DNA from: Kiritimatiellia bacterium | GTDB lineage: Bacteria; Verrucomicrobiota; Kiritimatiellia; RFP12; JAAYLN01 | Length of the DNA stretch: 64,000 bases | Assembly: GCA_017962605.1 (NCBI GenBank) | Contig: JAGCUY010000007.1 | Location: forward strand, 752-64,751 | Direction of reading: 5' to 3' | Shown here: one piece after another, positions 1 to 64,000 of the stretch | Layout of the letters: every line of letters starts with the position of its first letter | Numbering within the stretch: position 1 is the first letter of the stretch | Notes under the pieces: model-generated | Seen by the model: only the letters and a program-made list of their open reading frames with translations | The model's database searches: none | Told to the model about the DNA's origin: nothing | Program-made: the position numbers and the translations under genes

Positions 1-1
1 C

Positions 2-1579
2 GAGGGCGAGGCGATACGGAAGACCATCGAGCGCATCTTCTCGTCAGGCTACCCCGAGGAGAAACTGGAGGTGGTCTGCGTCAACGACGGTTCTAAAGAC
101 GACTCCCTTGTCCACATGCTAGCCGCGCAGACGCGCCACCCGCATCTGGTGGTCGTCAACTTTGAGAAGAACCGCGGGCTATGCCACGGCTGGGGCGTGG
201 GGACCTTCCTCGCGCGCGGCGAGTTCATGGTATGCGTCGATTCCGACACCTTCGTCTTCCCCGGCTCGCTGCACAAGCTCATGCAGGGCTTCGTGGACCC
301 GTCCGTCGGCGGCATTTCAGGGCACTGCGACATCGAGAACGCCGACGTCAACACTCTGACGCGCCTCCAGGATGTCCGCTACTATTTCTCCTACAAGATC
401 ATGAAGGCGGCGGAAAGCGTCTTCGGCGTGGTGAGCTGCCTTCCCGGATGCTTCTCTGCATACAGGCGCACTTGCGTGTTGGCCGTAATGGACAAGTGGA
501 TCAACGCCACGGTCTTTGGCGAGCACGGCAACTTCGCCGACGACCGCTCCCTCACAAACCAGATCCTCCGCGACTATCGGATCATCTACGACGACGAGGC
601 GCTGGCGACGACGATTTGCCCGGAAAACTGGCGGCAGTACATCCGCCAGCAGGCACGCTGGGAGCGCTCCTACCTGCGCGAAATCTGGAAGACCGGCAAG
701 TTCATCTGGCGCAAGCACCCCGTTCCGGCCCTCTCGTGGTATGCCATGATGTGGATGCCTATCATAGAGCCGTTCGTGATGCTCGAGGCCCTCGTCATCC
801 TTCCCGTCCAGGCATTCTTGAAGGCCCCGGATCAATACTCGTCCAACCTCGCCGCATGGACGGCGGGCAAGATGAAGGCCATGACGGCAGGCTTGGACGT
901 GTCGGCGGGCTTCATGGGAAGCGTCGCCTCGAAACTGGGATACTCCCTGATCAAGGCGATTGTCGCACCGGAGTCGCTTTTGGCGCTTGCCCTCGTATTC
1001 GCCACCCTCCACTTTTTCCGCCGCGAAACGGAAAACCCCTCGCGTTCGCGTCTGCCCGGCGTCATTCTCTCCGGGGTGTCCCTGGCCTTCTTCGCCGTCC
1101 AGGCGCTGCCGCTTCTCCAAGACATACCCCTTCTTGCCGCCACGGTAAGCGCCGACTATCTCAAGGGCGTCGTCGGCTCTTCCGCGAGCCTGGCGGTGGC
1201 CGGCATGGTGATTCTCGGCGCGGCCTTCTTCCTTGAATGCACGCATGGCGTGAGGCGCTGGGGAGGGTGGGGCTTCGTTCTGCTGTTCCTGCTCTACCTG
1301 CTGTGGAAGACGGCGGCCGTCATGCCGCCGAACATGGAGCCGGGCAACATCTCCATGCCGATCTTCTACCTCTCCGAGGCGCTTCTCGTCCCGCGCACCT
1401 TCCTTATCGGCGTAATGGCCATCACCGCAGTGTGGTCGCTTCACTTCCTGGCCACGACGGGGCGCCGCTGGTGGAAGGCGGGCTTCGCCTTCACGATGTC
1501 ATACATCCTCTTCTTCAGCTGGCAAATCTACTGGGCGATGTACACCATCCGCGGCAAGGCATGGGGAACACGAGGGTAG
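2..1579 (+). CDS. Family-2 processive glycosyltransferase (PgaC/hyaluronan-synthase/cellulose-synthase-like exopolysaccharide synthase), 5'-partial
   Basis: The frame is open from the window edge and continuous with the 71..1579 ORF. Motifs seen: 'CVNDGSKDDS', DxD-like 'VDSDT', and the QxxRW signature 'QQARWERS' of processive GT2 synthases. Multiple C-terminal hydrophobic segments are present. Confidence 0.8.
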   Translation, partial: EGEAIRKTIERIFSSGYPEEKLEVVCVNDGSKDDSLVHMLAAQTRHPHLVVVNFEKNRGLCHGWGVGTFLARGEFMVCVDSDTFVFPGSLHKLMQGFVDPSVGGISGHCDIENADVNTLTRLQDVRYYFSYKIMKAAESVFGVVSCLPGCFSAYRRTCVLAVMDKWINATVFGEHGNFADDRSLTNQILRDYRIIYDDEALATTICPENWRQYIRQQARWERSYLREIWKTGKFIWRKHPVPALSWYAMMWMPIIEPFVMLEALVILPVQAFLKAPDQYSSNLAAWTAGKMKAMTAGLDVSAGFMGSVASKLGYSLIKAIVAPESLLALALVFATLHFFRRETENPSRSRLPGVILSGVSLAFFAVQALPLLQDIPLLAATVSADYLKGVVGSSASLAVAGMVILGAAFFLECTHGVRRWGGWGFVLLFLLYLLWKTAAVMPPNMEPGNISMPIFYLSEALLVPRTFLIGVMAITAVWSLHFLATTGRRWWKAGFAFTMSYILFFSWQIYWAMYTIRGKAWGTRG

Positions 1580-1600
1580 GACGAGTTTAGCAAATCAGCC

Positions 1601-4600
1601 ATGGACAACAAGAACGACAATCCCGACCGGCAGGGGGCGCCGCAGGAAAACGACGCCTTCAACAAGAACTCCACCTGGGCGCGCCCAATGGCGATGGCCC
1701 GCGACACCAACGTCGCCGCATGGTTCGCGCTTGCTGGTGTGATACTTCTCGTCGTCGCCCTGTGGGCCCCCATCTCCCGCGCCTACTGGAACGTCCGCAA
1801 CGCCAGCGCGAACAAGGAGAAGGACGTTCCGCGCACCGAAAAATGCTTCCTGGCGATCGCCTACGAGGGCGTGTCGCATCTGCCGGACCCATCTGGCAGG
1901 TTCATCTCCGCCGATGCCTTCCGGACGCACATCCAGGCGCTACGCGACGCCGGCTACCACCCAATCGGCCTTGAGGACGTCCGCGCCTTCTTCTACGAAA
2001 ACAAGCTCCTCCCGCCGAAGGCCATCCTCCTCACCTTCGACAATGCCCGCAAGAGCACCTACTTCGAAAGCCGCGAAATCATCGACGAGCTGGGCTGGCA
2101 CGCCGTCATGGGCGTCGTTACCAAGAAGGTCGGCACCAAGGACACCGACGTCATCCTCACCCCCTACCTCAAGGGCATGGTGCTTGACAGTCGCTGGGAT
2201 CTGGCGTGCGAATCCAACCAGGGGCTGGACTTCGTAACAGTCAGCCCGCAGGGGCGCAAGGCGCCGTATCTGTCCGCCCCGCTCTGGCTTGCCGGCGAGA
2301 AGCGATACGAGCGCACCGACGAGTTCAAGGCCCGTATCGAGGAGGACCACCAGTCCGCACTTGAAATCTTCGACTCCAAGCTTGGAACCAAGCCAATCGC
2401 CTTCTTCTTCCCCCTCGGGAACTACGGGCAGTTCGAGCAGTCGAACCGCCTCCTGCGCGACGCCAACCTCAACGCCGTGGCCAGCCACTACCCGCTCGGC
2501 TTCGCCCTCAACAACCAGGCCCTCAACGAGGCCTCGACAGACCGCCGCCGCATCAACCGGGCGCTCATCCCGGCGAACATGACCGCCAAGACACTCCTCG
2601 CCACGCTCGATAGCGCATGGCCCTTCGACTCCAACGGCGAGACCGGCTCCAAGCCGATCGACGTGATACGCTGGGTCGCCGACTGGGGCATCATCGAGAA
2701 GGAGTCGGAGTCCTTCACCCTCCGCGCCATGACGGCGGAGGACCAGCGCTTCTCCGACGCAGGGGCGACCATCGGCGGCCGCGCCTGGCTGTCCGGCAGC
2801 AGCCAGTTCTCCGACGGGACCTTTGAAACCCTCTTCGAGCTTGTGCGCGGGGAATTCCACGTCTATCTGCGCTATCGCTCCGAAGACGAATGGGTCAAGG
2901 TCGCATTGACGGAGGGTGGCCGCGCCACTGTCGGCCAATGCCGGTTCGGCGGAGAGCCCGAAATCGTCGCATCCGATGCCATCCGGTCCGACATCGACTT
3001 CCGCACCGTGCACAACCTCTTCATCACCATGCGCGAAAACCTCGTTTACGTCCGCCTCGACGGCGCGCTCCTCTTCAAAGGGCCGGTGCTGCTCCCAACC
3101 GCCAACGAAGGGCCGGCCGCGCCCGGCCTGATAGGCATCAGCGTGCAGGGACCGGATCCCGGCCTCGCGCAGAGCCGCGTCCGCGAATGTCATGTCAGGC
3201 CGCGCGTCAACGGCGTCATCACCTGGCCGGCATCCCTCAACAGGGAACCATCCTACCTGGTGTCGCAGCTCAACGAGTCCGTCTTCCGCTACACGGTCAT
3301 TTCGCCGCCGTGGCTGGACGTCAACCCCTCAGCGCCGCTCGCGTTCCCGTCGATTGACGCCGCCGCGATGCGCGTCGTCGCCACGGCGAACCGCGCGCGG
3401 GTGTTCCCGTTGATCACGCTCCACGCCCAGGCCCCGCTGCCGGGCATTGAAAGGTCCAGGCTGGCGAACCAGCTTGTCGATGAGGGCGCCGACGGCGTGT
3501 TCATCGACGCCAGCGACTTCCCGGTTGACCGCATCTCGCAGTTCAAGGCATGGCTCGACGAGTTGGACAATCTCCTCTCCGTCCGCAAGCTCGGCCTCGC
3601 CGTGAAATTCCCCTCGTCGGTTTCCCACCTCGCCTCGCTGTCGTCGTCCCTTGGACTGGACTCCAACCACCTTCTCGTGGTCGATGACGCCACCGTCCCT
3701 TCTGGAATCGACGCCAACAACACCCTAACGCGCATCGTCATCCCGCCGCCGGCGGACGAGGACGACATCGCCATCGTCTTCCAGCTCTCCGACTACGAGA
3801 ACGTGGCCGAGGACGAGCTTCCCGAAATCGACATGCTTCGCAGCAAGGGCTTCAAGGCCTATGTAGCAGGCGACTACCATGGTGCGACGAACTTCTTCAC
3901 GCGCTGGCGCTCCCTCGAACCCTCCAACTCCGAGGCGTGGGCCATGCTCGGTAACGCCCTCGCCCGCATACCCGACCCGAAAGGCGCCATCGCCGCCTAC
4001 AATGTCGCCCTGCGCCTCAATCCCGGCCAGGTTGACCTCATGGTCGAGTGCGCCCGCCTTCTGGAGTTCAACGACCAGCCCGAAAAGGCCGCCGAGCTGC
4101 TGGACACCTACGCCCGCGCCTTCCCTGAAGACGCCAAGATCGCGATTGCCCAGGCGAACTGGCTTGAGCGCCACGGCAAGCGCAGCGCCGGGCGCGAGAT
4201 CCTCACCAGCCTCATCGCCCGCCACGACAACGACATCCTGAGCCGCCTCGCCCTGCACAACCTGCTCGAAGCCCCCGCCGACAGATACATGAACATGCAC
4301 GCGCTCCTGAAAATCGGCTCCAGCGGCGGCCCATCGCGCCTGCTTGGCTTTGGCCACGACATCGCCGAGTCGGAAATCCTCACCATGCCGGAGTCGAGCG
4401 TATTCTTCGACTTCATCCGCGACACCGCCTCCTCTGGCGACACCGAGGCCCTGCGCACCCTCTATTCCGAGTTCCTGCCCCCGCTCACGCCGATAACGGA
4501 ACGCTTCGATACAGCCGATCTCTCCGACCACTGGACGGCGCGGGGCACGCCGCGCGCCGCCACCGCCGGCACATACGACATCCAGGCCGCTGCCGACATG

Positions 4601-5764
4601 GCCGAGGCATCCCTGCGCCTCAATCAGTCGGAACTCTTCCGCGACGGCTACATGGAGGTGCATCTCGGCGAGTCCGTAGGCGCCTTCTGGATCTACGCCC
4701 GGCGCTCCGGCCGCGCCATGATCCGCTTCGGCTTCAACGACGACGGCTACATCCGCATCCAGTCGTGGAAGAACGGCGAGATACGCACCGGCGACAGCGC
4801 CTCGTGGATCCGCCCGTCGGGCGACATCGTCCTGCGACTGGAAATCCGCGGCGACGGCGCCATGGGATACGTGGACGGGCATCCGATGTTCCACGCCCCG
4901 CTCATGATCCCGCACGACATCGCCTACGGCTGGTGGAGCGTCGCGCCCTATTCCTCGGACCTCGGCAGCGCCCGCGCCCGCATCAGCCTGATTTCGGCCG
5001 GCCCGCAAAACCCCGCCCTCGTCCTCATGCGCGAATACAAGCCGGAAAAAATCGTCGATGCCCTCGACTCCCTCCGCGCGAAGACGCGCTACATCTCTGC
5101 GCTGGCGCCGGTGATGTTCGAGCAGGCCCCGGATGGGACAGTCCTCTCCACGCCGCTTGCAGACTTCATGCCCTTCCGCATGTTCTGCTCCTACCACCGC
5201 ATACGCCTGATGCCGGCCGTGGCGCTTGACTACTATTCCGACGTCAACTCCGAAACGCTCGTCAAGATCATCCAGGAGCACAACCTGTCCGGCCTCGTCC
5301 TTCTTGTGAGGACCATGCCTGATGAGAAGTGGTACAAGAAGACGACGAGCCTCCTCGAGAACACGTCGGCGAACCTCGTCATCGTGCAGCGCGAGTTCCC
5401 GGTATTCTCTGAAGAACCGCCCAAGCCGGGCGAGGAAGTCGCGACCATCCGCGAAATCCAGCGCGGCTCCACCCTCTTCCAGCCCAACGAGCTCTCGTGG
5501 GGCCTGGCCATCCAGAGTTTCGACGAGTGGTATCCCGCAACGGCGATTCCGTCGGCGTCGCCGCAGGTCGTCCTGCTAGGCGGCCCCAAGGCCCGCGCCG
5601 TTGAGGAGGAACCCGTTTCCGCGCCGGAGGAAAGCCCGGCGAAGCCGGAGGAAGAACCCGCCCCCGCGCCGGAGGAAAGTCCGACGGAGCCGGAAAAGCA
5701 AGAAGACGCCAATCCTCCGGCACCCCGGGATGGTTCCGAGGAAACTGACGAAGACAACGCCTAG
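1601..5764 (+). CDS. Large membrane-anchored multidomain exopolysaccharide-modifying protein (CE4 deacetylase-like + TIM-barrel hydrolase-like + TPR repeats + acidic Pro/Glu-rich tail); PgaB/PgaA-like
   Basis: ATG start; N-terminal cytoplasmic stretch followed by one TM ('VAAWFALAGVILLVVALWAPI'). NodB-like motif 'ILLTFDNARKSTYF'. TPR-like helices ('SNSEAWAMLGNALARIPDPKGAIAAYNVALRLNPGQVDL...'). C-terminal repeats 'PEESPAKPEEEPAPAPEESPTEPE'. It lies directly downstream of the GT2 synthase. Confidence 0.6.
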   Translation: MDNKNDNPDRQGAPQENDAFNKNSTWARPMAMARDTNVAAWFALAGVILLVVALWAPISRAYWNVRNASANKEKDVPRTEKCFLAIAYEGVSHLPDPSGRFISADAFRTHIQALRDAGYHPIGLEDVRAFFYENKLLPPKAILLTFDNARKSTYFESREIIDELGWHAVMGVVTKKVGTKDTDVILTPYLKGMVLDSRWDLACESNQGLDFVTVSPQGRKAPYLSAPLWLAGEKRYERTDEFKARIEEDHQSALEIFDSKLGTKPIAFFFPLGNYGQFEQSNRLLRDANLNAVASHYPLGFALNNQALNEASTDRRRINRALIPANMTAKTLLATLDSAWPFDSNGETGSKPIDVIRWVADWGIIEKESESFTLRAMTAEDQRFSDAGATIGGRAWLSGSSQFSDGTFETLFELVRGEFHVYLRYRSEDEWVKVALTEGGRATVGQCRFGGEPEIVASDAIRSDIDFRTVHNLFITMRENLVYVRLDGALLFKGPVLLPTANEGPAAPGLIGISVQGPDPGLAQSRVRECHVRPRVNGVITWPASLNREPSYLVSQLNESVFRYTVISPPWLDVNPSAPLAFPSIDAAAMRVVATANRARVFPLITLHAQAPLPGIERSRLANQLVDEGADGVFIDASDFPVDRISQFKAWLDELDNLLSVRKLGLAVKFPSSVSHLASLSSSLGLDSNHLLVVDDATVPSGIDANNTLTRIVIPPPADEDDIAIVFQLSDYENVAEDELPEIDMLRSKGFKAYVAGDYHGATNFFTRWRSLEPSNSEAWAMLGNALARIPDPKGAIAAYNVALRLNPGQVDLMVECARLLEFNDQPEKAAELLDTYARAFPEDAKIAIAQANWLERHGKRSAGREILTSLIARHDNDILSRLALHNLLEAPADRYMNMHALLKIGSSGGPSRLLGFGHDIAESEILTMPESSVFFDFIRDTASSGDTEALRTLYSEFLPPLTPITERFDTADLSDHWTARGTPRAATAGTYDIQAAADMAEASLRLNQSELFRDGYMEVHLGESVGAFWIYARRSGRAMIRFGFNDDGYIRIQSWKNGEIRTGDSASWIRPSGDIVLRLEIRGDGAMGYVDGHPMFHAPLMIPHDIAYGWWSVAPYSSDLGSARARISLISAGPQNPALVLMREYKPEKIVDALDSLRAKTRYISALAPVMFEQAPDGTVLSTPLADFMPFRMFCSYHRIRLMPAVALDYYSDVNSETLVKIIQEHNLSGLVLLVRTMPDEKWYKKTTSLLENTSANLVIVQREFPVFSEEPPKPGEEVATIREIQRGSTLFQPNELSWGLAIQSFDEWYPATAIPSASPQVVLLGGPKARAVEEEPVSAPEESPAKPEEEPAPAPEESPTEPEKQEDANPPAPRDGSEETDEDNA

Positions 5765-6963
5765 TTCTGCCCGGCGCGCTCGCGGCGCCATTCGCCGGGA
5801 GAAACGCCAAGGCGCTTCTTGATGAGGTGCGAAAGATAAGGGCCGGAGGAGAAGCCGCATTCTTCGGCGATGGCGCGGATTGAGAGCGGCGTCGTGGCCA
5901 GCAGGGAGCGGACGCGCTCCATCCGCGTATCCTCTATTTGCTGGCGTATAGTCTTGCCCGTGGAGCCGAAGAGGCGTTCTGCCTGACGGCGCCCCGTTCC
6001 CATTGCGGCGGCGACGTCGCGCACCCCCAGCAGCGGGTCGGAATGGTGGTCGGCGATGAAGTCCAGCCCCGCCGCGATGCGCGGGTCGGTTTCCGCCGCG
6101 CCGCCACGCGTGCTGCCACGCCGCGAGATGCCGACGACGCCGAAGCGGACGATTGTCGGCCGTGCGGGCCGCGTGGACTTCCGTCTCGCCATCAGCGCCG
6201 CAAGCCGCTCCACGGCCATTCGCCCCGCGCCCTCGAAGTCCAGGCGGATGCTGGAAAGGGCTGGCGTGGTGGAGAGGCAGAGGGTTCCGTCGTCGTCGGT
6301 CCCCAGGATCGCGGCGTCGCGGGGGACGTCCAGCCCCGCGCTCCGGCAGGCACCGAGCGTGAACTTGGCGAGGAGGTCGTTCCCGGCGAAGATGGCCATC
6401 GGGCGCGGCAGCGACGAAAGCCATCCCCCAAGCGCGTCGCGCTCCTTCGCCCAGCCCCATTCGGTTTGCGGCTCGTAGAGGAAGGCCTCGCGGCCGGCCG
6501 CGAGGATTCTGGCGATAAATGGCTTTGCGCGGTAGTCGGTCCATGTGCGCGGCCTAAGCGCTGGGACGAAGACATGGCATTGCCGCCCGAGGGCCAGCAG
6601 TTCGTCGGCCGCGGCCACCGCCACCGCGTCGTGGTCGCATAGGACGATTCCGCGCGGCGAGTCCGCCGCCTTGCCAGATGGCGCGAAGTCGGTGTCCATC
6701 TGCACCAGCGGGGTGCCGGGGCGCATCATGGGGAGCACGCCCGACACCTTCGGCCCTCCGCGGACGAGCACGCCGTCGGCGGCGGCTATGAGGGGCGCGA
6801 CTGGCGAAAGGTCGAGGCCGGTCTGCGCCGGGTCGATTGTCTCAAGCGCCCAGCCCGCGCGCGTTGCGGCGCGTTCGATTCCGCGGAGTTCGGCGCGGCC
6901 GACCTCGGCGTTCGTCGAAACCACTGCCACGACAAGCCTTGTTTTTCCCTCGCCGCCTTCCAT
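5761..6963 (-). CDS. AraC-family transcriptional regulator with periplasmic-binding-protein-like sugar-sensing domain (XylR-like)
   Basis: The C-terminal AraC HTH is 'IRAIAEECGFSSGPYLSHLIKKRLGVSPGEWRR'. The N-terminal ~280 aa form a LacI/PBP-like fold. ATG start confirmed on the minus strand. It is divergent from the GH gene cluster. Confidence 0.75.
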   Translation of the reverse strand: MEGGEGKTRLVVAVVSTNAEVGRAELRGIERAATRAGWALETIDPAQTGLDLSPVAPLIAAADGVLVRGGPKVSGVLPMMRPGTPLVQMDTDFAPSGKAADSPRGIVLCDHDAVAVAAADELLALGRQCHVFVPALRPRTWTDYRAKPFIARILAAGREAFLYEPQTEWGWAKERDALGGWLSSLPRPMAIFAGNDLLAKFTLGACRSAGLDVPRDAAILGTDDDGTLCLSTTPALSSIRLDFEGAGRMAVERLAALMARRKSTRPARPTIVRFGVVGISRRGSTRGGAAETDPRIAAGLDFIADHHSDPLLGVRDVAAAMGTGRRQAERLFGSTGKTIRQQIEDTRMERVRSLLATTPLSIRAIAEECGFSSGPYLSHLIKKRLGVSPGEWRRERAGQN

Positions 6964-7150
6964 GAATGCTCTCCTATTGAAAATGATAGCCTTTTCCCCG
7001 CATCAAGTCAAATAAGAGGCCCCCTCCCCACTATCATCATTTGCGATTTCCATGTCGCAAAAACGCATAATAAAACATGTCGCAACATTCCGTATTTACA
7101 ATGAAAAGCCCTTTTGGGATAATTGATGCCGTCTTTTTCTGGAGTGCCAA

Positions 7151-9037
7151 ATGAATTCATCCGACAAAACCTCCCATGCGGCTCCCGCCGACGCGATGCT
7201 CGGCCCGGCGCTCCGCGACGTGCGCCTCGAAGGCTGGCTGGGCGCAAAGGTTGACCGCTTCATCGCGCGGCGTCTCGTCGATCCCGTCATGCGCGAGCAA
7301 GTCTTCGACGAGGCGCGGCAGGCGTTCGAGTTCCGCGACGACGACGAGGACCGCGTTGGCGGGCTCTGGCGCGGCGAGTTCTGGGGCAAGGAGATGATGT
7401 CCTCCGCCCGCGTCGCCGACTACCTCCAGAACCCGGAGTTCCTTTCCTTCGTCCGCGACGAGTGCCACCGCCTGATGAAGTGTCAGGACGCCGACGGCTA
7501 CCTCGGCAGCTACGCCGACAAGGACTTCATCAGCATCCGCGACCCCGCCGCATGCAAGGCGAAGTTCAACTGGTTCCCCAACTGGAACCTCTGGAACCGC
7601 AAGTACGCCATCTGGGGCTTCCTCATGGCCTACAAGGCGACCGGCGACAAGGCCATCCTCGCCTCCGCCGAGGCGCAGATGGACAACTGGATCGAAATCG
7701 TGCGCCGTTCGGGCGTGTCGCTCCTCGACGCCGGCAACCCGGCCATCAACGGCCTCGCGCCGATGTCGATCCTGAAGCCGCTCCTGATGCTCCACGAGGA
7801 GACGGGGAAAAAGGCCTATCTGGACTTCGCCTCGGAAATCGTCTCGCTCTGGGACCGCGACGACGGGCGCTGCCCGAACTTCCTCCGCAACGCCGCCTCC
7901 GGCAAGGCGCTCCACACCTGGTATCCCGAGCCGCAGTCGTGGGCGAAGGGATACGAGATGATGAGCTGCCTCGACGGCCTTCTCGAATACTGGCGCGTCA
8001 CGGGCGAGCGCCGCTGCCTCGACGCGGTCGTGCAAATCCGCGACCTCCTCGAACGCTACGAGACGAATCCCCTTGGCGGCATCGGCTTCGTGGACAAGTT
8101 CGCCTGCGCGGCCTCGCGCCCGAACGGCATCTCGGACATCTGCGACGCAATCCACTGGATGCGTCTCAACATAGATCTCTACCTCATCACCGGCGAGGAC
8201 CGCTACCTCGACCCCGTGGAGACATGCTGGTACAACAACTTCCTCGCCGGCGTTGACAGGGACGGCCTCTTCGGCGCCTTCGCCGTCCGCGCCTCGGGGC
8301 GGCACGAGCACAAGGTGGCGTGCGGCTACGCCTACAGCCACTGCTGCCTGAACAACGTCCCGCGCGCCTTCATGGACTTCGCCTCAACGGTCGTCACGCG
8401 CGACCGCGAAGGCGTCTTCCACGTGAACCAGTACCAGGACGCGACCGTGATGCTGGACGGTGTGACCTTCACAATCCGCGGCGGTTATCCCGTGGATGGC
8501 CGGGTGACGGTGGAGGTGTCGGACCCAAGCCGCAAGGTCGTCTTCCGCAAGCCCGCGTGGTGCCCGCGCCTCGACGTGGCGCGGAAGGACGGCGTTTACA
8601 CGCTTGCCTTCGACATGAACCCGCGCCTCATCCCCTCCGCGCAGGTCGCGAACCCGCAGGACGCCGCCACGCTGTCCGCCATGGAAAAGTGGGCGGAAGG
8701 CCGCCACGCCATCGCATGGCAGCCGGATGTGGCCAGGGACGTGCGCCGGCTATACCGCAGAACGCCAGCGCTCGCGCTCTGGAACGGCCCGCTGCTGCTG
8801 GCGAAGTCGCGCCGCCTCGGCATGACGGGCGAACAGCTTGAAGACGCCTCCTCCGTCATCGGCCAGGGCTACCGCCCCGTCCTCACGCGCATCGCCTCTG
8901 ACCGCGTCATGGCGGCATGGGAGGCGCGGCTCGTCAAGGACGGCGCGCCCGACGTCACGGCTAAAGTCTGCGACTACCAGTCCGCCGCAGACGCCCGCCT
9001 CGGCGAAGACTTCATCTGGTTCTCCATCTGGTTCTGA
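7151..9037 (+). CDS. GH127/GH146-family (DUF1680) six-hairpin glycoside hydrolase, putative beta-L-arabinofuranosidase-like
   Basis: 628 aa. The Cys-rich motif 'CGYAYSHCCLNNVPRAF' matches the Zn/catalytic Cys-Cys pair of GH127. The size is typical of DUF1680 proteins. Confidence 0.5.
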   Translation: MNSSDKTSHAAPADAMLGPALRDVRLEGWLGAKVDRFIARRLVDPVMREQVFDEARQAFEFRDDDEDRVGGLWRGEFWGKEMMSSARVADYLQNPEFLSFVRDECHRLMKCQDADGYLGSYADKDFISIRDPAACKAKFNWFPNWNLWNRKYAIWGFLMAYKATGDKAILASAEAQMDNWIEIVRRSGVSLLDAGNPAINGLAPMSILKPLLMLHEETGKKAYLDFASEIVSLWDRDDGRCPNFLRNAASGKALHTWYPEPQSWAKGYEMMSCLDGLLEYWRVTGERRCLDAVVQIRDLLERYETNPLGGIGFVDKFACAASRPNGISDICDAIHWMRLNIDLYLITGEDRYLDPVETCWYNNFLAGVDRDGLFGAFAVRASGRHEHKVACGYAYSHCCLNNVPRAFMDFASTVVTRDREGVFHVNQYQDATVMLDGVTFTIRGGYPVDGRVTVEVSDPSRKVVFRKPAWCPRLDVARKDGVYTLAFDMNPRLIPSAQVANPQDAATLSAMEKWAEGRHAIAWQPDVARDVRRLYRRTPALALWNGPLLLAKSRRLGMTGEQLEDASSVIGQGYRPVLTRIASDRVMAAWEARLVKDGAPDVTAKVCDYQSAADARLGEDFIWFSIWF

Positions 9038-9040
9038 CCA

Positions 9041-9150
9041 ACTACGCACTAACCACTACGCACTTTGAACTTTGAACTCTGCACTACGCCCTCTGCACTA
9101 CGCACTACGCACTTTTCAACCTTTCAACCTTTCAACTTCACTAGAACCCC
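9041..9150. repeat. Intergenic degenerate tandem repeats (ACTACGCAC)n followed by (TTTCAACC/TTTTCAAC)n
   Basis: Direct reading of 'actacgcactaaccactacgcactttgaactttgaactctgcactacgccctctgcactacgcactacgcacttttcaacctttcaacctttcaacttcac'. It belongs to the same family as repeats at 23663, 24901 and 62585. Confidence 0.8.
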
Positions 9151-9157
9151 AACAAGA

Positions 9158-11455
9158 ATGGCACACAAAATGAAACACCGTTTCAATGTCCATTCCAATA
9201 ACGCTAACTCCGCGCGCAAATCCGCCGGAAGCGCAGTCGCGCTGCTCGCTGTAGCGCTCGCAACGGCACCAGGCGCAGCCTATGCCGATGATCCGCTCGT
9301 CATCGAGCCGGGATCGCCAAAGGTGATGACGGCGGCGGAGCCCGCCGCCTACTACACAATTGCCAGAGGACCGGACTGGGTACCGGTAGATTACAGAAGG
9401 GATGTCATCCCAGGTTCGGCGCTCGATTTTTCGCGTTTTTCGAATGACACACCCGCCGGAAGTCACGGCTGGCTTCGCCGCGTCGGCGGGCATTTCGAAT
9501 TCGAGGGTCGCCCAGGCGAAAATGTGCGTTTCTACGGGGCGAACATCTGCTTCGATGCCTGTTTCCCAACACAGGAGGAAGCGGAACTTCTCGTCAGGAG
9601 ACTCAAAGCCACAGGATACAATTCGATCCGCCTCCACCATCACGACGAGGCGTGGGCGAAAGCCCACGCCAGTCGAAAGGTTGAAAAGTCGAATAGTGCG
9701 TTTTACGGCGACGACATCGACCGCTTTGACTATCTTGTAGCCACCGCAATCAAGGCCGGACTCTACGTCACGACCGATCTTTACGTATCACGTAGTGTGA
9801 AGTGGCGCGACATCGAAATCGACCGCGACGGTGAAGTCCCCAAGGCCTGGTTCAAGGCCCTGATCACTTTCCACGAACCGGCATTCCGGAATTGGCTGGC
9901 ATTCGCCACGTCTTTCATGGAACACGTTAACCCCTACACCGGCAGAAGATATGCCGACGAACCGGGAATGCCGCTTGTCTGCCTGGTCAACGAAGGCAAC
10001 TACCGGGTGAATTGGGCGAAAACCGCGCAGTTGCCGTGCGTCCGGGAGGCGTGGAGCCGGTGGGCCGCCGCAAAACTCGCCGAGGATCCGTACTTCGCGG
10101 GCGGCGACGACATCTCCGATCCGGCTCGCCTCAAATGGAACAAGCTGGGCCGCTTCACGCACACGGCGCTTGCGACATTCATGGCCGAAATGGAGGAAAA
10201 AAGCTACGCGCGGGAACTCGCCGCGATGCGCGAAATCGGCGCGAAGGCGCTCTTCACCTCGCTCAACCACCCGCCTTTCCATGCGCCCGACCATGCCGTC
10301 CGGCAGCGCCTCTACGACTACTTCGACGATCACTGCTACGTTGACCAGCCGTTTTGGCCGCAACGCAAGTGGCGGCTTCCCGCCGGGCTGAACAACCTCA
10401 ACCCGCTCCTGGACCCGGAGTTCCGCCTCCCGAAAGATGCCTTCAACCGGCTCTGGGGGCTTCCGACAACGATGAGCGAATGGAATTTCGCGGGGCCGAA
10501 CGCATGGCGCGGCATGGGGGGACTGCTCACGGGCGCGATGGCCGCCGGCCAGGAGTGGAGCGGCGTCTGGCGCTTCGCGTACGCGCACCACCGCGATGTC
10601 CTGAGGGACGGCGCCGGGGGATTTTTCGATATCGCCAAGGATCCGCTGAACATGCTCGCGGAGCGGACGGCCGTGCCGCTCTTCCTGCGGGGCGACTTCG
10701 CCCCTCTCCCTCGCAAGATCGCACTGATGATCGATGAAAAGGCGCAGCGTCCGAAGGGGTCGCAAATGCCTGCGTTCTTCCCCGAATGGCGGGCGGAGGC
10801 GGTTTGGCGCTCGCAGGTCGGCGTGGCGTTTCCCGGAACCGAAGTGTCCGGCGCCGAGGCGTTCGACCTCACGTCGGTGATGGACGACGCCGTGCCGCCG
10901 CTTGATCTCGGGAACCCTCCGCAAATGCGCATCGACCGGGAGGCGGGGACGTTTGCCGTTGAAACGCCGCTCACCTGCGGGGGCTTCGCGACGAATGGCA
11001 CGATTTCGGCGGGCGCGTTGACGGCCACTGTCGTTCGCGGCGGCCCGACGACCATCGCGGCCACGTCCCTCGACGGCAAACCGCTTGGGGAGTCCGGCCA
11101 TGTTCTCGTCACGCACCTCACCGACGCGCAGGCCGAAGGCCGCCAGTTCGGCGATGAAACACGGACGCGGATGCTCGCCTGGGGCCACCAGCCGACATTG
11201 ATCCGCGACGGAGAGGCGGAGATCGCACTGCAAGCACCATTGGTGAACAATCCATTCCAGGTGTGGGCCCTCGGCACCGACGGGAAGCGGGAGGGGATTG
11301 TCGCGTCTCGCTTTGAAGACGGCCGCCTCCTTTTCACTGCCCGCGTCCGGGGACCCAACGGCGCATGCATGGCATACGAAATCGACGGTAACGTCAACGA
11401 CACCGGTTTTCCGATGGCGGCGGGTGCCGCCACGGCTTCAACAACAACAAACTGA
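9158..11455 (+). CDS. Secreted TIM-barrel glycoside hydrolase (clan GH-A, GH5-like)
   Basis: ATG at 9158 gives the signal peptide 'SAVALLAVALATAPGAAYA'. GH-A-like motifs 'RFYGANICFDACFP...GYNSIRLHHHDEAW' and 'LVCLVNEGNY' (NE acid/base) are present. Confidence 0.45.
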   Translation: MAHKMKHRFNVHSNNANSARKSAGSAVALLAVALATAPGAAYADDPLVIEPGSPKVMTAAEPAAYYTIARGPDWVPVDYRRDVIPGSALDFSRFSNDTPAGSHGWLRRVGGHFEFEGRPGENVRFYGANICFDACFPTQEEAELLVRRLKATGYNSIRLHHHDEAWAKAHASRKVEKSNSAFYGDDIDRFDYLVATAIKAGLYVTTDLYVSRSVKWRDIEIDRDGEVPKAWFKALITFHEPAFRNWLAFATSFMEHVNPYTGRRYADEPGMPLVCLVNEGNYRVNWAKTAQLPCVREAWSRWAAAKLAEDPYFAGGDDISDPARLKWNKLGRFTHTALATFMAEMEEKSYARELAAMREIGAKALFTSLNHPPFHAPDHAVRQRLYDYFDDHCYVDQPFWPQRKWRLPAGLNNLNPLLDPEFRLPKDAFNRLWGLPTTMSEWNFAGPNAWRGMGGLLTGAMAAGQEWSGVWRFAYAHHRDVLRDGAGGFFDIAKDPLNMLAERTAVPLFLRGDFAPLPRKIALMIDEKAQRPKGSQMPAFFPEWRAEAVWRSQVGVAFPGTEVSGAEAFDLTSVMDDAVPPLDLGNPPQMRIDREAGTFAVETPLTCGGFATNGTISAGALTATVVRGGPTTIAATSLDGKPLGESGHVLVTHLTDAQAEGRQFGDETRTRMLAWGHQPTLIRDGEAEIALQAPLVNNPFQVWALGTDGKREGIVASRFEDGRLLFTARVRGPNGACMAYEIDGNVNDTGFPMAAGAATASTTTN

Positions 11456-11459
11456 ACAC

Positions 11460-14153
11460 ATGGAGAAAACCATGAACTTCACAAAAACAACATCAAAGGC
11501 GCTTGGCCTTCTCGCAAACACGGCCGTCCTCGCCGCTTCGCTCACTGCGGGTTCCGTCCTTGCGGACAATCCCCGCGTCATGAACGGCACCAATGGCTCC
11601 GGTACAACCGGCGCCGGCGGGACGTCCGCTAGCGCCGGTGCTCTCACCAAGGCCATCGCCTGGACAGCAGCAGACGGCGGCAACGTCGTCACGCCGTGGA
11701 GCGCCAACAGCAACACGTGCGTCTATGTCATCCAGAGTGCCGCGAAACTGTCGTCAAGCTCGTCGTTTCCTGATGTCCCGGTCGAACTGGCGAATTCGAC
11801 AGTCATCGACACGTCCGCCAAGACAATCACATTCCCGCGGATGACCGTGAAAAGCGGAGCGAAGGGAATCAGAATCAACGACAATGGGACGTTGACGCTG
11901 AAAGGCGGCTACACGGTGCCGTCGGGCGTCACGTTCCCCCTCGCCGCCAACACGGCCGGTGGCAACGCCGACTTTCCCCGCAACGTGACGCTGAACGCAA
12001 CTCTGACGGGTGAACCGGATTCGATCGTCAAGTACTCATTTGGCATCTCAAGTACTCCCGCCGTCAATCCCGTGCCGTCAACCTTCACGGTTTCCGGCGA
12101 CGCCTCGGCCTTCAAGGGCAAGTATGTTGTCGCCGACGCGCCGACGAGAACCATTGGCGAAACCAACTATGTCGGACAGGCGCATCTCGTGTTCTCTTCC
12201 ACCACCGCTTTCGGCGACCCCACTTCGGAACTTGCCGACGCCGTGACACTCGGCAATAGCGCGTATCTCTCGCTCGGCGCAGGCGTCGTGCAATACGCGA
12301 CGCGCGGCATCACAATCGCCAACAGCGCGACGGGCGGCGTCGAGGTCGCAAGCGGGGAGTCTTTGACGTTGACTGCGCCTGTCGCGACCGGCACAGGCGC
12401 GACCTTCCAGAAGATCGGCGCGGGTACGGTGACGCTTGACGGCGACTGCACCGGCGTGGGCGCGATGGACGTCACGGAAGGGACGCTCGTCCTCGGCGTG
12501 AACGGCCAGTTTGCGAACGGCCTCGCCGTCACGGTCAAATCTGGCGCGACGCTCGTCCAGAACAAATACGTCGGCAACATCGCCGTCACCTGCGAGGAGG
12601 GCGGAATCTACACGCAGGACATCCAGTATGTCGTCCCCTATTCCGACGCAACCGGCGCTTCGACGCCGCTCGACTTCACCGCAGCAGTGCCGGAACTGCC
12701 GCTTTCGGTCCGTCTCACGGAGTCCGTCGAAATCGCCTCCTTCGCGGACAACGGCTACACAGCCAAGCGCATTACGGTCGCGCGCCTTCCCGTCGCGACA
12801 ACGGCCACGGCGGCTGACTTCGCCGACGCATCGGAGAAATACTGCGGCCTTCCGAAGACCTCGTTCGAGATCGTGAACGGCGACGGGTATAAGGAACTCG
12901 TCCTTGTTGCGAAGCCCGTCGTGTGGTCGGTGAAAGATTTCGACAACCAACCTGCGAATGACATCACGCTGAACGGCCTTGCAGGCTACTGGTCTTACGG
13001 CGCCGCCGCTCAATCCGGCTACGACTATTTCGTCACCAATCTGCTTAGAAGAACGGGTGCCAACTCCCTTAATGCGACACCCGGCTTCGACGGCGACTCG
13101 TTGACCGTCTGCGGAACCAAAATCCTCCTTACGACGCCTGGCGTTGATGTCGGTGACATGGCGTGCCACGGCACTGTGGACATTTGGTACAACAACGGCT
13201 CCGTAAAAGGGGACGGCTACACCGGCATTACAAGTGGAGCAATCGAAATCTCCGATGGCGCCACGGTCAACCTCCAGACGCGGAAAAGCACGAGCGGGGT
13301 CGTGATGACAAACCGCATCGCCGTGGCAGTCTCGGGAAGCGGGACTCTCGCTCCCCAGAGTTATACCGCCATCGAGGGTGGCATGCCGGTGTATATTACG
13401 GGCGACAACTCCGACTTCTCCGGCAAAATGCTCGTGACTTGCACGGAGAACGGTGGAGTTTCGGCGGCGGAAACGACGGGCACGACGCTTCACCTCGGCC
13501 AGGGCGCAAGCTTCGGCGGCGCGATGCCTGCGGCGACGGCGGATGGCGTTCTTCTTGAGAAGTATTCATTCCTCATGCCAGAGCAGACGATGACGCTTTC
13601 AGCGGCGAACCGCGGCATAACGATTACTTCTGGCGGCTTCGACGTGCCGGACGGCGTTGCGCTCACGGTCGCCGTCCCGCTCACTGTGGATGGCACGGCC
13701 ATCAAGCGCGGCGCGGGCGAACTCGCACTCGGCGGCGCGGCGGCGTTCGCAAGCGGCAGCCTTACGGTGAAGGAAGGCTCCGTCCGCGCGCTTTCAGATG
13801 CCGCGGTCGCGGGCGACTTCTCGTTCGCGGACGGCACGACGATTGTCCTCGATCCCGGCGCGGCTCTCGTAAACGGCTTCTGCGGTTCGTTCGCCGTCAC
13901 CGGCGAAGGATCGCCGAAAGTGACCATCGCCGTCGATACGGCGAGCGCGGCGTTCAGCGCCGACGGCGCGGCGACGCTGCCCATCTGCACCGTCCCGGCG
14001 ACCAGCCCAGACCTGACCGGCTCGTTCACGCTCGCGAAAGTTCGCGGCTGCAGCGCCGAAATCGTCAAGGGAAATGTCACCGTCGATGGCGTCGCATGCG
14101 TCCGCTACTCGGAACACTTCTCCAAGGCGGGAACCGTCATCTACATGCGATAA
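11460..14153 (+). CDS. Large secreted protein with autotransporter-associated beta-strand repeats (TIGR02601-like), putative surface/adhesin protein
   Basis: ATG at 11460 followed by the signal peptide 'ALGLLANTAVLAASLTAGSVLA'. The protein is G/T/A/S/V-rich, with repeated 'G.GT(L/V)TL.G.N.YTG.T.V..GTL' units such as 'GAGTVTLDGDCTGVGAMDVTEGTLVLGVNG'. No recognisable C-terminal barrel was seen. Confidence 0.5.
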   Translation: MEKTMNFTKTTSKALGLLANTAVLAASLTAGSVLADNPRVMNGTNGSGTTGAGGTSASAGALTKAIAWTAADGGNVVTPWSANSNTCVYVIQSAAKLSSSSSFPDVPVELANSTVIDTSAKTITFPRMTVKSGAKGIRINDNGTLTLKGGYTVPSGVTFPLAANTAGGNADFPRNVTLNATLTGEPDSIVKYSFGISSTPAVNPVPSTFTVSGDASAFKGKYVVADAPTRTIGETNYVGQAHLVFSSTTAFGDPTSELADAVTLGNSAYLSLGAGVVQYATRGITIANSATGGVEVASGESLTLTAPVATGTGATFQKIGAGTVTLDGDCTGVGAMDVTEGTLVLGVNGQFANGLAVTVKSGATLVQNKYVGNIAVTCEEGGIYTQDIQYVVPYSDATGASTPLDFTAAVPELPLSVRLTESVEIASFADNGYTAKRITVARLPVATTATAADFADASEKYCGLPKTSFEIVNGDGYKELVLVAKPVVWSVKDFDNQPANDITLNGLAGYWSYGAAAQSGYDYFVTNLLRRTGANSLNATPGFDGDSLTVCGTKILLTTPGVDVGDMACHGTVDIWYNNGSVKGDGYTGITSGAIEISDGATVNLQTRKSTSGVVMTNRIAVAVSGSGTLAPQSYTAIEGGMPVYITGDNSDFSGKMLVTCTENGGVSAAETTGTTLHLGQGASFGGAMPAATADGVLLEKYSFLMPEQTMTLSAANRGITITSGGFDVPDGVALTVAVPLTVDGTAIKRGAGELALGGAAAFASGSLTVKEGSVRALSDAAVAGDFSFADGTTIVLDPGAALVNGFCGSFAVTGEGSPKVTIAVDTASAAFSADGAATLPICTVPATSPDLTGSFTLAKVRGCSAEIVKGNVTVDGVACVRYSEHFSKAGTVIYMR

Positions 14154-14247
14154 TGTTCGACCATTTTTCCGCAAAACGGCTCTGTGCCCACAGGGGACTG
14201 AGTGCCGACATTCCCGAAAACCGATGCGCCAGAAAAAAGCCTGCCGC

Positions 14248-16041
14248 ATGAAAGACGCATACCAAGCCGACCTTCTCTGGACGTTCACGGACGGTTCGCG
14301 GAAGCGCGAAACGACCCCGCTTGCCGCTCGCGACGCAGGAACTGTCCACTCCCTCCGCATCCCAGCCCTTCGCCTTCGTGCGTCCAGCGCCGTCTCGCTA
14401 CGAATCACGCCTTCCTTCGGCCATGCGGAAAAGGGGGAAGCTGGATTCTGGTTCTCGCCGTATGGCTACTACGGCGAGTGGGACCGCGAAGAGGGCTTCT
14501 TCAAGCCGTCGGCCGACCGCATGAACATGCCGATGTTCGGCTGGGCGACGCCGCGCGGCGCATGGCTCGCCGTCATCGAGTCGCTGCGACTCTACCCGCG
14601 CATGGTCGTGGAAGCGCACGACGGACACTACGCCGTTTCCTGCGAACTCGACGAGGAACTTTGCCGCGACCCCTACGAGGACTTCGAGATTGTCTTCCTT
14701 CCCTTTCCCATCGGGACTGGCTACGCGACGCTTGCGCGGCGCTACCGCGAACTCCAGCTCGCGCGCGGCATCGTGAAGCCGCTCCGAGAACGCGCGGCGG
14801 AAAATCCCGCGCTCGCCTACGCCGCTACAGCGCCCGAAATCCGCATTCGCCAGGCGTGGAAGCCCGTGCCTAGTCCGGTTTTGCACCAGCAGCCGGAGAA
14901 CGAGCCGCCCATCCACGTGGCCGTGCCTTTTTCGCGCGTCCGTGACATTTCCCGCGCCCTTCATGCTGCGGGCGTAGAAAGGGCGGAATTCTGCCTCGTC
15001 GGCTGGAGCGTCGGAGGCCCCGACGGGCGCTGGCCGCAGTCGTTCCCGGCCGAATCGCTTCTGGGTGGCGATGATGCCCTGCGCAAGGCCATCCGCTCCG
15101 TCCAGCGCGACGGGTACCAGATTGTCCCGCACGGGAACTTCCGCGATGGCTATGAAATAGCCAATGCCTGGGATGCCGAATGGACGGTCAAGACGCCGGA
15201 CGGGCTTCCGTCGTTCGACCACGGACATGCTTGGGGCGGAGGATTGCCCTACTACGTCTGCCCGCAACGCGCCTTCGAGCGCTTTGCGACGAAGGACATT
15301 CCGCGCATGGCGGCTTTCGGCTTCAGGGGACTGGGTTATTTCGACTGCGTGTCCATCGTCGAGGCCCCGCGATGCCACGATTCGCGCCATACGTGCAGCC
15401 GCGCCGATTCGACCCGCTGGTGGGAACGCTGCGCCGAGGTATCGAAGCGCGAACTCGGCGGCTTCGCAAGCGAAGGCGCGATGGATTCCTTTGCCGGATC
15501 GCTCGACTCCGTGCTATACGCCTCGTGGGACACGCCGCCGCAAATCGAGGGAGGCAACGAGGAGGGTGGCGGTCTCGCTTCCCGCCATGTTCCGATTGTC
15601 CAACTCGTTTACGGCGGCATCTGGCTTCAGAACCCTTTCACGCTCACCGTCAACGCATCGCTGCGCGACCGTTACTGGCTGCTGAAACTCCTCGAATACG
15701 GCGGACGGCCCACCTTCTACTTCCATTCCAAGTTCATCACAAACGCGAAAAACTGGACTGCGCAAGGCGATCTCTCCTGCGCCACCGACGCCGACTTGGC
15801 CGCCTCTGTGGAAAAGATCAAGGAGGAGTGCGAAATCTGGCGGCCATTCGCGCACCTACAGTTCGAGTTCATGGACGGCCACGAACGCCTCGCCCAGCAC
15901 GTCTTCCTTACGACCTGGAGCGACGGCACCCGCCTCGTCACCAACTACGGCCCCGAACCATTCACCTTTGAAGGCCGCACCGTCGCGCCGATGGACTTCG
16001 CCTTGCAACCTATCGTGGCGGATGTCATGAATATCAATTGA
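14248..16041 (+). CDS. Hypothetical protein, possible glycoside hydrolase (fold unassigned)
   Basis: Long ORF in a GH cluster with no signal peptide. Start is ATG at 14248 or 14224. No family motif was confidently recognised. Confidence 0.35.
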   Translation: MKDAYQADLLWTFTDGSRKRETTPLAARDAGTVHSLRIPALRLRASSAVSLRITPSFGHAEKGEAGFWFSPYGYYGEWDREEGFFKPSADRMNMPMFGWATPRGAWLAVIESLRLYPRMVVEAHDGHYAVSCELDEELCRDPYEDFEIVFLPFPIGTGYATLARRYRELQLARGIVKPLRERAAENPALAYAATAPEIRIRQAWKPVPSPVLHQQPENEPPIHVAVPFSRVRDISRALHAAGVERAEFCLVGWSVGGPDGRWPQSFPAESLLGGDDALRKAIRSVQRDGYQIVPHGNFRDGYEIANAWDAEWTVKTPDGLPSFDHGHAWGGGLPYYVCPQRAFERFATKDIPRMAAFGFRGLGYFDCVSIVEAPRCHDSRHTCSRADSTRWWERCAEVSKRELGGFASEGAMDSFAGSLDSVLYASWDTPPQIEGGNEEGGGLASRHVPIVQLVYGGIWLQNPFTLTVNASLRDRYWLLKLLEYGGRPTFYFHSKFITNAKNWTAQGDLSCATDADLAASVEKIKEECEIWRPFAHLQFEFMDGHERLAQHVFLTTWSDGTRLVTNYGPEPFTFEGRTVAPMDFALQPIVADVMNIN

Positions 16042-16060
16042 CCATCAATGACACAAATGA

Positions 16061-16140
16061 AAAACTCCGTGCCTCCGTGTCTCCGTGCGAACCCCAACTT
16101 TCGCATTCTCTGCGCAACCCTCTGCGCTCTCTGCGTTGAA
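16061..16140 (+). repeat. Related (ctc[ct]gtg)n element at the 5' end of the SGNH-hydrolase ORF
   Basis: 'ctccgtgcctccgtgtctccgtgcg...tctctgcgcaaccctctgcgctctctgcg' has arms similar to the 54631/55331 elements but in direct orientation. In-frame translation 'ILCATLCALCVE' resembles 'NLCGSVSLCEE'. Confidence 0.4.
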
Positions 16141-17274
16141 ATGAACTCCCTCGCTTCCACCTCGGCCTCTCCTCCTGCGTCGCAGAACGACATCGCAAAG
16201 TGGGATCCGAACATGGCGGCGGACAGCGCCGCCGTTGACGAAAACGGCGTAAGGTGGATCGACGGAACGGACCTGCCACTCGAGGGGCGAGTCTTCGACG
16301 ACGTGGAGCACTACTTCGACCGGCTTCCCGCGAACGTCTCGACGAACGTCAACGCCGGCGTCAGGAACATGAAGCACCACACGGCAGGGATGCAATTCCG
16401 GTTCCTGACTGACTCGAAGAAGCTCCGCTTCAGGTGGACGCCGTGGAACGCCGGGCGCCTCGCGATGGGCCACATGCCTTCGACGGGCGTGAGCGGACTC
16501 GACATCTACCGCTGGAACGCCGGCAATGGACGCTGGGTCCATGTGAAATGCTTCCGTCTGCCCGATGAGGCGAAGGAGGACTTCTCCTTCGACCTCGACT
16601 GGAAATACGGCGGGCCGTGCCTCGTCTATCTGCCGCTCTACAATGGGCTGCGCTCGTTCTCGCTCGGCATCGACATTTCGGCCACTGTGGAGCCGCTACC
16701 GTCGCGCGCGAGCGGCGTTGAAAAGCCGGTGGTCTTCTACGGGACGTCCATAACCCAGGGTGCGTGCGCCTCGCGTCCGGGGATGTCGTTCGTGAACATC
16801 GTCGGACGCGACCTCGACGTCCCCGTCGTGAACCTCGGCTTCGCCGGTTGCGGACGGATGGAACTTGAAATGAGCGAGCATCTGGCGCGCATCGACGCAA
16901 GCTGCTACGTCCTGGACTGCCTTTGGAACATGGGAAGCGCGGCCGGCGGAAGCCGCCCCGGCCGCAACGTCGAGGAGAACTACGAGCCGTTCATCCGCAA
17001 CCTCCGCTCCAAGCGTCCCGGCGTTCCGATAGTCATGGCGGGCCAGTGCAACGTCCGCAACGACGAGCCAAACGCCAAGGAGCGGTTCATCAAGGCGCTT
17101 TATGACCGGCTCGTGGCTGAGGGCTGGGGCGACCTCTTCTTCCTCCCCGGCTCCGGGATGTTCGCCGACGACTCCGAGGGCTCCGTTGATGGGTGCCACC
17201 CGAACGACTACGGCATGATGTCGCTCGCACGGGCCTACGGCACCGCAGTCAAAGCGGCCCTTGGATTGAAGTAA
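16141..17274 (+). CDS. SGNH/GDSL-family hydrolase (carbohydrate esterase-like) with N-terminal accessory domain
   Basis: SGNH block I 'VVFYGTSITQGACAS' and downstream D/H blocks ('DGCHPND') are present. The start is uncertain: ATG at 16141, or upstream in-frame codons that would span a repeat element. Confidence 0.6.
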   Translation: MNSLASTSASPPASQNDIAKWDPNMAADSAAVDENGVRWIDGTDLPLEGRVFDDVEHYFDRLPANVSTNVNAGVRNMKHHTAGMQFRFLTDSKKLRFRWTPWNAGRLAMGHMPSTGVSGLDIYRWNAGNGRWVHVKCFRLPDEAKEDFSFDLDWKYGGPCLVYLPLYNGLRSFSLGIDISATVEPLPSRASGVEKPVVFYGTSITQGACASRPGMSFVNIVGRDLDVPVVNLGFAGCGRMELEMSEHLARIDASCYVLDCLWNMGSAAGGSRPGRNVEENYEPFIRNLRSKRPGVPIVMAGQCNVRNDEPNAKERFIKALYDRLVAEGWGDLFFLPGSGMFADDSEGSVDGCHPNDYGMMSLARAYGTAVKAALGLK

Positions 17275-17299
17275 CCGAAGGTCAGACTTGCGGAAAGGA

Positions 17300-17400
17300 T
17301 AACCGAAAATGAAAACCAAGGCAATCGTATTTGAGGATGGCGGCTGAATCCGCCTCTCCGATGTCGCGCTCCAGCCGTGCAAGCGGCTGCAGTGGCTACT
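17300..17400 (+). pseudogene. 5' remnant of a zinc-type alcohol dehydrogenase gene (MKTKAIVFEDGG*, then degenerate)
   Basis: An RBS 'ggaaagga' plus ATG at 17300 encodes 'MKTKAIVFEDGG' and then a stop. The following ~60 nt remain ~80% identical to 18277..18350 (out of frame). Confidence 0.4.
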
Positions 17401-17995
17401 GCGCGGTGACTATCTGCATCAGGTCGAAGAACATCAGGCGCGTGTGCAACGGCCCGTCGCCAGCGATGTTCCGATATTGCCGCTCCTGCTCCTCGGTGCT
17501 GAACATGAAACTGAACCCATTGCTGAGATAGTATTCGCAAGGCGCAGGTTCGTTATAAGCATCCACGACAAGGTAGCGGCATCCCGTCTTGTTGTCATCG
17601 TCAATGAACCAACTCTTGATGCTGTCCATCAGTTCGGTTCCGACATGCTTGCGCATGAATTTGCTGTTGACGCCAAGTCGTCCAATCAACACCGCAGGAT
17701 AAATCATGTCGCGCTTTTGCTGTGGAACGTCCTTGCCAATGCGCTTCCTCCTCGCGTTTGGGAGGTGGTTTGTGAAGATGCTTGCGTTGGAAACGGTAAA
17801 TGCGCAGACAATCTCCTTGGGATTCGCAATTTCAAGGAAAGCGTAAGTTTTCCCCATCAACTGGCGAGCATAGCCAAGATAGTCAACGGAGAAGAACTCG
17901 TCGAGATCCTTGTTCCCGCAACTGAAGGGTTCACATGCGGAGATGATGCGCTCGGAGAGCGGAACGCGTATGCACTTGTCTTTCAAAAAGGCCAT
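17396..17995 (-). CDS. GNAT-family N-acetyltransferase, toxin-like (TacT/AtaT-type candidate)
   Basis: Acetyl-CoA motif A 'IGRLGVNSKFMRKHVGTELM' is present. ATG at 17995 was confirmed. It overlaps the small upstream ORF by 13 nt and has lower G+C than its surroundings. Confidence 0.55.
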   Translation of the reverse strand: MAFLKDKCIRVPLSERIISACEPFSCGNKDLDEFFSVDYLGYARQLMGKTYAFLEIANPKEIVCAFTVSNASIFTNHLPNARRKRIGKDVPQQKRDMIYPAVLIGRLGVNSKFMRKHVGTELMDSIKSWFIDDDNKTGCRYLVVDAYNEPAPCEYYLSNGFSFMFSTEEQERQYRNIAGDGPLHTRLMFFDLMQIVTAQ

Positions 17996-18177
17996 TTGCC
18001 CGCTTTCTTCAATGCTTCTATGCGGCGGTCGTTGTTGACCTCGAAGTCGCGCCATTCGCGCCGCACGGACGCAAAACCAACGCACCCGCGCCGACGGGCG
18101 TTCTTTTCCGCATCACGGACGAACCGCCGGGCGGCTTCTCCAGACAGGACGGGTATGTTGCTTATTGCGAGTGCCAT
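17983..18177 (-). CDS. Small upstream partner ORF (possible antitoxin of the GNAT module)
   Basis: 64 aa, basic, with ATG confirmed. It overlaps the start of the GNAT gene in the typical antitoxin-toxin arrangement. No recognised family. Confidence 0.3.
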   Translation of the reverse strand: MALAISNIPVLSGEAARRFVRDAEKNARRRGCVGFASVRREWRDFEVNNDRRIEALKKAGKWPF

Positions 18178-18276
18178 TTCTTGTTAGCCTTTCTTCAAGA
18201 TTGCGTCAAGAATTATACATAATCCAGCAGAATGATGCAAGTTCCCTTTGCGCTCAAACGGCAAAAATCACCCATC

Positions 18277-18900
18277 AAAACCAAGGCAATCGTTTTTGAG
18301 GAGGGTGGCGGAGTCCGCCGATCAGATGTCGCACTCCCGCCATGCGGGCCGACGCAGGTCCGCGTGCGGACGCTTTTCTCGTTCGTCTCCCCCGGCACTG
18401 AACTGAGGATGCTGGGCGGCCACTACGGCGCGGAGGGGCGCTTCCCGTTCGTTCCTGGCTACGCAAGCATCGGCCGCGTCGAGGAGGTCGGTGCGGAGGC
18501 GAAGGGCTTCCGCGTGGGCGATCTCATCTCGTGCCGCAACTCGGTCTCGTTCGCCAACTGCACCGCCCTCTACGGCGGACACGCCGGGGCGCACGTCTTC
18601 GAGACAGTCGGCGAGGATGTGCCGGTACTGCTTCCGCCCGTCGCGGACGACGAGGCGCTGCGCTACGCCGTGGCGGAGTTCGCCGCAATCCCGCTGCGTG
18701 GCGTCGATGCCGCCGCGCCACGTCCAGGCGAGAACTGCTGCGTCGTCGGCCAAGGTGCGATCGGGCTTCTCTCGGCGCGTCTCGTTCTGCGCCTCCTGTG
18801 TTTGCGCCGCGCCGCCGAGGCCATCTGCGAAATAGACTCCGAGACGCCCATCATCATGGAGACGAATCTCCTCGACCATTCCGAGGCATATCCGAATACG
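18277..18900 (+). pseudogene. Truncated zinc-type (MDR) alcohol dehydrogenase fragment lacking its start codon and C-terminal half
   Basis: Encodes 'KTKAIVFEEGGGV...PGTELRMLGGHYG...GYASIGRVEEVG' (GroES-like domain) and 'CCVVGQGAIGLLSARL' (GxGxxG). There is no ATG and the Rossmann domain is truncated. Confidence 0.5.
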
Positions 18901-19107
18901 GCTGGGACTGGACCTGCCACGCCTTCCGCGAGTCGATCGTGTGGGATGTCGAAAAAGCGGGAAATGATTGGAAGGGGATTAGCCCATCCGTATCGATTGC
19001 GAGGGCGGCCGGGCCACGCGGGGAGTTATCCGAGAAAAATTAATCCGATTTTTCTCGGATGTTTCTTGCGCGATGAAGTTGATTGTGGTATATTCATTTG
19101 CGAGAAA

Positions 19108-20265
19108 ATGAGCAAATTGAAAAACAACGACTTCCCCTTCCATTTTGGCACTGTGGCATCGGGTGACTTCTTCTATGACCGTTCCGATGACGCCGTGAAA
19201 CTGCACGACCTCGTGGCGGGAGGCCAGAACGTCGTTCTTTACGCGCCGCGACGCTACGGGAAATCGTCACTGGCTTTGAAGGTCGCCGAGTCTTGGAAGA
19301 AGGACGGCTTCATCTGCATATACTTCGACTTGATGCGCGTCGAATCCATGGATGAGTTTATCCGGTCATACGCCAACGCCGCCATTGCCGCAGAGGGACG
19401 GACCGAGCATGGCATTAGGGCAATCCTCGCCGCATTGGCGTCGATTCATCCGAAAATCACAATTGGCGACGATGGCAAGCCTGCAATTGAAATCGACTTT
19501 GGCCGGAAAGGACCAACGGCAAAATCGCTTGAGGAAGTCCTGTCTCTGCCTGAAACTCTTTCTTCGTCCAAGCGGCGAATCATAGTCATTTTCGACGAGT
19601 TCCAGGAAGTGGCAACCCTCTCCCGCCGTCTTCCCGCAGAGCGGATTTTCAGGAGTGTAATCCAGCAGCAAAGGAAAACCCGCTATCTTTTCCTGGGCAG
19701 CAAGACGCACCTGATGAGAAGGATGTTCAACGACAGGGCGCGTCCATTCTACAATTCAGCCTCCACCATACTGCTGCCGAAGCCGCCGGAGGAAGAAAGC
19801 GCGGCCTTTCTCAAGGCACGTTTTCTCTCATCTGGGATGGACATTTCCGACGATGTGGTTGCCGGGATAATCCGCGCTTCGGACAACATCCCCTATTACA
19901 TCCAAGCCATAGCGCTCCAGATTTGGCTCCTGGCGAAAAGGCGCGGGGCGGCCAAGCCTGCCGCGGCCGATGTGCCAGCGGCCATGGACGAGCTAGTCGA
20001 AATACACCGAGATGTCTATGAGGCGATTGCCGAGAGATTGAGCGAGACATCGCGCAGGCTTCTTTCCTCTATAGCCCAAGAGCCGACCATCCGTTTCGAT
20101 GCCGACTACAGGGCGCGCCATTCCCTTCCAGGAACGACGACAATAGGCAGCGCGCTTACCAAACTTGTCAATGACGGACTCGTGGAAAGGGACGCGCAAG
20201 GCTGCCACATCGCAGATCCCCTCCATGCGCGATACCTGCGCACTTCAGCAGCAAGGATTCTATAA
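19108..20265 (+). CDS. AAA-superfamily ATPase (Arch_ATPase/DUF234-like ATP-binding protein)
   Basis: The track fuses it in frame to the ADH fragment upstream. It has its own RBS-less ATG at 19108 after an AT-rich promoter-like stretch 'ttgattgtggtatattcatttgcgagaaaATG'. Walker A 'APRRYGKSSL' and Walker B 'IIVIFDEFQ' are present. Confidence 0.55.
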   Translation: MSKLKNNDFPFHFGTVASGDFFYDRSDDAVKLHDLVAGGQNVVLYAPRRYGKSSLALKVAESWKKDGFICIYFDLMRVESMDEFIRSYANAAIAAEGRTEHGIRAILAALASIHPKITIGDDGKPAIEIDFGRKGPTAKSLEEVLSLPETLSSSKRRIIVIFDEFQEVATLSRRLPAERIFRSVIQQQRKTRYLFLGSKTHLMRRMFNDRARPFYNSASTILLPKPPEEESAAFLKARFLSSGMDISDDVVAGIIRASDNIPYYIQAIALQIWLLAKRRGAAKPAAADVPAAMDELVEIHRDVYEAIAERLSETSRRLLSSIAQEPTIRFDADYRARHSLPGTTTIGSALTKLVNDGLVERDAQGCHIADPLHARYLRTSAARIL

Positions 20266-20267
20266 AA

Positions 20268-21020
20268 ATGATTGAAGATTGTTTCAACTTCTCGGCTAAC
20301 GGCAACCCTTGGCGCGGGAGGCGCGTTGCCTTTTTCGGCGATTCGATTACGGATCCCGCCCATATCGGCTGCTCTGAAAACTACTGGGGCGTGCTTGAAC
20401 GCGCAATCGGCATTGTCCCCCTCGTCTATGGCGTAAATGGCCACCAGTGGTGCGGCATCCCCGGCCAAATAGAGGCCTTCTCCGCCGAAAATGCCGAAGG
20501 CCCTGACGCCATCTTCGTTTTTGCCGGAACCAACGACTTCAATTCCAGCATCCCGCTTGGCGAATGGTTCTCGGTCAGCGATGTCGTCGTCAGGCGCAGC
20601 AAGGGCGACACTCCCGTGCGCCGCCGGGATTTCATTTTCGACGACTCCACCCTGCGCGGCCGCATCAACATCGCGATGCGCATGCTTCAGGACCGCTGGC
20701 CCGGCGCCCCGAAATTCCTGCTCACGCCAATTCACCGCGGCTATGCGGAGTTCTCTTCGGACAACGTCCAGCCCGACGAAACCCATTCCAATGAACTGGG
20801 CCTTTTCATCGGCGACTACGTCGATGTCGTTAAGGAGGCCGGCGGCATCTGGTCGGCGACGGTCATAGACCTCTTCTCGGAATCGGGGCTGTTTCCGCTT
20901 CTGCCATCCCACGCCAAGTTCTTCAACCAGACGGGCACCGACCGCCTCCATCCATCTGACGCGGGGCACAGGCGCATCGCCGCCGCGATTCTCCGCCGCC
21001 TGGGCTTCCCCGCTTTGTAA
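20268..21020 (+). CDS. SGNH/GDSL hydrolase family protein
   Basis: 'VAFFGDSITD' (block I), 'FAGTNDF' (block III) and 'DRLHPSDAGH' (block V) are present. Confidence 0.7.
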   Translation: MIEDCFNFSANGNPWRGRRVAFFGDSITDPAHIGCSENYWGVLERAIGIVPLVYGVNGHQWCGIPGQIEAFSAENAEGPDAIFVFAGTNDFNSSIPLGEWFSVSDVVVRRSKGDTPVRRRDFIFDDSTLRGRINIAMRMLQDRWPGAPKFLLTPIHRGYAEFSSDNVQPDETHSNELGLFIGDYVDVVKEAGGIWSATVIDLFSESGLFPLLPSHAKFFNQTGTDRLHPSDAGHRRIAAAILRRLGFPAL

Positions 21021-21095
21021 AGCGCCAGCGCGGCGTCTGCGTTGCAATTTGCGCGGCAATCCTGTAAACTGGATTGCTGTAAAATTTCCACATCC

Positions 21096-22574
21096 ATGCA
21101 GTTTCCGACCGCCATATTCGCCTGCTTTTTCGCCCTTGTCCTTGGGCTGCACTGGACGCTTCCCGAGCGGGGCGTCACGCGCAAGTGGGCCTTGCTCGCG
21201 GCAAGCGTAGCCTTCTACGCCTGGTGGAGTTGGAAGTTCGCGCTCCTCACGCTGGCCTCCGCGGCGCTCAACCATGGCGCGGCCCTTCTGATAGCCTCCG
21301 TGGAGGACGCGAGGAAGCGCCGCGCGCGCCTCGTCGTGGCCGTCGCCGCCAACCTGCTCCTTCTCGCATTCTTCAAGTATTCCGGATTCCTGTTGACCCA
21401 GGTGTTCCACCCGCTTGCCGTCATCTGCTTCCGGCAGTTCGGCGCAATCGAGAACCTGCTTGACTTCGAGGACAGGATACTCCCCTTTGTCGAAAGCATC
21501 ATCCTGCCAATCGGCATATCGTTCTACACCTTCCAGGCAATCGCGTATGTCGCGGACGTTGCCTCTGGCAAGGCGCGTCCGGCAGCGTCGCTGCTCGACT
21601 TCGCGAACTACCTCGCCTTCTTCCCGAAACTCTGCGCCGGCCCAATCGTGCGCCCCTCCGCGCTCCTGCCGCAAATGGAGTCGCTTCCCGCGCGCTCAAC
21701 CGAAGTCGACACCGGCCGCGCCGCAACGCTTGTCCTTGGTGGGCTCTTCAAGAAGGTCGTCGTGGCGAACTGGATCGCACAGCACCTGGCCGACCCCGTC
21801 TTCACCGACCCCGAGTCATTCGGCGCCGCCGACGCCCTCCTCGGCATCTACGGATACACGATCCAGATCTACTGCGACTTCTCCGCCTATTCCGACATCG
21901 CCACGGGCTGCGCGCTCCTCTTGGGCTTCAAGTTCCCCGACAACTTCCGCGCCCCATACGTGGCGAGCTCGCTCCAGGACTTCTGGCGTCGCTGGCACAT
22001 CACTCTCTCGTCCTGGCTACGCGACTACCTCTACATCCCCATGGGCGGGTCGCGCTGCGCCAAGTGGAAGGTCCACCGGAACCTCATAGTCACCATGCTC
22101 CTCGGCGGGCTGTGGCACGGGGCCGGATGGTCATACATACTCTGGGGCGCCATCCATGGCGTCGGCCAGGTTCTCGAACGTCCCTTCAACAAGAAACGCG
22201 CCGCAGACGCGCCGCCAGCTCCTCGCGCGGTCACGCTGCTTCGCGGCATCGTAACATTCCACGTCGTGGCCTTCGCGTGGATATTTTTCCGCGCGGGCGC
22301 AGTGGACGCCGAGGGGCTGACCACGGTCTCGGGCATCCTCTCCGACCTCGGGCACTGGAGCGAACCGGCCACGCTCCTCACGCCAATGGCCATCGCCATG
22401 CTCCTCATCGGCTTCGCCCTGCAGGCGCTCGACGGCGACACGCCGCGCCGCCTCTGGGCCGCCTTCGGGCGCCTGCACCCCGTGGCGCAGGGGCTCGTGG
22501 CCGCCATACTCCTTACCGTCGTCCTCGGACTCGGCCCCGCCGGGGTCGCGCCATTCATCTACTTCCAATTCTAG
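21096..22574 (+). CDS. MBOAT-family membrane O-acyltransferase (AlgI/DltB/PatA-like)
   Basis: 'WRRWHITLSSWLRDYLYIPMGGSR' matches the AlgI/DltB signature with its conserved His. It is multi-TM. ATG at 21096 was confirmed. Confidence 0.8.
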   Translation: MQFPTAIFACFFALVLGLHWTLPERGVTRKWALLAASVAFYAWWSWKFALLTLASAALNHGAALLIASVEDARKRRARLVVAVAANLLLLAFFKYSGFLLTQVFHPLAVICFRQFGAIENLLDFEDRILPFVESIILPIGISFYTFQAIAYVADVASGKARPAASLLDFANYLAFFPKLCAGPIVRPSALLPQMESLPARSTEVDTGRAATLVLGGLFKKVVVANWIAQHLADPVFTDPESFGAADALLGIYGYTIQIYCDFSAYSDIATGCALLLGFKFPDNFRAPYVASSLQDFWRRWHITLSSWLRDYLYIPMGGSRCAKWKVHRNLIVTMLLGGLWHGAGWSYILWGAIHGVGQVLERPFNKKRAADAPPAPRAVTLLRGIVTFHVVAFAWIFFRAGAVDAEGLTTVSGILSDLGHWSEPATLLTPMAIAMLLIGFALQALDGDTPRRLWAAFGRLHPVAQGLVAAILLTVVLGLGPAGVAPFIYFQF

Positions 22575-22580
22575 AAACCC

Positions 22581-22823
22581 ATGCAGCGGACATCTCAAAA
22601 AAGAATTGCCGGAACGCTCCTGGCCGTGGCCGCATTCTACGCGGCGGCGCTCCTCCTGCGTGCGCCGGCGCTTCTTCGAGATGCCGAAAACCTGCCGCAT
22701 GAATCCCCGCGCCGCGCACTGTGCCTCGCCACCATGAAGCCGATCGCGGCATTTTCCCACACCATCCGCCTCGACGCCATTTGCGTCGCGGTGGAAAAAT
22801 TCGAAAGGAAAAACCTGGAATGA
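22581..22823 (+). CDS. Small membrane protein between MBOAT and SGNH partner (hypothetical)
   Basis: 80 aa with one hydrophobic helix. Its position is analogous to small accessory proteins in polysaccharide acetylation operons. It is not an acyl-carrier protein. Confidence 0.3.
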   Translation: MQRTSQKRIAGTLLAVAAFYAAALLLRAPALLRDAENLPHESPRRALCLATMKPIAAFSHTIRLDAICVAVEKFERKNLE

Positions 22824-23572
22824 ACAAGGCAAAATCCAACACCGCCCTCGCCGCCGCGCTGTTCGCGGCATGCTCACTGGCTGGCGCAACGGCCCTTGCC
22901 GCTCCTGCGGAGCAGGCCGAAGAGGTCAAAATCCCGAAGCCCGACACGCCTGTCCTCATGATTGGCGACTCCATGATGCGCATCCTCGGCCGTCAGATGG
23001 AAAAGGCATTCAAGAAGGCCGACGTCCAGCCCGCCGTCGCCTTTTCGTCGCTCGGCTCTGGTCTCGGGCGGCCCGAGGCCTTTGACTGGACGGCGAAGAT
23101 AAAAGAGCTCCTCGAAACGGAAAAGCCGAAGACCGTGTTCGTCTGCCTCGGCACCAACGACCGCCAGGCGCTCGAACTAGAAAACGCCGTCATCAGGTAC
23201 GAGACCGCCGACGTCTGGCGCGAAACCTACGGGAAGCTTATCGGTGGCTTGATGGATCAGCTGCTCGAAGGAGGCGTGACGCGCGTGATATGGATGCTCC
23301 TCCCCGACATGAAGGACTCCGTGGCGCAGGAACACGCGCAGCTCGTGAACGAAATCGTCGGCGAGCAGGCGCAGGTGGAGAGCCGCAAGGACCGCGTAAC
23401 GCTCCTCGACCTCGCGCCGGTCCTCTCCCGCCACCCCGGCAAGTATTCGCAGTATATGATGTCGCCGACGGGCACCTCCCTCTCCGTGCGCGACCCCGAC
23501 GGCGTACACCTCTCCGTTGACGGCGGCAAGCTCATCGCGGAAACCGTCCTGAAGAAATACTGGCGGAAATAA
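22820..23572 (+). CDS. Periplasmic SGNH-fold O-acetyltransferase/esterase partner of MBOAT (AlgJ/AlgX/PatB-like)
   Basis: ATG at 22820 with RBS 'ggaaaggaaaaa'. Signal peptide 'ALAAALFAACSLAGATALA'. 'VLMIGDSMM' (GDS block) and 'VCLGTNDR' are present. Confidence 0.55.
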   Translation: MNKAKSNTALAAALFAACSLAGATALAAPAEQAEEVKIPKPDTPVLMIGDSMMRILGRQMEKAFKKADVQPAVAFSSLGSGLGRPEAFDWTAKIKELLETEKPKTVFVCLGTNDRQALELENAVIRYETADVWRETYGKLIGGLMDQLLEGGVTRVIWMLLPDMKDSVAQEHAQLVNEIVGEQAQVESRKDRVTLLDLAPVLSRHPGKYSQYMMSPTGTSLSVRDPDGVHLSVDGGKLIAETVLKKYWRK

Positions 23573-23612
23573 CTGGACGCCACCCCCGTCCTTTTCTATT
23601 CTATTCCCATCA

Positions 23613-23640
23613 ATCCGGCGCAAGTGCGCCGGATTTACTT
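23613..23640 (+). terminator. Stem-loop terminator candidate after the acetylation operon
   Basis: 'atccggcgc aagt gcgccggat' forms a 9-bp perfect stem, followed by 'ttactt'. Confidence 0.45.
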
Positions 23641-23662
23641 AAGCATTTCAAGCGCAGCGCCA

Positions 23663-23735
23663 AACTTTTCAACTTTTCAACTCCCCAACTTTTCAACTTC
23701 CCAACCTTTCAACTTCTCAACTTCTCAACTTCTTA
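23663..23735. repeat. (TTTTCAAC)n-type intergenic tandem repeat
   Basis: 'caaacttttcaacttttcaactccccaacttttcaacttcccaacctttcaacttctcaacttctcaacttct'. Confidence 0.8.
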
Positions 23736-23887
23736 TACGCGTGAGCGCCAGACATCCTGTGTCTCCGTGCCTATGTGTGAGATTGTCTGCCGTACGGTAG
23801 CACCATGACGAATCCTGTCTGAAAAGAATAGATCATGTCACAAACAGCCCAACAACATCGTAGTTGTGACCACATTTCATCAAATGC

Positions 23888-23917
23888 TTGCCAAAAATAT
23901 CCCAAAAATGGTATAAT
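23888..23917 (+). promoter_or_regulatory. Sigma70-like promoter with extended -10 (TTGCCA-18-TGgTATAAT) driving a leaderless transcript
   Basis: -35 'ttgcca' at 23888, 'tg' at 23909, 'tataat' at 23912..23917, and ATG at 23924. Confidence 0.5.
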
Positions 23918-23923
23918 TGTGCC

Positions 23924-24466
23924 ATGACTTCTTATCAGATTATTTACGATGACGCCATAGGGAATTATGGATTGTTCCCGACTTACAGGGCCAGAGAGCT
24001 GGGCATTTCCGGTGGAACGCTTGTAAAACTCGCACAGCGCGGACGCCTTGAACGGCTGGCGCATGGACTCTATCGCATTGACAAATTCGTTCCGCGCTCA
24101 GACGGGCTTGACGCATACGCATGTGCCGTCGCCTGTTGTGGGAAGGATGCCTATTTGTGGGGGCCATCTGTGCTGGAAATTTATGAGCTATGCCCAACTG
24201 ACCCTTCGCTAAAATATGTCGCCACGCCGCATCGCTTCAGAGGGAAAGTTTCAGAGGGAATTGTCGTCAAGAATCTAATGAAGCCTGAGGAAACAGAAAT
24301 CTATGAGGGGATACGCATTCAGGGGGCGCGACAGGCAATACTTTCCAGTCAGCATATCATAATGCTAGACAGGCTGCTAGAGGCGGTTGATGCTGCAGAG
24401 GAGCGGGGATTGCTTGATTCCACGCAGAAAACGGCCACAATAAGGGAACTTTACAAAAATGACTAA
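23924..24466 (+). CDS. AbiEi-like antitoxin / wHTH transcriptional regulator (type IV TA)
   Basis: N-terminal wHTH 'YRARELGISGGTLVKLAQRGRLERLAHGLYRI'. It is followed by a short nucleotidyltransferase-like fragment and has lower G+C. Confidence 0.45.
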   Translation: MTSYQIIYDDAIGNYGLFPTYRARELGISGGTLVKLAQRGRLERLAHGLYRIDKFVPRSDGLDAYACAVACCGKDAYLWGPSVLEIYELCPTDPSLKYVATPHRFRGKVSEGIVVKNLMKPEETEIYEGIRIQGARQAILSSQHIIMLDRLLEAVDAAEERGLLDSTQKTATIRELYKND

Positions 24467-24750
24467 ACGTCCCAATTCACGCGTCAATCTCGACAAGGCA
24501 ATCGAGCGCAACTTTGGAAGTTATAGGAGTTCAACTGAAATCCGCAGCATAATGGCTGGTGCCATTGTTGGGCAGTTATTGGAGGGTGGATGCAGACTTG
24601 GCCGCCAAAGGTGCTGTCCGGCATTGATTGGGAACCTGTTTATGAGGCCAGTCGTGGAAAGACGGGCATAACGCGAACCCTTGACGAAGCCATTGCGTGG
24701 GCAAATGACCTAATTGCCCGCATTGATGCGGCAAGGTAGGCTCACCGAGC
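24459..24750 (+). pseudogene. Truncated/frameshifted AbiEii-like nucleotidyltransferase toxin remnant
   Basis: A 70-aa ORF 'MTKRPNSRVNLDKAIERNFGSYRSS...' overlaps the AbiEi stop. Translation continues in another frame ('TRTLDEAIAWANDLIARIDAAR*'), so it is far shorter than intact AbiEii. Confidence 0.3.
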
Positions 24751-24780
24751 CGCATTGCGCATCCTGTGAATCCTGTCAAA

Positions 24781-24900
24781 GAACAATAGCCCACGGTGCG
24801 GAAATCTTGTTAGAACACGGTGCGGAAATCTCTTCAAAAGAACGAGCACACCGTGCGAGCCACTAACGACTAACCTCTAACGACTAGCTGCTAACCACAA
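24781..24900 (-). repeat. Left inverted copy (IR-L) of the island-flanking repeat
   Basis: The reverse complement ('gtggttagcagctagtcgttag...gttagtggctcgcacggtgtgc...tttccgcaccgtg...tttccgcaccgtgg') aligns with 39903..40020. Confidence 0.7.
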
Positions 24901-25025
24901 ACCTCTCAACTTTTCAACTTCTCAACTTTTCAACTCCTTGCCTATAACTAACTCCTACACCTACACCTCTTATCTACACCTAACTCCCAACTTCTCAACT
25001 TTTCAACTTTTCAACTTCAAAACAT
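24901..25025. repeat. (TTTTCAAC)n-type tandem repeat block with interspersed CTACAC units
   Basis: 'acctctcaacttttcaacttctcaacttttcaactcc...cccaacttctcaacttttcaacttttcaacttc'. Confidence 0.8.
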
Positions 25026-25119
25026 CCCCTTGACACCTCCCCTGCCCTTTGGTATTCTATTTTCACAATTTCTGATGTGGCGCGGCGGGTGCCACGCTGC
25101 AACCACCAAGGACTAACCA

Positions 25120-25170
25120 CCAAGGACTTTCGACTTTTGACTTTCGACTTTTGACTTGACTTGACAATTT
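25120..25170. repeat. (TTTCGACTT)n short tandem repeat
   Basis: 'ggactttcgacttttgactttcgacttttgacttgacttgac'. Confidence 0.7.
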
Positions 25171-25435
25171 AATTCTGCTTTCTGCATAGCAGTCGTTTAT
25201 CCCGAATCGTCGGAAACTTTTCGTATGGCGACACGATGCAAGACAGCGCGCGACCGCGCGCCTCTTTCTGTGTTTCATACAAGGCCACTTTCCGACGAGC
25301 CCGAGATAAGGACACGGGGAGAGGCCGCAACTTTTTTGTCAGATTTTCGGATTTTTTACGTATATATAGTGAAAAGGGGAATAGCGCAATGTCCTTGACC
25401 AAAGACTACACAACAATAAAGACTGGGGGAACACG

Positions 25436-26110
25436 ATGCACATAGGCCAATTTATAACGAGCCACAAGTTGCTGGTATTTGGCGGCGCGGCCATTGCCGG
25501 TGCTTGCGTGGCCATCGCAACAACGTTTGTTTTGCGGAGGCTGCGCAGAACACGTAAGCCGTCCATGCCGACCTTGCACTCGAAACGGGCAGCGCCAAAG
25601 CCGCTCGAAGCGACGAAAGGACACAAGCCGCCAGTCGCGTTGCCGGCGTCCAACTCGCACGAGCAGCCGGAGCCACAGACTAAACTGCCAGTTACTCCGC
25701 CGTGGCCGACTGCGCCAGCAGTAGGCGGTGGAATTTCGGACAACTGGGCGGAGTTCGTCCGCGACAGACTTGGTGAGCTCGATCCCACTTCATGCGCGGA
25801 CGAAACCAAGTGGGCGCTGGGCGTCGTTGATTTTCTCGATGAACTTAAAGAGGCGGAAGGTGAGGCGTCGCCTGAGGAGCGCAAAGCGTCAGCCACTCTA
25901 CGCACAGCGCTTCTGTCCAGTCTCGATTTCAGAAATTTCAAGCCTGTGGATTCCGATGAATGGAATCCAGAACGGCAACGCGCAGTCGCCGTGGTGCGCA
26001 AACCAGATGCGACGGGGACAAAGATTTTGGGCAAAGGCTCAACGGGACTTTCCCGCAACGGAAAAATCATCCGCAAGCAGGAAGTCAAAATCTCAACAAA
26101 AGGCAACTGA
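25436..26110 (+). CDS. Membrane-anchored hypothetical protein (N-terminal TM, Pro-rich linker, small C-terminal domain)
   Basis: ATG start. TM 'LLVFGGAAIAGACVAIATTFVL'. No recognised domain. It is the first gene of the island. Confidence 0.4.
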   Translation: MHIGQFITSHKLLVFGGAAIAGACVAIATTFVLRRLRRTRKPSMPTLHSKRAAPKPLEATKGHKPPVALPASNSHEQPEPQTKLPVTPPWPTAPAVGGGISDNWAEFVRDRLGELDPTSCADETKWALGVVDFLDELKEAEGEASPEERKASATLRTALLSSLDFRNFKPVDSDEWNPERQRAVAVVRKPDATGTKILGKGSTGLSRNGKIIRKQEVKISTKGN

Positions 26111-26112
26111 AC

Positions 26113-27042
26113 ATGGACTACGATCAATACGACGCGCCCGACATGGCGTTTGGCGCAAACCTCTACGACGACGCATCGCCGGACATCCTCGGCGTCCCCA
26201 ATGCCCAGGCGGACTTTTGGGACATGCAGGAGTTCGCGGACAACTGCGAACCAACTGCCGAAAGCTTCATCATTCGCCAGTTCGGCTATGACAATATCTC
26301 GACAAACGATTTCGCGTACATCTCGAACGCGAACGGATGGTATCAGCCCGGAGGCGGCACTAGCCCCGACGATATCGGCAACATGATGGATATGTTCGGC
26401 ATCGAAAACCACACTTACAGCAATGCCTCCATTGAAAATCTGGCAAGCGAGCTCATGGAAGGACACGGCGTGATTGTAGGCGTTCGCGCAGACCAGCTTT
26501 GGGAGCAGGGGCCGCTGCAGGAACTGTGGAACTGGCTCGCCGACATTTTCGGTTTCGATAATCCAATTGACCAACCGGCCGACCACGCCGTATGCGTGAC
26601 TGGGATAGACATGTCAGACCCTGACAATCCGATGGTCATTCTCAACGACCCTGGACATCCAAACGGGCAGGGCGCGTCCTATCCGCTCGACCGCTTCATG
26701 GACGCCTGGGAGAACAGCAACTTCGTCATGAACGCAACAAACGACCCGCTACCCGCCTTCACGGCGCAAAACGAGGCAATCCGCGACTCCATCTCGCAGT
26801 ATCTTGCCAACAATGACATCGCGCTTCCTTCACCAAATTATACCGTAGCATCTGAGCCAGCAGACATTGACCTGAATGGAATCGCGAATTCCGTCCACGA
26901 GTTTACCACCCCTGTGACTAACATACTGCAAGACATTGCAGGAATCATTGGAGCAATTGCCGGTGTCGTCGTGGCTGGCAATCTTCTTGACAAAGCCCTT
27001 GACGGTTTTTCAGGCGGTGATGACTTTGCCTACTCCCTCTAA
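26113..27042 (+). CDS. Peptidase_C39-like (papain-fold, BtrH/C39_2-type) domain protein with C-terminal glycine-zipper helix
   Basis: ATG at 26113 was confirmed. Cys motif 'NCEPTAESFIIRQFG' and His/Asp region 'DHAVCVTGID...NPMVILNDPGHPNG' are present. The C-terminus is 'IAGIIGAIAGVVVAGNLL'. Confidence 0.45.
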   Translation: MDYDQYDAPDMAFGANLYDDASPDILGVPNAQADFWDMQEFADNCEPTAESFIIRQFGYDNISTNDFAYISNANGWYQPGGGTSPDDIGNMMDMFGIENHTYSNASIENLASELMEGHGVIVGVRADQLWEQGPLQELWNWLADIFGFDNPIDQPADHAVCVTGIDMSDPDNPMVILNDPGHPNGQGASYPLDRFMDAWENSNFVMNATNDPLPAFTAQNEAIRDSISQYLANNDIALPSPNYTVASEPADIDLNGIANSVHEFTTPVTNILQDIAGIIGAIAGVVVAGNLLDKALDGFSGGDDFAYSL

Positions 27043-27072
27043 TCTCAAACCACTCTCATCCCAGTTTTTAAA

Positions 27073-28941
27073 ATGAACACAAACAGCACCCCGACTCTCG
27101 AACAGTTTACCGATGGCGCCACCGCCGTCCTCGCGTTGGAAGCCGCTCTTACGGGCAAACCCGTCGATCCGGAATTAATCAAGAAAATCGCCATGTGGAA
27201 GATGGGCATCTTCCGCATAGTCGTAATGGGCGAGATCAAAAAGGGAAAGTCTTCCTTCATCAACGCCCTTCTTGGCCACAAGAACCTCGTGCCAGTCTGT
27301 TCGGACGTGGCGACATCGACAATCTTCAAGATTTGCTACGGCGAAAAAGTCGGCTACAAGGTCTATTTCTTCCAGGACAGCGGCAAGGCTCCAGTCGCAA
27401 TCCAGGCGGATGAACTCCCCGCATACGGCACAGAGGACGGCAATCCCGGCAACGAGAAGCAAGTTGATTTCATACAAGTCTTCTGCCCGTCGCCGCTTTT
27501 GAAAGCTGGTCTTGTGATTGTCGATACCCCAGGACTTGGAGGACTCTTCAAGCAGCACAAGCGCATTACCTACCAATACGTTCCCAAAGCCGACGCCGTC
27601 TTCCTTGTCACCGACAGCGTTGAGTCTCCAATCGGACAGGCGGAAATTGATCTCCTTGGCGACCTCAAGAAGGTGACAAAGCACATCTTCTTCGTGCAGA
27701 CGAAATCGCGACTTGTCGATGCGGATGCCCGCGAAGCCCGCAAGGAGAACAATATTCGTACCCTCGCGGAACAGGCAGGGTTCGAGAAGGACAAGATCAG
27801 GTATTTCGTTGTGGATTCGGCGACCAAATTCGCCGCCGACGAGGAACATGACTTGAAGAAGCTAGACCGCAGCGGCTTCGGCGAAGTGGCGCGTTTCGTG
27901 AACGGCTACATTCGCCCGAATGTCCACCGGCTCATCATGGCCCGCGCCATGGCGGAAATGCGTCCGAAAATCGACGCCGTATCGCGCGAACTCGACGCCC
28001 AGGCCGCAATCCTAAAGACAAAAAACGAGGAGGAACGTCAGGCCGCTATCAACGAACTGACGCGGGAACAGGAGCAGCTCAAGGCATGGGACTCTACGGA
28101 AAAGCGGGTCGTCTTGGCCATGCTTGAGGATGGCCTTGTCGAAGTCCGCGAGAAAGCGCTTGATACGATAGGCGCGTATAGGCCCAATGGGGCATTCCAT
28201 CAGGAAGTCTCTGCGACTCTCGCTAATCTTGATTCGGCAACGCAAATCGAGGATGCGCTGACAATTATCCAGCAGAACCTCTCCGATACCCTTTCTCAGG
28301 TTCTCTACGACACCGAGAAGGAAATGTCGCAGGGATGCGTGAAACTGCTTTCAGAAATCAGCCGGAAAATCGGCAAGTCTGTGGAACAAGGCGTCCTTCA
28401 GTCCGACTCGAACATTAGCGTTCCGATTTCGGGAGTTCCCGTGGAGATTAATAAATCGACGATGTTTGAGTCTTTGCGAAACGGATGGTTTGGAGGAACG
28501 TTCGGGGCGGCAATTGGTGGAGCCATCGGTAGTATTGTTCCGGTTGTTGGAACGACTGTTGGCGCATGGGTTGGCGCTTTTGTCGGCGGTGCGCTCAGCG
28601 GACTGTCATCAAACAAGCACGAAATGATTGCCGCTCGCAATCAGGCAGGTGCGGTCTTTGGCGGATGGCTTGCCAACGCATACGCCGAGATGTCGCAGAA
28701 AATCGGCTCGGCGCTAGACCAGATCAAGCGCAACGTCACGCGCGGCGTCACGGAAGCGGTGACTTCCGTCATCAAGGAGAAGGCCGACCATATCGCTGAA
28801 CTCAAGCAGATGGGGCAGAAGAGCAGCGAAGAAATAAAGGCGAAGATGGCGGAACTTCAGAAGCGCCAGCAGCAGTTCAAGCAAGCCGTCAACGACATGC
28901 AGGGCGGCGGTGCGGCAGCTGCAGCCGCCAAGGGAGCGTAG
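27073..28941 (+). CDS. Bacterial dynamin-like protein (BDLP/DynA-family large GTPase), copy 1
   Basis: G1 'GEIKKGKSSFINALLG', G3 'VIVDTPGLG', and long helical C-terminal stalk/paddle regions. Confidence 0.7.
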   Translation: MNTNSTPTLEQFTDGATAVLALEAALTGKPVDPELIKKIAMWKMGIFRIVVMGEIKKGKSSFINALLGHKNLVPVCSDVATSTIFKICYGEKVGYKVYFFQDSGKAPVAIQADELPAYGTEDGNPGNEKQVDFIQVFCPSPLLKAGLVIVDTPGLGGLFKQHKRITYQYVPKADAVFLVTDSVESPIGQAEIDLLGDLKKVTKHIFFVQTKSRLVDADAREARKENNIRTLAEQAGFEKDKIRYFVVDSATKFAADEEHDLKKLDRSGFGEVARFVNGYIRPNVHRLIMARAMAEMRPKIDAVSRELDAQAAILKTKNEEERQAAINELTREQEQLKAWDSTEKRVVLAMLEDGLVEVREKALDTIGAYRPNGAFHQEVSATLANLDSATQIEDALTIIQQNLSDTLSQVLYDTEKEMSQGCVKLLSEISRKIGKSVEQGVLQSDSNISVPISGVPVEINKSTMFESLRNGWFGGTFGAAIGGAIGSIVPVVGTTVGAWVGAFVGGALSGLSSNKHEMIAARNQAGAVFGGWLANAYAEMSQKIGSALDQIKRNVTRGVTEAVTSVIKEKADHIAELKQMGQKSSEEIKAKMAELQKRQQQFKQAVNDMQGGGAAAAAAKGA

Positions 28942-28944
28942 CAA

Positions 28945-30555
28945 ATGGGCGATGCGCCATCGGGAATAGGCCGCAAGTTGCAGGAGTCGTTCCGTGACTT
29001 CCTGCACGAGTCGGCGGAGATGTTCGGGGAATACGGGTTCCTCGGCGACTGCGAACGACAGCTTCGTGAACTGGAAGCTGGCATCGTCCGGCCCTTCAAC
29101 ATCGCGGTATTCGGACGCATGAAGACCGGCAAGAGTTCGCTCATCAACGCCCTGCTTGGTCGCGACCTCGCCATCACCGGCGTTGAGGAGACGACGGCGA
29201 CAGTAAACGTCATCTCGCATTCGGATGACCCCGCTATGCGCGGCAAATTCACCGTCCACTGGAAAGACCGTCCGCCTGAAACGTTCCTGCTTGACCGCCT
29301 CACCGTAGACTGGTCAGGCAAATCGAGGGAGGTCGTTGAGAAGGTCGCGAACACGGCCTATCTTCAACTCTACTCGGACGACCCCGCCCTAGCCCTCCAC
29401 GAAATCATTGACACGCCAGGAACAGGTGCGGCGGTCTCTGACCATGAGAAAGTCGCCCAGGCCTTCCTTGATCCGTCCGTGCAGGAGGGGCGCAAGGCCG
29501 ACGCGCTTGTCTATGTCTTTGGCATAAACGGGCGCGAGACCGACGAGGCGAATCTCAAGACATTCCGCGAGGGATGCCTACCCGGATCAAGGCCATACAA
29601 CAGCGTCGGCGTTCTTCACAAATGGGATGCCACCTATTGGAACTCCGGCGGAGACTGGGCGGAAATCCAATCGAAGGCCGAACGCCTAAAAGGGCAGATG
29701 GCTTCCGTCGTGGCGGATGTCATCCCAGTCAGCGCACCAATCGCCATGGCCGCCGCGCGGGCGACCGACGACGACCTCGCGACGGTCATTGCGCTAATCG
29801 GCAATAAGGGCGGCGAGTCCGTGGAGTCGCTGCTACAGGACGATGAAGACTGGAACGACGATGCGGACTGCCTGGCCTTGCGAAAACGTTTCACAATCCC
29901 TTGGATTTGCTTCCGGGTCTGTGTCCGCGAAGCCATCAAACTTGGCGATGGTGCGATGCCGGAGACACTACGCGCCCGTCTCCGCGAACTAGGCGGCATT
30001 GATCGTCTCCGCTCGTTCCTCGACCGGAACTTCTTCAAATCCGCCGCGCTCATCCGGCAGCGCCAGCAATATGCACGATTCCTCCGCGTCAAGGACGAGG
30101 CATACGCCCGCATACAAGACCGTCAGGAGGAACTGGAAACGGACGCCAAAAACTGGGATGCCCTATTTGAGCGGTCGATTGAACCAAGGTCTATTGCTTC
30201 CTGGGTCGAGCGAAAGCGCTTCCATGCAAAATCGGAACTGGAGACGCTCGTTCGGAAATGGACGGATCAGGACGGCCGATACCTCAACAGCGGCATCCCG
30301 AAGATCCTCGACGACCTCAACGCGCTGGACTGGTGCGCCGCCCATCCCGAACGCATATCCGAGACGGAGCTTGCGGCTCTTAATACGATGGCCGATCGCC
30401 TCGCCGGCGATGAAGCTGCCGCTTTGGACGCGGACATGCTCCGCGCCGTAAAAAAGCGCTTTTCGTCGCTCCGGCTCGGAACGCTGGACGCCGCAGGGCG
30501 CAAACTCGCCGATTATCTTTCACGCCGCATTGACGCCGCACTCCGCCTGAAATAA
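28945..30555 (+). CDS. Bacterial dynamin-like protein, copy 2 (paired with copy 1)
   Basis: G1 'GRMKTGKSSLINALLG' and G3 'IIDTPGTGA'. A 3-nt gap separates it from copy 1, the typical tandem BDLP arrangement. Confidence 0.7.
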   Translation: MGDAPSGIGRKLQESFRDFLHESAEMFGEYGFLGDCERQLRELEAGIVRPFNIAVFGRMKTGKSSLINALLGRDLAITGVEETTATVNVISHSDDPAMRGKFTVHWKDRPPETFLLDRLTVDWSGKSREVVEKVANTAYLQLYSDDPALALHEIIDTPGTGAAVSDHEKVAQAFLDPSVQEGRKADALVYVFGINGRETDEANLKTFREGCLPGSRPYNSVGVLHKWDATYWNSGGDWAEIQSKAERLKGQMASVVADVIPVSAPIAMAAARATDDDLATVIALIGNKGGESVESLLQDDEDWNDDADCLALRKRFTIPWICFRVCVREAIKLGDGAMPETLRARLRELGGIDRLRSFLDRNFFKSAALIRQRQQYARFLRVKDEAYARIQDRQEELETDAKNWDALFERSIEPRSIASWVERKRFHAKSELETLVRKWTDQDGRYLNSGIPKILDDLNALDWCAAHPERISETELAALNTMADRLAGDEAAALDADMLRAVKKRFSSLRLGTLDAAGRKLADYLSRRIDAALRLK

Positions 30556-30567
30556 AGGATCACGACA

Positions 30568-32718
30568 ATGACAAACGCAATTGGAATCGACTTTGGAACA
30601 TCAAGGACTATGGTGTCCTATCTGGATTCATCCACGGGCAGGGTGGAATTAGTGACTTTTGGGTGTGATAGGTTCGTGCCCACGACCGTTCACATTGATG
30701 AAAAAGGGCAATATCTTTTCGGTAAAGATGCGGACGAACTGATTGCCACCGATCCCGAAGGCTACTGCCGAGCCTTCAAATTGCATCTTGCGGAGAGTGA
30801 TCCTATATTGCCTCGCGCGGGGGCTACGGCTGAGGATTTGGCGAAGCGTTTTCTTGGCCATATAAAGGAGGAGTGCGAACAGAACGTTTTCCACGGTGAA
30901 CCAATCGGCATGGCGACCATTACGGTTCCGGTATCGTTCTCTCCCGCTCGCAAGGCGGCCTTGAAGCGGGCTGCGGAGGCGGCGGGATTCGCCAAGGTGT
31001 CGTTTCTGCCGGAACCCGAAGCCGCCGGCATAGCCTTTCTGCGCGACAACCCAACGGACAAGTTCTCTCGCGCGCTCGTTCTTGATTGGGGCGGCGGAAC
31101 GCTTGACATAGCGATTATTTCGCGGGATGAAGACGGAACCATCCATGCTGACAGCCATTGCGCCGAGGGGCGTGATGATGTGGGCGGAGAGGAAATGGAC
31201 AGACGGCTCCTTGAAGACATCTCTGCAAAGTGGAAGACCGCTTTTCGGAAACAGCTTTTAAACGATGAGCTGGATGGTGTCCGTTTTTTGCGCAAGTCGC
31301 AAGAAACAAAGGAGAAATTGTCGCAAAAGAGCACGGCTCCCTTCTGGGGCATTCCGCCACAAAAAATAGATGTCACACGGGAGCGATTCAGTCAGCTCAT
31401 CGACGAAATGCTTGATTCCGCCGTCGATTTGATCAAGTCGGCGCTTGCGAAAAACAAAAAACGAGGGAATCCTGCCCCAGACGCCATCCTCCTAATCGGC
31501 GGCACGAGCCAGGTGCCAGCTGTCCGCGAGGCGATGGAGACGAACTTTCCTCAACTCCGTGTTCTTTCCTGGCATCATTCTCACGAGGCCGTCGCCTTGG
31601 GGGCGACAGTGGTAGATGCGGCGGCGAATCCTCAAAAGAACATGCATTCTACTGAAAAGAACACGAATCGAAATCACAAAACTTCTCCAAGGAAGAATAG
31701 AGGTCATTTTGATGTCGTTTGTCCACATTGCGGAAGCATCGAAGATGTGACTGGCAAAGGCCGTTGGAAGTGTGATAATTGCGGCAAACCCTTTGATGTA
31801 GATTCCCGTTCTCATGTTTCAATACCAAAAGAAGAGGAAGGGCCGCAAGCCGACTATTCTGGCAAATGCTTTGAAGAAGCGTTATCCCGCGCAGGTGAAT
31901 TGGCGGAAAATAATGAGTTGAGAAAACTGAAAAAATGCGACGCCGACATTATTGCGAAAGCCGCAGAGAACGGCAATATTCGTGCTGCTGCCATTCTTGG
32001 CCGCCTCTATTCAGAAGGATCTCGTGGCTACCAGGTGGACAACGGGTTGGCGATAAACTGGATGACAATAGCGGCAAATGCGGGTGATAATGACAGTCAG
32101 GCAATTCTTGCTTTGTGGTCTCTTGGTGGCGAAAACAGCCCTGCGCAGAAGAATCGTTCAAATGCACTTAAATGGTCCGAAATGGCTTATGATGGGAATA
32201 GAAGCCTAAAAAACCAAGCGATTCTATTGATTGTTCTGTCGTCTTTTGAAGATCCGGACAAGACACGCATAAGGCGTATAGGCCAAAACATAGATGGCAA
32301 AGTTGCCGATAAAGCCCCGGAAGAATTTTCAACAGCGGAACAAGTACTTCTCGGCATCGTTTATTCTTCTCGAGCTGTTCTGGCTATGAAGTCTGGTAAC
32401 TATGAAAAGGCTCGCCAATTCCTGCAAAAGGGTGCTGACTTTGGAAATCAAGAATCCGTTGACGCTTTGGCGGAATTGGATAGTGAAGCAAACGAAGAGG
32501 AAAATGCCTCAGAAATAACAGATAAACGTACAAATCTGGAAAAAGAAGTAAATCGAAAACCTAAAAAAAACTCTTATACTGATCCCAATGATGCGGCATT
32601 AAGCGGTGCCGCAATTGGAGCCGTCATCGGGACTATCATCCCAGGCGCTGGAACTCTTGCTGGAGCAGGAATCGGTGCAATAGCCGGAAGGCTCAAGGCA
32701 TGGTGGGACAATTTGTGA
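30568..32718 (+). CDS. Hsp70/DnaK-type nucleotide-binding-domain ATPase fused to zinc ribbon, Sel1/TPR-like repeats and a C-terminal glycine-zipper membrane helix
   Basis: Phosphate-1 'IGIDFGTSRTMVSY', phosphate-2 'LVLDWGGGTLDIAIIS' and adenosine 'ILLIGGTSQVPAVRE' are present. Zinc ribbon is 'CPHCGS...CDNCGKPF'. Sel1-like 'AAILGRLYSEGSRGYQVDNGLAINWM'. C-terminal 'GAAIGAVIGTIIPGAGTLAGAGIGAIAG'. There is no Hsp70 substrate-binding domain. Confidence 0.65.
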   Translation: MTNAIGIDFGTSRTMVSYLDSSTGRVELVTFGCDRFVPTTVHIDEKGQYLFGKDADELIATDPEGYCRAFKLHLAESDPILPRAGATAEDLAKRFLGHIKEECEQNVFHGEPIGMATITVPVSFSPARKAALKRAAEAAGFAKVSFLPEPEAAGIAFLRDNPTDKFSRALVLDWGGGTLDIAIISRDEDGTIHADSHCAEGRDDVGGEEMDRRLLEDISAKWKTAFRKQLLNDELDGVRFLRKSQETKEKLSQKSTAPFWGIPPQKIDVTRERFSQLIDEMLDSAVDLIKSALAKNKKRGNPAPDAILLIGGTSQVPAVREAMETNFPQLRVLSWHHSHEAVALGATVVDAAANPQKNMHSTEKNTNRNHKTSPRKNRGHFDVVCPHCGSIEDVTGKGRWKCDNCGKPFDVDSRSHVSIPKEEEGPQADYSGKCFEEALSRAGELAENNELRKLKKCDADIIAKAAENGNIRAAAILGRLYSEGSRGYQVDNGLAINWMTIAANAGDNDSQAILALWSLGGENSPAQKNRSNALKWSEMAYDGNRSLKNQAILLIVLSSFEDPDKTRIRRIGQNIDGKVADKAPEEFSTAEQVLLGIVYSSRAVLAMKSGNYEKARQFLQKGADFGNQESVDALAELDSEANEEENASEITDKRTNLEKEVNRKPKKNSYTDPNDAALSGAAIGAVIGTIIPGAGTLAGAGIGAIAGRLKAWWDNL

Positions 32719-32754
32719 CATCGCAAGCACATTACGTTCAGGTTGAATAATAAG

Positions 32755-35340
32755 ATGAATAATTCTATCGGCATCGACTTCGGCACCACCAAGACGATGG
32801 TGTCGTATTTGAATCCCGTCACCGGCAGGGCGGAACTCGTCGTTTTGGATAAAAATCGCGACCGGCCTTCCATCCCTACGACTATTCATCAGGATGAAGC
32901 AGGGCAAGTCGTTTTTGGTGAAGAGGCCGATGACCAATTAGCCTATGATCCCGAAGGCTATTGCCGCGCCTTCAAACTTCATCTGGGGGAAAACGACCCC
33001 GTGTTGACTCGGACGGGGGCTACGGCGGAGGCACTGACGGAGCGCTTTCTTGAACATATCAAAGAGGAATGCGAACTGAACGTCTTCCACGGAGAGTCGA
33101 TAGACACGGCGACCATCACGGTGCCGGTGCTGTTCTCTCCTTCGCGAAAGGCGTCGTTGAAGCGTGCCGCGGAGGCGGCCGGATTCTCCTCGGTTTCGTT
33201 TCTGCCCGAGCCGGAAGCCGCTGGAACGGCGTTCCTGCGCGACAATCCGGCAGACAAGTTCTCACGGGCGCTTGTCCTCGACTGGGGTGGCGGCACACTC
33301 GACATCGCCATCATTTCCCGGAACGAAGATGGGGCTATCCATGCGGACCGCCATTGCGCGGAAGGACGCGATGACGTAGGCGGAGAGGAGATGGACAGAC
33401 TATTGCTTGGCGCGGGAAATGAATTGTGGCGCGCTACATTCGGGTTGCCCTTGATTGAGTCCGAGGAAAACGAGCCGAAGCTCTTGCGTGAGGCGGAGAA
33501 AGTAAAGATTGGCCTTTCCCGCAAGGATACGGCTACTTTTAGGCGCGTGACGAGGAAAGTCGATGTCTCACGGGCGCAGTTCAAGCAACTTATTGCGGAA
33601 ATGCTCGATTCTGCAGTCGAACTTGTCCAGTCTTCGCTTGCGAAGAACAAGAATCAGGGCAATCCCGCGCCAGACGCCATCCTTTTGATTGGCGGCACTT
33701 GCCAGATTCCAGCCGTCCGCGAGGCAATGGAGACAAACTTTCCTGAACTCCGTGTCCTGTCATGGCATCATTCGCACGAGGCTGTGGCGCTGGGAGCTAT
33801 AGGAACTACCACGGCAAATATCCATTCTGGCGTCAACTTCAAATTCCAAGCCAAATACGATTGGCTCAAAAGAGAGAGGGTGCCAACTCTAGGAGGCGCA
33901 ATTGAATCCGGCATCTACCAGACTCCAGATGGAGGCTGGCAGTGCAACTACGACGGAGATTGGGGGTATGGTTGCGCGATAACGCTTCGTCCCGGCGAAG
34001 CCGAACCCTATGAAGTCCACGGTGAGATCTGCAAACGGTGGTATTGGGAAGGCGGTGCCTTTGACGAAAACGGCAGACGAGGCTGGTTGGGCTATCCTAT
34101 CTCCGACGAAGAGGCCTTTGAAGGCGACGGCGATCCCGCCGATCGCATTTCGCACTTCGAGAACGGGGACATCGTATGGTCGGAGAAAACGAAAGAGACC
34201 CGCATCGTCAACATCAAGGATCTAGCAAAGTGGCGCAACTTCAAATTCCAAGCCAAATATGATTGGCTCAAGAGAGAGAGGGTGCCAACTCTTGGGAGCG
34301 CAATTGAACCCGGCATCTACCAAACTCCAGATGGAGGCTGGCAGTGCAACTACGACGGAGAATGGGGGTATGGTTGCGCGATAACGCTCCGTCCCGGCGA
34401 CGCCGAACCCCATGAAGTCCACGGTGAGATCTGCAAACGGTGGTATCGGGAAGGCGGTGCCTTTGACGAAACCGGCAGGCGGGGCAGGTTGGGCTATCCT
34501 ATCTCCGACGAGGAGGCCTTTGACGGCGACGGCGATCCCGCCGACCGCATTTCGCACTTTGAGAACGGAGACATCGTATGGTCGGAGAAAACGAAAGAGG
34601 CCCGCGTTGTCAACATCAAGGATCTGGCAAAGTGGCGCAACTTCAAATTCCAAGCCAAATACGATTGGCTCAAGAGAGAGAGGGTGCCAACTCTTGGGGG
34701 CGCAATTGAACCCGGCATCTACCAAACTCCAGATGGAGGCTGGCAGTGCAACTACGACGGAGAATGGGGGTATGGTTGCGCGATAACGCTTCGTCCCGGC
34801 GATGCCGAACCACATGAAGTCCACGGTGAGATCTGCAAACGGTGGTATCGGGAAGGCGGTGCCTTTGACGAAACCGGCAGGCGGGGCTGGTTGGGCTATC
34901 CTATCTCCGACGAGGAGGCCTTTGAAGGCGACGGCGATCCCGCCGACCGCATTGCGCACTTCGAGAACGGAGACATCGTATGGTCGGAGAAAACGAAAGA
35001 GACCCGCATCGTCAACGTGTTGACGGATGAAGCTTTGCGCCTATTTGCCGGATTATCCCAAGTAGATGGCGCCTTAAACCAAACGGAAGTTGATTTCATG
35101 GAGAAATGGTATCCCGGTTCCACTACCAAGTCGGCGTGGAACGAAAAATTGCTGTACTCCGACGAAACAATAGAAGCATTAGCCGACAATGCCGCAACAT
35201 CATACAATTGCAACAAACAAGTATTGTCGGCGTTGATGCAGCATCTATGCGAATTCGTTTTATGCGACGGCCTCATGAATTCAAGCGAGAATGCTGCGCT
35301 CTCGTGGATCAACTATTTCTTCTTTACCAAGTATCAATAA
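32755..35340 (+). CDS. Hsp70/DnaK-type NBD ATPase fused to three tandem LGFP-like repeat modules
   Basis: 'IGIDFGTTKTMVSY', 'LVLDWGGGTLDIAIIS' and 'ILLIGGTCQIPAVRE' are present. Then come 3 x ~134-aa repeats containing 'GWLGYPISDEEAFEGDGDPADRISHFENGDIVWSEKTKE'. Start is ATG at 32755 (TTG at 32743 is also possible). Confidence 0.65.
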   Translation: MNNSIGIDFGTTKTMVSYLNPVTGRAELVVLDKNRDRPSIPTTIHQDEAGQVVFGEEADDQLAYDPEGYCRAFKLHLGENDPVLTRTGATAEALTERFLEHIKEECELNVFHGESIDTATITVPVLFSPSRKASLKRAAEAAGFSSVSFLPEPEAAGTAFLRDNPADKFSRALVLDWGGGTLDIAIISRNEDGAIHADRHCAEGRDDVGGEEMDRLLLGAGNELWRATFGLPLIESEENEPKLLREAEKVKIGLSRKDTATFRRVTRKVDVSRAQFKQLIAEMLDSAVELVQSSLAKNKNQGNPAPDAILLIGGTCQIPAVREAMETNFPELRVLSWHHSHEAVALGAIGTTTANIHSGVNFKFQAKYDWLKRERVPTLGGAIESGIYQTPDGGWQCNYDGDWGYGCAITLRPGEAEPYEVHGEICKRWYWEGGAFDENGRRGWLGYPISDEEAFEGDGDPADRISHFENGDIVWSEKTKETRIVNIKDLAKWRNFKFQAKYDWLKRERVPTLGSAIEPGIYQTPDGGWQCNYDGEWGYGCAITLRPGDAEPHEVHGEICKRWYREGGAFDETGRRGRLGYPISDEEAFDGDGDPADRISHFENGDIVWSEKTKEARVVNIKDLAKWRNFKFQAKYDWLKRERVPTLGGAIEPGIYQTPDGGWQCNYDGEWGYGCAITLRPGDAEPHEVHGEICKRWYREGGAFDETGRRGWLGYPISDEEAFEGDGDPADRIAHFENGDIVWSEKTKETRIVNVLTDEALRLFAGLSQVDGALNQTEVDFMEKWYPGSTTKSAWNEKLLYSDETIEALADNAATSYNCNKQVLSALMQHLCEFVLCDGLMNSSENAALSWINYFFFTKYQ
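33835..35013 (+). repeat. Near-identical 402-bp tandem repeat x ~2.9 inside the Hsp70-NBD gene
   Basis: Units start at 33835, 34237 and 34639 ('aacttcaaattccaagccaaata(c/t)gattggctcaa...'), with only a few substitutions between copies. Confidence 0.85.
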
Positions 35341-35425
35341 TGGCATCTGGATGCAGCCAAAAGCACACCATCTAGGAGGAATAACCATGGCCACAACCAA
35401 GACATCCACCACGGAGGACTAATTC

Positions 35426-36592
35426 ATGGGACACACAACCGAACCAACTGGCGAGAAGCCGCCTGTTGAGCAATGGCTCGCAAACACTGGAAAGCATTCT
35501 GCGGAATGGACTTTCCGATCTGTCAAGAACTTCTTCAAATTTGAACACCCAACCGAAACAGAGGTTTCACGATTCGGAAGTGCCGCAGCCACTTTTGAGT
35601 TTTCCCGATTGTTTCCGCTTGCCGTCGTTTGCCTTGGCTTCGGATGGATTGGATCATGGATATGCTCTGTCTGCGATTTGGATGTAGAATCCGATTCCAG
35701 ATGGGCGATATGGCCAATCGCCTTTCTTGCCCTATATGGTGTTATTAGAGCTCTGAAGCATTTCCTGCGGCCAAAGAGCATCGAATGGTGGCCAAATGCG
35801 CTGATCTGTGCATTTACTGCCACAATAGGGTTGCTAACCCTTTTCCTCTTTCAGAGCCTGGCTGACGTAATGGCGGATATTGACGCAAGGCGCGGTTTTG
35901 TGGCATTGGTAAAAATGATTGGGCAATGCTATCGAGCAGTTGACGATCCCGAAGCTGGTCTTTCTGAGAAGTTCATAGGCTATATTGGAGGAGTCGGTCT
36001 TTGTGAGGAATCCGTGAAGATTCTCCCAGTTTGCCTCCTGATGGTCAACAGGAAAAAACTGCCGTTCAGACTTGAATTGTCTTTCCGGTCATTTTTGACA
36101 TTGGCATTCTTCTCCGGACTTGGTTTTGGCATCGGGGAGGCGCTATATAGCTATGCCATTCCTGAAAATGGCGATTTGGATGCCCAATTGTCACGGTGGT
36201 TCGCCTGCGTCCCCTCGCATGCGATCTATACAATGATCGATGCCGCCTTCCTTTGGCTACTGCAACCGCAAATCCAAAGAGCCGCAGACCCCAGAATAAA
36301 AGTAGGTTGGTTTGTCCTTTGCGTGGCAACAGTCGCTGTCTTGCATGGGATCTACGATGTCCTTTGCGTAATTCCATTTGTGGGCGTGCTCCTTGATGCG
36401 GCTTCGTTGGTGCTACTTTGGTGGGCGGTGCGGTTTTCCATTCGGCGCCGCTCCTCGGTTGACGGTTCGGATTCTTCGGGCCTAGAGGACTTCAACGCCA
36501 TGACTTTCAATACTTTTGGCAAATTTTTTGCCAAGACATATCTCATCATTCTCGTCGGCATTATCCTTTATGCCAAGTTCTGGTGTCTTTGA
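35426..36592 (+). CDS. PrsW-family intramembrane metalloprotease (anti-sigma-factor site-1 protease-like)
   Basis: RBS 'ggagga' plus ATG at 35426. Multi-TM. PrsW signature motifs 'CEESVKIL' (EExxK), 'GFGIGEALYSY' (FGxxE) and 'HGIYDVL' (HxxxD). Confidence 0.6.
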   Translation: MGHTTEPTGEKPPVEQWLANTGKHSAEWTFRSVKNFFKFEHPTETEVSRFGSAAATFEFSRLFPLAVVCLGFGWIGSWICSVCDLDVESDSRWAIWPIAFLALYGVIRALKHFLRPKSIEWWPNALICAFTATIGLLTLFLFQSLADVMADIDARRGFVALVKMIGQCYRAVDDPEAGLSEKFIGYIGGVGLCEESVKILPVCLLMVNRKKLPFRLELSFRSFLTLAFFSGLGFGIGEALYSYAIPENGDLDAQLSRWFACVPSHAIYTMIDAAFLWLLQPQIQRAADPRIKVGWFVLCVATVAVLHGIYDVLCVIPFVGVLLDAASLVLLWWAVRFSIRRRSSVDGSDSSGLEDFNAMTFNTFGKFFAKTYLIILVGIILYAKFWCL

Positions 36593-36604
36593 GGAGTATT
36601 CATC

Positions 36605-37381
36605 ATGAAGTTCATCTGTCCGCATTGCAATCAGCATTTGGAGAGTGAAGAGGATGTTGCAGGAATTGGCGTTGAATGCCCCAACTGCGGCAAAACGTTT
36701 GTCGCGGCATCCTCTGGCGCGGAAACCATGCTGGGGGAAGCTCCACAAGAGCGAACGTCTGAAGGCGAACTCGACGCTGCCAATGACTTTCTTGAACGCG
36801 CGATTGGAAACATTCTGCATGCAATCTGGGGCATAATTAGCAGAATCGGCCATGTGATTAAATGGCTTGCAATGCGCCTGTATGATGTTGTCAACTGGTT
36901 ATTCAGAATGCTAATCGACATTGTGAAGTTCTTCTTCACAATCCGTTTCCTGAAGCTTCTGGTTTTGCTGGTAGTTCTTGCGGTCGTATGCGCCGTCTTT
37001 GCGGGTATAATCGCTGCGCCGTTCTTCCTTTTGATTTGGTTCGCTCAGGGGACGCCTTGGGGCACGATGAAGAGTCTGATGGGCATGCCTTTCGTCGACG
37101 CGACCAGAGTTGTTGGGCGGACGGTGTATGCATGGCTCTGCGGAGAAGGGGTCAAACATGGTCTTTACAATGCGGCATGGATTGTTGAGGGAGTTTGGTT
37201 GGTATTGTTTGCAGGTTGGGGTGCCTGGAAGGGCGTTAAGAGCTACAAGCGCGGTGTGATTGCGCGCTGGCGTGAACGTCGAAGGATTCGTAAGGCTGAA
37301 CGCCGTGCGGAAAAGGAAGCCAGACGGGCAGCAAAAGAAGCAGCAAGGCAGGGCGAGGCCCAGCCACTCGCTATTCGCTAG
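36605..37381 (+). CDS. Zinc-ribbon membrane protein (hypothetical)
   Basis: N-terminal 'CPHCNQ...CPNCGK' ribbon, several TM helices, and a C-terminal Arg/Lys/Glu-rich tail. RBS 'gaggag' is present. Confidence 0.4.
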   Translation: MKFICPHCNQHLESEEDVAGIGVECPNCGKTFVAASSGAETMLGEAPQERTSEGELDAANDFLERAIGNILHAIWGIISRIGHVIKWLAMRLYDVVNWLFRMLIDIVKFFFTIRFLKLLVLLVVLAVVCAVFAGIIAAPFFLLIWFAQGTPWGTMKSLMGMPFVDATRVVGRTVYAWLCGEGVKHGLYNAAWIVEGVWLVLFAGWGAWKGVKSYKRGVIARWRERRRIRKAERRAEKEARRAAKEAARQGEAQPLAIR

Positions 37382-37419
37382 CCAAATCGGCGACACAATC
37401 CAAGAAAGGACGGTAAAAC

Positions 37420-38499
37420 ATGGGCACGATACTTGGAGACATGTTCAAGAAGGTCGGGGGTGGCCTTGGAAAAGGCTTTGCGTCATGGCTTGGGCAAATC
37501 TCGACGTGGATTGCGCTTTTAGTCGCAACAGTACTGGCTGTCGCATCTCTGGTTGGCGGCATCTTCTGGATCCCGACAAAAACGCTGGGCGTCCTGATCG
37601 CTGGCATCGGGTGTTTAGCTTCCGGCATTCTCTTTGCCCTCTGTCTGCGAAAGAGCGGAGTATTTGGCTCAAAGGATGCGGAAACCCGTGCTGCATTGCA
37701 GAAGGAAATCGAAAAACTCCGCTGCGAAAAGGATGCCCGCATCGCCGCGTTGGAGGCCGACAACGAACGTCTAAAGCACCAGCGCATCGACGTCAATTCG
37801 TTCGCGCCCATCCTCAAGCTGGGACTTGCCGAGGCTGACATGTCAGTTCGTGATGTGAAAATCGAATGGATGGACGATTTCAAGCCAGGAAACATGTTGA
37901 CGAATGTGATTGGCTACCCCGCGCGCAGCAAATACGTTGGTGTCATTCAACGGTCGTTCAAGGCCGTTTATGGCGTCGATTTGATGAAACTCAAGATTTG
38001 CGAGGATAACGACTGTCTTCGCATAGCCGGTATCGTGCCGGAGAACATCGGCATCAAGGATGACGAAACGCGCTGGCTTCTGCGTCAGACGCAGACTTTC
38101 CGGTTGAAGGGAACTCCTCTGACGCGCGGCGATGGCATCCCGCAGCAATGCGCCATAGGCGACGGCTGGGGCGATGGCGAGAAATTCTGGCAAATCGACA
38201 AGGAAGCGCCGTTCGAGGGCAGTCTCGATCTCAACAAGACTGCGGAAATGGCGAGTGCGCAGGAGCACGAGCTTGGCGAACGCATCAACCGAAGCCAGGG
38301 CGCCGAGTTTAGGATGATGAATGGCTACATCCAGCAAATGGCGCAAGGGTTTGTCAGACTCCTCCTCGCTCCCGCCCACAAGCCTGTGGTCTTCGTACAG
38401 ACTCCGCTTGCCGAAATCGCCGACTCTCCAGCATGGCTCTCTCTGGAAGACTTCGCTGCCGGATTCAACAATAAGTTGCTGGCGGAAAACAAACCATGA
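37420..38499 (+). CDS. Membrane protein with coiled-coil segment and DUF4230-like C-terminal domain (hypothetical)
   Basis: Two N-terminal TM helices, a coiled coil 'ALQKEIEKLRCEKDARIAALEADNERLK', and a region resembling DUF4230 ('VIQRSFKAVYGVDLMKLKI...'). Confidence 0.35.
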   Translation: MGTILGDMFKKVGGGLGKGFASWLGQISTWIALLVATVLAVASLVGGIFWIPTKTLGVLIAGIGCLASGILFALCLRKSGVFGSKDAETRAALQKEIEKLRCEKDARIAALEADNERLKHQRIDVNSFAPILKLGLAEADMSVRDVKIEWMDDFKPGNMLTNVIGYPARSKYVGVIQRSFKAVYGVDLMKLKICEDNDCLRIAGIVPENIGIKDDETRWLLRQTQTFRLKGTPLTRGDGIPQQCAIGDGWGDGEKFWQIDKEAPFEGSLDLNKTAEMASAQEHELGERINRSQGAEFRMMNGYIQQMAQGFVRLLLAPAHKPVVFVQTPLAEIADSPAWLSLEDFAAGFNNKLLAENKP

Positions 38500-39134
38500 C
38501 CAAAACAAGAACGAAGAAGTCCGCCAAGGGTGGGGCCATGAAGCCTTCCCTGCGAGACCGCATCTACACCTCCTTCGAGCAGATGACGGATGCGTACAAC
38601 GAAGTGCGTGATGACCTGATCGCGCTGGGCATTCTTTGGAGGGGCTCGAAGCTCGACAAGGTGGAGTGCTACTATGAATCCATCGCCCCCATTGCCGCTC
38701 TCAAGGGGGGGATGGGGTATTTCAGTTTCAAGGACCACGACATCCATTTTCCCTCCTTATATCTGCCTTTCGGCTGGCTGACCGGCAGCGTTGGCGAAAA
38801 AGATTCTGCATCAAACGTGATCCGCCACGAGTTCGGCCACGCGCTCGCCGATCAGTACCCAGCGGCGCTGAAAAAGGGCGGGCTTTTCCGCGAGGCGTTT
38901 GGAGGAGTCTATTCCGACAAGCCTGCGCCCGACATCGATCCCGACAACTGGGAGTTCGATTGCGTCTCCCCCTACGCCGCAACCGAAACCCGCGAGGACT
39001 TCGCGGAGACTTTCATGCTTTTCCTGAAGCACAAGGGGAAGTTGCCGAAAAAGTTCGCTAATAAACCAGCCATCGCGAAGAAATGGGCCGCTGTGGCTGA
39101 AATCATAAAGCGCGTTCGTGCATTAGAAAACTGA
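38496..39134 (+). CDS. HExxH zinc metallopeptidase-like protein
   Basis: 'IRHEFGHALAD' (HExxH) with a downstream Glu in 'REDFAETF'. Its start overlaps the previous stop (ATGA). Confidence 0.5.
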   Translation: MTKTRTKKSAKGGAMKPSLRDRIYTSFEQMTDAYNEVRDDLIALGILWRGSKLDKVECYYESIAPIAALKGGMGYFSFKDHDIHFPSLYLPFGWLTGSVGEKDSASNVIRHEFGHALADQYPAALKKGGLFREAFGGVYSDKPAPDIDPDNWEFDCVSPYAATETREDFAETFMLFLKHKGKLPKKFANKPAIAKKWAAVAEIIKRVRALEN

Positions 39135-39161
39135 AAGAATACCTAATCAGGAGACCTCATC

Positions 39162-39872
39162 ATGAATAAAACAACAACGAAGAAAAATGCGCCAAAGGCG
39201 CGTAGGGAAACTGAAACCGTAGTCTGCCCACATTGCGATACGGAGTGCCTTGTGTCGGAAAACGGACGCTATGAGTGTCCAAATTGCACAGGACAGTTCG
39301 ATGTAGACTGGTTTGACACGCCGCATGTCCACCAGCCCGACTTGCAGACATGCGGCTGGGCGACGACAAAGTGGCTTCTGTCCGCATTTGGGTGTGAGAT
39401 GCCATCAAACAAGCAACTCGAACGGGAACTGCATGTCCGCAAAGGTCGCGATGGTCTTTCGGGCGCACTTCTCAAGGCTTACAACTACTTTATCGAAGCT
39501 TTCGGCAAGAAGTGGAACTGGCAAAAGATCGACTCTCAGGACATTTCTGGAACTTTGCCCACCGACCTTGTCGCGACACTCAATCGACATGGACTCAAGC
39601 CTGTATTTCCTGGAATCCGCGAACTGCTCCGCTATTCCGACTATAAGAACTACATGAAAGAAGTGTTCGCCCAGCAAGGCCGTTTTGCGCTCTTCTATGT
39701 TAACACGACCCGCGATGGGTCTTATGCACATTGGATCGGGATTGAGAAGTTCAAGAACAGGGTCCGCGTGATGGATCCCATGGACTATGACTACTCGCCG
39801 TTTTCAAAGCACGAAGCCATCCGCAGCAAGCGAATTCGCGCATGCTGCATGATTGGGTTCGTGAGGGCGTAG
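39162..39872 (+). CDS. Zinc-ribbon + Peptidase_C39-like (papain-fold) domain protein
   Basis: 'CPHCDTEC...CPNC' ribbon. C39-type 'QPDLQTCGWATTKWLLSAFG' (Gln/Cys) and 'SYAHWIGIEKF...VMDPMD' (His/Asp). RBS 'aggaga' is present. Confidence 0.5.
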   Translation: MNKTTTKKNAPKARRETETVVCPHCDTECLVSENGRYECPNCTGQFDVDWFDTPHVHQPDLQTCGWATTKWLLSAFGCEMPSNKQLERELHVRKGRDGLSGALLKAYNYFIEAFGKKWNWQKIDSQDISGTLPTDLVATLNRHGLKPVFPGIRELLRYSDYKNYMKEVFAQQGRFALFYVNTTRDGSYAHWIGIEKFKNRVRVMDPMDYDYSPFSKHEAIRSKRIRACCMIGFVRA

Positions 39873-39902
39873 GGCGCTGTCGCGCCTGAGAGGTTTGTCG
39901 CC

Positions 39903-40265
39903 CGTGGTTAGTGATTAGTCGTTAGTCATTAGTGGCTCGCATGGTGTGCATCCCCTATCGAATATTTTCCCGCACCGTAATCTATCGACTTCTCCGCACC
40001 GTGGTCTAGCGACAATTCCTAACCTTAGTCTAGCGACCTTTCCGACCCGTAGTCTATCGATGTTTCCTCGCCATAGTCTATCGACATTCCCGCATGGTAT
40101 AGCCTATCGACTTTTCCGAAACATGATCCAAAGTTTTTCCGAACCATGGTCAGTTTTTCTTTCCGCACCATGGTCTATTTTTCTTTCCGCACCATGGTCT
40201 ATTTTTCTTTCCGCACCATGGTCTATTTTTCTTTCCGCACCATGGTCTTGTGAAACGAATGCATG
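39903..40265 (+). repeat. Right island-flanking repeat (IR-R): 'gtggttagtgattagtcgttag' head plus ~12 degenerate 24 to 27-bp tandem units ending in 4 perfect 'tttttctttccgcaccatggtcta' copies
   Basis: Direct reading. It matches 42030..42310 in the same orientation and 24781..24900 in inverted orientation. Confidence 0.8.
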
Positions 40266-40369
40266 GCGGCGCCGCATCAGCAGCTTGCGCATAGCGGGAG
40301 TGGTTGTGATACTACTCAATCAGATGACAAAGTGTGTAGATAGCAGAATGCGCCTGAGCAGAATACAGG

Positions 40370-40452
40370 TGGTTGTGAAAATGGAAAATTTGGCATATTT
40401 TGTGGTTGTGAAAATGTGAAAATCTGTATGTTTTATGGTTGTGAAAATGGAG
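40370..40452 (+). promoter_or_regulatory. Three ~31-bp direct repeats 'ggttgtgaaaatg' (iteron/operator-like) plus -10-like 'gatataat' upstream of the AAA ATPase
   Basis: 'ggttgtgaaaatggaaaatttggcatattttgtggttgtgaaaatgtgaaaatctgtatgttttatggttgtgaaaatggagcgaatatgatataat'. Confidence 0.4.
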
Positions 40453-40491
40453 CGAATATGATATAATATCTTGAATTTTGGGAGAATCTGC

Positions 40492-41862
40492 ATGATAAAC
40501 AGAAAAATAATGAAGAGGCTTGAACTCCTGCGTACTTCCAATGGAAAGCACGCGCTTCTCATCGATGGCGCGCGACAGACTGGGAAGACTTACATTGTAA
40601 GGGAATTCGCAAAAAGACATTACGAGTCCTTCATTGAAATCAACTTTATCAGAATGAAGAGGGCTCGGGAAATTTTCGAAAACGTCGAAGACGAGAAGGA
40701 CATCCTTGTAAAACTGTCAGCCCTGTTTAAGAAACCGCTGAAGAAAGGCGCAACGCTTGTGTTCCTTGACGAAGTTCAGGAATGCCCGGAGGCTGTCACT
40801 TACATCAAGTTTTTGGTGGAAGAGGGGTCGTGCCATTATGTGTTGAGCGGGTCCCTGCTGGGTGTCGAACTCAAAAACATTCGTTCGGTGCCTGTCGGGT
40901 ATATGGATGAGGTGAAGATGTATCCGCTGGACTTTGAGGAGTTCGTCGAGGCGAACGGTGAGTCCCCTGAATTGGTAGAGGCCGCAAGACAGTCGTGGAA
41001 CAAGCGCCGCCCGCTTGCCTCCGTCTATCACACGAGGCTGCTGAAACTTTTCCGGCTTTACCTTGTTGTTGGCGGCATGCCCGCCGTTGTCCAGAAATAC
41101 ATCGACACCCACGACATCGCCCAAGTCGTGCGCGAACAAAAAAAGATACTTGCGCTCTACCGCCGGGACATAACGCAATACGACGAGGCGAATTCCCTTC
41201 GAATTCGTGCCGTGTTCGACCGCATTCCGGCGGAGCTAAACGAGAAGAACAAGCGGTTTTTTGCGTCTTCCATAAAACCGGGCGTGAAGTTTGAAAACCT
41301 TGGAGACGAGTTCCTTTGGCTGAAAGAGGCTGGCGTGGCCCTTGCCACGGTTAACGTGGAGGCGCCGAAGTCGCCGCTCAAGCTTGCTGAGAAGCCAAGC
41401 TTGTTCAAGCTGTTTTCAAACGATGTCGGACTTCTGGCGGCCCAGTACATGAATGGAATCCAACTTGAGATCTTGAATGGAGCCGTGGATGTCAACTTTG
41501 GGGCCGTTTACGAGAACGCTGTGGCGCAGGAACTCGCCGCGCATGGGTTTGAGTTGAACTATTACGATTCAAACAGGCACGGGGAGATTGATTTTGTTTT
41601 GGAGCGCGAAGGGGGCGTTCTTCCCGTGGAAGTCAAGAGCGGAAAGCACTACAAGCGGCATCGTGCGTTGAACCATGTAATGGCGGACCGTGAATACGCG
41701 ATAAAGGAGGCGCTTGTCCTTGACGATTCGATGCTTTCCGTTGAAAATGGGATATTCTATGCGCCAATCTACATGGTCATGTTCCTGAAAAGGGACACCA
41801 TGCCTGAGAAGATGATCTACTCTGTAGGCACACCGCTGGAAGTGGCAAAAGCCTTGTCATGA
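40492..41862 (+). CDS. AAA+ ATPase (AAA_14 + DUF4143 family ATP-binding protein)
   Basis: Walker A 'GARQTGKTY' and Walker B 'LVFLDEVQ'. RBS 'gggaga' plus ATG at 40492 (the track start at 40471 is TTG). Lower G+C. Flanked by direct repeats. Confidence 0.6.
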   Translation: MINRKIMKRLELLRTSNGKHALLIDGARQTGKTYIVREFAKRHYESFIEINFIRMKRAREIFENVEDEKDILVKLSALFKKPLKKGATLVFLDEVQECPEAVTYIKFLVEEGSCHYVLSGSLLGVELKNIRSVPVGYMDEVKMYPLDFEEFVEANGESPELVEAARQSWNKRRPLASVYHTRLLKLFRLYLVVGGMPAVVQKYIDTHDIAQVVREQKKILALYRRDITQYDEANSLRIRAVFDRIPAELNEKNKRFFASSIKPGVKFENLGDEFLWLKEAGVALATVNVEAPKSPLKLAEKPSLFKLFSNDVGLLAAQYMNGIQLEILNGAVDVNFGAVYENAVAQELAAHGFELNYYDSNRHGEIDFVLEREGGVLPVEVKSGKHYKRHRALNHVMADREYAIKEALVLDDSMLSVENGIFYAPIYMVMFLKRDTMPEKMIYSVGTPLEVAKALS

Positions 41863-42029
41863 ACTTCCAACATCCTGCAGCCCGAACCGCATCCACCGGC
41901 ACGGCCACGGCGGCAAGTGCATCTGGTGCGGCTCAACCTCCACCGGCAGCGGGTGCCCATACTCCCCTACCCGCCGGCATGAACGGTAGAGGGCAGTGTG
42001 AACTTAGTCGCAATACTGTCTGAAGTTAA

Positions 42030-42310
42030 TCATTAGTCGTTAGCCGTTAGTCACTAGTCGTTAGTGGCTCGCACGGAGTGTATTCCCTATCGAATACTTT
42101 CCCGCACCGTAATCTATCGACTTCTCCGCACCGTGGTCTAGCGACCTTTCTGACCCGTAGTCTATCAATGTTTCCGCACTATAATCTATCGACATTCCCG
42201 CACGGTATAGTCTATCGACTTTTCCGAAACATGATCCAAAGTTTTTCCGAACCATGGTCTAATAATGTTTACGCTCCATGGTCTATTGGCATTTCCGAAC
42301 CATAGTCTTG
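42030..42310 (+). repeat. Second direct copy of the IR-R repeat
   Basis: 'cattagtcgttagccgttagtcactagtcgttagtggctcgcacggagtgtattccctatcgaatactttcccgcaccgtaatctatcgacttctccgcaccgtggtctagcgacc...'. Confidence 0.8.
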
Positions 42311-42314
42311 TGAA

Positions 42315-42410
42315 AGGGTGAGCCCTTCGGGCGAAGTTTGGAGGTTTGGCGCAATAGCGCCTTGGATGGTTGAGCCATTAGGGCGAAGTTTAGGAGTTTG
42401 GCGTGAAATC
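42315..42410 (+). repeat. 'gagcccttcgggcgaagtttggag' small repeat element (2 tandem copies)
   Basis: Further copies at 43116..43185 (same orientation) and 49275..49400 (inverted: 'ccaaacttccaaacttcgcccgaagggctcaaac'). Confidence 0.7.
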
Positions 42411-42423
42411 CTTTTTTTGTTTT

Positions 42424-42510
42424 TTTACCATGCGTTTCGTGGAAGTTTACAATTTTTTAACCATGCATTTCGTGGTAATATGACAATTTATTAACCACGC
42501 ATTTCGTGAT
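42424..42510 (+). repeat. Three ~31-bp direct repeats 'ttaaccatgcatttcgtgg' upstream of the truncated ATPase paralog
   Basis: 'accatgcgtttcgtggaagtttacaattttttaaccatgcatttcgtggtaatatgacaatttattaaccacgcatttcgtg'. Confidence 0.6.
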
Positions 42511-42517
42511 TGCTTGA

Positions 42518-43117
42518 TTGGCAAAAATATCGAAATATGATATTGTATTGGAGAGCAGCGCCCGTTTCCGCGAATACGAAGGTGCCTTCATGTGGCTAAA
42601 GGATGCCATGGTTGCAAATGTCGCCCTAAGCGTAACAGATCCGAACATTGGGTTTGACTTGAGCGCCGACGATGCCAAGATGAAATGCTACTTCCTTGAC
42701 ACGGGGCTTCTTGTCAGCCATGCGTTCAGCGAAAACGCGCTTGTCGCCGCCGACATCCACAAGAGAATTCTGTTTGATGACATCGAATTGAATGAAGGAA
42801 TGCTTGTTGAAAATGTCGTGGCCCAAATGCTATCTGCAGCCGGCCACAAGCTTTACTACTACTCAAATTCATCGCGGACCGATAGAGACTCCCGGATGGA
42901 AATTGACTTTCTCCTTGCCAGAAACACCCTGGGCGAGCGGAACAATGTTATTCCCGTTGAGGTGAAGAGCGGGAAGCGGACAACGCACCGTTCGCTAGAC
43001 AAGTTTCGCGCCAAGTTCGCAAACTACGTCCATACCCCTTGCATTCTTTCGCGGCGAGATTTAGAGATAAAGGACGGGATACTTTACCTCCCGCTCTACA
43101 TGACTCCATGTCTTTGA
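42518..43117 (+). pseudogene. N-terminally truncated paralog of the DUF4143 AAA ATPase (C-terminal ~200 aa only, no ATG)
   Basis: The ORF begins with TTG. It aligns to the C-terminal third of the 40492..41862 product ('FMWLKDAMVA' vs 'FLWLKEAGVA'; 'VIPVEVKSGKRT' vs 'VLPVEVKSGKHY'). Confidence 0.55.
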
Positions 43118-43316
43118 GCGCCGAAGTTTGGCGCTTACGCGCCCTTGATGTTTGAGCCATGCGGGCGAAGTTTGGAAATGGAGGATTGCGTGGCAGCGTG
43201 ATGGCAAAGGCTGGTTGCATTATTGCCGCTGTTTGCCTTTGAAGGGGCTTTTTTGATAAAATGAATATGTTGGAATTGCTTTATTTTTGAGAGTGAAAAA
43301 CAACGAGAACCAGGCA

Positions 43317-46300
43317 ATGAATAATTCATCTTTGCACCGCATCCCGCCAGCGGCCGCGCTGGCGCTGGCAGCGTTAGCCCTTTTTTGTGCCAACGCGGAG
43401 CCGCCGCGCTTCCTGGCCCCCATGCCGGGCAAGGAGGAGGAGAAGACGACTACCGACATCCTCCCCATCCCTCCCGAAGCGACCGAGGAGCAGAAGGAGG
43501 AGTATGAGAAGGTCATCGAAAAGGCCCGCACGGACGACGTGTCGGTGACAGACCAGGCCGCCCTCATGTATCGCGGCCTCGCCTGCCTAGTGGACGAGGA
43601 ATATGAGGAGTCCATCCCGTTCTTCGAGGAGGCCCTGCGTCGCGACCCCTCCCTCCAGGCCGCATGGGAGGGCCTTGGATGGGCCCATATCCGCATTGAT
43701 GACAAGAAGACCGCCAAGGCGATCTGGGATTATTTCCGCCGTTTGATGCCCGAACAGCCCCTTCCTTACGCCCTTCTCGGGCAAATGGCCGTCCTCGAAT
43801 ACGACTGGCCCCTCGCCGACAGGCACTTCAAAAAGTCCCTGGAGCTGAAGCCCGACCAGTTCGACGTGCGCTACTGGTACGCCCAGAACCTCATGCGCCT
43901 CGGCAAGGCCAGCGAGGCCGAGGACATCTTCCGCGCCCTCATAAAGCTTGAGCCGGACCGCCTCGACATCGAAATTGACCTCGCCGGCCTTCTCGTCCAG
44001 CGCCTCGAATACAACGAGGCCGTTGAAATATACCGCCGCGTTAACGACGAGATTCCCGACAACCCCCGCTTCCTGCTTGAAGAGGCCCTTCTGGAACTCA
44101 AGGTGGGCGAAGTGACCCGCGCCGACGAACTCTGCCAGCAAGTGCTGGAGCTTGAGCCGTCGAACCTTGACGCCATGCGCCTCCGCGCAGACATCGCGGA
44201 GATCGTCGGCCTGAACGACATATCCCCTCTCCGCGACCTGATCGACCAGACGGACGACCCACTCCAGAGGGCCGCGCTGCGCATCCGCCTCGCCAACCGC
44301 TGCCTCCTTGAAAACCGCAGCAAGCCGGGGCAGTATGAACAGGACATGATCCTCGGCCTGATCCACGACGCCATCAAGGACAACCCGGCCAGCGTGGAGT
44401 ACCGCATTCTCTACGCCCAGCTGCTTGTGATGGACAACCAGTACGCGAAGGCCCGCGCCGTCGCGAACGCCGTCCTCGAGCGCTTCAACCGCGCCAATTT
44501 CGACGCCAAGCAGGTCCTGCTTGAAGTCGATATGCGCGAATCCAAATACGATGACGCCCTCCAGGTTCTTTCCGACCTTTACAGCGGCCTTTCCGCCGAT
44601 GACCCGATGGCCCACTACTACCGCGCCCGCATCTACACCTTGCAGGGCCGCTACGCCGATGCCAAGCGCGAAATAGACTTCATTGAGGCCGCAGCCAGCC
44701 AGGGCGCGGTCCTCTCGCTCGTTTACACCGCCCTCACGGAGAGCGACTGGACGCCCGCCACATCGGTCCGCCGCCTCCACGAGCACATACTCGCCCTCCA
44801 GCAGGAGGGGTGGATACTCGTTCCGCCGGCGGAAATAGAGAGGCTGCTCCGCCCACCGGAAGGCGAGCGGCGCTCCGGCGGCGTGGCGAAGGAGTCAATA
44901 CCCCTGACGGCAAAGCTCGTCGATTACTTCCGCTGGTGCTTCACCGGTAAGAGGAAATACCCATCGGAGGATTCCTCCTCCGCGATCGCCAAGCCCAAGA
45001 AATACTTCACGGTGTTCTTCGACGGCGACCTTCGCTCCTCCCTCCTTCTCGGCAACGAAGTCGCCGAGGACTTCGGCGTGCCATTCGGCATTTTCGTGCC
45101 TACCGGCCCATCCAAGGAATACGTGCCGTCGCGCGCCGGTTGGGACGAACTCCGCGACTACGCCCAGTCTGGCAACTGGGTGGTTGGCAGCCAGCTTCAC
45201 TACGCCTATGAAAAGAAGCCCGTGGACAAGGACAGCCTAGACTGGCGCCCGCCGCTGCCGAACCGCATCTGGCTCCCCGAGAAGAACCGCATTGAGTCCA
45301 TGGGCGAGTGGGACAAGCGCGTCCGCACCGAGTTCCGCATGAGTCGCAACGTCCTCAGACACGAAATGGGCGCGGACGACTCGGCAGTGCCGATGGTCGC
45401 CTATCCCTTCAACGACGTCGGCCAGGCGGGAGCCTGCAACCTCTACTCCGTCCGCGACCCCATAGGCACCATCGTAGCCGAGGCGGCGCGCTCCTATCGA
45501 CTGGGCTTCGTCCAGAGCCAGAGCGGCTACACGCTCTACGGCGACAACCTCCTCCTCTGCCGCCGCTACGCTCCGAGCTGGACCGACGAGGGCGCGGACG
45601 TCGTCCGCCACGCCTACGAGTACCACCCGCTCTTCATCGCGCGCAAGCTACGTGCCGAAGTGGCGATGCTAATGAACCACCCGAACGAGGCGAACGCCAT
45701 GGCAGACGTCCTGAAGCGCGACGGCTATCCCGACGAACTTTGCCGCCAGCTGGATGCGGCCATCCACTCCCACTTCCAGAACAAGCCCACACGCGAGCGC
45801 CCGCCGCTCGTTGTCGAGGAGGACTACTACGACGACAACACCAACGTCGTCATCGCCTCCTCCGTCAACGAGGGGACCGGCAACCCGCTCATCAGATTTG
45901 ACCACCCGTTCGTTGGCGCGCTTGCAATGCACAGCAAGGCCAATGACCAGATAGAGACCTTCGAATACGGCGCCCGCGCCGGCATAGACCTCTCGCGCAA
46001 CACCACGCTGGCCTTCGAGTTCACCAACGGCCGCATGGAGCAGACGGTCCGGCCGCGCTGGGATGCCGTCATCATCACGAACGTCCCATACTCGAAGAGC
46101 AAGTACAAGTTCAAGATGGAAACCCAGACCATCAAGGGCACGCTCACGCACCGCAATGAGAGCGGCACCATCCTCTCCGCCACCCTTGGCATCGCGAAGA
46201 AGTCCCGGGTCTCCACTTCGGTCTCCCTCACGGACATCAACCTCCAGGACGATCTCAACTCGCACGTGTTCACGCTTGATGACGACGACTCAACCGTTGT

Positions 46301-46976
46301 CGGCGCGCTGGGCGCCCTCTGGAACCCCACTGACAACCTCCGCCTCCACTTCATCTACAGCCACGACTACGTGTCATCGGCGGTGAAGAACATCGACTAC
46401 CACGGCGTGAGCGCGAACATGCTGTGGAAGCCGGAGGACGGCTGGAACGTGAACAGCATGGTGCAGTACAGGACCTACAGCGACGACAACGCCTTCTACA
46501 ACGGCATGGTCGAATCCATGTGGGAGACAAGCCAGGACAGTGGCATCTGGGCCGGCCTGCAGCTCTCTACCGTCTCCACCAGCGAACCGCACGACTTCTA
46601 CTGGACACCGTATTGGGACCAGCGCGCCCTGGGCGTCCTCCGCTACACGCAGAACCGCGAGGGCTACCACCTTTCGCTCAGCCTCCTCGGCGGCCTCCAC
46701 CGGGACGAGGCGCGTTCGGACCGCCTTTACGAGACGGAGGTGACCCACGAGAAGGTCGTCGTGGTGGATGGTGTGGAAAATACCGTCAAGGAGACCGGAA
46801 CCGAATACGTGGTCATGGAGACCGGAGCCGCCGGGTGGCATAAGATCTGGGGCTTCTCCGCCAGCTACGAGAAAGACCTTTCCCCGAACTTCACGCTGAT
46901 CATGGAGGGGCAGGTCATGGCGCTGCGCGACTACATCGACCACATGGCGCTCGTCTATCTGCGCGTGAATTTCTAG
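43317..46976 (+). CDS. Single-polypeptide TPR + CE4 polysaccharide deacetylase + C-terminal outer-membrane beta-barrel (PgaA/PgaB-like fusion) exopolysaccharide export/modification protein
   Basis: ATG at 43317 gives signal peptide 'AAALALAALALFCANA'. About 450 aa of TPR helices follow. NodB-like 'KYFTVFFDGDLRSS'. The C-terminal ~400 aa have alternating beta-strand character, and the terminal 'YLRVNF' aromatic residue is typical of OM barrels. Confidence 0.55.
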   Translation: MNNSSLHRIPPAAALALAALALFCANAEPPRFLAPMPGKEEEKTTTDILPIPPEATEEQKEEYEKVIEKARTDDVSVTDQAALMYRGLACLVDEEYEESIPFFEEALRRDPSLQAAWEGLGWAHIRIDDKKTAKAIWDYFRRLMPEQPLPYALLGQMAVLEYDWPLADRHFKKSLELKPDQFDVRYWYAQNLMRLGKASEAEDIFRALIKLEPDRLDIEIDLAGLLVQRLEYNEAVEIYRRVNDEIPDNPRFLLEEALLELKVGEVTRADELCQQVLELEPSNLDAMRLRADIAEIVGLNDISPLRDLIDQTDDPLQRAALRIRLANRCLLENRSKPGQYEQDMILGLIHDAIKDNPASVEYRILYAQLLVMDNQYAKARAVANAVLERFNRANFDAKQVLLEVDMRESKYDDALQVLSDLYSGLSADDPMAHYYRARIYTLQGRYADAKREIDFIEAAASQGAVLSLVYTALTESDWTPATSVRRLHEHILALQQEGWILVPPAEIERLLRPPEGERRSGGVAKESIPLTAKLVDYFRWCFTGKRKYPSEDSSSAIAKPKKYFTVFFDGDLRSSLLLGNEVAEDFGVPFGIFVPTGPSKEYVPSRAGWDELRDYAQSGNWVVGSQLHYAYEKKPVDKDSLDWRPPLPNRIWLPEKNRIESMGEWDKRVRTEFRMSRNVLRHEMGADDSAVPMVAYPFNDVGQAGACNLYSVRDPIGTIVAEAARSYRLGFVQSQSGYTLYGDNLLLCRRYAPSWTDEGADVVRHAYEYHPLFIARKLRAEVAMLMNHPNEANAMADVLKRDGYPDELCRQLDAAIHSHFQNKPTRERPPLVVEEDYYDDNTNVVIASSVNEGTGNPLIRFDHPFVGALAMHSKANDQIETFEYGARAGIDLSRNTTLAFEFTNGRMEQTVRPRWDAVIITNVPYSKSKYKFKMETQTIKGTLTHRNESGTILSATLGIAKKSRVSTSVSLTDINLQDDLNSHVFTLDDDDSTVVGALGALWNPTDNLRLHFIYSHDYVSSAVKNIDYHGVSANMLWKPEDGWNVNSMVQYRTYSDDNAFYNGMVESMWETSQDSGIWAGLQLSTVSTSEPHDFYWTPYWDQRALGVLRYTQNREGYHLSLSLLGGLHRDEARSDRLYETEVTHEKVVVVDGVENTVKETGTEYVVMETGAAGWHKIWGFSASYEKDLSPNFTLIMEGQVMALRDYIDHMALVYLRVNF

Positions 46977-47030
46977 CCATAACCTGAAGATTTGGTAGCA
47001 TACTTAAGTTTTCTACAAGGAGAAGCAGTC

Positions 47031-49271
47031 ATGATTAAAGAAAAGGCAATTGAGATTTGGAGTTTCTTCCGCGCGGCCGGCGTGCTGCAGGCGGTAGTGG
47101 ACGCAAAGGCGTTCCGCGCGCTCAAGGAGCTGCCCAACGAGAACTGGGCCGTGCTGAGCTGCCCGACTACCGGGCTTGACTTCGATGCCCGCACGCTCTC
47201 CTTCATGGACGGCAACGGCGACGGCCACATCCGCATCGAGGAGGTCCTGGGCGCGCTCGCCTGGATGGAGAAGCGCATCGGCGACATGGCCGAGCTTCTC
47301 GACGAGAAGGACGAGGTCGCGCTGTCTTCGTTGTCCGGCACCGACGAGGGCAAGGCCCTCGCCGCTGCGGCGCGTGCTGTGCTGAAGGCCGTAGGCAAGG
47401 ATGGCGCCGCGTCGCTTTCATTGGCCGACGTGCTGGCCCGCTCCGCTTCGTTCAAGGCGGCCGACTTCAATGGCGACGGCGTCCTGGTTCCGGCGGCGGC
47501 CAAGGAAGCGGGCCTTGACGGGCTTATCGGCGAAATCCTCTCGGCCACCGGCGGCGTTTCCGACAGGAGCGGCGCCAACGGCGTGGACAAGGCGACCCTC
47601 GAGGCCTTCTACTCCGACTGCGCCGCATGGCTGGCCTGGCTGGACGCCGGCCGCGCCGACGCGGCGAAGACGCTTCCTCTCGGCGACGCCACCGAGGGCG
47701 CCGTCGCGGCGTTGGATGCCGTGCGCGCCAAGATCGACGACTTCTTCGGCCGCTGCGACCTGATCGCCTTCGACGGCGCGGCATCCGCGGCCCTCAACTG
47801 CGGGGAAGGGGACTACGCGGCAATCGGCAAGGAAGAGGTCGCCGCAGGCGCCGACGCCATCGCCGCCTTCCCGCTGGCCAAGGCCGCGGCTGGCGCGGCC
47901 CTCGACCTCGGCGGCGCCATCAACCCGCAGTGGCGCGCGAGGATCGACGACTTCATCGCCAAGGCGCTCAAGCCGACGCTCGGCGAAAAGGCATCGCTGA
48001 CGCGCGAGGACTGGGCGAAGGTCAAGGCGAACTTCGCTCCCTTCATCGCCTGGAAGGCGTCGGTCGCCGGCGCCCGCGTGGCGGGGCTTGGCGAGGCGCG
48101 TGTCCGCGAGATCGTCGCCGACGCCAAGGCGAAGGACACCCTCGTCGCCCTAATGGACAAGGACCTGTCCTACTCCGGCGAGATCGACCAGCTCGATGAC
48201 CTTGAGAAGTTCCTGCGCTACCACGCGAACCTCAACCGCTTCCTCAACAACTACGTCAATTTCTCCGACTACTACAACCCGGACCGCCCCGAGATATACC
48301 GCGCCGGACGCCTCTACATCGACGGGCGCGTCTGCCGGGAGTGCGTCTATGTGGCCGACGTCGGCGCGCACTCGACCCTCGCCGCGTCAAGCAAGATGTT
48401 CCTGGCCTACTGCAAGGTCACGCGGCCGCAGACGGGCGAGACGCGCACCATCTGCGCGGCGGTTACGGCGGGCTTCTCCTCGACGCTCTGGGTCGGCCGC
48501 AACGGCATCTTCTACGATGCGCAGGGCAACGATTGGAACGCCGTCATCATAAAGGTGTGCGAATGCCAGATCAGCCTGAAGGAAGCCTTCTGGGCGCCGT
48601 GGCTGAAGATCAGCGAGCTTATCAGCGACCAGATCAAGAAACTGCTCTCGTCCAAGGAGACGGCCATGATGTCGGCCGCGACGACCAAGGTCGGCACGAT
48701 TGGCGAGCAGCCGGCGGCCGCGCCTGCGGCGGAGCCGAAGCGCGACGGCGCCGCGATGGCCTCGTCGGTTGCGGCGATCGGCATTGCGATTGGCATCATC
48801 GGCTCGGCGATTGGCGGGCTGGTCTCCGCGCTGAAGGGCATCTCCTTCTGGTATGGCGTGCTTGGCGTGGCGGCAATCGTGCTTGCCGTGTCCGGTCCGT
48901 CGGTTATCCTGGCCTGGTTCAAGCTGCGGTCGCGTGACTTCGCGCCGGTGCTGAACGCATGCGGCTGGGCCATCAACAAGAAGATGCTCATGCCGATGCG
49001 CCTCTCTCGCGTCTTCACGCACGAGGCGGTCATCCCGGTTGGCTCCAACATCAAGCTCGAAGACCCCTATGTCGAGAAGCACTTCTGGCGCAAGACGCTC
49101 ATCGTGGTCCTTGTTCTGGCGGGGTTGGGATTCTGGGTTTGGAAGTGGCACAACAACTGGCTGCCGGAGTCGCTACAGCGCAAGGCCCCCGTCGCCGAGC
49201 AGGCGGCGGAGGCCGCGCCCTGCGCCGACGAAGCCCCGGCTGAACAGCCGGCAGAGCCTAAGGCTGACTAG
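47031..49271 (+). CDS. Hypothetical membrane protein with EF-hand-like Ca-binding loops and C-terminal TM helices
   Basis: RBS 'aaggag' plus ATG at 47031. 'DGNGDGHIRIEE' and 'DFNGDGVLV' are EF-hand-like loops. The C-terminus has 'IGIAIGIIGSAIGGLVSAL' and two further TM helices, plus an acidic tail. Confidence 0.4.
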   Translation: MIKEKAIEIWSFFRAAGVLQAVVDAKAFRALKELPNENWAVLSCPTTGLDFDARTLSFMDGNGDGHIRIEEVLGALAWMEKRIGDMAELLDEKDEVALSSLSGTDEGKALAAAARAVLKAVGKDGAASLSLADVLARSASFKAADFNGDGVLVPAAAKEAGLDGLIGEILSATGGVSDRSGANGVDKATLEAFYSDCAAWLAWLDAGRADAAKTLPLGDATEGAVAALDAVRAKIDDFFGRCDLIAFDGAASAALNCGEGDYAAIGKEEVAAGADAIAAFPLAKAAAGAALDLGGAINPQWRARIDDFIAKALKPTLGEKASLTREDWAKVKANFAPFIAWKASVAGARVAGLGEARVREIVADAKAKDTLVALMDKDLSYSGEIDQLDDLEKFLRYHANLNRFLNNYVNFSDYYNPDRPEIYRAGRLYIDGRVCRECVYVADVGAHSTLAASSKMFLAYCKVTRPQTGETRTICAAVTAGFSSTLWVGRNGIFYDAQGNDWNAVIIKVCECQISLKEAFWAPWLKISELISDQIKKLLSSKETAMMSAATTKVGTIGEQPAAAPAAEPKRDGAAMASSVAAIGIAIGIIGSAIGGLVSALKGISFWYGVLGVAAIVLAVSGPSVILAWFKLRSRDFAPVLNACGWAINKKMLMPMRLSRVFTHEAVIPVGSNIKLEDPYVEKHFWRKTLIVVLVLAGLGFWVWKWHNNWLPESLQRKAPVAEQAAEAAPCADEAPAEQPAEPKAD

Positions 49272-49274
49272 CCT

Positions 49275-49400
49275 GGCGCCTCCGCGCCAGACATCTAAAC
49301 TTCCCAGGCGCGCCAACGCCAAACTTCCAAACTTCGCCCGAAGGGCTCAAACTTCCAGGGCGCGCTAGCGCACACTTCTCGCCCTTTCGGGCAAGGGAAA
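49275..49400 (-). repeat. Inverted copy of the 'gggcgaagtttgg' repeat element
   Basis: 'ccaacgccaaacttccaaacttcgcccgaagggctcaaacttccagggcgcgc' is the reverse complement of the 42315/43116 copies. Confidence 0.7.
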
Positions 49401-49634
49401 CACCCTTCTGTCTGAAAGATTTTTCCATAATATCGCATTTTGAGGAGCGAGGAGGCGAGGCAATTCGCTACGAAAAGTGTGTCGTAGGCTGGATAATTCG
49501 CTACGAAAAGTGTTGCTGGGTGGATGGACCTTAGAAAGTCTGGCGGCGAACTCTACTATAGGCGTGACTATTCCGCCCACCTGAACGAATACAGCGGAAT
49601 CTTCACCATGATGAATATTTCGGTGCATTGTCCC

Positions 49635-49662
49635 TTGACAGAAGGGCAGAAAATGTGATATT
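49635..49662 (+). promoter_or_regulatory. Sigma70-like promoter (TTGACA-16-tgtGATATT) upstream of hipB-like gene
   Basis: 'ttgaca' at 49635 and 'gatatt' at 49657. ATG at 49673 gives a very short leader. Confidence 0.35.
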
Positions 49663-49672
49663 CTTCAATATA

Positions 49673-49888
49673 ATGAAAATTGATGAGATAGGATCGTTTC
49701 TTGCACAACGGCGCAAGTCGCTGAAAGTCTGCCAGCGGGATTTGGCGGCCTTGAGCGGCGTTTCCGAACACGCGCTTGTCAATCTGGAACGCGGCATCGG
49801 CAACCCCACCCTAAAACTTGTCAATGCGGTGGCCGATGCATTGGGACTTGAACTTAACCTTTCCGTGAAGGACCAGGAGGCGACATGA
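49673..49888 (+). CDS. hipB: XRE-family HTH antitoxin (HipB-like)
   Basis: HTH 'LKVCQRDLAALSGVSEHALVNLERG'. It lies immediately upstream of the HipS/HipT-like genes. Confidence 0.6.
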   Translation: MKIDEIGSFLAQRRKSLKVCQRDLAALSGVSEHALVNLERGIGNPTLKLVNAVADALGLELNLSVKDQEAT

Positions 49889-50202
49889 AATGCGTTACGG
49901 TTTATGTGAAGGGGGTCGAGGCCGGTGTGCTTGCCCGCTTTCGAAACGGCAGCTATGAATTCCGCTATACGCGCCGTTATCAGGAAAGCGCGAGGCCGTC
50001 GGTAGCCTTTTCCCTTCCAAAGCGCAAGGCCGTTCATCGCTCGGCAAAGTTGTTCCCTTTCTTTTTTGGGCTGCTTGCCGAGGGCGAGCAGAAGCGAATG
50101 CAGTGCCGGACATTGCGGATTGACGAAAACGATCATTTTTCCCGCCTTGCGGAGACCTGCAGGGAGGGGACAATAGGAGCCGTGTATGTCCTCCCGCGCT
50201 AA
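49885..50202 (+). CDS. hipS: HipS-like protein (stand-alone HipA N-terminal subdomain)
   Basis: 105 aa; RBS 'caggagg'. It corresponds to the HipA_N region and overlaps the downstream kinase by 17 nt. Confidence 0.6.
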   Translation: MKCVTVYVKGVEAGVLARFRNGSYEFRYTRRYQESARPSVAFSLPKRKAVHRSAKLFPFFFGLLAEGEQKRMQCRTLRIDENDHFSRLAETCREGTIGAVYVLPR

Positions 50203-51097
50203 AGTCCCTGATACACTGCCGTTCACTAAAGCGGACCTGAGGCTTCCGGTTATCGCGCGAAAGGGACGGCGAAACTCAATTTCCGGAGTTCAGCCCAAGG
50301 TTTTGCTTTCGATTGTCAAGGGTGAACTTGCGGTTGTGGAGACCGGTGGTGACTTCATTCTCAAGCCCGCTCCGGAGGATTCCCGCGCCAAGTTTCTGTC
50401 GGACATTCCGGCAAACGAGCACTTGACGATGACAATCGCATCACGGCTGTTTCGAATCCAAACGGCGGAAAACAAATGTGTCCGCTTTGCCGACGGGGAA
50501 CTCGCGTACCTTACTCGCCGTTTTGACCGCAGGGGCGGCGAAACCCTCAGACAAGAGGATCTTTGCCAGATTGCCGGGCGCAGCGAGGAAACCCATGGCG
50601 AGTCCTACAAGTATGACTTCAGCTACGAGGAAATGGCCGACATCATCCGAATGGCCTGCCCAGCCTGTCGCGTGGAACTGCCGAAGGTCTTTCGGCAGAT
50701 TGTATTCGACTACATTTTTGCCAACGGCGATGCCCACTTGAAGAATTTCTCAGTCTATGAAAGCAAACTGGGCGACTATGTGATGACGCCTGCCTACGAT
50801 TTGCTCAACACTTTTTTGCATTATCCGGGCGACCCAACATTCATGGCATTGTCCCTTTTTGGCGATCCTGATTTCATGACGCCGGAGTTTGAGCATCTTG
50901 GCTATTACTCGACACCGGACTTTGTGGCATTGGGGCGGGCCTATGGGCTTGACGATCGGGCCGTTTGCAGGATTCTGGATGAATTCAAGACGAATTCAAA
51001 AAAGGTGGAATTGATGGTCAGGGACTCCCTTTTGTCCGAAGATGCGAAAAAGGAATACCTTTGCATCTTCTACGACCGCCTCGCAATGTTTCGCTGA
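50186..51097 (+). CDS. hipT: HipT-like Ser/Thr kinase toxin (HipA C-terminal kinase core)
   Basis: P-loop-like 'ISGVQPKVLL' and catalytic 'GDAHLKNFSV' (DxHxKN) are present. Confidence 0.7.
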   Translation: MSSRAKVPDTLPFTKADLRLPVIARKGRRNSISGVQPKVLLSIVKGELAVVETGGDFILKPAPEDSRAKFLSDIPANEHLTMTIASRLFRIQTAENKCVRFADGELAYLTRRFDRRGGETLRQEDLCQIAGRSEETHGESYKYDFSYEEMADIIRMACPACRVELPKVFRQIVFDYIFANGDAHLKNFSVYESKLGDYVMTPAYDLLNTFLHYPGDPTFMALSLFGDPDFMTPEFEHLGYYSTPDFVALGRAYGLDDRAVCRILDEFKTNSKKVELMVRDSLLSEDAKKEYLCIFYDRLAMFR

Positions 51098-51175
51098 TAT
51101 GCCGGCGAGATGGCGGCACGGTCATGCGGCTGCAATGAAGTGACTTGAGGCTTCCAAAAATCTGCGGGAAATGCC

Positions 51176-52957
51176 CTATTTCGCCGTGAGGGCGGGGTCG
51201 GCGTAGGCCCCTTCGCCTGTCGGCGGGAAATACCAGGTGATGAATGAAGGCGGCGAGAAGTTGACGCCGTCGTCCGCCACGCATATCACGTCGGCTCGGC
51301 AGGACTCGACTCCGAAGGGGGTGGCGAACGGCGACTCGTGGCGCTTGATGTTGATTTCAACCATGCGGCCATTCGGGGCAAGTTCGCGTATGGCGATTTT
51401 GTCCTGGTCGCCCTGTCCCACGAACCAGTGGAAGACAAGGTCCTTGTTGTTTTCGGGGAAGAGGGCGGAGACGACCATCTTGCGGCTGTCGGGCTTGGCG
51501 CGCCAGACGCGCGCGATGGCGAATGGAGAGTCGAAGATCCGTTCGCCGCGCTTGTCGTCGTAGTCGCGGCCGGGGACGAACGATGCGGACTCGTCGGCGA
51601 GGATCCGCAGGGGCGCGATCGGCGGCAGGGCGTTGGTTTCAATCGAGTGGGCGAGCATGGCCAGACGCAGGGTGTCGATGGCTTTGCCGTTGAATATGAC
51701 CGGGTGCGCAGCGGGCGTGAGGTAGTCGGCGCGGCGAACGACATTGGTCTGCGCCATGCGGAGGAGATACTGGAGGGTAGGGGCTATGTGGCCATGCGCT
51801 GCGAGGGCGTCCTTGGTCTCGGGGCGGAATGCTGCGAGGGCGGTTGCGAGGCAGGCGAGGATCGGTCGGTCGGTCCAGGATGAGCCGGGTGCGATGAAGA
51901 GGTATGGCGTGCGGGAGGGGAAGACGTCGCCGTGGATGGAGGGGAGGTAGTCGTGGTGCTGTGGATAGACGTAGGTGGTGTTGGAGAGGTATTGCTGTAG
52001 GAGTATGTGAGGGAATTCGTTCTGGAGCCTGCGGGCGCACGACCCCCACAGCGGGCCGGAGGTGTTGGCCGTGGAGGAGTTGCCGATTGCGATGCGGCCG
52101 GGGAAGTTGAAGAGCGAGACGCCGGTGTCGGTGCCCGCGTCGCGGGATTCCGCGCAGTGCGTGGTAGGAGTGAGGCCGGTGAATGGAGTGACGTCGAGTT
52201 TGGAGTGGCCCCGGTCGTGGTTGTCGTAGAGGTCGCCGGCGTTGCCGGAGGCGGTGCCTTCGGACAGCCATGCGTTGATGGCGGCGCCGGTCTTGCCGGG
52301 GATGGCGGTGGAGCGCGGTGCGTATAGGACTGATGGGGAGCGCGGCGTGAAGAGAGTTGAGAAGCCGCCCGCTTCCATGTTCCATACGGTGTTTGATGTG
52401 GTGATTGGCGCGGTGAGTTCGACCGCGAGGGGATGCGGGGTGCCGGGAACGGTCTCCGGGTGTTCGTGGTTGGAGCGGATGATGGTGAGCGCCCGCTGGA
52501 AGGCCGGATCCCGGCGGAGGAGCGCGAGGTCGGTGTCGGCTGCGGCGCCGTCGGCATCGGAGAAGCCGAGAATCGCCGCGGCGAGGAGCGCGGTGCGGGC
52601 CTCTGGGATTTGGCCGAGGCGGGTCTTGGCGCAGGCGAGGTTGTAGCGCCAGATGGGGTCGCGCGGGAAGAACGATACGGCGTTGGAGCTGATTGTCTCC
52701 ATGGCCGCGTAGTCTGAAGCGGCCATCGCGCGCTTGAAGTCCGCCAGTAAAGCGTTGTGGGCGGGGAATGCCTCCTGGAGTCCAAAGACGGTGGTGGCGG
52801 GAGGAAGGTAGATTGTGTTTTGCGCCTTTGGCTCCTCGGCGGCCTGAGTCGCCTCTGGCGACGATGCCTGGGCCTCGGCGGCCCCAGGCCCACTCTGGCC
52901 AAACGCAATTTGGCCATTGATACAGGCGATGACGAGGAGAGTGGCTGCGAACTTCAT
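51176..52957 (-). CDS. Secreted hypothetical protein
   Basis: ATG at 52957 gives signal peptide 'MKFAATLLVIACINGQIAFGQ' (the track start at 52984 is GTG). No recognised domain. Confidence 0.4.
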   Translation of the reverse strand: MKFAATLLVIACINGQIAFGQSGPGAAEAQASSPEATQAAEEPKAQNTIYLPPATTVFGLQEAFPAHNALLADFKRAMAASDYAAMETISSNAVSFFPRDPIWRYNLACAKTRLGQIPEARTALLAAAILGFSDADGAAADTDLALLRRDPAFQRALTIIRSNHEHPETVPGTPHPLAVELTAPITTSNTVWNMEAGGFSTLFTPRSPSVLYAPRSTAIPGKTGAAINAWLSEGTASGNAGDLYDNHDRGHSKLDVTPFTGLTPTTHCAESRDAGTDTGVSLFNFPGRIAIGNSSTANTSGPLWGSCARRLQNEFPHILLQQYLSNTTYVYPQHHDYLPSIHGDVFPSRTPYLFIAPGSSWTDRPILACLATALAAFRPETKDALAAHGHIAPTLQYLLRMAQTNVVRRADYLTPAAHPVIFNGKAIDTLRLAMLAHSIETNALPPIAPLRILADESASFVPGRDYDDKRGERIFDSPFAIARVWRAKPDSRKMVVSALFPENNKDLVFHWFVGQGDQDKIAIRELAPNGRMVEINIKRHESPFATPFGVESCRADVICVADDGVNFSPPSFITWYFPPTGEGAYADPALTAK

Positions 52958-52988
52958 CGGATGCTGGATGCAGGATCTTTTCACGCTT

Positions 52989-53933
52989 TTACACTTTCAC
53001 GTTTTCCGCCAGGTTCCTTAGTATGGCGGGTGTGACGTCGGCGATGGACGTGCAGGATGAGAGGAGTGCGTCTGCGCCAGGGCCAGTGGCGATCAATGGC
53101 ACAGGGTTGAGGGTGTGGGTCTTCATCGCGATGGCCTCGATGTTGCCATGATCTGAAGAAAGCGCCGTGGAGATGCCCATTTCCGTGGCGAGGGGAAAGA
53201 GTGCGCCCAGGAAGGCGTCGAGGGTGCGCAGGACTGCGCATGCTGCTTCGTATGATCCAGAGTGGCCGACCTGGTCTGTGAGGAAGTATTCGAAAAGGGT
53301 GTAGTCGTAGCCCAGTGCGAGTTGGACGAGATGGTCAGCGGCTTCCTGAGGCGTGACGGTTGGCCCGTCGTAGCCCTTGGAAGCAAGGGATTCGCGGGTG
53401 ATGTCGTGGAGAAGTGCCTGGTTGTGGAGAAGGTCTGCGCGGAAGGAGAGCGTTTCGGGGACGGTGAGCGCGGCCGTGGTGGTCACGGAGCGGAAGCGGC
53501 GGGCGCGGAGTTCATCGGGGGAGTCGGCGAGGTAGGCGTCGGCAAAGCGTGCGCGGCGGCCATCGGCCTTGAGCATGGTGAAGATGTTTGATTCCTCTAC
53601 GAATGCGCGCAGGGTCGGCCCCGGGAAGCCTGTCACGTGGCGGCCCATGAAGGCCGCGGCGTTGCGGCCGCAGAAGAGCGCGGCCTGTCCGGTGGCGCTC
53701 TGGGGAAGTCCGGGAACGCCGAGGCAGGCGTCGAGCGGAACGCAGTGCGAGGCGAGCAGTTCGCAAATGGCGGGGCAGACCTCCGGGCGGATTGGATTGT
53801 CCGCCGCCGGAGCCCCGAGGCCGAAGCCATCTACGAATATGAAAAGCTGCTTCACGGTTGATGTTGGGTTTCTGCTCTGCGCCTGTTCGCCGCGCCGGGC
53901 GACGCGGCTATGTCGATTACAGAATAGCAACAA
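52989..53933 (-). CDS. Alkaline-phosphatase-superfamily metalloenzyme (iPGM/phosphopentomutase-like)
   Basis: 'LFIFVDGFGLG' and 'SSDHGNIE' are metalloenzyme-domain signatures. The start is uncertain: TTG at 53933, or GTG at 53855 ('VKQLF'). Confidence 0.45.
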   Translation of the reverse strand: MLLFCNRHSRVARRGEQAQSRNPTSTVKQLFIFVDGFGLGAPAADNPIRPEVCPAICELLASHCVPLDACLGVPGLPQSATGQAALFCGRNAAAFMGRHVTGFPGPTLRAFVEESNIFTMLKADGRRARFADAYLADSPDELRARRFRSVTTTAALTVPETLSFRADLLHNQALLHDITRESLASKGYDGPTVTPQEAADHLVQLALGYDYTLFEYFLTDQVGHSGSYEAACAVLRTLDAFLGALFPLATEMGISTALSSDHGNIEAIAMKTHTLNPVPLIATGPGADALLSSCTSIADVTPAILRNLAENVKV

Positions 53934-53954
53934 TCCCTTCTGAAGTCAAGAAGC

Positions 53955-53987
53955 TTGGAAAACCGATGCCATGCGGAATGGTATAAT
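53955..53987 (+). promoter_or_regulatory. Promoter with extended -10 'TGgTATAAT' (TTGGAA -35) giving a leaderless start at 53995
   Basis: The 21-nt stretch 'aatggtataatagatgccatga' is nearly identical to 'aatggtataattgtgccatga' at 23907. Confidence 0.45.
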
Positions 53988-56900
53988 AGATGCCATGAGA
54001 CATACCGCGATTGCCATTCTTTCAGCTCTCTACCTGCTCGCTTTTTTCGCGGCTGGCGCGGCTCCCGAGGCCCGCGTCCTGCCATTTGAACGGGCGGCGT
54101 GGGAGAAATACCATCCGCTGGGTGGCGAGTTCGTGGACGGCCGCTATGTCTCGCTGCATGAGCAGGCGCCATCCTTCGAGGTGTCGCGGCTCGTGCCGCC
54201 GTCGGCCAATTTGGCCGTGGAGGCCACCTTCACGCCGGAGCGAAAGGCCGCCAAGGCCGACGGCACCGCCGCGATATCAATCTTCGAGTCGCCAGGCCAC
54301 TACTGGGATCTGGCGCTTTACGAGTCCAAGCCAGGCAAGCGCTCCATCGCCATGTCGGAGCGCAGCGGAACATCGCAAGTGCACTCCGCGCTGAAGATGG
54401 AGGCCGACATCGGCGCTGGCGCCACCTGGGAGTGGGGCCGCGCCTACAGCCTCCGCCTCGCCATCGACGGCAAAGGCGTCCAGGGCGAAGTGCGCGACGC
54501 GGAGAGCGGCGAGCTTCTCTTCCGCCGGCGCTACGCGCTTGCGCCGGGGCATATCGCCTCCGGCCGCCCCGCATTCAGGTTCAACCGCGTCATCGGCAAC
54601 TTCTCGGGCATAAAGGCGACGGTGAATGAAGCAGATTCACACAGAGCCACAGAGGCACAGAGAAGTTCATTGCCCTCAAATCATGAAACAAATCTCTGTG
54701 GCTCTGTGTCTCTGTGTGAGGAGAATAAAAAATTCTATCGCACAACGTGCGCCGAGGACGGGCGCTGGTGGTTCGTGGATCCCGATGGGAAGCGCTTCTT
54801 CCTCTCCGGCATCGGCGTGGTGTCGCACAACGGCTTCTTCAACTCGGCGCTTGGCTACGCCCCATACGCCCGCACAGTCGCCCGCAAGTATCCGACGCTT
54901 GACGACTGGGCCACCAACTCCCTCGCGCGCATCCGCTCATGGGGCTTCAACTTCCTCTCCTCGCCTTCGGCCATCCTCCTGCGGCGCGGCTTCCCGCACG
55001 CCCACGTCATCAACATCGGCCAGAACTTCGCCTGCTACGGCGACGAGTTCGACATCCTCCCCTGCGATGGCGGCCCGTGCTCTGGTTTTCCGAACGTATT
55101 CCATCCGCTCTTCAAGGAATACTGCCGCTTCCGAGTGCGGTCTTTCTGCACGGCCGACCGCGACGACCCCTGGACTCTAGGCTGGTATATCGACAACGAG
55201 CTATCATGGTGGGGCGACAAGCGCAAGTTCAAGACTCCGCCTGCGCGTGGCCTTTTCGACGCCGCCGCCCGCAAGGCGCCCGACCATCCGGCGCGCAAGG
55301 CCCTGGAGGCGTTTTTGGAAGAGTGGAACAATTCACACAAAGATACAGCGTCACATAGGGGTTCATTGTCCACCAATGCCAGTACAAATCTCTGTGTCTC
55401 TGTGTCTCTGTGTGACATTGAGAACATCCCCGTTGAAGTGACCCGCGAGTTCGTGCGGCTCGTGGCCCGCAAGTATTTCGAGGCCACGACAGCCGCGATA
55501 CGCGAGGTCGATCCCAACCACCTGATCCTCGGCTGCCGCTTCGCCGGCTTCGGCTCCGCAGACCCCGTCGTCTGGGAGGAGTGCGGGCGCTTCTGCGACG
55601 CCATCTCGGTGAACAGCTACCCGATGGTCGATCTCGACCGCGGGATTGCGGTGAGCGGCTTCGAGCGGCACGACCGTCCAATCGCCGACATCATCCGCGA
55701 ACGCGCGCGTCCTGCCGGCAAGCCGGTAATCATGACGGAATGGGGCTTTTCGGCGCTCGACTCCGGACTTCCCTGCACGCACGGCGCTGGGCAGCGCTTC
55801 TTCACGCAGAGGGAGCGGGCGGAGGCGACCTCGATCTTCGCCCGCACGATGTGGGCCTTGCCCGAGTGCGCCGGGTATGTCTATTTCATGTGGTGCGACG
55901 AACCGGCTGTCGGCAAGAACGGCCCAAAGAGCGAAAACACCAACTATGGCCTCGTCAACGCCGACGACGAGCCATACGAGGAGCAGGTGGCCGCGCTGTC
56001 CGCAGTGCAGCTGCATCCCGAAGAGTCGCGCCACGCGCCGCTGCCCGAGGCTCGCGAGGTCGTCCCGCCCAGTGCCGCAGAGATGGCCTCGAGGTTTGGA
56101 CGCGTGGAGTCGCAGGACATCTCCATTGGCGTGGCGAGCTCTCATGGCGCGCAGCGTGGCATCTCCATTGGCGGCGGCACGCTCACGCTGGCTCTTCGTG
56201 GGGATGGGAACGGCGCCTTTGAGGCCGATGTGCGCCTCCACCGCATTGCCGGGAGGTCATTTGTCATGGCCGAACTGCTTGCGGTGCGCAACTGCGGCGT
56301 GGAGCCAATGACTTTCGACGCGGCAACCTTCCAGTTCCTGCCCGCCGACGAGGCCGCAGTCGCGGGCACTGCGCCGGCGCGCGGCGACGACGTCTTTGCG
56401 CCGCCGGCCGATGGCCAGCCAACGCCGATCCCGCCAATGCTGTGGCGGCCGTGGCAGTCCGGCGCGTGGGTGCTGCCCGACGGCAACATCCTCGGCATGC
56501 TCTCGCCGCGCACCGTCGGCGTATCCATCAAGTTCCGCAAGGATGACGCCCTCCACGGCGACGCCGAGTATAAATGCGGAAGCCTCACCCTCGCCCCAGG
56601 CAGGGAGTGGAAGCCGCAGCATGCGCCATTCGTGATTGCCGCGGCCTTGTCGGGCGGCGAGGATGCCTGGCGCGACCTCTGCGCCGAAATCCGCGCAGCC
56701 GCCACCTTTCAAACTCCCGCAACCTTTTCCCTAACCATCGACCCCTCCCGCATCCTTGGCCCGGTGAAGCCGGTGAACGGCGTGGGGCAGCCGCCGATTC
56801 TCGGGCTTCGCAAGTATTCGATGTTCCGCTACCTCAAGGAGGCGGGCGTCCCTTTCTCGCGCCTTCATGACGTGGGTGGAATGTTCGGGCGCGGAATCTT

Positions 56901-59625
56901 CGTGGACATCCCGAATCTCTTCCCCGACTTCGATGCCGACGAGAACGATCCCGCCAACTACGACTTCACCTTCACGGACATCTTGGTGAACGCGCTGGTG
57001 GAGAATGGCGTCGAGCCTTTTTTTCGGCTAGGCGTAACTCTTGAGAACTACGCCACGATTCGCCGATACCGCATCGACCCGCCCAAGGACTACGCCAAGT
57101 GGGCGCGCATCTGCGAGCATGTCATCCGCCACTACACCGAAGGCTGGGCCGAGGGCTTCCACCACACCGTCAAGCACTGGGAAATCTGGAATGAGCCGGA
57201 CAACTGGGACGACCCTGAGCAGAACGAATCGTGGCATGGCACCTTCGAGGACTACTGCCGCCTCTATGAGACGGCCTCCAAGCACCTCAAGGCGAAATTT
57301 CCGCACCTCAAGATCGGCGGCCCCGCGAGCTGCGGCGTCGCATACCTGACGGGCTGGGATGTCCCTCGCGCCAAGCACCACCTCGACTGCTTCCACGCCT
57401 TTCTGCGCTACGTCCGCGAACACGATTGCCCGCTTGACTTCTTCTCCTGGCACAGCTATTCGACTGTGGAGAGCACCATGGCGCAGGCGCGCTATATCCG
57501 CGAGAAGCTTGACGAGGCAGGGTTTGCGGGCGTTCCCTCGGTTCTTGACGAGTGGCTGCCGGAGCCAGACCACGACAAGTTGGGCACGGCGGAGCAGGCG
57601 GCTGAAGTCGCGGCGGGGCTGATTGCGATGCAGAACGGGCCAGTTGACGCCGCCGCCATTTACGACGCCCGCTGCTCAATAGGCAAATACAGCGTGCTCT
57701 TCAACCCGCTCACATACGAGCCGCACAAGGCATACTGGGCCTTCGTGGCCTTCAACGAACTTCGCAAGTGCGGCACGGCGGTGGAGATCCACGAGTGCGG
57801 CGCAGACCAGCCTGCGCACGCCCTCGCGGCAGGACGAAAACAAGGCAGTTCCGCTTCCGTCTTGCCGCAAGGGCAAGCGCATGGCGCCGCACTTGCGGTT
57901 TACGCGGCGGCGAAGGGCGCTGATGGCACGGTCGCAGTGATGCTCGCGAACACCGGCGACGAAGAGGCACCGTTCGCGATAGAGAGCGCGGATGACAACA
58001 AGCGGACAACGGCAAGGAGCTGCCGCATCGTCGATGCTTGGCGCACATGGGAGGAGATTCCGCTTCCTGCGGCGCTGCCGCCTCATTCCTTTGTCCTCAT
58101 CTATTTTTCAACCAACCTCACAGGAAAGGCACAAAAAATGAACACACTGAATCCCAATGTCCGCGCGCTCGTCACGGTTGACCAGGCAACCGTAGTCGGC
58201 CCGGTGAAGCCCATGCACGCCGTTAACAACGGTCCCGCCGTGAAGAAGCCCGGCGGCGACCAGGTTCGCGGCAACTTCGATGAATACAAGGCGGCGCGAA
58301 TCCCATTCGCCCGCACCCACGACTCCATCAACTGCGTCTCAGGCGGCGCACACAATTGCGACATCAACGCCATCTTCCCCGACTTCGACGCCGACGAGAA
58401 CGACCCCGCCAACTACGACTTCGTCTTCACCGACCACTACCTCGACAACATCCGCCGCGCGGGGACGCAGGTCTTCTTCCGCCTTGGCCAGACGATCGAG
58501 CACGGGCCGAAGAAATACGGCGTCCTGCCGCCGAAGGACTTCGCCAAGTGGGCGCGCATTTGCGAGCATGTCATCCGCCACTACAACGAAGGCTGGGGCT
58601 GGGGCGTTGACAAGGGCTGGACGACGAAGAACATCGAATGGTCGAACCAGTTCGGCATCGAATATTGGGAAATCTGGAACGAGCCCGATCTCGATCCGTC
58701 CGATGGTGAACCGCCGCGCAACCCGCGCTGCTGGGGCGGGACGACGGAGGAGTTCTTCCGCTTCTTCGAGACGGCCGCGAAACACCTCAAGGCGAAATTC
58801 CCGCATCTCAAGATCGGCGGCCCCGCCCTTTGCGGACGTCTCGACTGGGGCGAGCGCTTCCTAGCCTACTGCCGCGACCACGAGGTGCCGCTTGACTTCT
58901 TCTCCTGGCATGTCTATGCGACCGAGCCGAAGACCATCGCCGGAAGGTGCGACGCCGTCCGGGCGCTGATGGACAAATACGGCTTCGGCAAGGCCGAGTC
59001 GATCCTCAACGAATGGAACTATGTCAAGGGCTGGACGGACGACTTCGTTTATTCGCTTGAAGTGGAGTCGGGGCGCTTCAACCAGAAGAGCGCGGCATTC
59101 GTCATGTCCGCGATGATCGACTGCCAGTGGAAGCCGCTCGACATGCTGATGTTCTACGATTCAAGAGTCGGCAGCGGCATGAACAACCTCTTCAACGCCA
59201 CGACGCTCTGGCCGATGAAGGGCTACTATCCCTTCTACGCATGGTCGAAGCTTGCGGCGCTTGGCACGCAGGTCGCCTGCGAAGTCACGGACGGGGGCGC
59301 CGGCGGCGGCGCCGCTGGCGATGGCCCGGCGACGGGCGTTGTCCTGGATCGCGCCGCCGTCGCGGAGACGCTTGGCCTCCGCGCCGTGGCGGCAAAAGGG
59401 GCTGACGGCTCCGGCGCCGCAATCGTCGCCCGCTATTCCGAGGACAACAACGTGACGGCCACAATCTGCGTGGCGGTTTCCGTTCCCGGCGCAGACCTTT
59501 CCCGGGCGCGCTGCCATGTCACCGACGCCGTTCGGACATTCACCGAGGTGCCTCTCGACATGCAGGAAGACGGCACGGCGCTTCTGCGCATGCAGCCCAA
59601 CTCCTTCGCAGTCGTCGAATGGTAG
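53971..59625 (+). CDS. Giant multi-module glycoside hydrolase (signal peptide + N-terminal domain + clan GH-A module + two GH39-like TIM-barrel modules)
   Basis: It is a continuous ORF. The probable start is ATG at 53995, giving signal peptide 'AIAILSALYLLAFFAAGAA'. The GH-A module has 'WYIDNEL' (acid/base) and 'IMTEWGFSA' (nucleophile). Two homologous modules carry 'FPDFDADENDPANYDF...KWARICEHVIRHY...WEIWNEPD'. An internal RBS plus ATG at 58138 may mark a separate gene (no stop between). Confidence 0.55.
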   Translation: MRNGIIDAMRHTAIAILSALYLLAFFAAGAAPEARVLPFERAAWEKYHPLGGEFVDGRYVSLHEQAPSFEVSRLVPPSANLAVEATFTPERKAAKADGTAAISIFESPGHYWDLALYESKPGKRSIAMSERSGTSQVHSALKMEADIGAGATWEWGRAYSLRLAIDGKGVQGEVRDAESGELLFRRRYALAPGHIASGRPAFRFNRVIGNFSGIKATVNEADSHRATEAQRSSLPSNHETNLCGSVSLCEENKKFYRTTCAEDGRWWFVDPDGKRFFLSGIGVVSHNGFFNSALGYAPYARTVARKYPTLDDWATNSLARIRSWGFNFLSSPSAILLRRGFPHAHVINIGQNFACYGDEFDILPCDGGPCSGFPNVFHPLFKEYCRFRVRSFCTADRDDPWTLGWYIDNELSWWGDKRKFKTPPARGLFDAAARKAPDHPARKALEAFLEEWNNSHKDTASHRGSLSTNASTNLCVSVSLCDIENIPVEVTREFVRLVARKYFEATTAAIREVDPNHLILGCRFAGFGSADPVVWEECGRFCDAISVNSYPMVDLDRGIAVSGFERHDRPIADIIRERARPAGKPVIMTEWGFSALDSGLPCTHGAGQRFFTQRERAEATSIFARTMWALPECAGYVYFMWCDEPAVGKNGPKSENTNYGLVNADDEPYEEQVAALSAVQLHPEESRHAPLPEAREVVPPSAAEMASRFGRVESQDISIGVASSHGAQRGISIGGGTLTLALRGDGNGAFEADVRLHRIAGRSFVMAELLAVRNCGVEPMTFDAATFQFLPADEAAVAGTAPARGDDVFAPPADGQPTPIPPMLWRPWQSGAWVLPDGNILGMLSPRTVGVSIKFRKDDALHGDAEYKCGSLTLAPGREWKPQHAPFVIAAALSGGEDAWRDLCAEIRAAATFQTPATFSLTIDPSRILGPVKPVNGVGQPPILGLRKYSMFRYLKEAGVPFSRLHDVGGMFGRGIFVDIPNLFPDFDADENDPANYDFTFTDILVNALVENGVEPFFRLGVTLENYATIRRYRIDPPKDYAKWARICEHVIRHYTEGWAEGFHHTVKHWEIWNEPDNWDDPEQNESWHGTFEDYCRLYETASKHLKAKFPHLKIGGPASCGVAYLTGWDVPRAKHHLDCFHAFLRYVREHDCPLDFFSWHSYSTVESTMAQARYIREKLDEAGFAGVPSVLDEWLPEPDHDKLGTAEQAAEVAAGLIAMQNGPVDAAAIYDARCSIGKYSVLFNPLTYEPHKAYWAFVAFNELRKCGTAVEIHECGADQPAHALAAGRKQGSSASVLPQGQAHGAALAVYAAAKGADGTVAVMLANTGDEEAPFAIESADDNKRTTARSCRIVDAWRTWEEIPLPAALPPHSFVLIYFSTNLTGKAQKMNTLNPNVRALVTVDQATVVGPVKPMHAVNNGPAVKKPGGDQVRGNFDEYKAARIPFARTHDSINCVSGGAHNCDINAIFPDFDADENDPANYDFVFTDHYLDNIRRAGTQVFFRLGQTIEHGPKKYGVLPPKDFAKWARICEHVIRHYNEGWGWGVDKGWTTKNIEWSNQFGIEYWEIWNEPDLDPSDGEPPRNPRCWGGTTEEFFRFFETAAKHLKAKFPHLKIGGPALCGRLDWGERFLAYCRDHEVPLDFFSWHVYATEPKTIAGRCDAVRALMDKYGFGKAESILNEWNYVKGWTDDFVYSLEVESGRFNQKSAAFVMSAMIDCQWKPLDMLMFYDSRVGSGMNNLFNATTLWPMKGYYPFYAWSKLAALGTQVACEVTDGGAGGGAAGDGPATGVVLDRAAVAETLGLRAVAAKGADGSGAAIVARYSEDNNVTATICVAVSVPGADLSRARCHVTDAVRTFTEVPLDMQEDGTALLRMQPNSFAVVEW
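54631..54720 (+). mobile_element. Palindromic mini-element inserted in frame in the GH gene (copy 1)
   Basis: 'cacacagagccacagaggcacagag' ... loop ... 'ctctgtggctctgtgtctctgtgtg' (arms are reverse complements). It is 90 bp = 30 codons with no stop, encoding '...SHRATEAQRSSLPSNHETNLCGSVSLCE'. Confidence 0.6.
55331..55415 (+). mobile_element. Palindromic mini-element inserted in frame in the GH gene (copy 2, degenerate left arm)
   Basis: 'attcacacaaagatacagcgtcacataggggttcattgtccaccaatgccagtacaaatctctgtgtctctgtgtctctgtgtga'. It shares the 'ttcattg...caaatctctgtg.ctctgtgtctctgtgtga' core with copy 1 and encodes '...SHKDTASHRGSLSTNASTNLCVSVSLCD'. Confidence 0.6.
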
Positions 59626-59636
59626 TGCGCGCGTAT

Positions 59637-59646
59637 GTGGTATAAT
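59637..59646 (+). promoter_or_regulatory. Extended -10 'TGgTATAAT' promoter element upstream of argG
   Basis: 'gcgtatgtggtataatgg' lies 27 nt upstream of the RBS 'ttaggagc'. Confidence 0.4.
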
Positions 59647-59672
59647 GGATAGCGCACTTTTTAGGAGCAACA

Positions 59673-60908
59673 ATGGCACTTACACTTGAATCACTCAAGG
59701 GCTTGAAGGTCGGCGTCTGCGTTTCGGGCGGCCTCGACAGCAAGACTATCGCAAAGCGTTTCACCGAGGCGGGCATCGACACCGTCGCCTTCACGGCGGA
59801 TGTCGGCCAGCCGGACGAGAAGGACATCAACGATGTCGCAAAGCGCATGGCGCCTTGCGGCGTCGAGACTGTCATCGTCGATCTCAAGCCGGAGATGGCG
59901 GAGGCCTGCTTCGACGTCATCGAGGCCCAGGCCATGTATGACGGCGGCTACTGGAACTCCACCGGCATCGCCCGCGCCGTCACCGTCAAGGGCCTCATCC
60001 CCGAACTCAGGAAGCGCGGCTGCACCGTGCTCTCCCATGGCGCGACCGGGCGCGGCAATGACCAGATGCGCTTCGAGCGCTACACCAACGTCCTCGCGCC
60101 CGACATGAAGGTCTTCGCCCCCTGGCGCGACCCGACCCTGCTCAAGCAGTTCCCCGGCCGCACCCAGATGGTCGAGTACCTCGCGCAGTTCGGCATCATC
60201 GCCTTCGTCGGCGGCAAGAAGAAATACTCCACCGACTGCAACCTGGCCGGCCTCTCCCACGAGGCGGAGGACCTGGAGAGCATGCAGACGCCGATGACGA
60301 TCGTCGAGCCGACGATGGGCGTGTGGCCCTTCCAGGCGCCTGACAAGCCGGAGCGCTTCGAGGTCGAGTTCAAGCACGGCCGCTGCGTCGCCATCAACGG
60401 CGAGGCTGTCACGCCTCTCCAGGCGATGCTGCTCGCCAACAAGATCGGCGGCCGCAACGGCATCGGCATGAAGCACGCGCTTGAGAACCGCATCGTCGGC
60501 ACGAAGTCGCGCGGCGTTTACGAGGCCCCCGGCATGGAGCTTCTCGCATGGTGCCTCCGCTACCTCTACCAGGCCACGATGGACAGGCGCGCCACGCTGC
60601 TCTTCCAGCAGCTCTCCAAGCTGGTCGCCGACCAGATCTACGATGGCCGCTGGTTCGACCCCGCCACCCAGGCGGCCCGCGCCGCCATTGGCGTGTTCTC
60701 AAGCAAGGCCACGGGCAAGGTCGCAGTCTCGCTCTACAAGGGCAACATCCTCTTCGAGTCGCTGGAAGGCTGCGCCGCCACCATCTACAACGAGGCCGAC
60801 TCCTCTATGGAGGCCAGCGCCGGCCTCAACCCGGTGAGCTCGCAGGGCTTCGCGGAAATCCAGTCGGTCGAGGCAATCGCCTTGGCCAAGGCCGGGCAAA
60901 TCGTATAA
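59673..60908 (+). CDS. argG: Argininosuccinate synthase (E. coli-type, type II)
   Basis: PP-loop 'VCVSGGLDS'. Motifs 'TADVGQPDE', 'GRGNDQMRFERY', 'YSTDCNLAGLSHEAEDLE' and 'ANKIGGRNGIGMKHALENRIVGTKSRGVYEAPGM' are closely collinear with E. coli ArgG. Confidence 0.9.
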   Translation: MALTLESLKGLKVGVCVSGGLDSKTIAKRFTEAGIDTVAFTADVGQPDEKDINDVAKRMAPCGVETVIVDLKPEMAEACFDVIEAQAMYDGGYWNSTGIARAVTVKGLIPELRKRGCTVLSHGATGRGNDQMRFERYTNVLAPDMKVFAPWRDPTLLKQFPGRTQMVEYLAQFGIIAFVGGKKKYSTDCNLAGLSHEAEDLESMQTPMTIVEPTMGVWPFQAPDKPERFEVEFKHGRCVAINGEAVTPLQAMLLANKIGGRNGIGMKHALENRIVGTKSRGVYEAPGMELLAWCLRYLYQATMDRRATLLFQQLSKLVADQIYDGRWFDPATQAARAAIGVFSSKATGKVAVSLYKGNILFESLEGCAATIYNEADSSMEASAGLNPVSSQGFAEIQSVEAIALAKAGQIV

Positions 60909-60919
60909 GGACCACAGCC

Positions 60920-61387
60920 ATGTCATACCACGAACTGAACGGAACTCTTGAGGCGAAGGGCGTCTCCTTCGCAATCGCGGTCAGCCGCTTCAACAGCTTC
61001 ATCACCGAGCAGCTGGTGAAAGGCGCCCTTGACTGCATCGCCCGCCACGGCGGATCCGACGAGCAGGTGACAGTCGTCCGCGTCCCCGGCGCCAATGAGC
61101 TGCCGATGGTCGCCGACAAGCTCGCCGCAAGCGGCAAGTTCGACGTCGTCATCGCCCTCGGCGCCGTGATCCGCGGCGCCACGCCCCACGCCGACCTCAT
61201 CAACAGCCAGGTCTCGAAGTCGCTGGCCCAGGTCGCGATAGCGCATGGCGTGCCGGTGATCAACTCCGTCATCTGCGCCGACAGCATCGAGCAGGCCGTT
61301 GAACGCGCTGGAACCAAGGCCGGCAACAAGGGCTGGGATGGCGCGCAGGCCGCCATGGAGATGGCAACGCTCTGGAAGAAGCTCTAG
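60920..61387 (+). CDS. ribH: 6,7-dimethyl-8-ribityllumazine synthase
   Basis: 'FAIAVSRFNSFITEQLVKGALD', 'VVRVPGANELPMVA' and 'FDVVIALGAVIRGATPHADLI' are present. The ribH-nusB synteny is conserved. Confidence 0.9.
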   Translation: MSYHELNGTLEAKGVSFAIAVSRFNSFITEQLVKGALDCIARHGGSDEQVTVVRVPGANELPMVADKLAASGKFDVVIALGAVIRGATPHADLINSQVSKSLAQVAIAHGVPVINSVICADSIEQAVERAGTKAGNKGWDGAQAAMEMATLWKKL

Positions 61388-61470
61388 CCCCTAGCCCCTA
61401 GTCCCTGACCCCTAGCCCCTAGCCCCTAGCTACTACCTAGTCCCTAGCCCCTAGCCCCTAGTCCCTACTC
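61385..61470. repeat. (CCCCTAG)n heptanucleotide microsatellite (~11 units with variants) between ribH and nusB
   Basis: 'tagcccctagcccctagtccctgacccctagcccctagcccctagctactacctagtccctagcccctagcccctagtccctac'. Confidence 0.9.
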
Positions 61471-61477
61471 TTCCTGA

Positions 61478-62044
61478 ATGAACAAGTCTTTCAGCAATCT
61501 CGACAGGACGATTCGCCGCCGCCATTCGCGCGAGTGGGCGGTGCAGATGCTTTTCGCCCTCGACTTTGCCCCCCTGGAAGGCGCGATTGACGACTTCTTC
61601 GTCTCATTCTGGCAGCAGCAGGAGGACCTTTTCGTTTATCTGAGCACCGACAAGGAAGCCGCCTTGCGCACCTTTGAGGGCGAGGCGGCAAAACCCCACC
61701 GCGCCTTTGCCGAGCAGATCGTCATAGGCGTCCGCCAGCATCAGGCGGAGATCGACGCGAAGATTGAGTCTTTCCTCGGCGACTGGACGCTTCAGCGCCT
61801 TGGTGGCGTTGACCGCAATGTCCTGCGCGTCGCCATCTACGAGTTGCTCTTCGAGGGCGACACTCCGCCGGCAATCATCATCAACGAGGCGATTGACATC
61901 GCCAAGTATTTCAGCACCCGCGAGTCTGGGCGTTTTGTGAACGGCGTCCTCGACCGCGCGGCCAAGTCATTGGAGCGTCCGGTGCACTACCAGGCCGATG
62001 CTCCCGATTTCAGCCAGCAGGCCAGCCAGGGCGACGACGCCTAG
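61478..62044 (+). CDS. nusB: Transcription antitermination factor NusB
   Basis: 'REWAVQMLFALDF' and 'RNVLRVAIYELLFEGDTPPAIIINEAIDIAKYFSTRESGRFVNGVLD' are present. Confidence 0.85.
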   Translation: MNKSFSNLDRTIRRRHSREWAVQMLFALDFAPLEGAIDDFFVSFWQQQEDLFVYLSTDKEAALRTFEGEAAKPHRAFAEQIVIGVRQHQAEIDAKIESFLGDWTLQRLGGVDRNVLRVAIYELLFEGDTPPAIIINEAIDIAKYFSTRESGRFVNGVLDRAAKSLERPVHYQADAPDFSQQASQGDDA

Positions 62045-62472
62045 CGCGCGATTTCCAGCACGAGGCCGTTGCGGCCGCGCACCTTCGCGCGGTCGCCCGG
62101 CGCAAGCGCCTCGCTGGCGACGGCGTTCCACTGCACGCCGTTTAGCTCCACTTTACCCGGCTTGCCCGGCTCCAGGGCCTCGACGGCGACCACTTCGCGG
62201 CCTATGAAGTCGTCATCGTAGTCAACTGCGGCGTCGGCGTTCTTCTTTGCGCCGTGGCCTATGGCGTGGCGGCGGAAGATGACAAGCGACACGATGGATA
62301 GCGCAAGGAACAGCAATGCCTGGGCGTTGGCGCCCATCTCGGGGAAGAGAAGCGTCGCGAAGGCCGTCAGCACGGCACCCGCGCCAAAGAAGATGATGAT
62401 GAACCCCGGAACGACGAACTCCAGGGCGCACATAACCAAACCTGCGACAAGCCAACTGTAGAACACGGACAT
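62041..62472 (-). CDS. NfeD-family membrane protein (short form, C-terminal OB-fold)
   Basis: RBS 'ggagg' plus ATG at 62472. Two N-terminal TM helices. C-terminal 'GKVELNGVQWNAVASEALAPGDRAKVRGRNGLVLEI'. Confidence 0.6.
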   Translation of the reverse strand: MSVFYSWLVAGLVMCALEFVVPGFIIIFFGAGAVLTAFATLLFPEMGANAQALLFLALSIVSLVIFRRHAIGHGAKKNADAAVDYDDDFIGREVVAVEALEPGKPGKVELNGVQWNAVASEALAPGDRAKVRGRNGLVLEIAR

Positions 62473-62571
62473 TGCTACCTCCATCAGGCGTTTAAAGAAT
62501 ACAATAAGATTATACCACAACTTGCGGTGTCGTCGTAGGGCACGGTTTGCGGGGAACTTTTCATAAATTTT

Positions 62572-62580
62572 TGGTATAAT
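62572..62580 (+). promoter_or_regulatory. Extended -10 'TGgTATAAT' upstream of the 62611 gene
   Basis: 'aaatttttggtataatgttac' is followed by a (TTTTCAAC)2 leader and the RBS 'aaagga'. Confidence 0.4.
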
Positions 62581-62610
62581 GTTACTTTTCAACTTTTCAA
62601 AAGGACCATT

Positions 62611-64000
62611 ATGGAAAACATACTGAAGGAAGTGGCAGACCGCATACGCGAAACCCGCATGGTCTGCGAAATATCCGAGGAGGAGATGGCCGCATGCACC
62701 GGCGTCACCCTCGAAGCCTACCGCGAACTTGAGGCAGGAAAGGCCGACTTCTCCTTCACCTTCATTTACAAGTGCGCCGCGCGCCTTGGCATTGACACCA
62801 CCGATCTCCTCAAGGGCTCAAGCCCCACGCTGAAGGAATACAGCGTCACCCGCGCCGGCGGCGGCCTTCCCATCGCGCGCCGCAAGGGTTTCCGCTACAA
62901 CAACCTCGCCCCCCTCTTCAAGAACAAGATCGCCGAGCCCTTCATCGTCAAGGCCCGCGTCTCAAAGGAGGAGATGGCCGCGCCCATCAAGCTCGCGCAC
63001 CACGAGGGCCAGGAATACGACTACATCCTCTCCGGCAAGCTCAAGGTATCCGTAGATGGACACGAGGAGATCCTCGGCCCCGGCGACTCCATCTATTACA
63101 ATAGTTCCAATCCCCCCGGCATGATCGCATGGGAGGAGGACTGCGAGTTCCTCGCCGTCGTCATCTCCGTTGGCGGCGCCGCCTACGACTACCCCGACGC
63201 CCAGATTGAGCCGGCCAAGCCCGCCGACGTGGCCGACAGGCTGTCGCCACTCCCGCCCGACCCAGTGGCGGCGCGCTTCATCGAGTGCGTCGAGGAGAAC
63301 GGCCACCTCCGGGAAATCAAGTTCCACAACGCCGACAAGTACAACTTCGCCTACGACACCGTCGATGCCATCGCCGCCAAGACGCCAGACAAGTGCGCCC
63401 TGCTGCACCTCGACCGCGAGAAGAACGAACGGCGTTTCACCTTCCGCGACATCTCCCTCCTCTCCAACCAGGCGGCCAACTACTTCGAGTCGCTCGGCAT
63501 CAGGGAAGGGGACACCGTCATGCTCGTCCTCAAGCGCCACTGGCAGTTCTGGGTGGCCTCGATAGCCCTCCACAAGCTGGGCGCCGTGGCCATCCCCGCC
63601 ACGCACATGCTCGTCGAGCACGACTTCGACTACCGCTACAAGGCGGCGAGCGTCAGGGCAATCGTCTGCACCGCCGACGGCGAGACGGCCATGCACGCCG
63701 AGAACGCCGCGAAGAACGTGGAGCAGGAGATCATCAAGATCGTCGCGAACGGCCACCGTGAGGGCTGGCACAGCTTCGACGACGAATTCGGCGCCTTCCC
63801 CAACACATTCGAGCGCCGCCTGTCCGCGGCCGGCGACGCCACGATGTACATGCTCTTCACGAGCGGCACCACCGGCTACCCGAAGATTGCCGCGCACAGC
63901 TTCAAGTATGCGCTCGGCCACTACATCACGGCCCGCTACTGGCACAACGTCGAGCACGACGGCATCCACTTCACCATCTCCGACACCGGCTGGGGCAAGG
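62611..64000 (+). CDS. XRE-HTH + cupin N-terminal region fused to an AMP-dependent synthetase/ligase (acyl-CoA synthetase-like), 3'-partial
   Basis: My own translation from ATG at 62611 stays open to the window end, which is why it is absent from the ORF track. HTH 'CEISEEEMAACTGVTLEAYRELEAGK'. Cupin-like 'HEGQEYDYILSGKLKVSVDGHEEILGPGDSIYY'. AMP-binding motif 'MYMLFTSGTTGYPKIAAHS'. Confidence 0.6.
   Translation, partial: MENILKEVADRIRETRMVCEISEEEMAACTGVTLEAYRELEAGKADFSFTFIYKCAARLGIDTTDLLKGSSPTLKEYSVTRAGGGLPIARRKGFRYNNLAPLFKNKIAEPFIVKARVSKEEMAAPIKLAHHEGQEYDYILSGKLKVSVDGHEEILGPGDSIYYNSSNPPGMIAWEEDCEFLAVVISVGGAAYDYPDAQIEPAKPADVADRLSPLPPDPVAARFIECVEENGHLREIKFHNADKYNFAYDTVDAIAAKTPDKCALLHLDREKNERRFTFRDISLLSNQAANYFESLGIREGDTVMLVLKRHWQFWVASIALHKLGAVAIPATHMLVEHDFDYRYKAASVRAIVCTADGETAMHAENAAKNVEQEIIKIVANGHREGWHSFDDEFGAFPNTFERRLSAAGDATMYMLFTSGTTGYPKIAAHSFKYALGHYITARYWHNVEHDGIHFTISDTGWGK

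Follow-up and report, generated by a model that had tools for sequence, protein, structure and literature searches.

In Neisseria, the NIME (dRS3 plus RS units) and the 'minimal mobile elements' are short conserved intergenic repeats that border strain-variable R-M and TA genes, and both are regarded as substrates for recombination. The MIRU-VNTR of Mycobacterium, the BOX elements of pneumococcus and the REP/BIME of enterobacteria are lineage-specific, intergenic, multi-copy and modular, and the number of their tandem units varies among strains. The previously undescribed 24-nt tandem-repeat element presented here resembles the NIME in forming intergenic arrays that border variable genes, without any sequence relationship to them. 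It is built of contiguous 24-nt tandem units behind a heptad leader, whereas the NIME consist of 20-nt inverted repeats flanking 50-150-nt RS units; as a further point of comparison, we know of no phage or transposase that targets the 24-nt element. From MIRU-VNTR, BOX and REP/BIME it differs in unit size and sequence, in not being palindromic like REP, and in that its observed loci cluster at defence and TA modules, not within operons. Integron cassette arrays (attC/VCR) have in common with it small, often TA-encoding modules split by a recurring repeat (as in comparison locus L105) and a high turnover among strains. Here, however, no IntI or attI was found next to the arrays inspected, the repeats are direct and tandem instead of imperfect palindromes, and the cassettes have their own promoters and mixed orientation. 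Plasmid iterons and archaeal origin recognition boxes (Orc1/Cdc6) likewise place 17-34-nt direct repeats beside an initiator-clade-like AAA+ gene, but the threefold repeats at the present locus overlap or abut a sigma-70-type promoter, an unwinding element and DnaA boxes are absent, and the gene is a chromosomal defence candidate with a nuclease domain.

That gene belongs to PDC-S01 of PADLOC, an ATPase-PD-(D/E)XK fusion and the commonest single candidate defence locus in rumen MAGs (PMC13356809, PMC12988326); most PDCs, S01 included, are without experimental validation (PMC12988326). The likeness to PDC-S01 extends to both domains, to a position among defence genes (AbiE, Leo-like dynamins, HipBA) and to prevalence in the rumen, and the gene itself shows no difference. 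What is added here to the picture of PDC-S01 is a set of two to three lineage-specific direct repeats at the promoter and a recurrent loss of the AAA domain (in a remnant in the window and in L125), neither of which we found described in the literature searched. The explanation that we favour, at a probability of roughly 0.6, is that defence modules are shuffled through homology between dispersed repeats, in an island that holds one intact and one decayed PDC-S01 gene.

Anatomy of the Locus and its Composite Repeat

The segment at 39.9-43.2 kb of the window (the whole 64,000-nt stretch of DNA that was analysed) is most likely the right-hand end of a ~20-kb low-GC chromosomal defence island of rumen Kiritimatiellae. 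GC content at 23.6-43.2 kb is 0.46-0.58 against ~0.63 outside, and Pfam and PADLOC profile matches place in the island an AbiEi gene, LeoA/LeoBC-like dynamins, HSP70-like genes and a PrsW protease, with HipBA close to the locus of the intact ATPase (ATPase 1). Rfam covariance models run against the whole window gave no match at the gathering threshold. The features are collected in Table 1.

Table 1. Coordinates in the window of the features at the right-hand island end and of the third repeat copy.
Feature	Position	Strand	Evidence
Repeat copy 3, short form: heptads, GGCTCGCACGG, 2 units of 24-nt repeat	24787..24908	-	blastn
Head of copy 1: hairpin, GAGGTTTGTCGCCCGTG, GTTAGTC-type heptads 39907-39933, GGCTCGCATGGTGTG	39873..39965	+	sequence, TRF, five-copy alignment
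Copy 1 minisatellite: about 12 24-nt units, core TTCCGCACCRTGGTCTA	39966..40253	+	TRF period 24, core scan
Spacer, array 1 to ATPase 1 module; degenerate fourth GTGGTTGTGA motif at ~40304	40264..40368	+	sequence
Three 33-nt direct repeats (GTGGTTGTGAAAATGG...) before ATPase 1	40369..40467	+	repeat search, TRF
ATPase 1: full-length AAA+/PD-(D/E)XK ATPase, 456 aa, PADLOC candidate PDC-S01	40492..41862	+	Pfam, PADLOC
Spacer, GC-rich; 54-aa ORF 41859-42023 overlapping ATPase 1 stop codon	41863..42025	+	ORF list
Repeat copy 2: heptads 42026-42065, GGCTCGCACGGAGTG, about 9 24-nt units	42026..42313	+	repeat search, TRF, blastn, alignment
Second small repeat family: GAGCCnnnGGGCGAAGTTTGG + GGCGCnnnnGCGCC hairpins	42314..42415	+	repeat search, blastn
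Three 34-nt direct repeats (TTAACCATGCATTTCGTG...), then retained promoter-like site	42416..42546	+	repeat search, TRF, promoter scan
5'-deleted PDC-S01 remnant	42548..43117	+	Pfam, PADLOC
Island right edge: hairpin/GAAGTTTGG repeats 43117-43180, terminator-like hairpin 43235-43258	43117..43262	+	

The initial annotation had reported a repeat of ~280-360 bp duplicated in the same orientation around ATPase 1, and this is borne out: two same-strand copies of ~290-350 nt, at 39873-40253 and 42026-42313, bracket the full gene. When 39.8-43.3 kb was compared with the window by blastn, 39904-40200 aligned with 42036-42308 at 80.5% identity over 297 columns (E 4e-80), and a repeat search gave 84% over 213 ungapped nt. 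Copy 3, inverted relative to the other two and adjoining an AbiEi/AbiEii remnant, is 74% identical to copy 1 over 122 nt (blastn, E 1e-15) and 81% identical to the terminal array of L104, with core matches at 24787 and 24811. A scan with a core 18-mer returned 14 matches at <=3 mismatches, where 0.01 were expected. Sequences of the second small repeat family recur at 43123-43177 and 49316-49384 on the minus strand (blastn).

The order within the large repeat is a hairpin, four to six GTTAGTC heptads, GGCTCGCAYGG and then the ~24-nt tandem units (core TTCCGCACCGTGGTCTA); copies 1 and 2 share the 3' terminus GGTCTTGTGAAA, and the final four units of copy 1 are identical or nearly so. The hairpin of copy 1 (GGCGC-TGTC-GCGCC, 39873-39886) lies immediately 3' of the stop codon of a 236-aa gene, and the copy-1 head is also kept in L115 and L104, behind unrelated genes. 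Folded as RNA or ssDNA, the array reaches a z-score of only about -2. Distinct from the ATPase gene, the large repeat constitutes a composite intergenic element with non-coding copies, three of them in the window, at unrelated loci and in variable unit number, as is typical of dispersed intergenic repeats or minisatellites.

Within the unit, a 17-nt core is kept from genome to genome, the 7-nt spacers differ, and the spacing is a regular 24-25 nt; the core may be a protein-binding site. Arrays could accordingly be imagined as regulatory or architectural binding platforms (insulator, roadblock, silencer nucleation or decoy) whose position at module borders is a by-product, and their placement between the terminator-like hairpin of one module and the next promoter would suit such a role. 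We consider this rather unlikely, since no candidate binding protein was found, the orientation of arrays relative to the downstream gene is inconsistent, and the range of 1-2 to 12 units, with unit decay proceeding by transitions, is what weak constraint predicts. The unit logo, moreover, is biased, its units having been chosen by similarity to that core.

Dispersion of the Element in Other Genomes

Arrays built on the 17-nt core were recovered by a metagenome scan from L102/L106/L109, L104, L105/L112 and L108; with L115, copies stand behind unrelated genes in L102, L104, L105 and L108. In L105 the neighbours are five TA cassettes (PIN, HTH, Gp49) in a row, the TA modules being individually bounded by the element. 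The L108 array adjoins HipBA and that of L104 PDC-S01, AbiE and PIN, and the L102 array has no recognised defence gene nearby. Loci beyond the window were found by motif search, so that the association with TA and defence genes is drawn from about six independent loci. A minimal form, consisting of two inverted cores with a conserved ~26-nt spacer, occurs in L102 (7445-7504) and four times in L105 (8828-8887, 9840-9900, 10848-10907, 12134-12193); the window arrays are purely direct and contain no inverted core.

The element is lineage-restricted and dispersed. Its core went unmatched in the window backbone (~44 kb), in further Kiritimatiellae loci (~200 kb) and in control loci (619 kb), and a scan of genome contigs from other species gave chance matches only. 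The initial annotation had envisaged that the repeat might prove to be a ubiquitous REP-like sequence with no tie to variable gene content. These searches speak against ubiquity, and in other genomes the family separates TA and defence modules. Creation of the flanking repeats by insertion of the cassette was considered and rejected, the repeats being members of a dispersed family. Two contexts of PDC-S01 orthologs (L091 and L094-L101) contain no 24-nt array, and the gene therefore does not need one.

Strain Polymorphism and Array Instability

The comparison strain (L115/L111) is 96-99% identical to the window at the nucleotide level and differs on both sides of ATPase 1. On the left, an LRR gene and a 2-unit repeat stand in place of the 15-kb dynamin/HSP70 island and the 12-unit array, and homology resumes at 40264, 10 nt past array 1 (blastn). 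On the right, a 1.77-kb PDC-S27 ATPase module replaces window positions 42819-43230, including the 3' end of the remnant, and homology resumes at 43231; hipA is lost, and the remnant is frameshifted and 3'-truncated. Between these breaks, the spacer downstream of ATPase 1 is 100% identical (it is absent from orthologs elsewhere), and a 62-nt indel separates the strains within the second small repeat family. The comparison with related genomes proposed at the outset thus does reveal presence/absence polymorphism and supports the view of the locus as a site of gene turnover; the accompanying suggestion of an integration hotspot is not supported as regards site-specific integration, since the genes of 23.6-47 kb and the neighbours of arrays elsewhere yielded no integrase or transposase, and no att-like site was found.

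The arrays themselves are hypervariable. Copy 2 is 93.4% identical between the window and L115, against 98.9-100% in the unique flanks (Fisher p 1.6e-9) and 96.2% in the adjacent 34-nt repeat/promoter segment; with 19 differences in 288 nt of array and 17 in 2165 nt of flanks, the array is ~10-fold more variable. In the alignment, copy 2 of L115 carries a copy-1-like patch. The near-identical terminal units of copy 1 number two to four among assemblies L001, L002 and L004, and in the L105 and L112 assemblies a repeat-bounded TA island is found in both orientations; these unit-number differences and this inversion could be artefacts of short-read assembly.

Such borders might also reflect a dedicated site-specific recombination or capture system for defence and TA modules, its enzyme encoded elsewhere and its sites being the 17-nt core arrays, as functional analogues of integron attC sites or Neisseria dRS3/NIME arrays. 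We regard this as improbable. The five element-bounded cassettes of L105, the inverted-core minimal form in L102 and L105 and the L115 breakpoint lying 10 nt beyond array 1 are all in keeping with it. Yet no integrase, transposase or resolvase occurs among the genes of 23.6-47 kb or beside the L102, L104, L105 and L109 arrays, nor was a recombinase domain recognised in the 15 ORFs of 23.8-47 kb or beside those arrays. The imperfect palindrome (R''-L''/L'-R') that follows each integron cassette is lacking from the window copies, as is the inverted unit, and cassettes and arrays are of mixed orientation. Other breakpoints lie at a distance, L102, L106 and L109 diverging 120-230 nt beyond the array and not inside it, and the PDC-S27 junctions (42818/43231) do not fall at the core motif.

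Less probable still is that the elements are ends or relics of transposable elements, whether the multi-site ends of Tn7, Mu, Tn402 or IS21 types, which have an AAA+ partner, or a MITE with 17-nt terminal inverted repeats. Tandem sites of ~22-24 nt are typical of Tn7/Mu-type ends, the inverted-core minimal elements measure ~60-100 nt, and MuB is found at rank 9 among the Foldseek matches of ATPase 1. This last match is a generic AAA+ similarity, however; a DDE transposase was nowhere in evidence, copies 1 and 2 run in the same direction where inverted arrays at both ends would be expected, copies 3 and 1 face away from the island, target-site duplications are not visible around the minimal elements, and known transposon ends are far shorter than 9-12 contiguous units.

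The Intact ATPase, its Decayed Relative and their Promoter Repeats

ATPase 1 has both domains of PDC-S01, with Pfam matches to AAA_14 (residues 20-151, 2e-27) and DUF4143 (224-384, 8e-26), and matches the family profile PDLC04792 over its full length (E 1.9e-184, residues 1-440 on profile positions 1-441 of 452). Weak Cas4/YraN/NERD matches fall at residues 335-400, and an AF2 model (pLDDT 77) has an alpha/beta domain at 272-431. Its top Foldseek matches are Orc1/Cdc6-DNA complexes, a weak resemblance (TM 0.28). By its PADLOC family the gene is a candidate anti-phage gene.

The second gene, described at the outset as an N-terminally truncated paralog at 42518..43117, is indeed truncated. It lacks AAA_14 and the first ~35 DUF4143 positions, so that the ORF holds only the C-terminal three quarters of DUF4143 (profile positions 36-160, Pfam) and not a complete two-domain protein, and it matches positions 261-433 of the PDC-S01 profile (PADLOC). 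The further statement that it has no start codon is not strictly true: the TTG at 42518 falls within the retained promoter, and an in-frame ATG at 42590 opens a possible ORF, for which gene callers give a 175-aa product. Against residues 261-429 of ATPase 1, the remnant shows 32% amino-acid identity, and the pair is therefore not a recent duplication. Its closest relatives (55-73%) form a lineage distinct from that of the ATPase 1 relatives; the two genes are distant paralogs from two lineages and not local duplicates.

Each gene is preceded by three direct repeats, as initially noted, of different sequence; the periods are 33 and 34 nt in place of ~31, and each set comprises 2.5-3 copies (the 34-nt set spans 42416-42508). 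Searched for across the window, the two motifs occur nowhere outside their own sites, and they are unrelated. The last 33-nt repeat supplies the -35 hexamer of the ATPase 1 promoter (TTGTGA-17-TATAAT, 40439-40467, with a TG extension; promoter scan 10/12), and the last 34-nt repeat ends just before the -35-like hexamer of the remnant's promoter-like site (TTGGCA-17-TATTGT / TTGATT-16-TATGAT). Two or three copies of GGTTGTGAAAATGG, including the -35, are kept upstream of the 68-90% orthologs L089, L090, L091 and L094 in four unrelated contexts, and DNA homology to L089/L090 begins inside the 33-nt repeats, at 40403/40372, and stops at ~41820-41828. The remnant's motif, AACCATGCATTTCGTG, precedes a 62%-identical relative in L125 three times at the same spacing, and in L104, where PDC-S01 is of a third lineage, 3.6 x 23-nt repeats precede the promoter. 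Since the repeats, lineage-specific in sequence, are found again before relatives whose surroundings are unrelated, they belong with the gene. They are promoter-associated, and the description 'iteron-like' is not supported, no DnaA-box cluster or other origin feature being found near the arrays or these repeats. They would most likely serve as operators or tandem promoters, to which the ORC-like ATPase itself may bind.

These comparisons bear on the two least credible explanations. A local tandem duplication of repeat and ATPase, after which the second copy diverged and decayed, would account for the same order in both units (large repeat, spacer, threefold repeats, promoter, ATPase), but is already refuted by the discrepancy between proteins 32% identical and repeats 80% identical at the nucleotide level, and the unrelated threefold motifs and the separate lineage of the remnant's relatives tell against it too. 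Nor is it plausible that the locus derives from an integrated plasmid or other replicon whose iterons or centromere-like sites are the repeats and whose initiator is the ORC-like ATPase: the RK2/R6K-type arrangement of a 17-nt core at period 24 in up to 12 units matches iterons (~17-22 nt at a ~22-nt period) in form only, and the Orc1/Cdc6-DNA matches and the identical 60-nt ends of the L104 contig are set against GC-rich sequence after array 1, no Rep family match, the lack of an AT-rich unwinding element or DnaA-box cluster near the arrays, no recognised Rep, Par or Mob gene in the window island or L104, several arrays inside 4 kb in L105, arrays adjoining many unrelated genes, and the location of the examined PDC-S01 orthologs among common genes that are not mobile (two-component regulators, glycoside hydrolases), in two contexts without an array.

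Proposed Module Shuffling at Dispersed Repeats

The locus itself yielded neither a recombinase nor an att-like site or palindrome, and it has no target-site duplication and none of the features of an origin. Under the homology-driven shuffling that we favour, the arrays would constitute dispersed homology at which homologous or illegitimate recombination could add, remove, replace or invert modules, with array copies themselves evolving by slippage and gene conversion. The arrays would then be a probable cause of the rearrangements, and such shuffling of modules may have produced the strain differences seen here. Each PDC-S01 gene comes with a cis-element of its own, three 33-34-nt direct repeats upstream of the promoter.

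Anatomy of the Repeat and ATPase Units

Inspection of the plus strand at 39.5-43.6 kb reveals a single order of parts, present twice, in which a large composite repeat and three small direct repeats precede an ATPase gene. The large repeat had been described in the initial annotation as duplicated around an AAA-ATPase cassette, and this is borne out: 39904-40200 and 42036-42308 align at 80.5% identity over 297 columns (blastn, E 4e-80), and TRF finds a period of 24 in both of the arrays, or tandem runs of minisatellite units, that make up most of each copy. The 18-mer form of the conserved core has 14 matches at three or fewer mismatches in the window, against 0.01 expected. The small repeats, called iteron-like in the same annotation, do occur three to each ATPase gene and do differ in sequence, but TRF gives their periods as 33 and 34 nt, not ~31.

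Features of the defence island and of the repeat and ATPase units (window coordinates)
Feature	Coordinates	Strand	Remarks
AbiEi gene and residual AbiEii-like stretch	23888-24739		abuts inverted copy 3
Copy 3 (short): heptads, GGCTCGCACGG, two units	24787-24908	-	inverted relative to copies 1 and 2
12-gene block	25436-39872	+	absent from the corresponding position in L115, a near-identical strain
Unit 1: hairpin GGCGC-TGTC-GCGCC	39873-39886	+	begins right where a 236-aa gene stops
Unit 1: GTTAGTC-type heptads, then GGCTCGCATGGTGTG	39907-39933 (heptads)	+	
Unit 1: ~12 tandem units of ~24 nt (copy 1 array)	39966-40253	+	core TTCCGCACCRTGGTCTA
Unit 1: spacer of ~115 nt		+	between array and 33-nt repeats
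Unit 1: three 33-nt direct repeats	40369-40467	+	
Unit 1: ORF of 456 aa (ATPase 1)	40492-41862	+	
Unit 2: heptads, then GGCTCGCACGGAGTG	42026-42065 (heptads)	+	
Unit 2: ~9 units of 24 nt (copy 2 array)	up to 42313	+	
Unit 2: small-hairpin block	42314-42415	+	GAAGTTTGG motifs
Unit 2: three 34-nt direct repeats	42416-42508	+	
Unit 2: short ORF (remnant)	ends 43117	+	
hipBA-type module	49603-51097		HTH, Couple_hipA, HipA_C; L115 counterpart 16357-16817

A 157-aa ORF (39946-40419) spans the first array, but unit lengths of 20-26 nt break its frame; copy 2 retains just a 75-aa ORF and copies of two units exist, so that the array was rejected as coding sequence. Folding of the array RNA on either strand gave z of about -2, not a convincing structure, and Rfam returned no match on the whole window. 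Between the units lies a GC-rich 54-aa ORF (41859-42023) whose own ATG overlaps the stop codon of ATPase 1 (ATGA). Conserved at 100% in L115 but absent 3' of ATPase 1 orthologs elsewhere, it is possibly what remains of an older gene. Another family of small repeats, composed of GAGCCnnnGGGCGAAGTTTGG and GGCGCnnnnGCGCC tetraloop hairpins, occurs on either side of the remnant (42314-42415 and 43117-43180) and adjoins the hipBA module (49316-49384, minus strand). The hairpin block of unit 2 differs between the window and L115 by a 62-nt unit or indel.

The named relatives of ATPase 1 and of the adjoining TPR protein belong to Kiritimatiellae, and the contigs that carry them come from ruminant gut metagenomes. 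GC content falls from ~0.63 outside to 0.46-0.58 at 23.6-43.2 kb, an island whose right end is formed by the two ATPases and whose other genes include two LeoA/LeoBC-like dynamins, two HSP70-like genes and a PrsW protease. The 12-gene block within it encodes a C39-like peptidase, two dynamin-like GTPases with PADLOC LeoA/LeoBC (Eleos-type) matches, two HSP70/MreB-like proteins (Sel1/TPR in one, LGFP repeats in the other), the PrsW protease, a Zn-ribbon protein, an Mx-type metallopeptidase and three proteins without family, and has the look of a multi-gene system for defence or conflict that is still uncharacterised. Its HSP70-LGFP gene (32743-35340) contains a 402-nt sequence repeated three times in tandem at 95% identity (33828-35016), where differing gene calls in two other assemblies (L001 and L002) suggest repeat-number variation or collapse. 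Judged by eye, the AbiEii stretch beside copy 3 looks like an internally deleted remnant with short N- and C-terminal pieces. The metagenomic contig L104 bears intact AbiEi/AbiEii genes beside a PDC-S01 gene and an array 81% similar; a PIN gene and four arrays in all are found there.

The PDC-S01 Genes and Their Promoter Repeats

ATPase 1 joins AAA_14 to DUF4143 and is a member of the already catalogued candidate family PDC-S01, whose PADLOC model it matches along its full length (E 1.9e-184). PDC-S01, an ATPase fused to a PD-(D/E)XK domain, was found through "guilt by embedding" and is reported among the commonest candidate defence genes in prokaryotes; no other individual locus is as common in rumen MAGs, and the candidate is not validated by experiment (PMC13356809, PMC12988326). 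The AlphaFold model of ATPase 1 (pLDDT 77) predicts an AAA+ core (1-155), a helical region (159-250) and an alpha/beta domain (272-431). Its top Foldseek PDB matches are archaeal Orc1/Cdc6-DNA complexes at a low TM-score (0.28), a possible similarity that we take as a lead and not as a classification; a PDB sequence search found no match.

The second gene was correctly recognized as an N-terminally truncated paralog, with profile coverage limited to DUF4143 positions 36-160 and PDC-S01 positions 261-433 and 32% identity to ATPase 1 residues 261-429. The accompanying statement that it has no start codon does not strictly hold, as an in-frame ATG at 42590 opens a 175-aa ORF reported by gene callers. 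Because retained promoter-like sequence runs nearly straight into mid-gene sequence, the remnant is a 5'-deleted gene, and in L115 it bears an additional 1-nt frameshift and has lost its 3' part. A relative of 62% identity (contigs L125, 1-460, and L123, 1-200) retains the N-terminal 14 codons and the three 34-nt repeats. In L125 the AAA domain has gone via an internal deletion that differs from that of the remnant, and loss of the ATPase part is consequently recurrent in this lineage. Many database relatives of the remnant are DUF4143-only proteins of 190-330 aa, which appear to reflect such recurrent loss or may represent a functional short form.

The last 33-nt repeat of ATPase 1 supplies the -35 element of a strong predicted promoter (TTGTGA-17-TATAAT with TG extension, 40439-40467). 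Four unrelated neighbourhoods (L089, L090, L091, and L094-L101) hold orthologs at 90, 84, 75, and 68% identity, and all of these have two to three copies of GGTTGTGAAAATGG, or of the drifted GGTTGTGAAAGT and GGTTGACAAAATGAC, with the -35 within the last copy. DNA homology between the window and L089 or L090 begins inside the repeats (at 40403 and 40372, respectively) and stops ~35-40 nt ahead of the stop codon, limits that define a transferable module of ~1.5 kb consisting of repeats, promoter and CDS. The remnant motif, AACCATGCATTTCGTG, likewise stands three times 5' of the L125 relative, with the same 34-nt spacing and promoter junction. In a third lineage, that of L104, a 23-nt repeat in 3.6 copies leads up to a TTGACT-17-TAGAAT promoter; the gene in question (L104 752-2035) was considered as the aroA present in contig L102 and proved by comparison to be another PDC-S01 gene.

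Lineage-specific promoter repeats thus accompany every PDC-S01 lineage examined, in ~2-3 copies save for the 3.6 of L104, and the motifs of ATPase 1 and the remnant are each unique in the window. Their retention with the genes across unrelated contexts marks them as gene-specific cis-elements, which would be operators or tandem promoter units and may reflect autoregulation, or sequence-specific binding of DNA, by an ORC-like ATPase-nuclease. Together with the recurrent loss of the AAA domain, they are minor new findings about a defence candidate that is very common and uncharacterised. Another 24-nt tandem repeat, GCGCCAAGTGACGGGTCGAAAAC in three copies, lies 5' of the 90%-identical ortholog at the start of its contig (L089 60-130); its opposite strand bears a loose resemblance to the core of the large repeat (TTTCGACCCGTCAC vs. 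TTCCGACCCGTAGTC).

Turnover between Strains and Instability of the Arrays

An empty site was sought through homologs of the TPR gene to the right of the island, among which the 98%-identical strain alone was informative; at 84% and 78% identity (contigs L118 and L121) synteny was already lost. That strain, L115 (GCA_016282515.1, of which L111 is part), shares DNA with the window at 96-99% nucleotide identity. Left of ATPase 1, in place of the window's 15-kb dynamin/HSP70 island and 12-unit array, it has a gene for an LRR protein of 1695 aa and, after it, a short element made up of head, two units and hairpin repeats; homology restarts at 40264, ten nt past the array of copy 1. Right of the remnant, window 42819-43230 has given way to a 1.77-kb segment that brings along a promoter and a PDC-S27 (ATPase_2) gene, and farther right the hipA/HipA_C gene (50186-51097) is deleted. 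Among metagenomic contigs, L102, L106, and L109 have left flank and array in common and diverge 120-230 nt past the array, while L105 and L112 carry a repeat-bounded toxin-antitoxin (TA) island in opposite orientations relative to one left flank, a difference that may reflect either a real inversion or ambiguous assembly. The gene-content differences from L115 uphold the proposal of cassette turnover. An integration hotspot, taken as a place of site-specific insertion, is not supported, since none of 15 ORFs examined at 23.8-47 kb has a recombinase domain and a tRNA scan found none, leaving no tRNA-linked integration site.

The arrays themselves are hypervariable. Copy 1 ends in four identical units in the window, three in L001 and L002, and two in L004, counts to be read with caution as these are short-read assemblies. 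Between the window and L115, identity is 99.4% in the ATPase 1 CDS, 98.9-100% in the other unique flanks (upstream, spacer and remnant), 96.2% across the 34-nt repeats and promoter, and 93.4% in the copy 2 array, where 19 of 288 nt differ as opposed to 17 of 2165 in the other five segments (Fisher p 1.6e-9). Moreover, copy 2 of L115 contains a patch identical to copy 1, not copy 2, of the window, a pattern that points to gene conversion between copies.

The Large Repeat as a Dispersed Element

Since the two ATPases are 32% identical and the repeats 80%, the repeats were not duplicated along with the genes, and plain tandem duplication of repeat plus ATPase is refuted. A scan of a genome-contig collection with TTAGTGGCTCGCAYGG gave 82 loci, each a chance match in an unrelated taxon and none with the 24-mer, and a scan of a viral contig collection for the tandem core gave no match. 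In metagenomes a two-unit pattern found eight true loci at about five places, three further matches being set aside as chance. At three or fewer mismatches the core occurs in none of the ~44 kb of high-GC backbone of the window, ~200 kb of other Kiritimatiellae loci fetched via proteins, or 619 kb of unrelated control loci. The element is therefore lineage-restricted and sparse, not the ubiquitous REP-like sequence that would have refuted the initial annotation. All three arrays of the window fall within the 19.6-kb island, for which the chance probability of ~0.03 is weak by itself. Lineage-specific dispersed intergenic repeats include NIME/dRS3 of Neisseria, BOX, MIRU-VNTR, and REP/BIME, and the large repeat fits their general kind; a literature search on the core motif and on Kiritimatiellae intergenic repeats found no match for its sequence or composition.

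At the metagenomic loci the 17-nt core recurs at a 24-25-nt period with spacers that vary from genome to genome, and is often headed by a hairpin, GAAGTTTGTG and heptads, as in L104 and L115. Its neighbours in L105 are five TA cassettes in series (PIN/VapC-like, HTH + Gp49, HTH), set apart by a terminator hairpin, an array and one inverted unit; in L108 they are HipBA. The five-cassette island (L105 8718-13298, also in L112) is framed by inverted repeats of 110 nt or more, a terminator hairpin included. Near the arrays of L102, L106, and L109 no defence gene was recognised; there are orphan C-terminal fragments with inverted-pair minimal elements between them. At L102 7040-7800, 3' of a fucosidase-like gene, two short ORFs, each with a ~60-100-nt inverted pair of the core ahead of it, have an FF[RK]xKV-like C-terminus that also ends the L115 LRR protein, and may be orphan C-terminal cassettes. 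The ends of L104 are identical over 60 nt (1-60 and 10537-10596), and the contig represents either a circle of 10.5 kb or a segment with identical repeats at its borders; the overlap is suggestive of a plasmid, but no rep, par or mob gene was recognised in the contig. Gene ends often bear tandem heptamers or octamers of varied sequence (ACTACGC, AACTTYTC, GACTTTY, CTAGCCC, GTGGCTA, CCCTGTT), both in the window (9041-9136, 23663-23733, 24900-25018, 25101-25157, 61384-61467) and in relatives (L105 2147-2315, L102 7895-7992), and resemble the heptamer STRR repeats of cyanobacteria.

Interpretation and Significance

The best-supported reading is that of a defence-island edge at which single-gene modules, PDC-S01 here and PDC-S27 in the L115 strain, would accumulate and decay. 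Each PDC-S01 module has its own promoter repeats, while the dispersed element fills the spacers between modules and would evolve through slippage and gene conversion and supply homology for module exchange, deletion or inversion. The layout of the parts, the families to which the genes belong, the dispersion of the element, the strain polymorphisms and the hypervariability of the arrays are all observed, whereas a causal part of the arrays in rearrangement is presumed. Compatible with this reading is a role for the array as a regulatory or architectural binding platform, in which a protein would presumably bind the conserved core.

In a rival reading, a site-specific capture system would act at the element. 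The cassette array of L105 and the inverted-pair minimal element speak for it; the failure to find a recombinase among the 15 ORFs and the varying positions of the junctions speak against it. We hold it improbable that the core, TTCCGCACCGTGGTCTA, in tandem and inverted-pair form, is a capture or recombination site for assembling and shuffling defence and TA modules in rumen Kiritimatiellae and that, separately, PDC-S01 is an ORC-like binder of its own promoter repeats. If it were true, the capture machinery and the 17-nt core would constitute an integron-like system with a new site type. Transposon ends or a MITE fit poorly, with no transposase found, the wrong orientation and no visible target duplications, and for the origin or centromere of an integrated replicon no DnaA boxes or Rep/Par genes were found. 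The large repeat failed the tests that define integron attC sites, iteron origins and transposon ends.

The locus is informative on defence-island dynamics; ordinary processes account for most of it, and the function of the arrays is putative. Arrays break short-read assemblies, leaving many homologs on contigs of 1.5-3 kb, and the context of defence genes is consequently lost systematically in such MAGs. The promoter repeats of PDC-S01 offer a testable lead on the control of a very common candidate defence gene. In one Kiritimatiellae lineage, a hypervariable 24-nt repeat punctuates defence and TA modules and coincides with strain-level breakpoints in gene content, and provides a natural system for dispersed repeats organising defence-island turnover.

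Follow-up and report, generated by a model that had tools for sequence, protein, structure and literature searches.

In the PNAG system pgaABCD of E. coli, the exporter PgaA has a TPR scaffold that precedes an outer-membrane barrel at the C-terminus, and the deacetylase is a separate lipoprotein. In the Pel system, PelB combines TPRs with a barrel, and the CE4 deacetylase of PelA docks onto those TPRs. We analyzed a 64,000-nucleotide stretch of DNA (the window) from a Kiritimatiellae bacterium that contains a gene, here called gene A, whose product has the same TPR-then-barrel arrangement as PgaA (4y25, TMt 0.68), whereas its deacetylase-like domain lies within the porin polypeptide, between the TPR and the barrel. 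Our main reading, to which we assign a probability of roughly 0.7, is that gene A encodes the final component, located in the outer membrane, of a synthase-dependent exopolysaccharide (EPS) system, that its CE4-like domain is likely a pseudo-deacetylase, that the operon to which it belongs was split by an island, and that the gene following it (gene B) and the surrounding repeats are outside the system.

Architecture of gene A and its CE4-like domain

The features of gene A and its leader are the following.

43233..43262, forward strand: sigma-70-like promoter match (TTGCCT-18-TAAAAT, with TG), a consensus match only, in the conserved gene A leader
43317..46976, forward strand: gene A, predicted outer-membrane exporter, 1219 aa
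aa 1-28 of gene A: signal peptide, assigned by inspection of the N-terminus, hydrophobic and ending ANA/EPP
aa ~60-470 (43494-44726): TPR region, Pfam TPR matches with E down to 7e-22
aa ~556-760 (44982-45596): PgaB/IcaB-type CE4-like domain without the Asp-His-His triad
aa 761-830: helical linker (AF2 model)
aa 862-1219 (45900-46973): 18-strand beta-barrel (AF2 model)

The open reading frame of gene A in the ORF listing was 43287..46976, giving 1229 aa if begun at TTG; database entries that are 99 to 100% identical start at the ATG at 43317 (1219 aa, P0001). The promoter match stands at the start of the segment common to the window and to L024, a strain 97% identical in DNA; this segment begins at 43231.

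The signal peptide and TPR region that the original prediction had placed in this large protein were both borne out, the first by inspection and the second by the Pfam matches. The C-terminal outer-membrane barrel that it had also proposed was recovered in the AF2 model (pLDDT 80, pTM 0.67), which has 18 long strands over aa 862-1219; both the barrel and the domain arrangement come from a single AF2 model and a 39-sequence alignment. The top structural match of this model in Foldseek was BcsC (5e-10; 9b8h, 9b8a, and 6tzk, E 5e-10 to 3e-9), and the PgaA barrel was also retrieved. All 39 homologs end in F or W, and gene A itself ends in F. With its signal sequence, even number of predicted strands, and aromatic C-terminus, the protein thus has the properties of an outer-membrane barrel, and its domain order, with a periplasmic TPR domain ahead of a beta-barrel at the C-terminus, is the layout of PgaA and BcsC. 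An NCBIfam scan of gene A gave no match to PgaA or PgaB (TIGR03938), and the BcsC match was limited to the TPR and scored 24 bits against a cut-off of 858.

The fold of the CE4-like domain was recognized from structure and from pairwise comparison. Foldseek matched it to BpsB (5bu6_A, 8.4e-8) and PgaB (4f9j, 4f9d, and 3vus, 2-4e-7), and phmmer matched it to BpsB/PgaB 5bu6_A with an E value of 1.2e-4, both consistent with a NodB-type (beta/alpha) fold. The domain is of the subtype found in PgaB, IcaB, and BpsB, sharing their HxxxxH spacing and long LPxxxRYE...R insert. Since a single polypeptide has TPR, a PgaB/IcaB-like CE4 fold, and a barrel, it resembles PgaA with the N-terminal domain of PgaB inserted, and to this extent its earlier description as a PgaA-PgaB fusion stood; the part of that description that did not stand is the CE4 metal triad, which is gone. 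The alignment placed FFDGD of gene A at TFDD, with Gly in place of the second, metal-binding Asp, and GSQLHYAY at HxxxxH, with the His pair replaced by Gln and Tyr. The phmmer alignment pairs GSQLHYAYE of gene A with ASHSHNLHR of BpsB, and GSHLYDAHY of relative P0060 pairs with GLHTYDLHY of IcaB. PF01522 was not found in gene A at E<=0.01 in the Pfam HMM search; it does match gene A relatives of 34 to 45% identity, as well as more distant TPR proteins. With all three metal ligands replaced and this CE4-HMM check negative, the active NodB-like deacetylase core that had been predicted was not upheld.

The triad is whole in 13 of the 39 aligned gene A relatives and gone as a set in the other 26. 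The dN/dS of the CE4 segment was the lowest among all segments of gene A (0.016 versus L024 and 0.088 versus L004). Because the triad is lost and yet the segment is the most constrained, these alignments suggest that the domain is most likely a pseudo-deacetylase, that is, a noncatalytic module that binds or guides polymer.

Partner genes and the inserted island

Five genes that precede gene A in relatives, and the block that lies between the last of them and gene A, were located in the window.

71..1579, forward strand: GT2 synthase (NodC/PgaC-IcaA-like), first gene of the ancestral operon; its start precedes the window
1601..5764, forward strand: 1387-aa inner-membrane-anchored PgaB-like/TPR protein with an N-terminal CE4 domain, middle domains without assignment, and TPRs
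21042..22574, forward strand: MBOAT O-acyltransferase (AlgI/DltB/PatA-like; Pfam MBOAT 5e-26; NCBIfam DltB 1.9e-53, below cut-off)
22581..22823, forward strand: conserved hydrophobic protein of small size (about 70-80 aa), encoded between the MBOAT and SGNH genes
22820..23572, forward strand: DUF459/SGNH protein (PatB-like O-acetyltransferase/esterase) with a signal peptide (Pfam DUF459 2.5e-44; NCBIfam PatB 7e-20, below cut-off)
23578..43230: low-GC (0.50-0.58) modular island, about 19.7-19.8 kb, between the SGNH gene and gene A

The gene order in contigs L001 to L003 is GT2, a 1488-aa TPR protein, MBOAT, a 90-aa protein, DUF459, and gene A, with the same order in L006 and L007, and in L004 and L005 it is MBOAT, a 69-aa protein, DUF459, and gene A. 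DUF459 adjoins gene A in all of L001 to L007, and a gene of 69 to 90 aa occupies the equivalent place in the gap between MBOAT and SGNH in L001 to L005. All five operon homologs upstream of gene A are present in the window, with identities of 40 to 83%. The GT2 is 83% identical to the GT2 of L001 to L003, the 1387-aa protein is 40% identical to the 1488-aa gene product of L001, and the MBOAT is 57% identical to that of L001 and colinear with L004. The translation of the small gene agrees almost throughout with that of the 69-aa gene of L004, and the ATG of the SGNH gene at 22820, a start taken from the L004 ortholog, overlaps the small-gene stop. The earlier proposal of a separate "locus B" is at odds with this order, in which gene A follows the GT2, PgaB-like/TPR, MBOAT, small-protein, and SGNH genes, all of which are in the window.

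The GT2 matched Pfam Chitin_synth_2 (1e-22) and, both below cut-off, NCBIfam NodC (2.5e-33) and PgaC_IcaA (5.5e-23); this subthreshold NodC/PgaC similarity suggests that its product is probably a GlcNAc-type polymer. The 1387-aa protein matched NCBIfam PgaB (TIGR03938, 1.3e-24, below cut-off) and, by phmmer, BpsB 5bu6 (6.7e-11), in an alignment that gives TFDN and LACESNQG. Its CE4 domain is degenerate, with TFDN and without the His pair, and its orthologs in L001 and L006 are equally so.

Judged by these comparisons, the ancestral EPS operon is split here by a strain-variable, defence-like island, and gene A keeps a short conserved leader. A blastn comparison with L004 was colinear only at 21096-23577 and 43378-46976, and in L004 there are 279 nt between these segments. 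The GC profile falls across the inserted block, in which Pfam and PADLOC identified an AbiEi-like fragment, a C39-like peptidase, two dynamin-like and two Hsp70-like genes, PrsW, an AAA_14/DUF4143 ATPase, and a DUF4143 fragment; the island content differs in L024. Gene A is contiguous with GT2 in L001 to L003, L006, and L007, and in the window the GT2 lies 41 kb upstream. The GT2 and TPR genes are also separated by 15 kb from the MBOAT and SGNH genes, and these blocks are not contiguous in L004 either, so that the three blocks are assumed to work together in this genome.

In the proposed system, the processive NodC/PgaC-like GT2 would make the polymer, the MBOAT, small, and SGNH proteins would form an O-acylation module, and the 1387-aa PgaB-like/TPR protein, anchored in the inner membrane, would be a further member. 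The polymer would be handed across the periplasm to the TPR scaffold of gene A, would then pass its PgaB/IcaB-like CE4 domain, and would exit via its 18-strand C-terminal barrel.

Gene B and the flanking repeats

The features downstream of gene A and the repeats are the following.

47031..49271, forward strand: gene B, conserved PVC protein, 746 aa
aa 60-71 of gene B (47208-47243): EF-hand-like loop 1, DGNGDGHIRIEE
aa 145-156 (47463-47498): FNGDG loop 2
aa 573-633 (48747-48929): glycine-rich, hydrophobic TM hairpin
aa 685-710 (49083-49160): third TM helix
23655..23750, reverse strand: related array with an 8-nt period (AACTTYTC, about 9 copies) that ends in GCGCCAGACATC, at the island left junction
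42311..42404, forward strand: repeat array, two units of about 52 nt (GC hairpins and GAAGTTTGG words)
43116..43185, forward strand: repeat copy adjoining a truncated DUF4143 fragment
49275..49400, reverse strand: inverted repeat array directly 3' of the gene B stop, five GC hairpins interspersed with CAAACTTC words

The open reading frame of gene B is 46992..49271 (759 aa from TTG), and database entries of 99 to 100% identity begin at the ATG at 47031 (746 aa, P0082). Searches with gene B gave no Pfam, NCBIfam, PADLOC, PDB, or fold match. The glycine-zipper membrane region originally described was confirmed as a glycine-rich hairpin. Two EF-hand-like loops had been described as well, and the first of these is conserved: D60, D64, G65, R68, and E71 of DGNGDGHIRIEE are invariant across 39 homologs, ligand positions 1, 3, 5, and 12 and Gly6 are filled, and helices 53-59 and 69-80 flank the loop. 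The second is conserved only at FNGDG, and the EF-hand HMM score of gene B was below threshold (Pfam EF-hand_5, 18.2 versus 25.9 bits). From the positive-inside rule, the large domain would be cytoplasmic.

Genes A and B are on the same strand with a spacing of 54 nt, and since no terminator was predicted in this gap, they are probably co-transcribed in this genome. Their proposed functional pairing did not survive the comparison of contexts. Gene B is not downstream of gene A in L001 to L007, which represent three other genome contexts (gene A proteins 84%, 68%, and 48% identical), it occurs elsewhere in unrelated housekeeping contexts, and among the contexts examined the pair is retained only in the 97%-identical strain, whose gene A protein is 99% identical. 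On this distribution, gene B is an unrelated, widely conserved PVC membrane protein that is downstream of gene A in this lineage only.

The forward and inverted repeat copies reported to flank the two genes are real: 42311-42404 and 49297-49371 form an inverted pair of 56-61 nt at 80-82%, and 43131-43177 and 49325-49371 form one of 47 nt at 87%. The exact 13-mer GGGCGAAGTTTGG occurs three times, only at these three repeat sites, with about 0.002 occurrences expected by our own arithmetic, and the word GCGCCAGACATC of the 23655..23750 array is also present at 49284-49295. The array 3' of gene B, retained in L024, L043, and L050, has a predicted RNA fold of -51.7 kcal/mol (z = -3.5) and could serve to terminate transcription or to stabilise the mRNA. 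As a meaningful bracket, the repeats failed: the copy at 43116-43185 is absent from L024, where an ATPase_2/HTH gene sits instead, the L024 counterpart of the 42311..42404 array has four units instead of two, and arrays occur at four or more other loci of related contigs (L032, L034, L036, and L029). A composite transposon or MITE was considered and rejected, as the two ORFs occupying 43.2-49.3 kb gave no transposase domain, gene A stands at its ancestral place after DUF459, and the upstream repeat copy is absent in L024.

From their sequences and distribution, the gggcgaagtttgg copies, found at three sites in the window, are best read as lineage-specific, dispersed, REP-like intergenic arrays whose copy number shifts between near-identical strains, and they define no unit. 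Like REP/BIME elements, they are short, GC-rich, palindromic, and intergenic and are arrayed in both orientations at several loci in strain-variable number; unlike them, each unit is a GC hairpin plus the word GGAAGTTTG, about 24-26 nt, restricted to one Kiritimatiellae lineage.

Competing readings and comparison with known systems

An autonomous EPS locus, in which an active PgaA-PgaB fusion and a calcium-sensing membrane partner form a possibly mobile unit delimited by inverted repeats, would agree with the fold-level architecture from AF2 and Foldseek, with the close spacing and strain-level retention of genes A and B, and with the inverted repeat copies. This reading is already largely refuted and is very improbable, given the missing triad and CE4 HMM match, the separate contexts of gene B, the variability and wider occurrence of the repeats, the two bracketed ORFs without a transposase domain, and the ancestral adjacency of gene A to DUF459, because of which gene A is not cargo. 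Functional recruitment of gene B in this lineage, with one transcript for both genes and with gene B linking EPS export to Ca2+ or a membrane signal, draws on the gap without a terminator-like site, the hairpin array that comes after gene B and not gene A, the A-B junction retained in L024, L025, and L026, and the invariant EF-hand-like loop. It is nevertheless quite unlikely: in the contexts examined the two genes do not co-occur outside the lineage, and gene B has no signal peptide, a large domain that would be cytoplasmic, and no likeness to any EPS component.

That the CE4-like domain is still an enzyme, either metal independent or with alternative ligands, for example an O-deacylase/esterase trimming MBOAT/SGNH acyl groups or a de-N-acetylase with a noncanonical site, is unlikely, with evidence on both sides. 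The catalytic-base Asp (the first Asp of TFDD) is kept in gene A as D569 and in 38 of 39 homologs, invariant positions include many charged and aromatic residues of the groove, the domain is under very strong purifying selection, and active-type (DDHH) and triad-less types fall within one orthologous family. CE4-fold enzymes without metal dependence exist, such as PuuE allantoinase, and together with the retained D569 this means that triad loss is no proof of lost catalysis. Against this, the three ligands disappeared as a set, in repeated and independent events in several clades, the usual signature of an enzyme becoming a pseudoenzyme, and not even close relatives share a substitute His or Asp (QLHYAY, QLHTAF, and QLYEAF). 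It is highly improbable that gene A encodes another kind of TPR-barrel outer-membrane protein (e.g., Slam-like or BamA-accessory-like) with a CE4-like domain that binds peptidoglycan. A weak Pfam TPR_Slam match (1.5e-6, below cut-off) and generic porin and autotransporter barrels in the Foldseek list point that way, but the best fold matches are the EPS porins BcsC and PgaA and PNAG deacetylases, and the gene order after GT2, MBOAT, and SGNH is strictly conserved in three distant lineages.

The preferred reading, a terminal EPS exporter, places gene A nearest to the pga system, in which PgaC, like NodC, is related to the partner GT2. The two differ in that PgaB has a C-terminal GH153 domain, whereas no GH domain was found 3' of the CE4-like domain of gene A, where the AF2 model has the helical linker and barrel, and in that the PgaA barrel has 16 strands, compared with 18 predicted here. 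Here, too, the metal triad is lost in the exporter, there is no PgaD, and the system gains MBOAT/SGNH as well as a second PgaB-like protein, of giant size and anchored in the membrane. Tentatively, Kiritimatiellia and Lentisphaeria may possess an undescribed class of synthase-dependent EPS system, in which the exporter CE4 domain, of PgaB/IcaB type, lies between the TPR and an 18-strand porin and has in most lineages, among them the present one, turned into a strongly conserved pseudo-deacetylase as the entire Asp-His-His site was lost, more than once, and in which the PgaB-like partner is degenerate too. If this is true, the degeneracy of both deacetylase domains implies that the exported polymer would be a fully N-acetylated, O-acylated GlcNAc-type polymer, with the two "dead" domains as periplasmic guides or gates.

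BcsC, the top structural match of gene A, belongs to cellulose export, and AlgE is an 18-strand barrel too. The GT2 here is chitin-synthase/NodC-like, in contrast to the cellulose and alginate synthases BcsA and Alg8, and no PilZ, BcsB, or Alg44 homolog was seen here. The MBOAT, SGNH-type, and small proteins within a synthase-dependent operon run parallel to Wss and alginate acetylation (WssFGHI and AlgI/AlgJ/AlgF/AlgX). PelA, PelB, and PelC gave no match in sequence or in fold, and the synthase type differs; the logic of the Pel system, with a TPR-tethered modifying domain beside the porin, is alike.

Gene A and its CE4-like domain

The two open reading frames of the original prediction were present as described, and near-identical database proteins begin at ATGs:

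43317..46976, forward strand: gene A, encoding a 1219-aa protein with TPR, CE4-like, and barrel parts
47031..49271, forward strand, downstream of gene A: gene B, encoding a 746-aa "EF-hand" protein

A database search returned a protein 99% identical to that of gene A (P0001), and the DNA of the window was approximately 97% identical to contig JAEEKQ010000010.1 of GCA_016282515.1. TPR families were the only Pfam matches in gene A (aa ~60 to 470; best, 7e-22). There was no PF01522 match at an E value of ≤0.01, and therefore the CE4 HMM test proposed with the original prediction fails on this protein. NCBIfam, where CE4, PgaA, and PgaB were sought, gave just TPR-driven, subthreshold matches. When PDB sequences were searched with phmmer, BpsB/PgaB (5bu6_A) was matched at 7.8e-4 by the whole protein and at 1.2e-4 by the domain alone. 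Despite the failed HMM, the CE4-like domain is, as judged from its sequence, homologous to PNAG deacetylases. With the non-TPR part as the query, 81 full-length homologs (1150 to 1290 aa) were found in Kiritimatiellae and Lentisphaerae metagenome-assembled genomes; PF01522 was carried by homologs of 34 to 45% identity.

The AF2 model of aa 480 to 1219 (39 sequences; pLDDT 80.2, pTM 0.67) consisted of an alpha/beta domain and a helical linker, followed, between aa 862 and the C terminus, by 18 long beta-strands. Foldseek comparison with the PDB matched this model to the cellulose porin BcsC (5e-10 to 3e-9), BpsB (8.4e-8), PgaB (2 to 4e-7), and the PgaA barrel 4y25 (TMt 0.68), and the C-terminal residue was F or W in 39/39 aligned homologs. 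At the fold level, the proposed arrangement of TPRs, a PgaB-like CE4 domain, and an outer membrane barrel in one chain was correct. A lipoprotein signal was rejected by inspection, as the A-L-F ahead of the Cys does not fit a lipobox.

An active NodB-like deacetylase core was not supported by alignment of the metal ligands, which are replaced in gene A. The motifs VTFDDA and GSHLYDAHY of one homolog (P0060) align with VTFDDG and GLHTYDLHY of IcaB (4wcj), and with ASHSHNLHR of BpsB; by this alignment they make up the PgaB/IcaB-subtype metal site (Asp and HxxxxH). At these motifs gene A has FFDGD and GSQLHYAYE, with the second Asp replaced by Gly, the first His by Gln, and the second His by Tyr; a His two residues further on is unconserved even among the closest relatives. 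The Asp-Asp-His-His set was complete in 13 of the 39 homologs (e.g., P0056 to P0067, P0071, P0075, and P0077 to P0080). In the remainder the ligands vanish together, with independent losses within the "GFNLGF" clade (P0069, P0070, and P0072). The CE4-like segment had the lowest dN/dS in gene A, 0.016 compared to the 97%-identical strain (L024) and 0.088 compared to the relative in L004, versus 0.059 and 0.13, respectively, for the whole protein. We infer that the domain keeps a noncanonical role, most simply the binding or guiding of polymer; catalysis by some unusual mechanism is a less favored alternative.

The conserved operon and its division

Three other genome contexts had gene A at the end of a conserved operon (identity of the gene A protein in parentheses):

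L001 to L003 (48%): GT2, 1488-aa TPR protein, MBOAT, 90-aa protein, DUF459/SGNH, gene A
L006 and L007 (68%): DUF4015/GHL10, GT2, 1379-aa TPR protein, MBOAT, DUF459, gene A
L004 and L005 (84%): MBOAT, 69-aa protein, DUF459, 328-nt gap, gene A

Homologs of the conserved operon genes are present in the window:

71..1579: GT2, 83% identical across the aligned N-terminal 248 aa, start outside the window
1601..5764: giant PgaB-like/TPR protein, 40% identical
21042..22574: MBOAT, 57% identical
22581..22823: small protein
22820..23572: DUF459 (SGNH), 54% identical

By NCBIfam, the GT2 was nearest to NodC and PgaC/IcaA, the MBOAT to DltB, and the SGNH protein to PatB, each below equivalog cutoffs. Relative to its L001 to L003 ortholog, the GT2 has an insertion of ~190 aa (aa 249 to 439 of the listed ORF), outside which it is unusually conserved (83% versus 40 to 57% for the other operon genes); the ortholog in L006 is 728 aa. 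The N-terminal domain of the giant protein was nearest to PgaB (TIGR03938, 1.3e-24, below the equivalog cutoff; BpsB, 6.7e-11). It is also degenerate, with TFDN at one motif and LACESNQG where the His pair is expected, and the catalytic His, second Asp, and His pair are all replaced; orthologs from distant genomes show an equal loss. This membrane-anchored protein has ~900 further residues without a detectable PDB homolog, TPRs apart, and PDB sequence searches with the middle and C-terminal parts of its 1387 aa gave no match.

Approximately 15 kb of carbohydrate utilization genes (5761 to 20265: an AraC regulator, GH127, two large unknowns, DUF5696, GDSL esterases, and an ATPase_2/ADH_N fusion) separate the GT2 and TPR protein from the MBOAT. 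This break is older than the island described below, because the neighbors of the L004 MBOAT are also not the GT2 and TPR protein. L004 was colinear with the window at 21096 to 23577 and 43378 to 46976 only (blastn), and the intervening block was 279 nt in L004 versus 19.8 kb in the window, with a GC content of ~0.50 to 0.58 versus ~0.62 in the flanks. Upstream of gene A, the 97%-identical strain instead carries an ATPase_2/HTH gene and one for a giant LRR/Flg_new protein. Its homology with the window restarts at 43231, 86 nt ahead of the gene A ATG, and a promoter-like site (43233 to 43262) falls in this shared leader. The differing content marks the stretch between the SGNH gene and gene A as a hot spot for insertions that vary from strain to strain. 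By synteny with relatives, what had been named a locus of its own, "locus B," is the cut-off terminal part of a larger system. An operon split by a strain-variable, defense-like island is a warning not to equate the gene neighborhood of a single genome with function. The possibility that gene A is cargo of the island was weighed and rejected.

The island genes include an AbiEi-like fragment and a 15-kb low-GC cassette (24787 to 39900) that codes for a C39-like peptidase, a PrsW protease, a Peptidase_Mx-like protein, and a Zn-ribbon protein, together with two GTPases of the dynamin-like kind (PADLOC LeoA/LeoBC matches) and two Hsp70-like paralogs. The LGFP repeats in one of the Hsp70-like genes are encoded by a 3 × 402-nt tandem repeat at 33828 to 35016. 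The cassette, which may be an undescribed conflict or defense module, lies between two inverted copies (24787 to 24908 and 39887 to 40008; 122 nt, 74% complementary) of a composite element. An AAA_14+DUF4143 ATPase gene (40471..41862; PADLOC candidate PDC-S01, 2e-184) lies between direct copies of a ~210- to 340-nt repeat block (39964 to 40248 versus 42096 to 42308; 84% identical) that combines TTAGTCGTTAGTGG words with tandem 24-nt units, and is followed by a second, 5'-truncated DUF4143 copy (42518..43117). A hipBA-type toxin-antitoxin module at 49680 to 51097 comprises an HTH gene, a Couple_hipA ORF (49885..50202), and a HipA_C ORF (50186..51097), and its HipA_C part (50118 to 51143) is cleanly missing in the 97%-identical strain. 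Direct repeats of 33 to 34 nt, in two or three copies each and differing in sequence among the three sets, stand immediately upstream of the AAA_14 gene (40369 to 40451), the DUF4143 fragment (42420 to 42508), and hipB (49453 to 49513); they look like operators or iterons.

Gene B and the repeat arrays

The gene B protein is 100% identical to P0082, named "MAG: hypothetical protein [Kiritimatiellae bacterium]." More than 438 homologs occur in Kiritimatiellae, Limisphaerales, and related bacteria, without Pfam domains save in one that has extra N-terminal EF-hands, and their genes adjoin purM, nadA, glnA, tatAC, and similar genes. Gene B was not found downstream of gene A in L001 to L007; the supposed gene pair is an adjacency confined to this lineage. 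Of the two EF-hand-like loops predicted, the first is well conserved and the second only partial. The AF2 model (pLDDT 83) was mostly helical, with a small beta-barrel at aa 426 to 510 and three C-terminal membrane helices. From the absence of a signal peptide and the Lys/Arg-rich loop joining membrane helices 2 and 3, the large domain is probably cytoplasmic; a Ca2+-responsive, membrane-associated role is our guess.

The repeat copies around the two genes are real, each unit being a GC hairpin plus GGAAGTTTG, and in the arrays short GC hairpins (GGCGC-N4-GCGCC and GAGCCC-TTC-GGGC) alternate with (G)GAAGTTTG words. The RNA fold of the array 3' of gene B was better than that of shuffled sequences (z = -3.5), and that of the upstream array was not (z = -0.97). 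The array at 42.3 kb has four units in the sister strain versus two in the window, and the 43.1-kb copy is missing there. Among 185,579 species-representative genomes, GAGCCNNNNGGGCGAAGTTTGG gave 11 single matches in unrelated phyla versus ~17 expected by chance (our own arithmetic), and the repeat is therefore not widespread. In a metagenome scan, related contigs had arrays of the same units at further loci: at least 8 units in L032, and other arrays in L034, L036, and L029. A related 8-nt array, AACTTYTC, in ~9 copies, lies at the left island junction (23655 to 23750), and an Rfam scan of the whole window gave no match. With copies varying between strains and occurring at other loci, the repeats behave like a lineage-specific REP/BIME-type element rather than marking off a gene pair. 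Transposon or MITE ends were weighed as an identity for them and rejected. The equivalent intergenic region of L004 (9700 to 9960) holds other simple repeats, GCATTGT/GCATTGC heptamers; low-complexity intergenic arrays seem typical of this lineage, yet fast in turnover.

Breadth of the family and comparison with known export systems

Exhaustive phmmer comparison of gene A with 1.84 billion representative proteins gave 382 clusters at an E value of ≤1e-3 and 61 at ≤1e-30. Approximately 20 full-length entries (1150 to 1290 aa) matched in both the CE4 and barrel parts, and many TPR + PF01522 proteins of 1000 to 1700 aa matched in the CE4 part alone. Source names were generic, either "tetratricopeptide repeat protein" or "polysaccharide deacetylase family protein." A 2020 census of EPS operons mentions GT-PgaB and BcsZC fusions, and 12 of its 13 passages on fusions name none of the PgaA-PgaB kind (PMC7112194). 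The one paper found on Kiritimatiellae EPS covers a different, glycosyltransferase-rich gene cluster (PMC7356697).

The architecture and synteny of the gene A system are solid, and its mechanism we infer. To our knowledge, the EPS genetics of the PVC superphylum is essentially undescribed, and the gene A family carries synthase-dependent EPS systems into it, in Kiritimatiellae of the gut and rumen. Such systems (PNAG, cellulose, alginate, and Pel) are models for the passage of polymer in Gram-negative cells from an inner membrane synthase to an outer membrane porin by way of TPR-tethered modifying enzymes. In the gene A family, porin and modifying domain share a single chain, and orthologs with and without the triad form natural pairs, which makes the family a ready-made system for studying the noncatalytic contribution of a PgaB-type domain to export.

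What the first reader, a model, noticed from the sequence alone, without database searches (positions are those of the whole stretch)
49673..51097. Tripartite HipB-HipS-HipT kinase toxin-antitoxin module
An XRE HTH gene is followed by a 105-aa HipA-N-terminal-subdomain protein and a 303-aa HipA-kinase-core protein ('ISGVQPK', 'DAHLKNFS'), with overlapping stop/starts. This split architecture matches HipBST, where HipS rather than HipB neutralises the kinase, and not classical HipBA. The module lies just outside an inverted small-repeat element and has lower G+C.
Basis: partly seen in the sequence, partly recalled or inferred. Interest (0 to 1): 0.55.

Follow-up and report, generated by a model that had tools for sequence, protein, structure and literature searches.

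The report
Ordinary HipBST kinase toxin-antitoxin module
This is an intact three-gene HipB-HipS-HipT kinase toxin-antitoxin cassette, probably acquired horizontally by a rumen Kiritimatiellae bacterium; it belongs to a family already described and catalogued in this phylum, so it is a correct but ordinary finding.

Summary
Window 49673-51097 carries three co-oriented genes with overlapping stops and starts: hipB (71 aa, HTH_3), hipS (105 aa, full-length Couple_hipA) and hipT (303 aa, HipA_C). The best solved-structure matches are HipT and HipS of Legionella and E. coli O127, far above HipA. All kinase motifs are intact, including S31-I-S33, K60, D182 and D205.

The hipB-hipS-hipT order recurs in 75 of 80 related genome loci across PVC and FCB phyla, and on a conjugative plasmid. 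All three genes are under purifying selection (dN/dS 0.06-0.15). GC3 is 0.60-0.64 against 0.75-0.87 in neighbouring genes, and flanking genes differ between close relatives. This points to a mobile unit of about 1.5 kb.

Three details are new:
- Two TTCA-N6-TGAA palindromes, at -71 and at -9 over the hipB ATG, bracket a sigma-70-like promoter.
- The same 61-bp operator period recurs across the family, with half-sites that co-vary between clades.
- HipS has Glu, not Trp, at the E. coli Trp65 wedge position.

HipS acting as antitoxin and the kinase's target are inferred, not shown. Lin et al. 2023 already list a HipBST system in Kiritimatiella. Verdict: a new member of a known kind, of low to moderate interest.

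The parts
49602..49615 (.). Distal candidate HipB operator (O2), the palindrome TTCACCATGATGAA (TTCA-N6-TGAA), at -71 from the hipB ATG
   Evidence: Exact TTCA-N6-TGAA sits at -70/-71 in the PVC-clade relatives. A sequence-agnostic test finds the proximal 14-mer recurring at -70+-1 or -131+-1 in 33 of the 37 loci with a match of at least 11/14; only 2 loci reach that with a control 14-mer. DNA similarity to L006 and L010 begins here.
49635..49662 (+). Sigma-70-like promoter: TTGACA (49635-49640), 16-nt spacer, GATATT (49657-49662) preceded by TG (extended -10)
   Evidence: Consensus scan gives 10 of 12 matches with TG. The TTGAC and TG-n-(G/T)AT elements are kept in L006 and L010. The function is inferred.
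49664..49677 (.). Proximal candidate HipB operator (O1), the palindrome TTCAATATAATGAA, covering -9 to +5 and so the hipB start codon
   Evidence: The site lies 1 nt after the -10 box, so the predicted transcript has a leader of no more than about 4 nt and no Shine-Dalgarno sequence (inference).
49673..49888 (+). hipB: 71-aa XRE/Cro-type HTH protein, the predicted autorepressor
   Evidence: HTH_3 at 2.5e-9. TIGR03070 couple_hipB scores 55 bits, below its 71.65 cutoff. dN/dS is 0.15 against L006. The ATG start is conserved, whereas the upstream extension is closed by a stop at -3 in L019 and L023.
49875..49880 (+). Shine-Dalgarno sequence AGGAGG, 4 nt before the hipS ATG
   Evidence: Read directly from the sequence.
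49885..50202 (+). hipS: 105-aa homologue of HipA N-subdomain 1, the predicted antitoxin. E66 matches E. coli HipS E63; E68 sits at the Trp65 position.
   Evidence: Couple_hipA 8.5e-18. HipS(Lp) 2.4e-11, HI_0666 1.1e-5, HipS(Ec) 7.6e-5. dN/dS is 0.06-0.09. Column analysis.
50175..50179 (+). Shine-Dalgarno sequence AGGAG, 6 nt before the hipT ATG and inside the 3' end of hipS
   Evidence: Read directly from the sequence.
50186..51097 (+). hipT: 303-aa HipA-type Ser/Thr kinase core lacking N-subdomain 1, the predicted toxin. Key residues: P-loop S31-I32-S33-G-V-Q-P-K38, K60, RxDR 112-115, K142/Y143, D182/H184/N187, D205.
   Evidence: HipA_C 1.2e-41. HipT(Lp) 1.2e-27, HipT(Ec O127) 1.2e-23, HipA 5e-8. 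Motif conservation across 86 sequences. dN/dS is 0.074. Similarity to relatives ends at the stop codon.

Best explanation
Window ~49600-51097 is a self-contained, horizontally mobile, tricistronic HipBST type II toxin-antitoxin module in a rumen Kiritimatiellae genome.

Shown here:
- The three genes are homologues of HipB (HTH), HipS (HipA N-subdomain 1) and HipT (HipA core kinase). They are intact and under purifying selection.
- They are syntenic across many phyla.
- All catalytic and P-loop residues of an active, autophosphorylating Hip kinase are present.

Inferred from the characterised E. coli O127 and L. pneumophila systems:
- Free HipT phosphorylates an essential translation-related protein and arrests growth. 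That protein is an aminoacyl-tRNA synthetase such as TrpS in the E. coli type, and is unknown in the Legionella type.
- HipS binds where N-subdomain 1 sits in HipA and holds the SIS Gly-rich (P) loop in the ejected, ATP-incompatible state. Here it must do so without the Trp65 wedge, because the equivalent residue is Glu68.
- HipB does not neutralise the toxin. It represses the operon.

Inferred from comparative footprinting here:
- HipB dimers bind two TTCA-N6-TGAA palindromes 62 bp apart that bracket the promoter.
- The proximal palindrome covers the transcription start region and the hipB ATG.
- hipB is translated from a leaderless or near-leaderless mRNA. hipS and hipT are translationally coupled through the 4-nt and 17-nt overlaps and have their own Shine-Dalgarno sites.
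For: - Domains.
- Solved-structure sequence matches: HipT(Lp) 1.2e-27 and HipT(Ec) 1.2e-23 against HipA 5e-8. HipS(Lp) 2.4e-11.
- Catalytic residues are invariant, and the SIS motif is present in 78 of 86 aligned sequences.
- Synteny: the exact protein lies on independent contigs with the same neighbours. Relatives at 75-80% identity keep the 105-aa and 303-aa genes and the 17-nt overlap in different flanks. 75 of 80 genome loci are ordered triads; 3 more are cut by contig ends. The same triad sits on a conjugative Runella plasmid.
- Selection: dN/dS 0.06-0.15 for all three genes.
- Composition: GC3 0.60-0.64 against 0.75-0.87 in neighbours. Similarity to relatives is limited to ~49600-51097.
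- Operators. Evenly spaced operators bound by HipB have been shown experimentally in Legionella (PMC10653801).
- Mechanism in homologues: PMC10627512 and PMC10653801.
- A HipBST 'LP'-type system is already listed for Kiritimatiella glycovorans.
Against: - No experiment exists on any member of this PVC/FCB clade.
- The kinase is only about 30% identical to either characterised HipT.
- HipS lacks the Trp that is essential in E. coli HipS. It carries an acidic residue shared with only four of the related loci in the 85-sequence alignment, so the details of neutralisation are uncertain.
- HipB gives no significant match to solved HipB structures and is below the TIGR03070 cutoff.
- The HipT(Lp) target is not TrpS or GltX, so the target here cannot be predicted.
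- The promoter and the leaderless start are consensus-based inferences. No terminator was found.
Confidence: 0.85

Rival explanations
1. hipS plus hipT is a classical hipA gene broken by a frameshift. On this view the locus is a decaying HipBA module in which HipB would have been the antitoxin.
For: HipS plus HipT together are co-linear with HipA. The two ORFs overlap out of frame by 17 nt.
Against: - The identical split (105 aa, 303 aa, 17-nt overlap) is kept in relatives at 75-90% identity. A separate hipS ORF is present in 77 of 80 loci from many phyla.
- Both halves show dN/dS of 0.06-0.09.
- hipT has its own ATG and AGGAG.
- The kinase scores about 65 bits higher against HipT than against HipA.
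Confidence: 0.02
2. The module belongs to the other group of short Hip kinases: clade XI hipJS/hipIN-type systems, or the PADLOC candidate defence system PDC-M03. It would then work as those do.
For: Weak PADLOC hits: PDC-M03A at 1.4e-7 for the kinase and PDC-M03B at 7.4e-6 for HipS. Clade XI kinases are also short and lack N-subdomain 1.
Against: - Gene order here is HTH, then hipS, then kinase. In hipJS and hipIN the HipS-like gene lies downstream of the kinase and there is no HipB.
- The PDC-M03A match is 29 bits over residues 78-205 only, against 100 bits over the full length for HipT(Lp).
- There is no HIRAN domain.
Confidence: 0.03
3. The architecture is HipBST, but the biology differs from the growth-arrest/persistence model. 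The cassette might act mainly as an abortive-infection phage defence or as a plasmid/island addiction module. HipB might also take part in neutralisation through a HipB-HipT contact.
For: - Relatives occur on 19 plasmids, including a conjugative one.
- The flanks vary and the composition is foreign.
- Hip-like kinases appear among candidate defence systems.
- HipB(Lp) binds HipT(Lp) directly.
- TA systems have been proposed as phage defences (PMC8262856).
Against: - No phage record carries a relative.
- The window neighbours are not defence genes.
- In both tested systems HipS alone neutralises the toxin.
- This rival concerns the biological role and is compatible with the molecular mechanism in the best explanation.
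Confidence: 0.1

Closest known systems
HipBST of Legionella pneumophila (Lpg2368-2370; PDB 7VKB, 7WCF, 8EZR)
   Same: - Same hipB-hipS-hipT order, with a HipS of about 100 aa and a HipT of about 310 aa.
- It is the best solved-structure match for both HipT (1.2e-27) and HipS (2.4e-11).
- HipS lacks the Trp wedge.
- It has several evenly spaced palindromic HipB operators overlapping the promoter.
- The literature assigns FCB-group and Kiritimatiella systems to this subtype.
   Different: - Identity is only about 30-34%.
- The P-loop here is S-I-S, as in E. coli; in Lp it is S-V-Q.
- The operator period here is 61-62 bp with 14-nt sites, and the proximal site covers the start codon. In Lp the gaps are 53 bp and O1 lies 24 nt upstream of the start.
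- HipT here is about 24 residues shorter at the N-terminus.
- My NJ trees do not resolve an Lp affiliation from an Ec affiliation.
HipBST of enteropathogenic E. coli O127:H6 (PDB 7AB3-7AB5), and the H. influenzae and T. auensis homologues
   Same: - Tricistronic organisation.
- S-psi-S dual-serine P-loop.
- RxDR motif, catalytic Asp and Mg-binding Asp.
- The HipS Glu63 equivalent (E66) is conserved.
   Different: - HipS Trp65, which is essential for neutralisation in E. coli, is Glu68 here and is never Trp in the 81 related HipS sequences.
- HipS similarity is weak (7.6e-5).
- HipT is 303 aa here against 335 aa.
- TrpS as the target is unverified here.
HipBA of E. coli K-12 (HipA, 440 aa)
   Same: Same kinase fold family and catalytic motifs. 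An HTH partner gene lies upstream. Repression works through palindromic operators.
   Different: - In HipA, N-subdomain 1 is fused to the kinase and HipB is the antitoxin.
- Here the subdomain is a separate gene.
- The kinase core is 24% identical to the HipA core, with E = 5e-8.
- The operators are not TATCC-N8-GGATA.
hipJS / hipIN (Gerdes clade XI) and the PADLOC candidate system PDC-M03
   Same: A short core kinase paired with a separate HipS-like protein.
   Different: - The HipS-like gene lies downstream of the kinase.
- There is no HipB.
- HipN carries a HIRAN domain.
- Only weak partial profile matches were found.

Membership tests
HipBST (HipT family, Gerdes clade III) | Tricistronic operon in the order HTH gene (hipB), hipS, kinase gene (hipT) | tested here: met
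   The same order is found in 75 of 80 related loci.
HipBST (HipT family, Gerdes clade III) | The kinase lacks the ~100-aa N-subdomain 1 of HipA and is 291-346 aa long | tested here: met
   The kinase is 303 aa, and only 3 more codons are open upstream. The alignment to HipA starts at HipA residue ~122. Pfam finds HipA_C only.
HipBST (HipT family, Gerdes clade III) | HipS is a ~100-aa homologue of HipA N-subdomain 1 encoded immediately upstream of the kinase | tested here: met
   Couple_hipA 8.5e-18 over the full length. It matches the HipS chains 7VKB_B, 7CZO_A and 7AB4_B, and HipA residues 7-105.
HipBST (HipT family, Gerdes clade III) | [quoted passage not shown] | tested here: met
   G34/Q36/K38, K142-Y143, D182-x-H184-x-x-N187 and D205 are invariant or nearly so, and align to the HipT(Lp), HipT(Ec) and HipA residues.
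HipBST (HipT family, Gerdes clade III) | [quoted passage not shown] | tested here: met
   S31-I32-S33 are present, and SIS occurs in 78 of 86 aligned sequences. Phosphorylation itself cannot be tested here.
HipBST (HipT family, Gerdes clade III) | The kinase is phylogenetically closer to HipT than to HipA or the clade XI kinases | tested here: inconclusive
   It is clearly closer to HipT than to HipA: 100 and 87 bits against 36 bits, and the tree agrees. Clade XI was tested only indirectly, through the weak PDC-M03A hit. Reference clade XI sequences were not retrieved.
HipBST (HipT family, Gerdes clade III) | HipS, not HipB, neutralises HipT; HipT alone is toxic | not testable with these tools
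   Shown for E. coli O127 and L. pneumophila only.
HipBST (HipT family, Gerdes clade III) | HipB is a DNA-binding autorepressor acting on palindromic operators at the promoter | tested here: inconclusive
   The HTH domain is present. Two conserved, positionally fixed palindromes bracket the promoter, and their half-sites co-vary across clades. Binding itself was not tested.
HipBST, E. coli O127 subtype | A HipS Trp65 wedge inserted beside the Gly-rich loop | tested here: not met
   The residue is Glu68 here. In the alignment, Trp occurs only in the E. coli and H. influenzae references.
HipBST, L. pneumophila subtype (Lin et al. 2023) | Clusters with HipST(Lp) rather than HipST(Ec) in a concatenated HipS+HipT tree | tested here: inconclusive
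   NJ bootstrap for window+Lp, window+Ec and Lp+Ec is 23, 19 and 58. HipS alone favours Lp at 55 to 37. The literature lists the K. glycovorans system as 'HipBST LP'.
Classical HipBA | A single ~440-aa HipA with N-subdomain 1 fused to the kinase | tested here: not met
   Two separate, conserved and selected ORFs.

The most novel reading that the evidence does not exclude
The PVC/FCB-wide clade this module belongs to is about 30% identical to both characterised HipTs and has no experimentally studied member. It could be a functionally distinct HipBST subtype in three respects:
- A cellular target other than TrpS or GltX, as already suspected for HipT(Lp).
- Neutralisation by HipS without any bulky wedge residue; here an acidic Glu68 sits next to the phosphorylatable SIS loop.
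- A regulatory design in which the proximal HipB operator contains the start codon of a leaderless hipB mRNA, tying repression and translation initiation to the same 14 bp.
Probability: 0.35. Interest if true: 0.4.

Novelty: new member of a known kind. Interest (0 to 1): 0.22.

Why it matters
The practical value is mostly in annotation. NCBI labels these genes only 'HipA domain-containing protein' and 'HipA N-terminal domain-containing protein', but they can be named hipBST with confidence.

The comparative data also show that the HipBST family is very common in rumen and gut Kiritimatiellae and in Bacteroidota. They give a testable operator model: a 61-bp period, clade-specific half-sites, and a start codon inside the proximal operator.

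The finding does not open a long-standing question. The still-unknown target of the non-E. coli HipT kinases is the one point where studying this clade could teach something new.

Tried and rejected
1. CCCTT-N5/6-AAGGG palindromes at 49382-49397 and 49632-49646 as operators. There are 3 in the window against 0.23 expected. I rejected them because they are not conserved in L006 or L010. The TTCA-N6-TGAA sites are conserved.
2. The 86-aa HipB reading from TTG 49628, which some gene callers chose for relatives. I rejected it for three reasons: the extension would include the -35 and -10 boxes; it is closed by a stop at -3 in L019 and L023; and the GTG/ATG at -18 fits an extended -10 TG.
3. A third operator at about -132 in the window. 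There is none, although many Bacteroidota relatives have one.
4. Resolving an Lp-type from an Ec-type affiliation with NJ trees of HipT, HipS and the concatenation. This stayed unresolved. A first bootstrap script timed out.
5. Rfam scan of 40000-54000. Nothing relevant was found.
6. Search for an intrinsic terminator after hipT. None was found, and the fold z-score is -0.7.
7. Phage records. No relative was found.
8. tRNA or other integration landmarks. There are no tRNA genes in the window.
9. HipB against solved HipB structures. No hit at E <= 0.01.
10. The 44-aa ORF at 49524-49658, called on some contigs. It overlaps the operator and promoter region and has no support, so I treated it as spurious.
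Full report
OBSERVATION

- hipB runs 49673-49888. It is 71 aa from the ATG; a longer 86-aa reading from TTG 49628 is also open.
- hipS runs 49885-50202 (105 aa).
- hipT runs 50186-51097 (303 aa).
- The hipB stop and the hipS start share ATGA. hipS and hipT overlap by 17 nt, out of frame.
- hipS is preceded by AGGAGG (49875-49880) and hipT by AGGAG (50175-50179).
- The quoted motifs, NSISGVQPK and GDAHLKNFS, are both there.

DOMAIN AND HOMOLOGY TESTS

Pfam gives HTH_3 (2.5e-9) for the first protein. The second gets a full-length Couple_hipA match (8.5e-18, profile positions 2-98 of 99). The third gets HipA_C (1.2e-41). NCBIfam agrees: couple_hipA at 1.9e-20, and couple_hipB at 55 bits, which is below its 71.65 cutoff.

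Matches to solved structures, by sequence:

| Query | Chain | E-value |
|---|---|---|
| Kinase | HipT, L. pneumophila | 1.2e-27 |
| Kinase | HipT, E. coli O127 | 1.2e-23 |
| Kinase | HipA | 5e-8, first two thirds only |
| 105-aa protein | HipS, L. pneumophila | 2.4e-11 |
| 105-aa protein | H. influenzae HI_0666 | 1.1e-5 |
| 105-aa protein | HipS, E. coli O127 | 7.6e-5 |
| 105-aa protein | HipA residues 7-105 | 0.014 |

The kinase matches to HipT cover the full length.

ACTIVE-SITE ANATOMY

I aligned 86 kinases: the window, 81 related loci, HipT(Lp), HipT(Ec) and the HipA(Ec) core. Every functional position is conserved:
- P-loop S31-I32-S33-G34-x-Q36-x-K38. SIS is present in 78 of 86 sequences.
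- K60 and E78.
- R112-x-D114-R115.
- K142-Y143.
- D182-x-H184-x-K186-N187.
- D205.

In HipS, E66 corresponds to E. coli HipS E63 and is conserved in 83 of 85 sequences. The position of E. coli Trp65 is the wedge that is essential for neutralisation there (PMC10627512). It is Glu68 in the window. Across the family it is V, A, I, E, T, S and others, and never Trp. In the alignment, Trp occurs only in the E. coli and H. influenzae references. In this respect the family resembles L. pneumophila HipS, which neutralises by P-loop ejection without a Trp (PMC10653801). Its P-loop, however, is the S-psi-S type of E. coli rather than the S-V-Q of Legionella.

SOURCE AND DISTRIBUTION

The exact HipT sequence is MBP5542596.1, annotated 'MAG: HipA domain-containing protein [Kiritimatiellae bacterium]'. 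It lies with the same neighbours on several ruminant-gut metagenome contigs.

The kinase has thousands of relatives: 6,884 scored E <= 1e-10 among the 8,000 candidates examined. Relatives at 75-80% identity keep a 105-aa hipS, a kinase of 303 or 309 aa and the 17-nt overlap, but sit between entirely different flanking genes.

A scan of species-representative genomes returned 80 loci. They come from Kiritimatiellia, Verrucomicrobiota, Lentisphaerae, Planctomycetota, Cloacimonadota, Ignavibacteria, many Bacteroidota and a few others. Of these:
- 75 are complete, ordered hipB-hipS-hipT triads.
- 3 are cut by contig ends.
- 2 have hipS-hipT but no detectable hipB homologue.

Nineteen plasmids carry relatives. 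On the conjugative Runella slithyformis plasmid pRUNSL02 the same triad is generically annotated by PGAP. No phage record carries one.

SELECTION AND COMPOSITION

Against the relative L006, dN/dS is 0.15 for hipB, 0.086 for hipS and 0.074 for hipT. All three are real genes under constraint, and the split is not a recent frameshift.

hipBST has GC 0.53-0.56 and GC3 0.60-0.64. The flanking genes have GC 0.62-0.66 and GC3 0.75-0.87. DNA similarity to L006 and L010 begins at about 49600 and ends at the hipT stop codon. The transferable unit is therefore about 1.5 kb.

A sigma-70-like promoter lies just upstream of hipB: TTGACA at 49635-49640, a 16-nt spacer, then TG-n-GATATT ending at 49662. Two TTCA-N6-TGAA palindromes bracket it:
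- TTCACCATGATGAA at 49602-49615, which is -71 from the hipB ATG.
- TTCAATATAATGAA at 49664-49677, which is -9 to +5 and so contains the hipB ATG.

In the PVC-clade relatives, exact copies sit at the same two positions, -70/-71 and -9. The motif density is 2.26 per kb in the upstream segments against 0.054 per kb in the rest of the loci.

I also ran a sequence-agnostic test, asking whether each locus's own 14-mer at -9 to +5 recurs upstream. It found matches of at least 11/14 in 37 of 71 loci. Of those 37, 33 fall at -70+-1 or -131+-1. With a control 14-mer taken from inside hipB, only 2 loci reach 11/14.

The half-sites differ between clades: TTCA/TGAA in PVC, and CACA/TGTG, TGCA/TGCA or TTCG/CGAA in Bacteroidota. 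The 61-bp period is kept throughout. That is the pattern expected of operators co-evolving with their HipB. The window has two sites and no third.

There is no Shine-Dalgarno sequence, and the -10 box ends 10 nt before the ATG. I therefore infer a leaderless or near-leaderless hipB mRNA. Upstream in-frame extensions are not conserved; L019 and L023 have stops at -3.

Legionella hipBST likewise has three evenly spaced HipB-bound operators, with 53-bp gaps, and its O1 lies 24 nt upstream of the start. The principle is therefore known. The geometry here is a variant of it.

CLASSIFICATION

By the published criterion this is a HipBST module (PMC8262856). That criterion is family equals gene organisation, with clade III defined as hipBST and a 291-346-aa kinase lacking N-subdomain 1.

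NJ trees place the window and the 80 loci in one clade. That clade is far from the HipA core and about equally distant (30%) from HipT(Lp) and HipT(Ec). The subtype is not resolved by HipT alone or by the HipS+HipT concatenation. HipS alone leans toward Lp.

Lin et al. found 'HipBST-Lp' homologues widely across the FCB group. Their supplementary table lists Kiritimatiella glycovorans as 'HipBST LP'. Gerdes et al. include a Lentisphaerae HipS. The family is therefore already documented in this phylum and superphylum.

The weak PADLOC hits to PDC-M03A/B reflect distant kinship with kinase-plus-HipS-like candidate defence systems. They do not indicate membership, because the gene order differs and HipB is present here.

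MECHANISM: SHOWN VERSUS INFERRED

Shown:
- Homology of the three proteins, intact catalytic residues, synteny, selection and foreign composition.
- Conserved, positionally fixed palindromes.

Inferred from homologues:
- HipT is a growth-arresting Ser/Thr kinase regulated by P-loop autophosphorylation.
- HipS is the antitoxin, acting by P-loop ejection.
- HipB is the autorepressor and may join a HipB-HipT-HipS-DNA complex.

Unknown:
- The target. It is TrpS in the E. coli type. In Legionella it is neither TrpS nor GltX.

SURROUNDINGS

The 'inverted small-repeat element' consists of REP-like units of about 50-75 nt. One lies at 49297-49371 on the + strand. Inverted copies lie at 43123-43177 and, as two tandem copies, at 42311-42404. 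They bracket the TPR gene and the 759-aa gene. hipBST lies about 230 bp beyond the + copy. Nothing links these repeats to hipBST in the relatives.

The neighbouring genes are a 759-aa membrane protein, a 602-aa protein with no Pfam match and a metalloenzyme-superfamily protein. None is a defence or mobility gene.

VERDICT

Both the observation and the interpretation are correct. The module is an ordinary, intact and probably horizontally acquired member of the HipBST family, not a new kind of system. The modest additions are the operator and leaderless-start model and the non-Trp (Glu68) HipS position. Interest is 0.22.

Noticed in passing
window 42311-42404, 43123-43177, 49297-49371: REP-like intergenic repeat units of about 50-75 nt, with core AAACTTCGCCCGAAGGGCTCAAAC. 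The window holds 4 copies against 0 expected. Three are on the - strand and one on the + strand. The 43123-43177 and 49297-49371 pair (87% over 47 nt) brackets the 1229-aa TPR gene and the 759-aa gene. Whether this is a composite element or a set of dispersed REP-like repeats is unknown.
   Followed up: partly
window 39946-43117: A low-GC (0.42-0.54) stretch holds an AAA_14+DUF4143 ATPase gene (40471-41862) and a truncated DUF4143 copy (42518-43117). Each is preceded by the same architecture. First come 24-nt tandem arrays (39966-40248 and 42096-42308, with a 213-nt block 84% identical between the two). Then come 33/34-nt tandem arrays (40369-40451 and 42420-42508). These iteron-like arrays are unexplained.
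   Followed up: partly
window 49453-49480 and 49486-49513: A 28-nt direct repeat, two copies 33 nt apart. The 19-nt core AATTCGCTACGAAAAGTGT is identical in both and is found nowhere else in the window. It lies between the REP-like unit and the hipBST distal operator, and its function is unknown. It is not part of the hipBST unit conserved in relatives.
   Followed up: partly
window 49632-49646; L006 and L010 at the equivalent position: Each of three close relatives has a different short GC-rich palindrome overlapping the -35 box. The window has CCCTTgacagAAGGG, L006 has GCGGC-N10-GCCGC and L010 has CGTCcGACG. This could be chance in GC-rich DNA or a second regulatory feature.
   Followed up: no
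window 49885-51097 proteins against PADLOC: HipS and HipT give weak hits to the two components of the candidate defence system PDC-M03: B at 7.4e-6 and A at 1.4e-7. This suggests PDC-M03 is a pair of a Hip-type kinase and a HipS-like protein, possibly the hipIN/hipJS type of Gerdes et al.
   Followed up: no
L027, L038, L041, L053, L063, L081, L083 and others (Bacteroidota relatives), upstream of hipB: Many Bacteroidota hipBST loci carry CACATTATAATGTG-type palindromes at -9, -70 and/or -131. This is three operators at a 61-bp period, with the hipB ATG inside the proximal site. Codon 2 of hipB therefore co-varies with the operator half-site.
   Followed up: partly
L045 and L085: Two related loci have hipS-hipT but no ORF similar to the window's HipB at E < 1e-3 upstream. 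They may have a divergent or replaced regulator.
   Followed up: no
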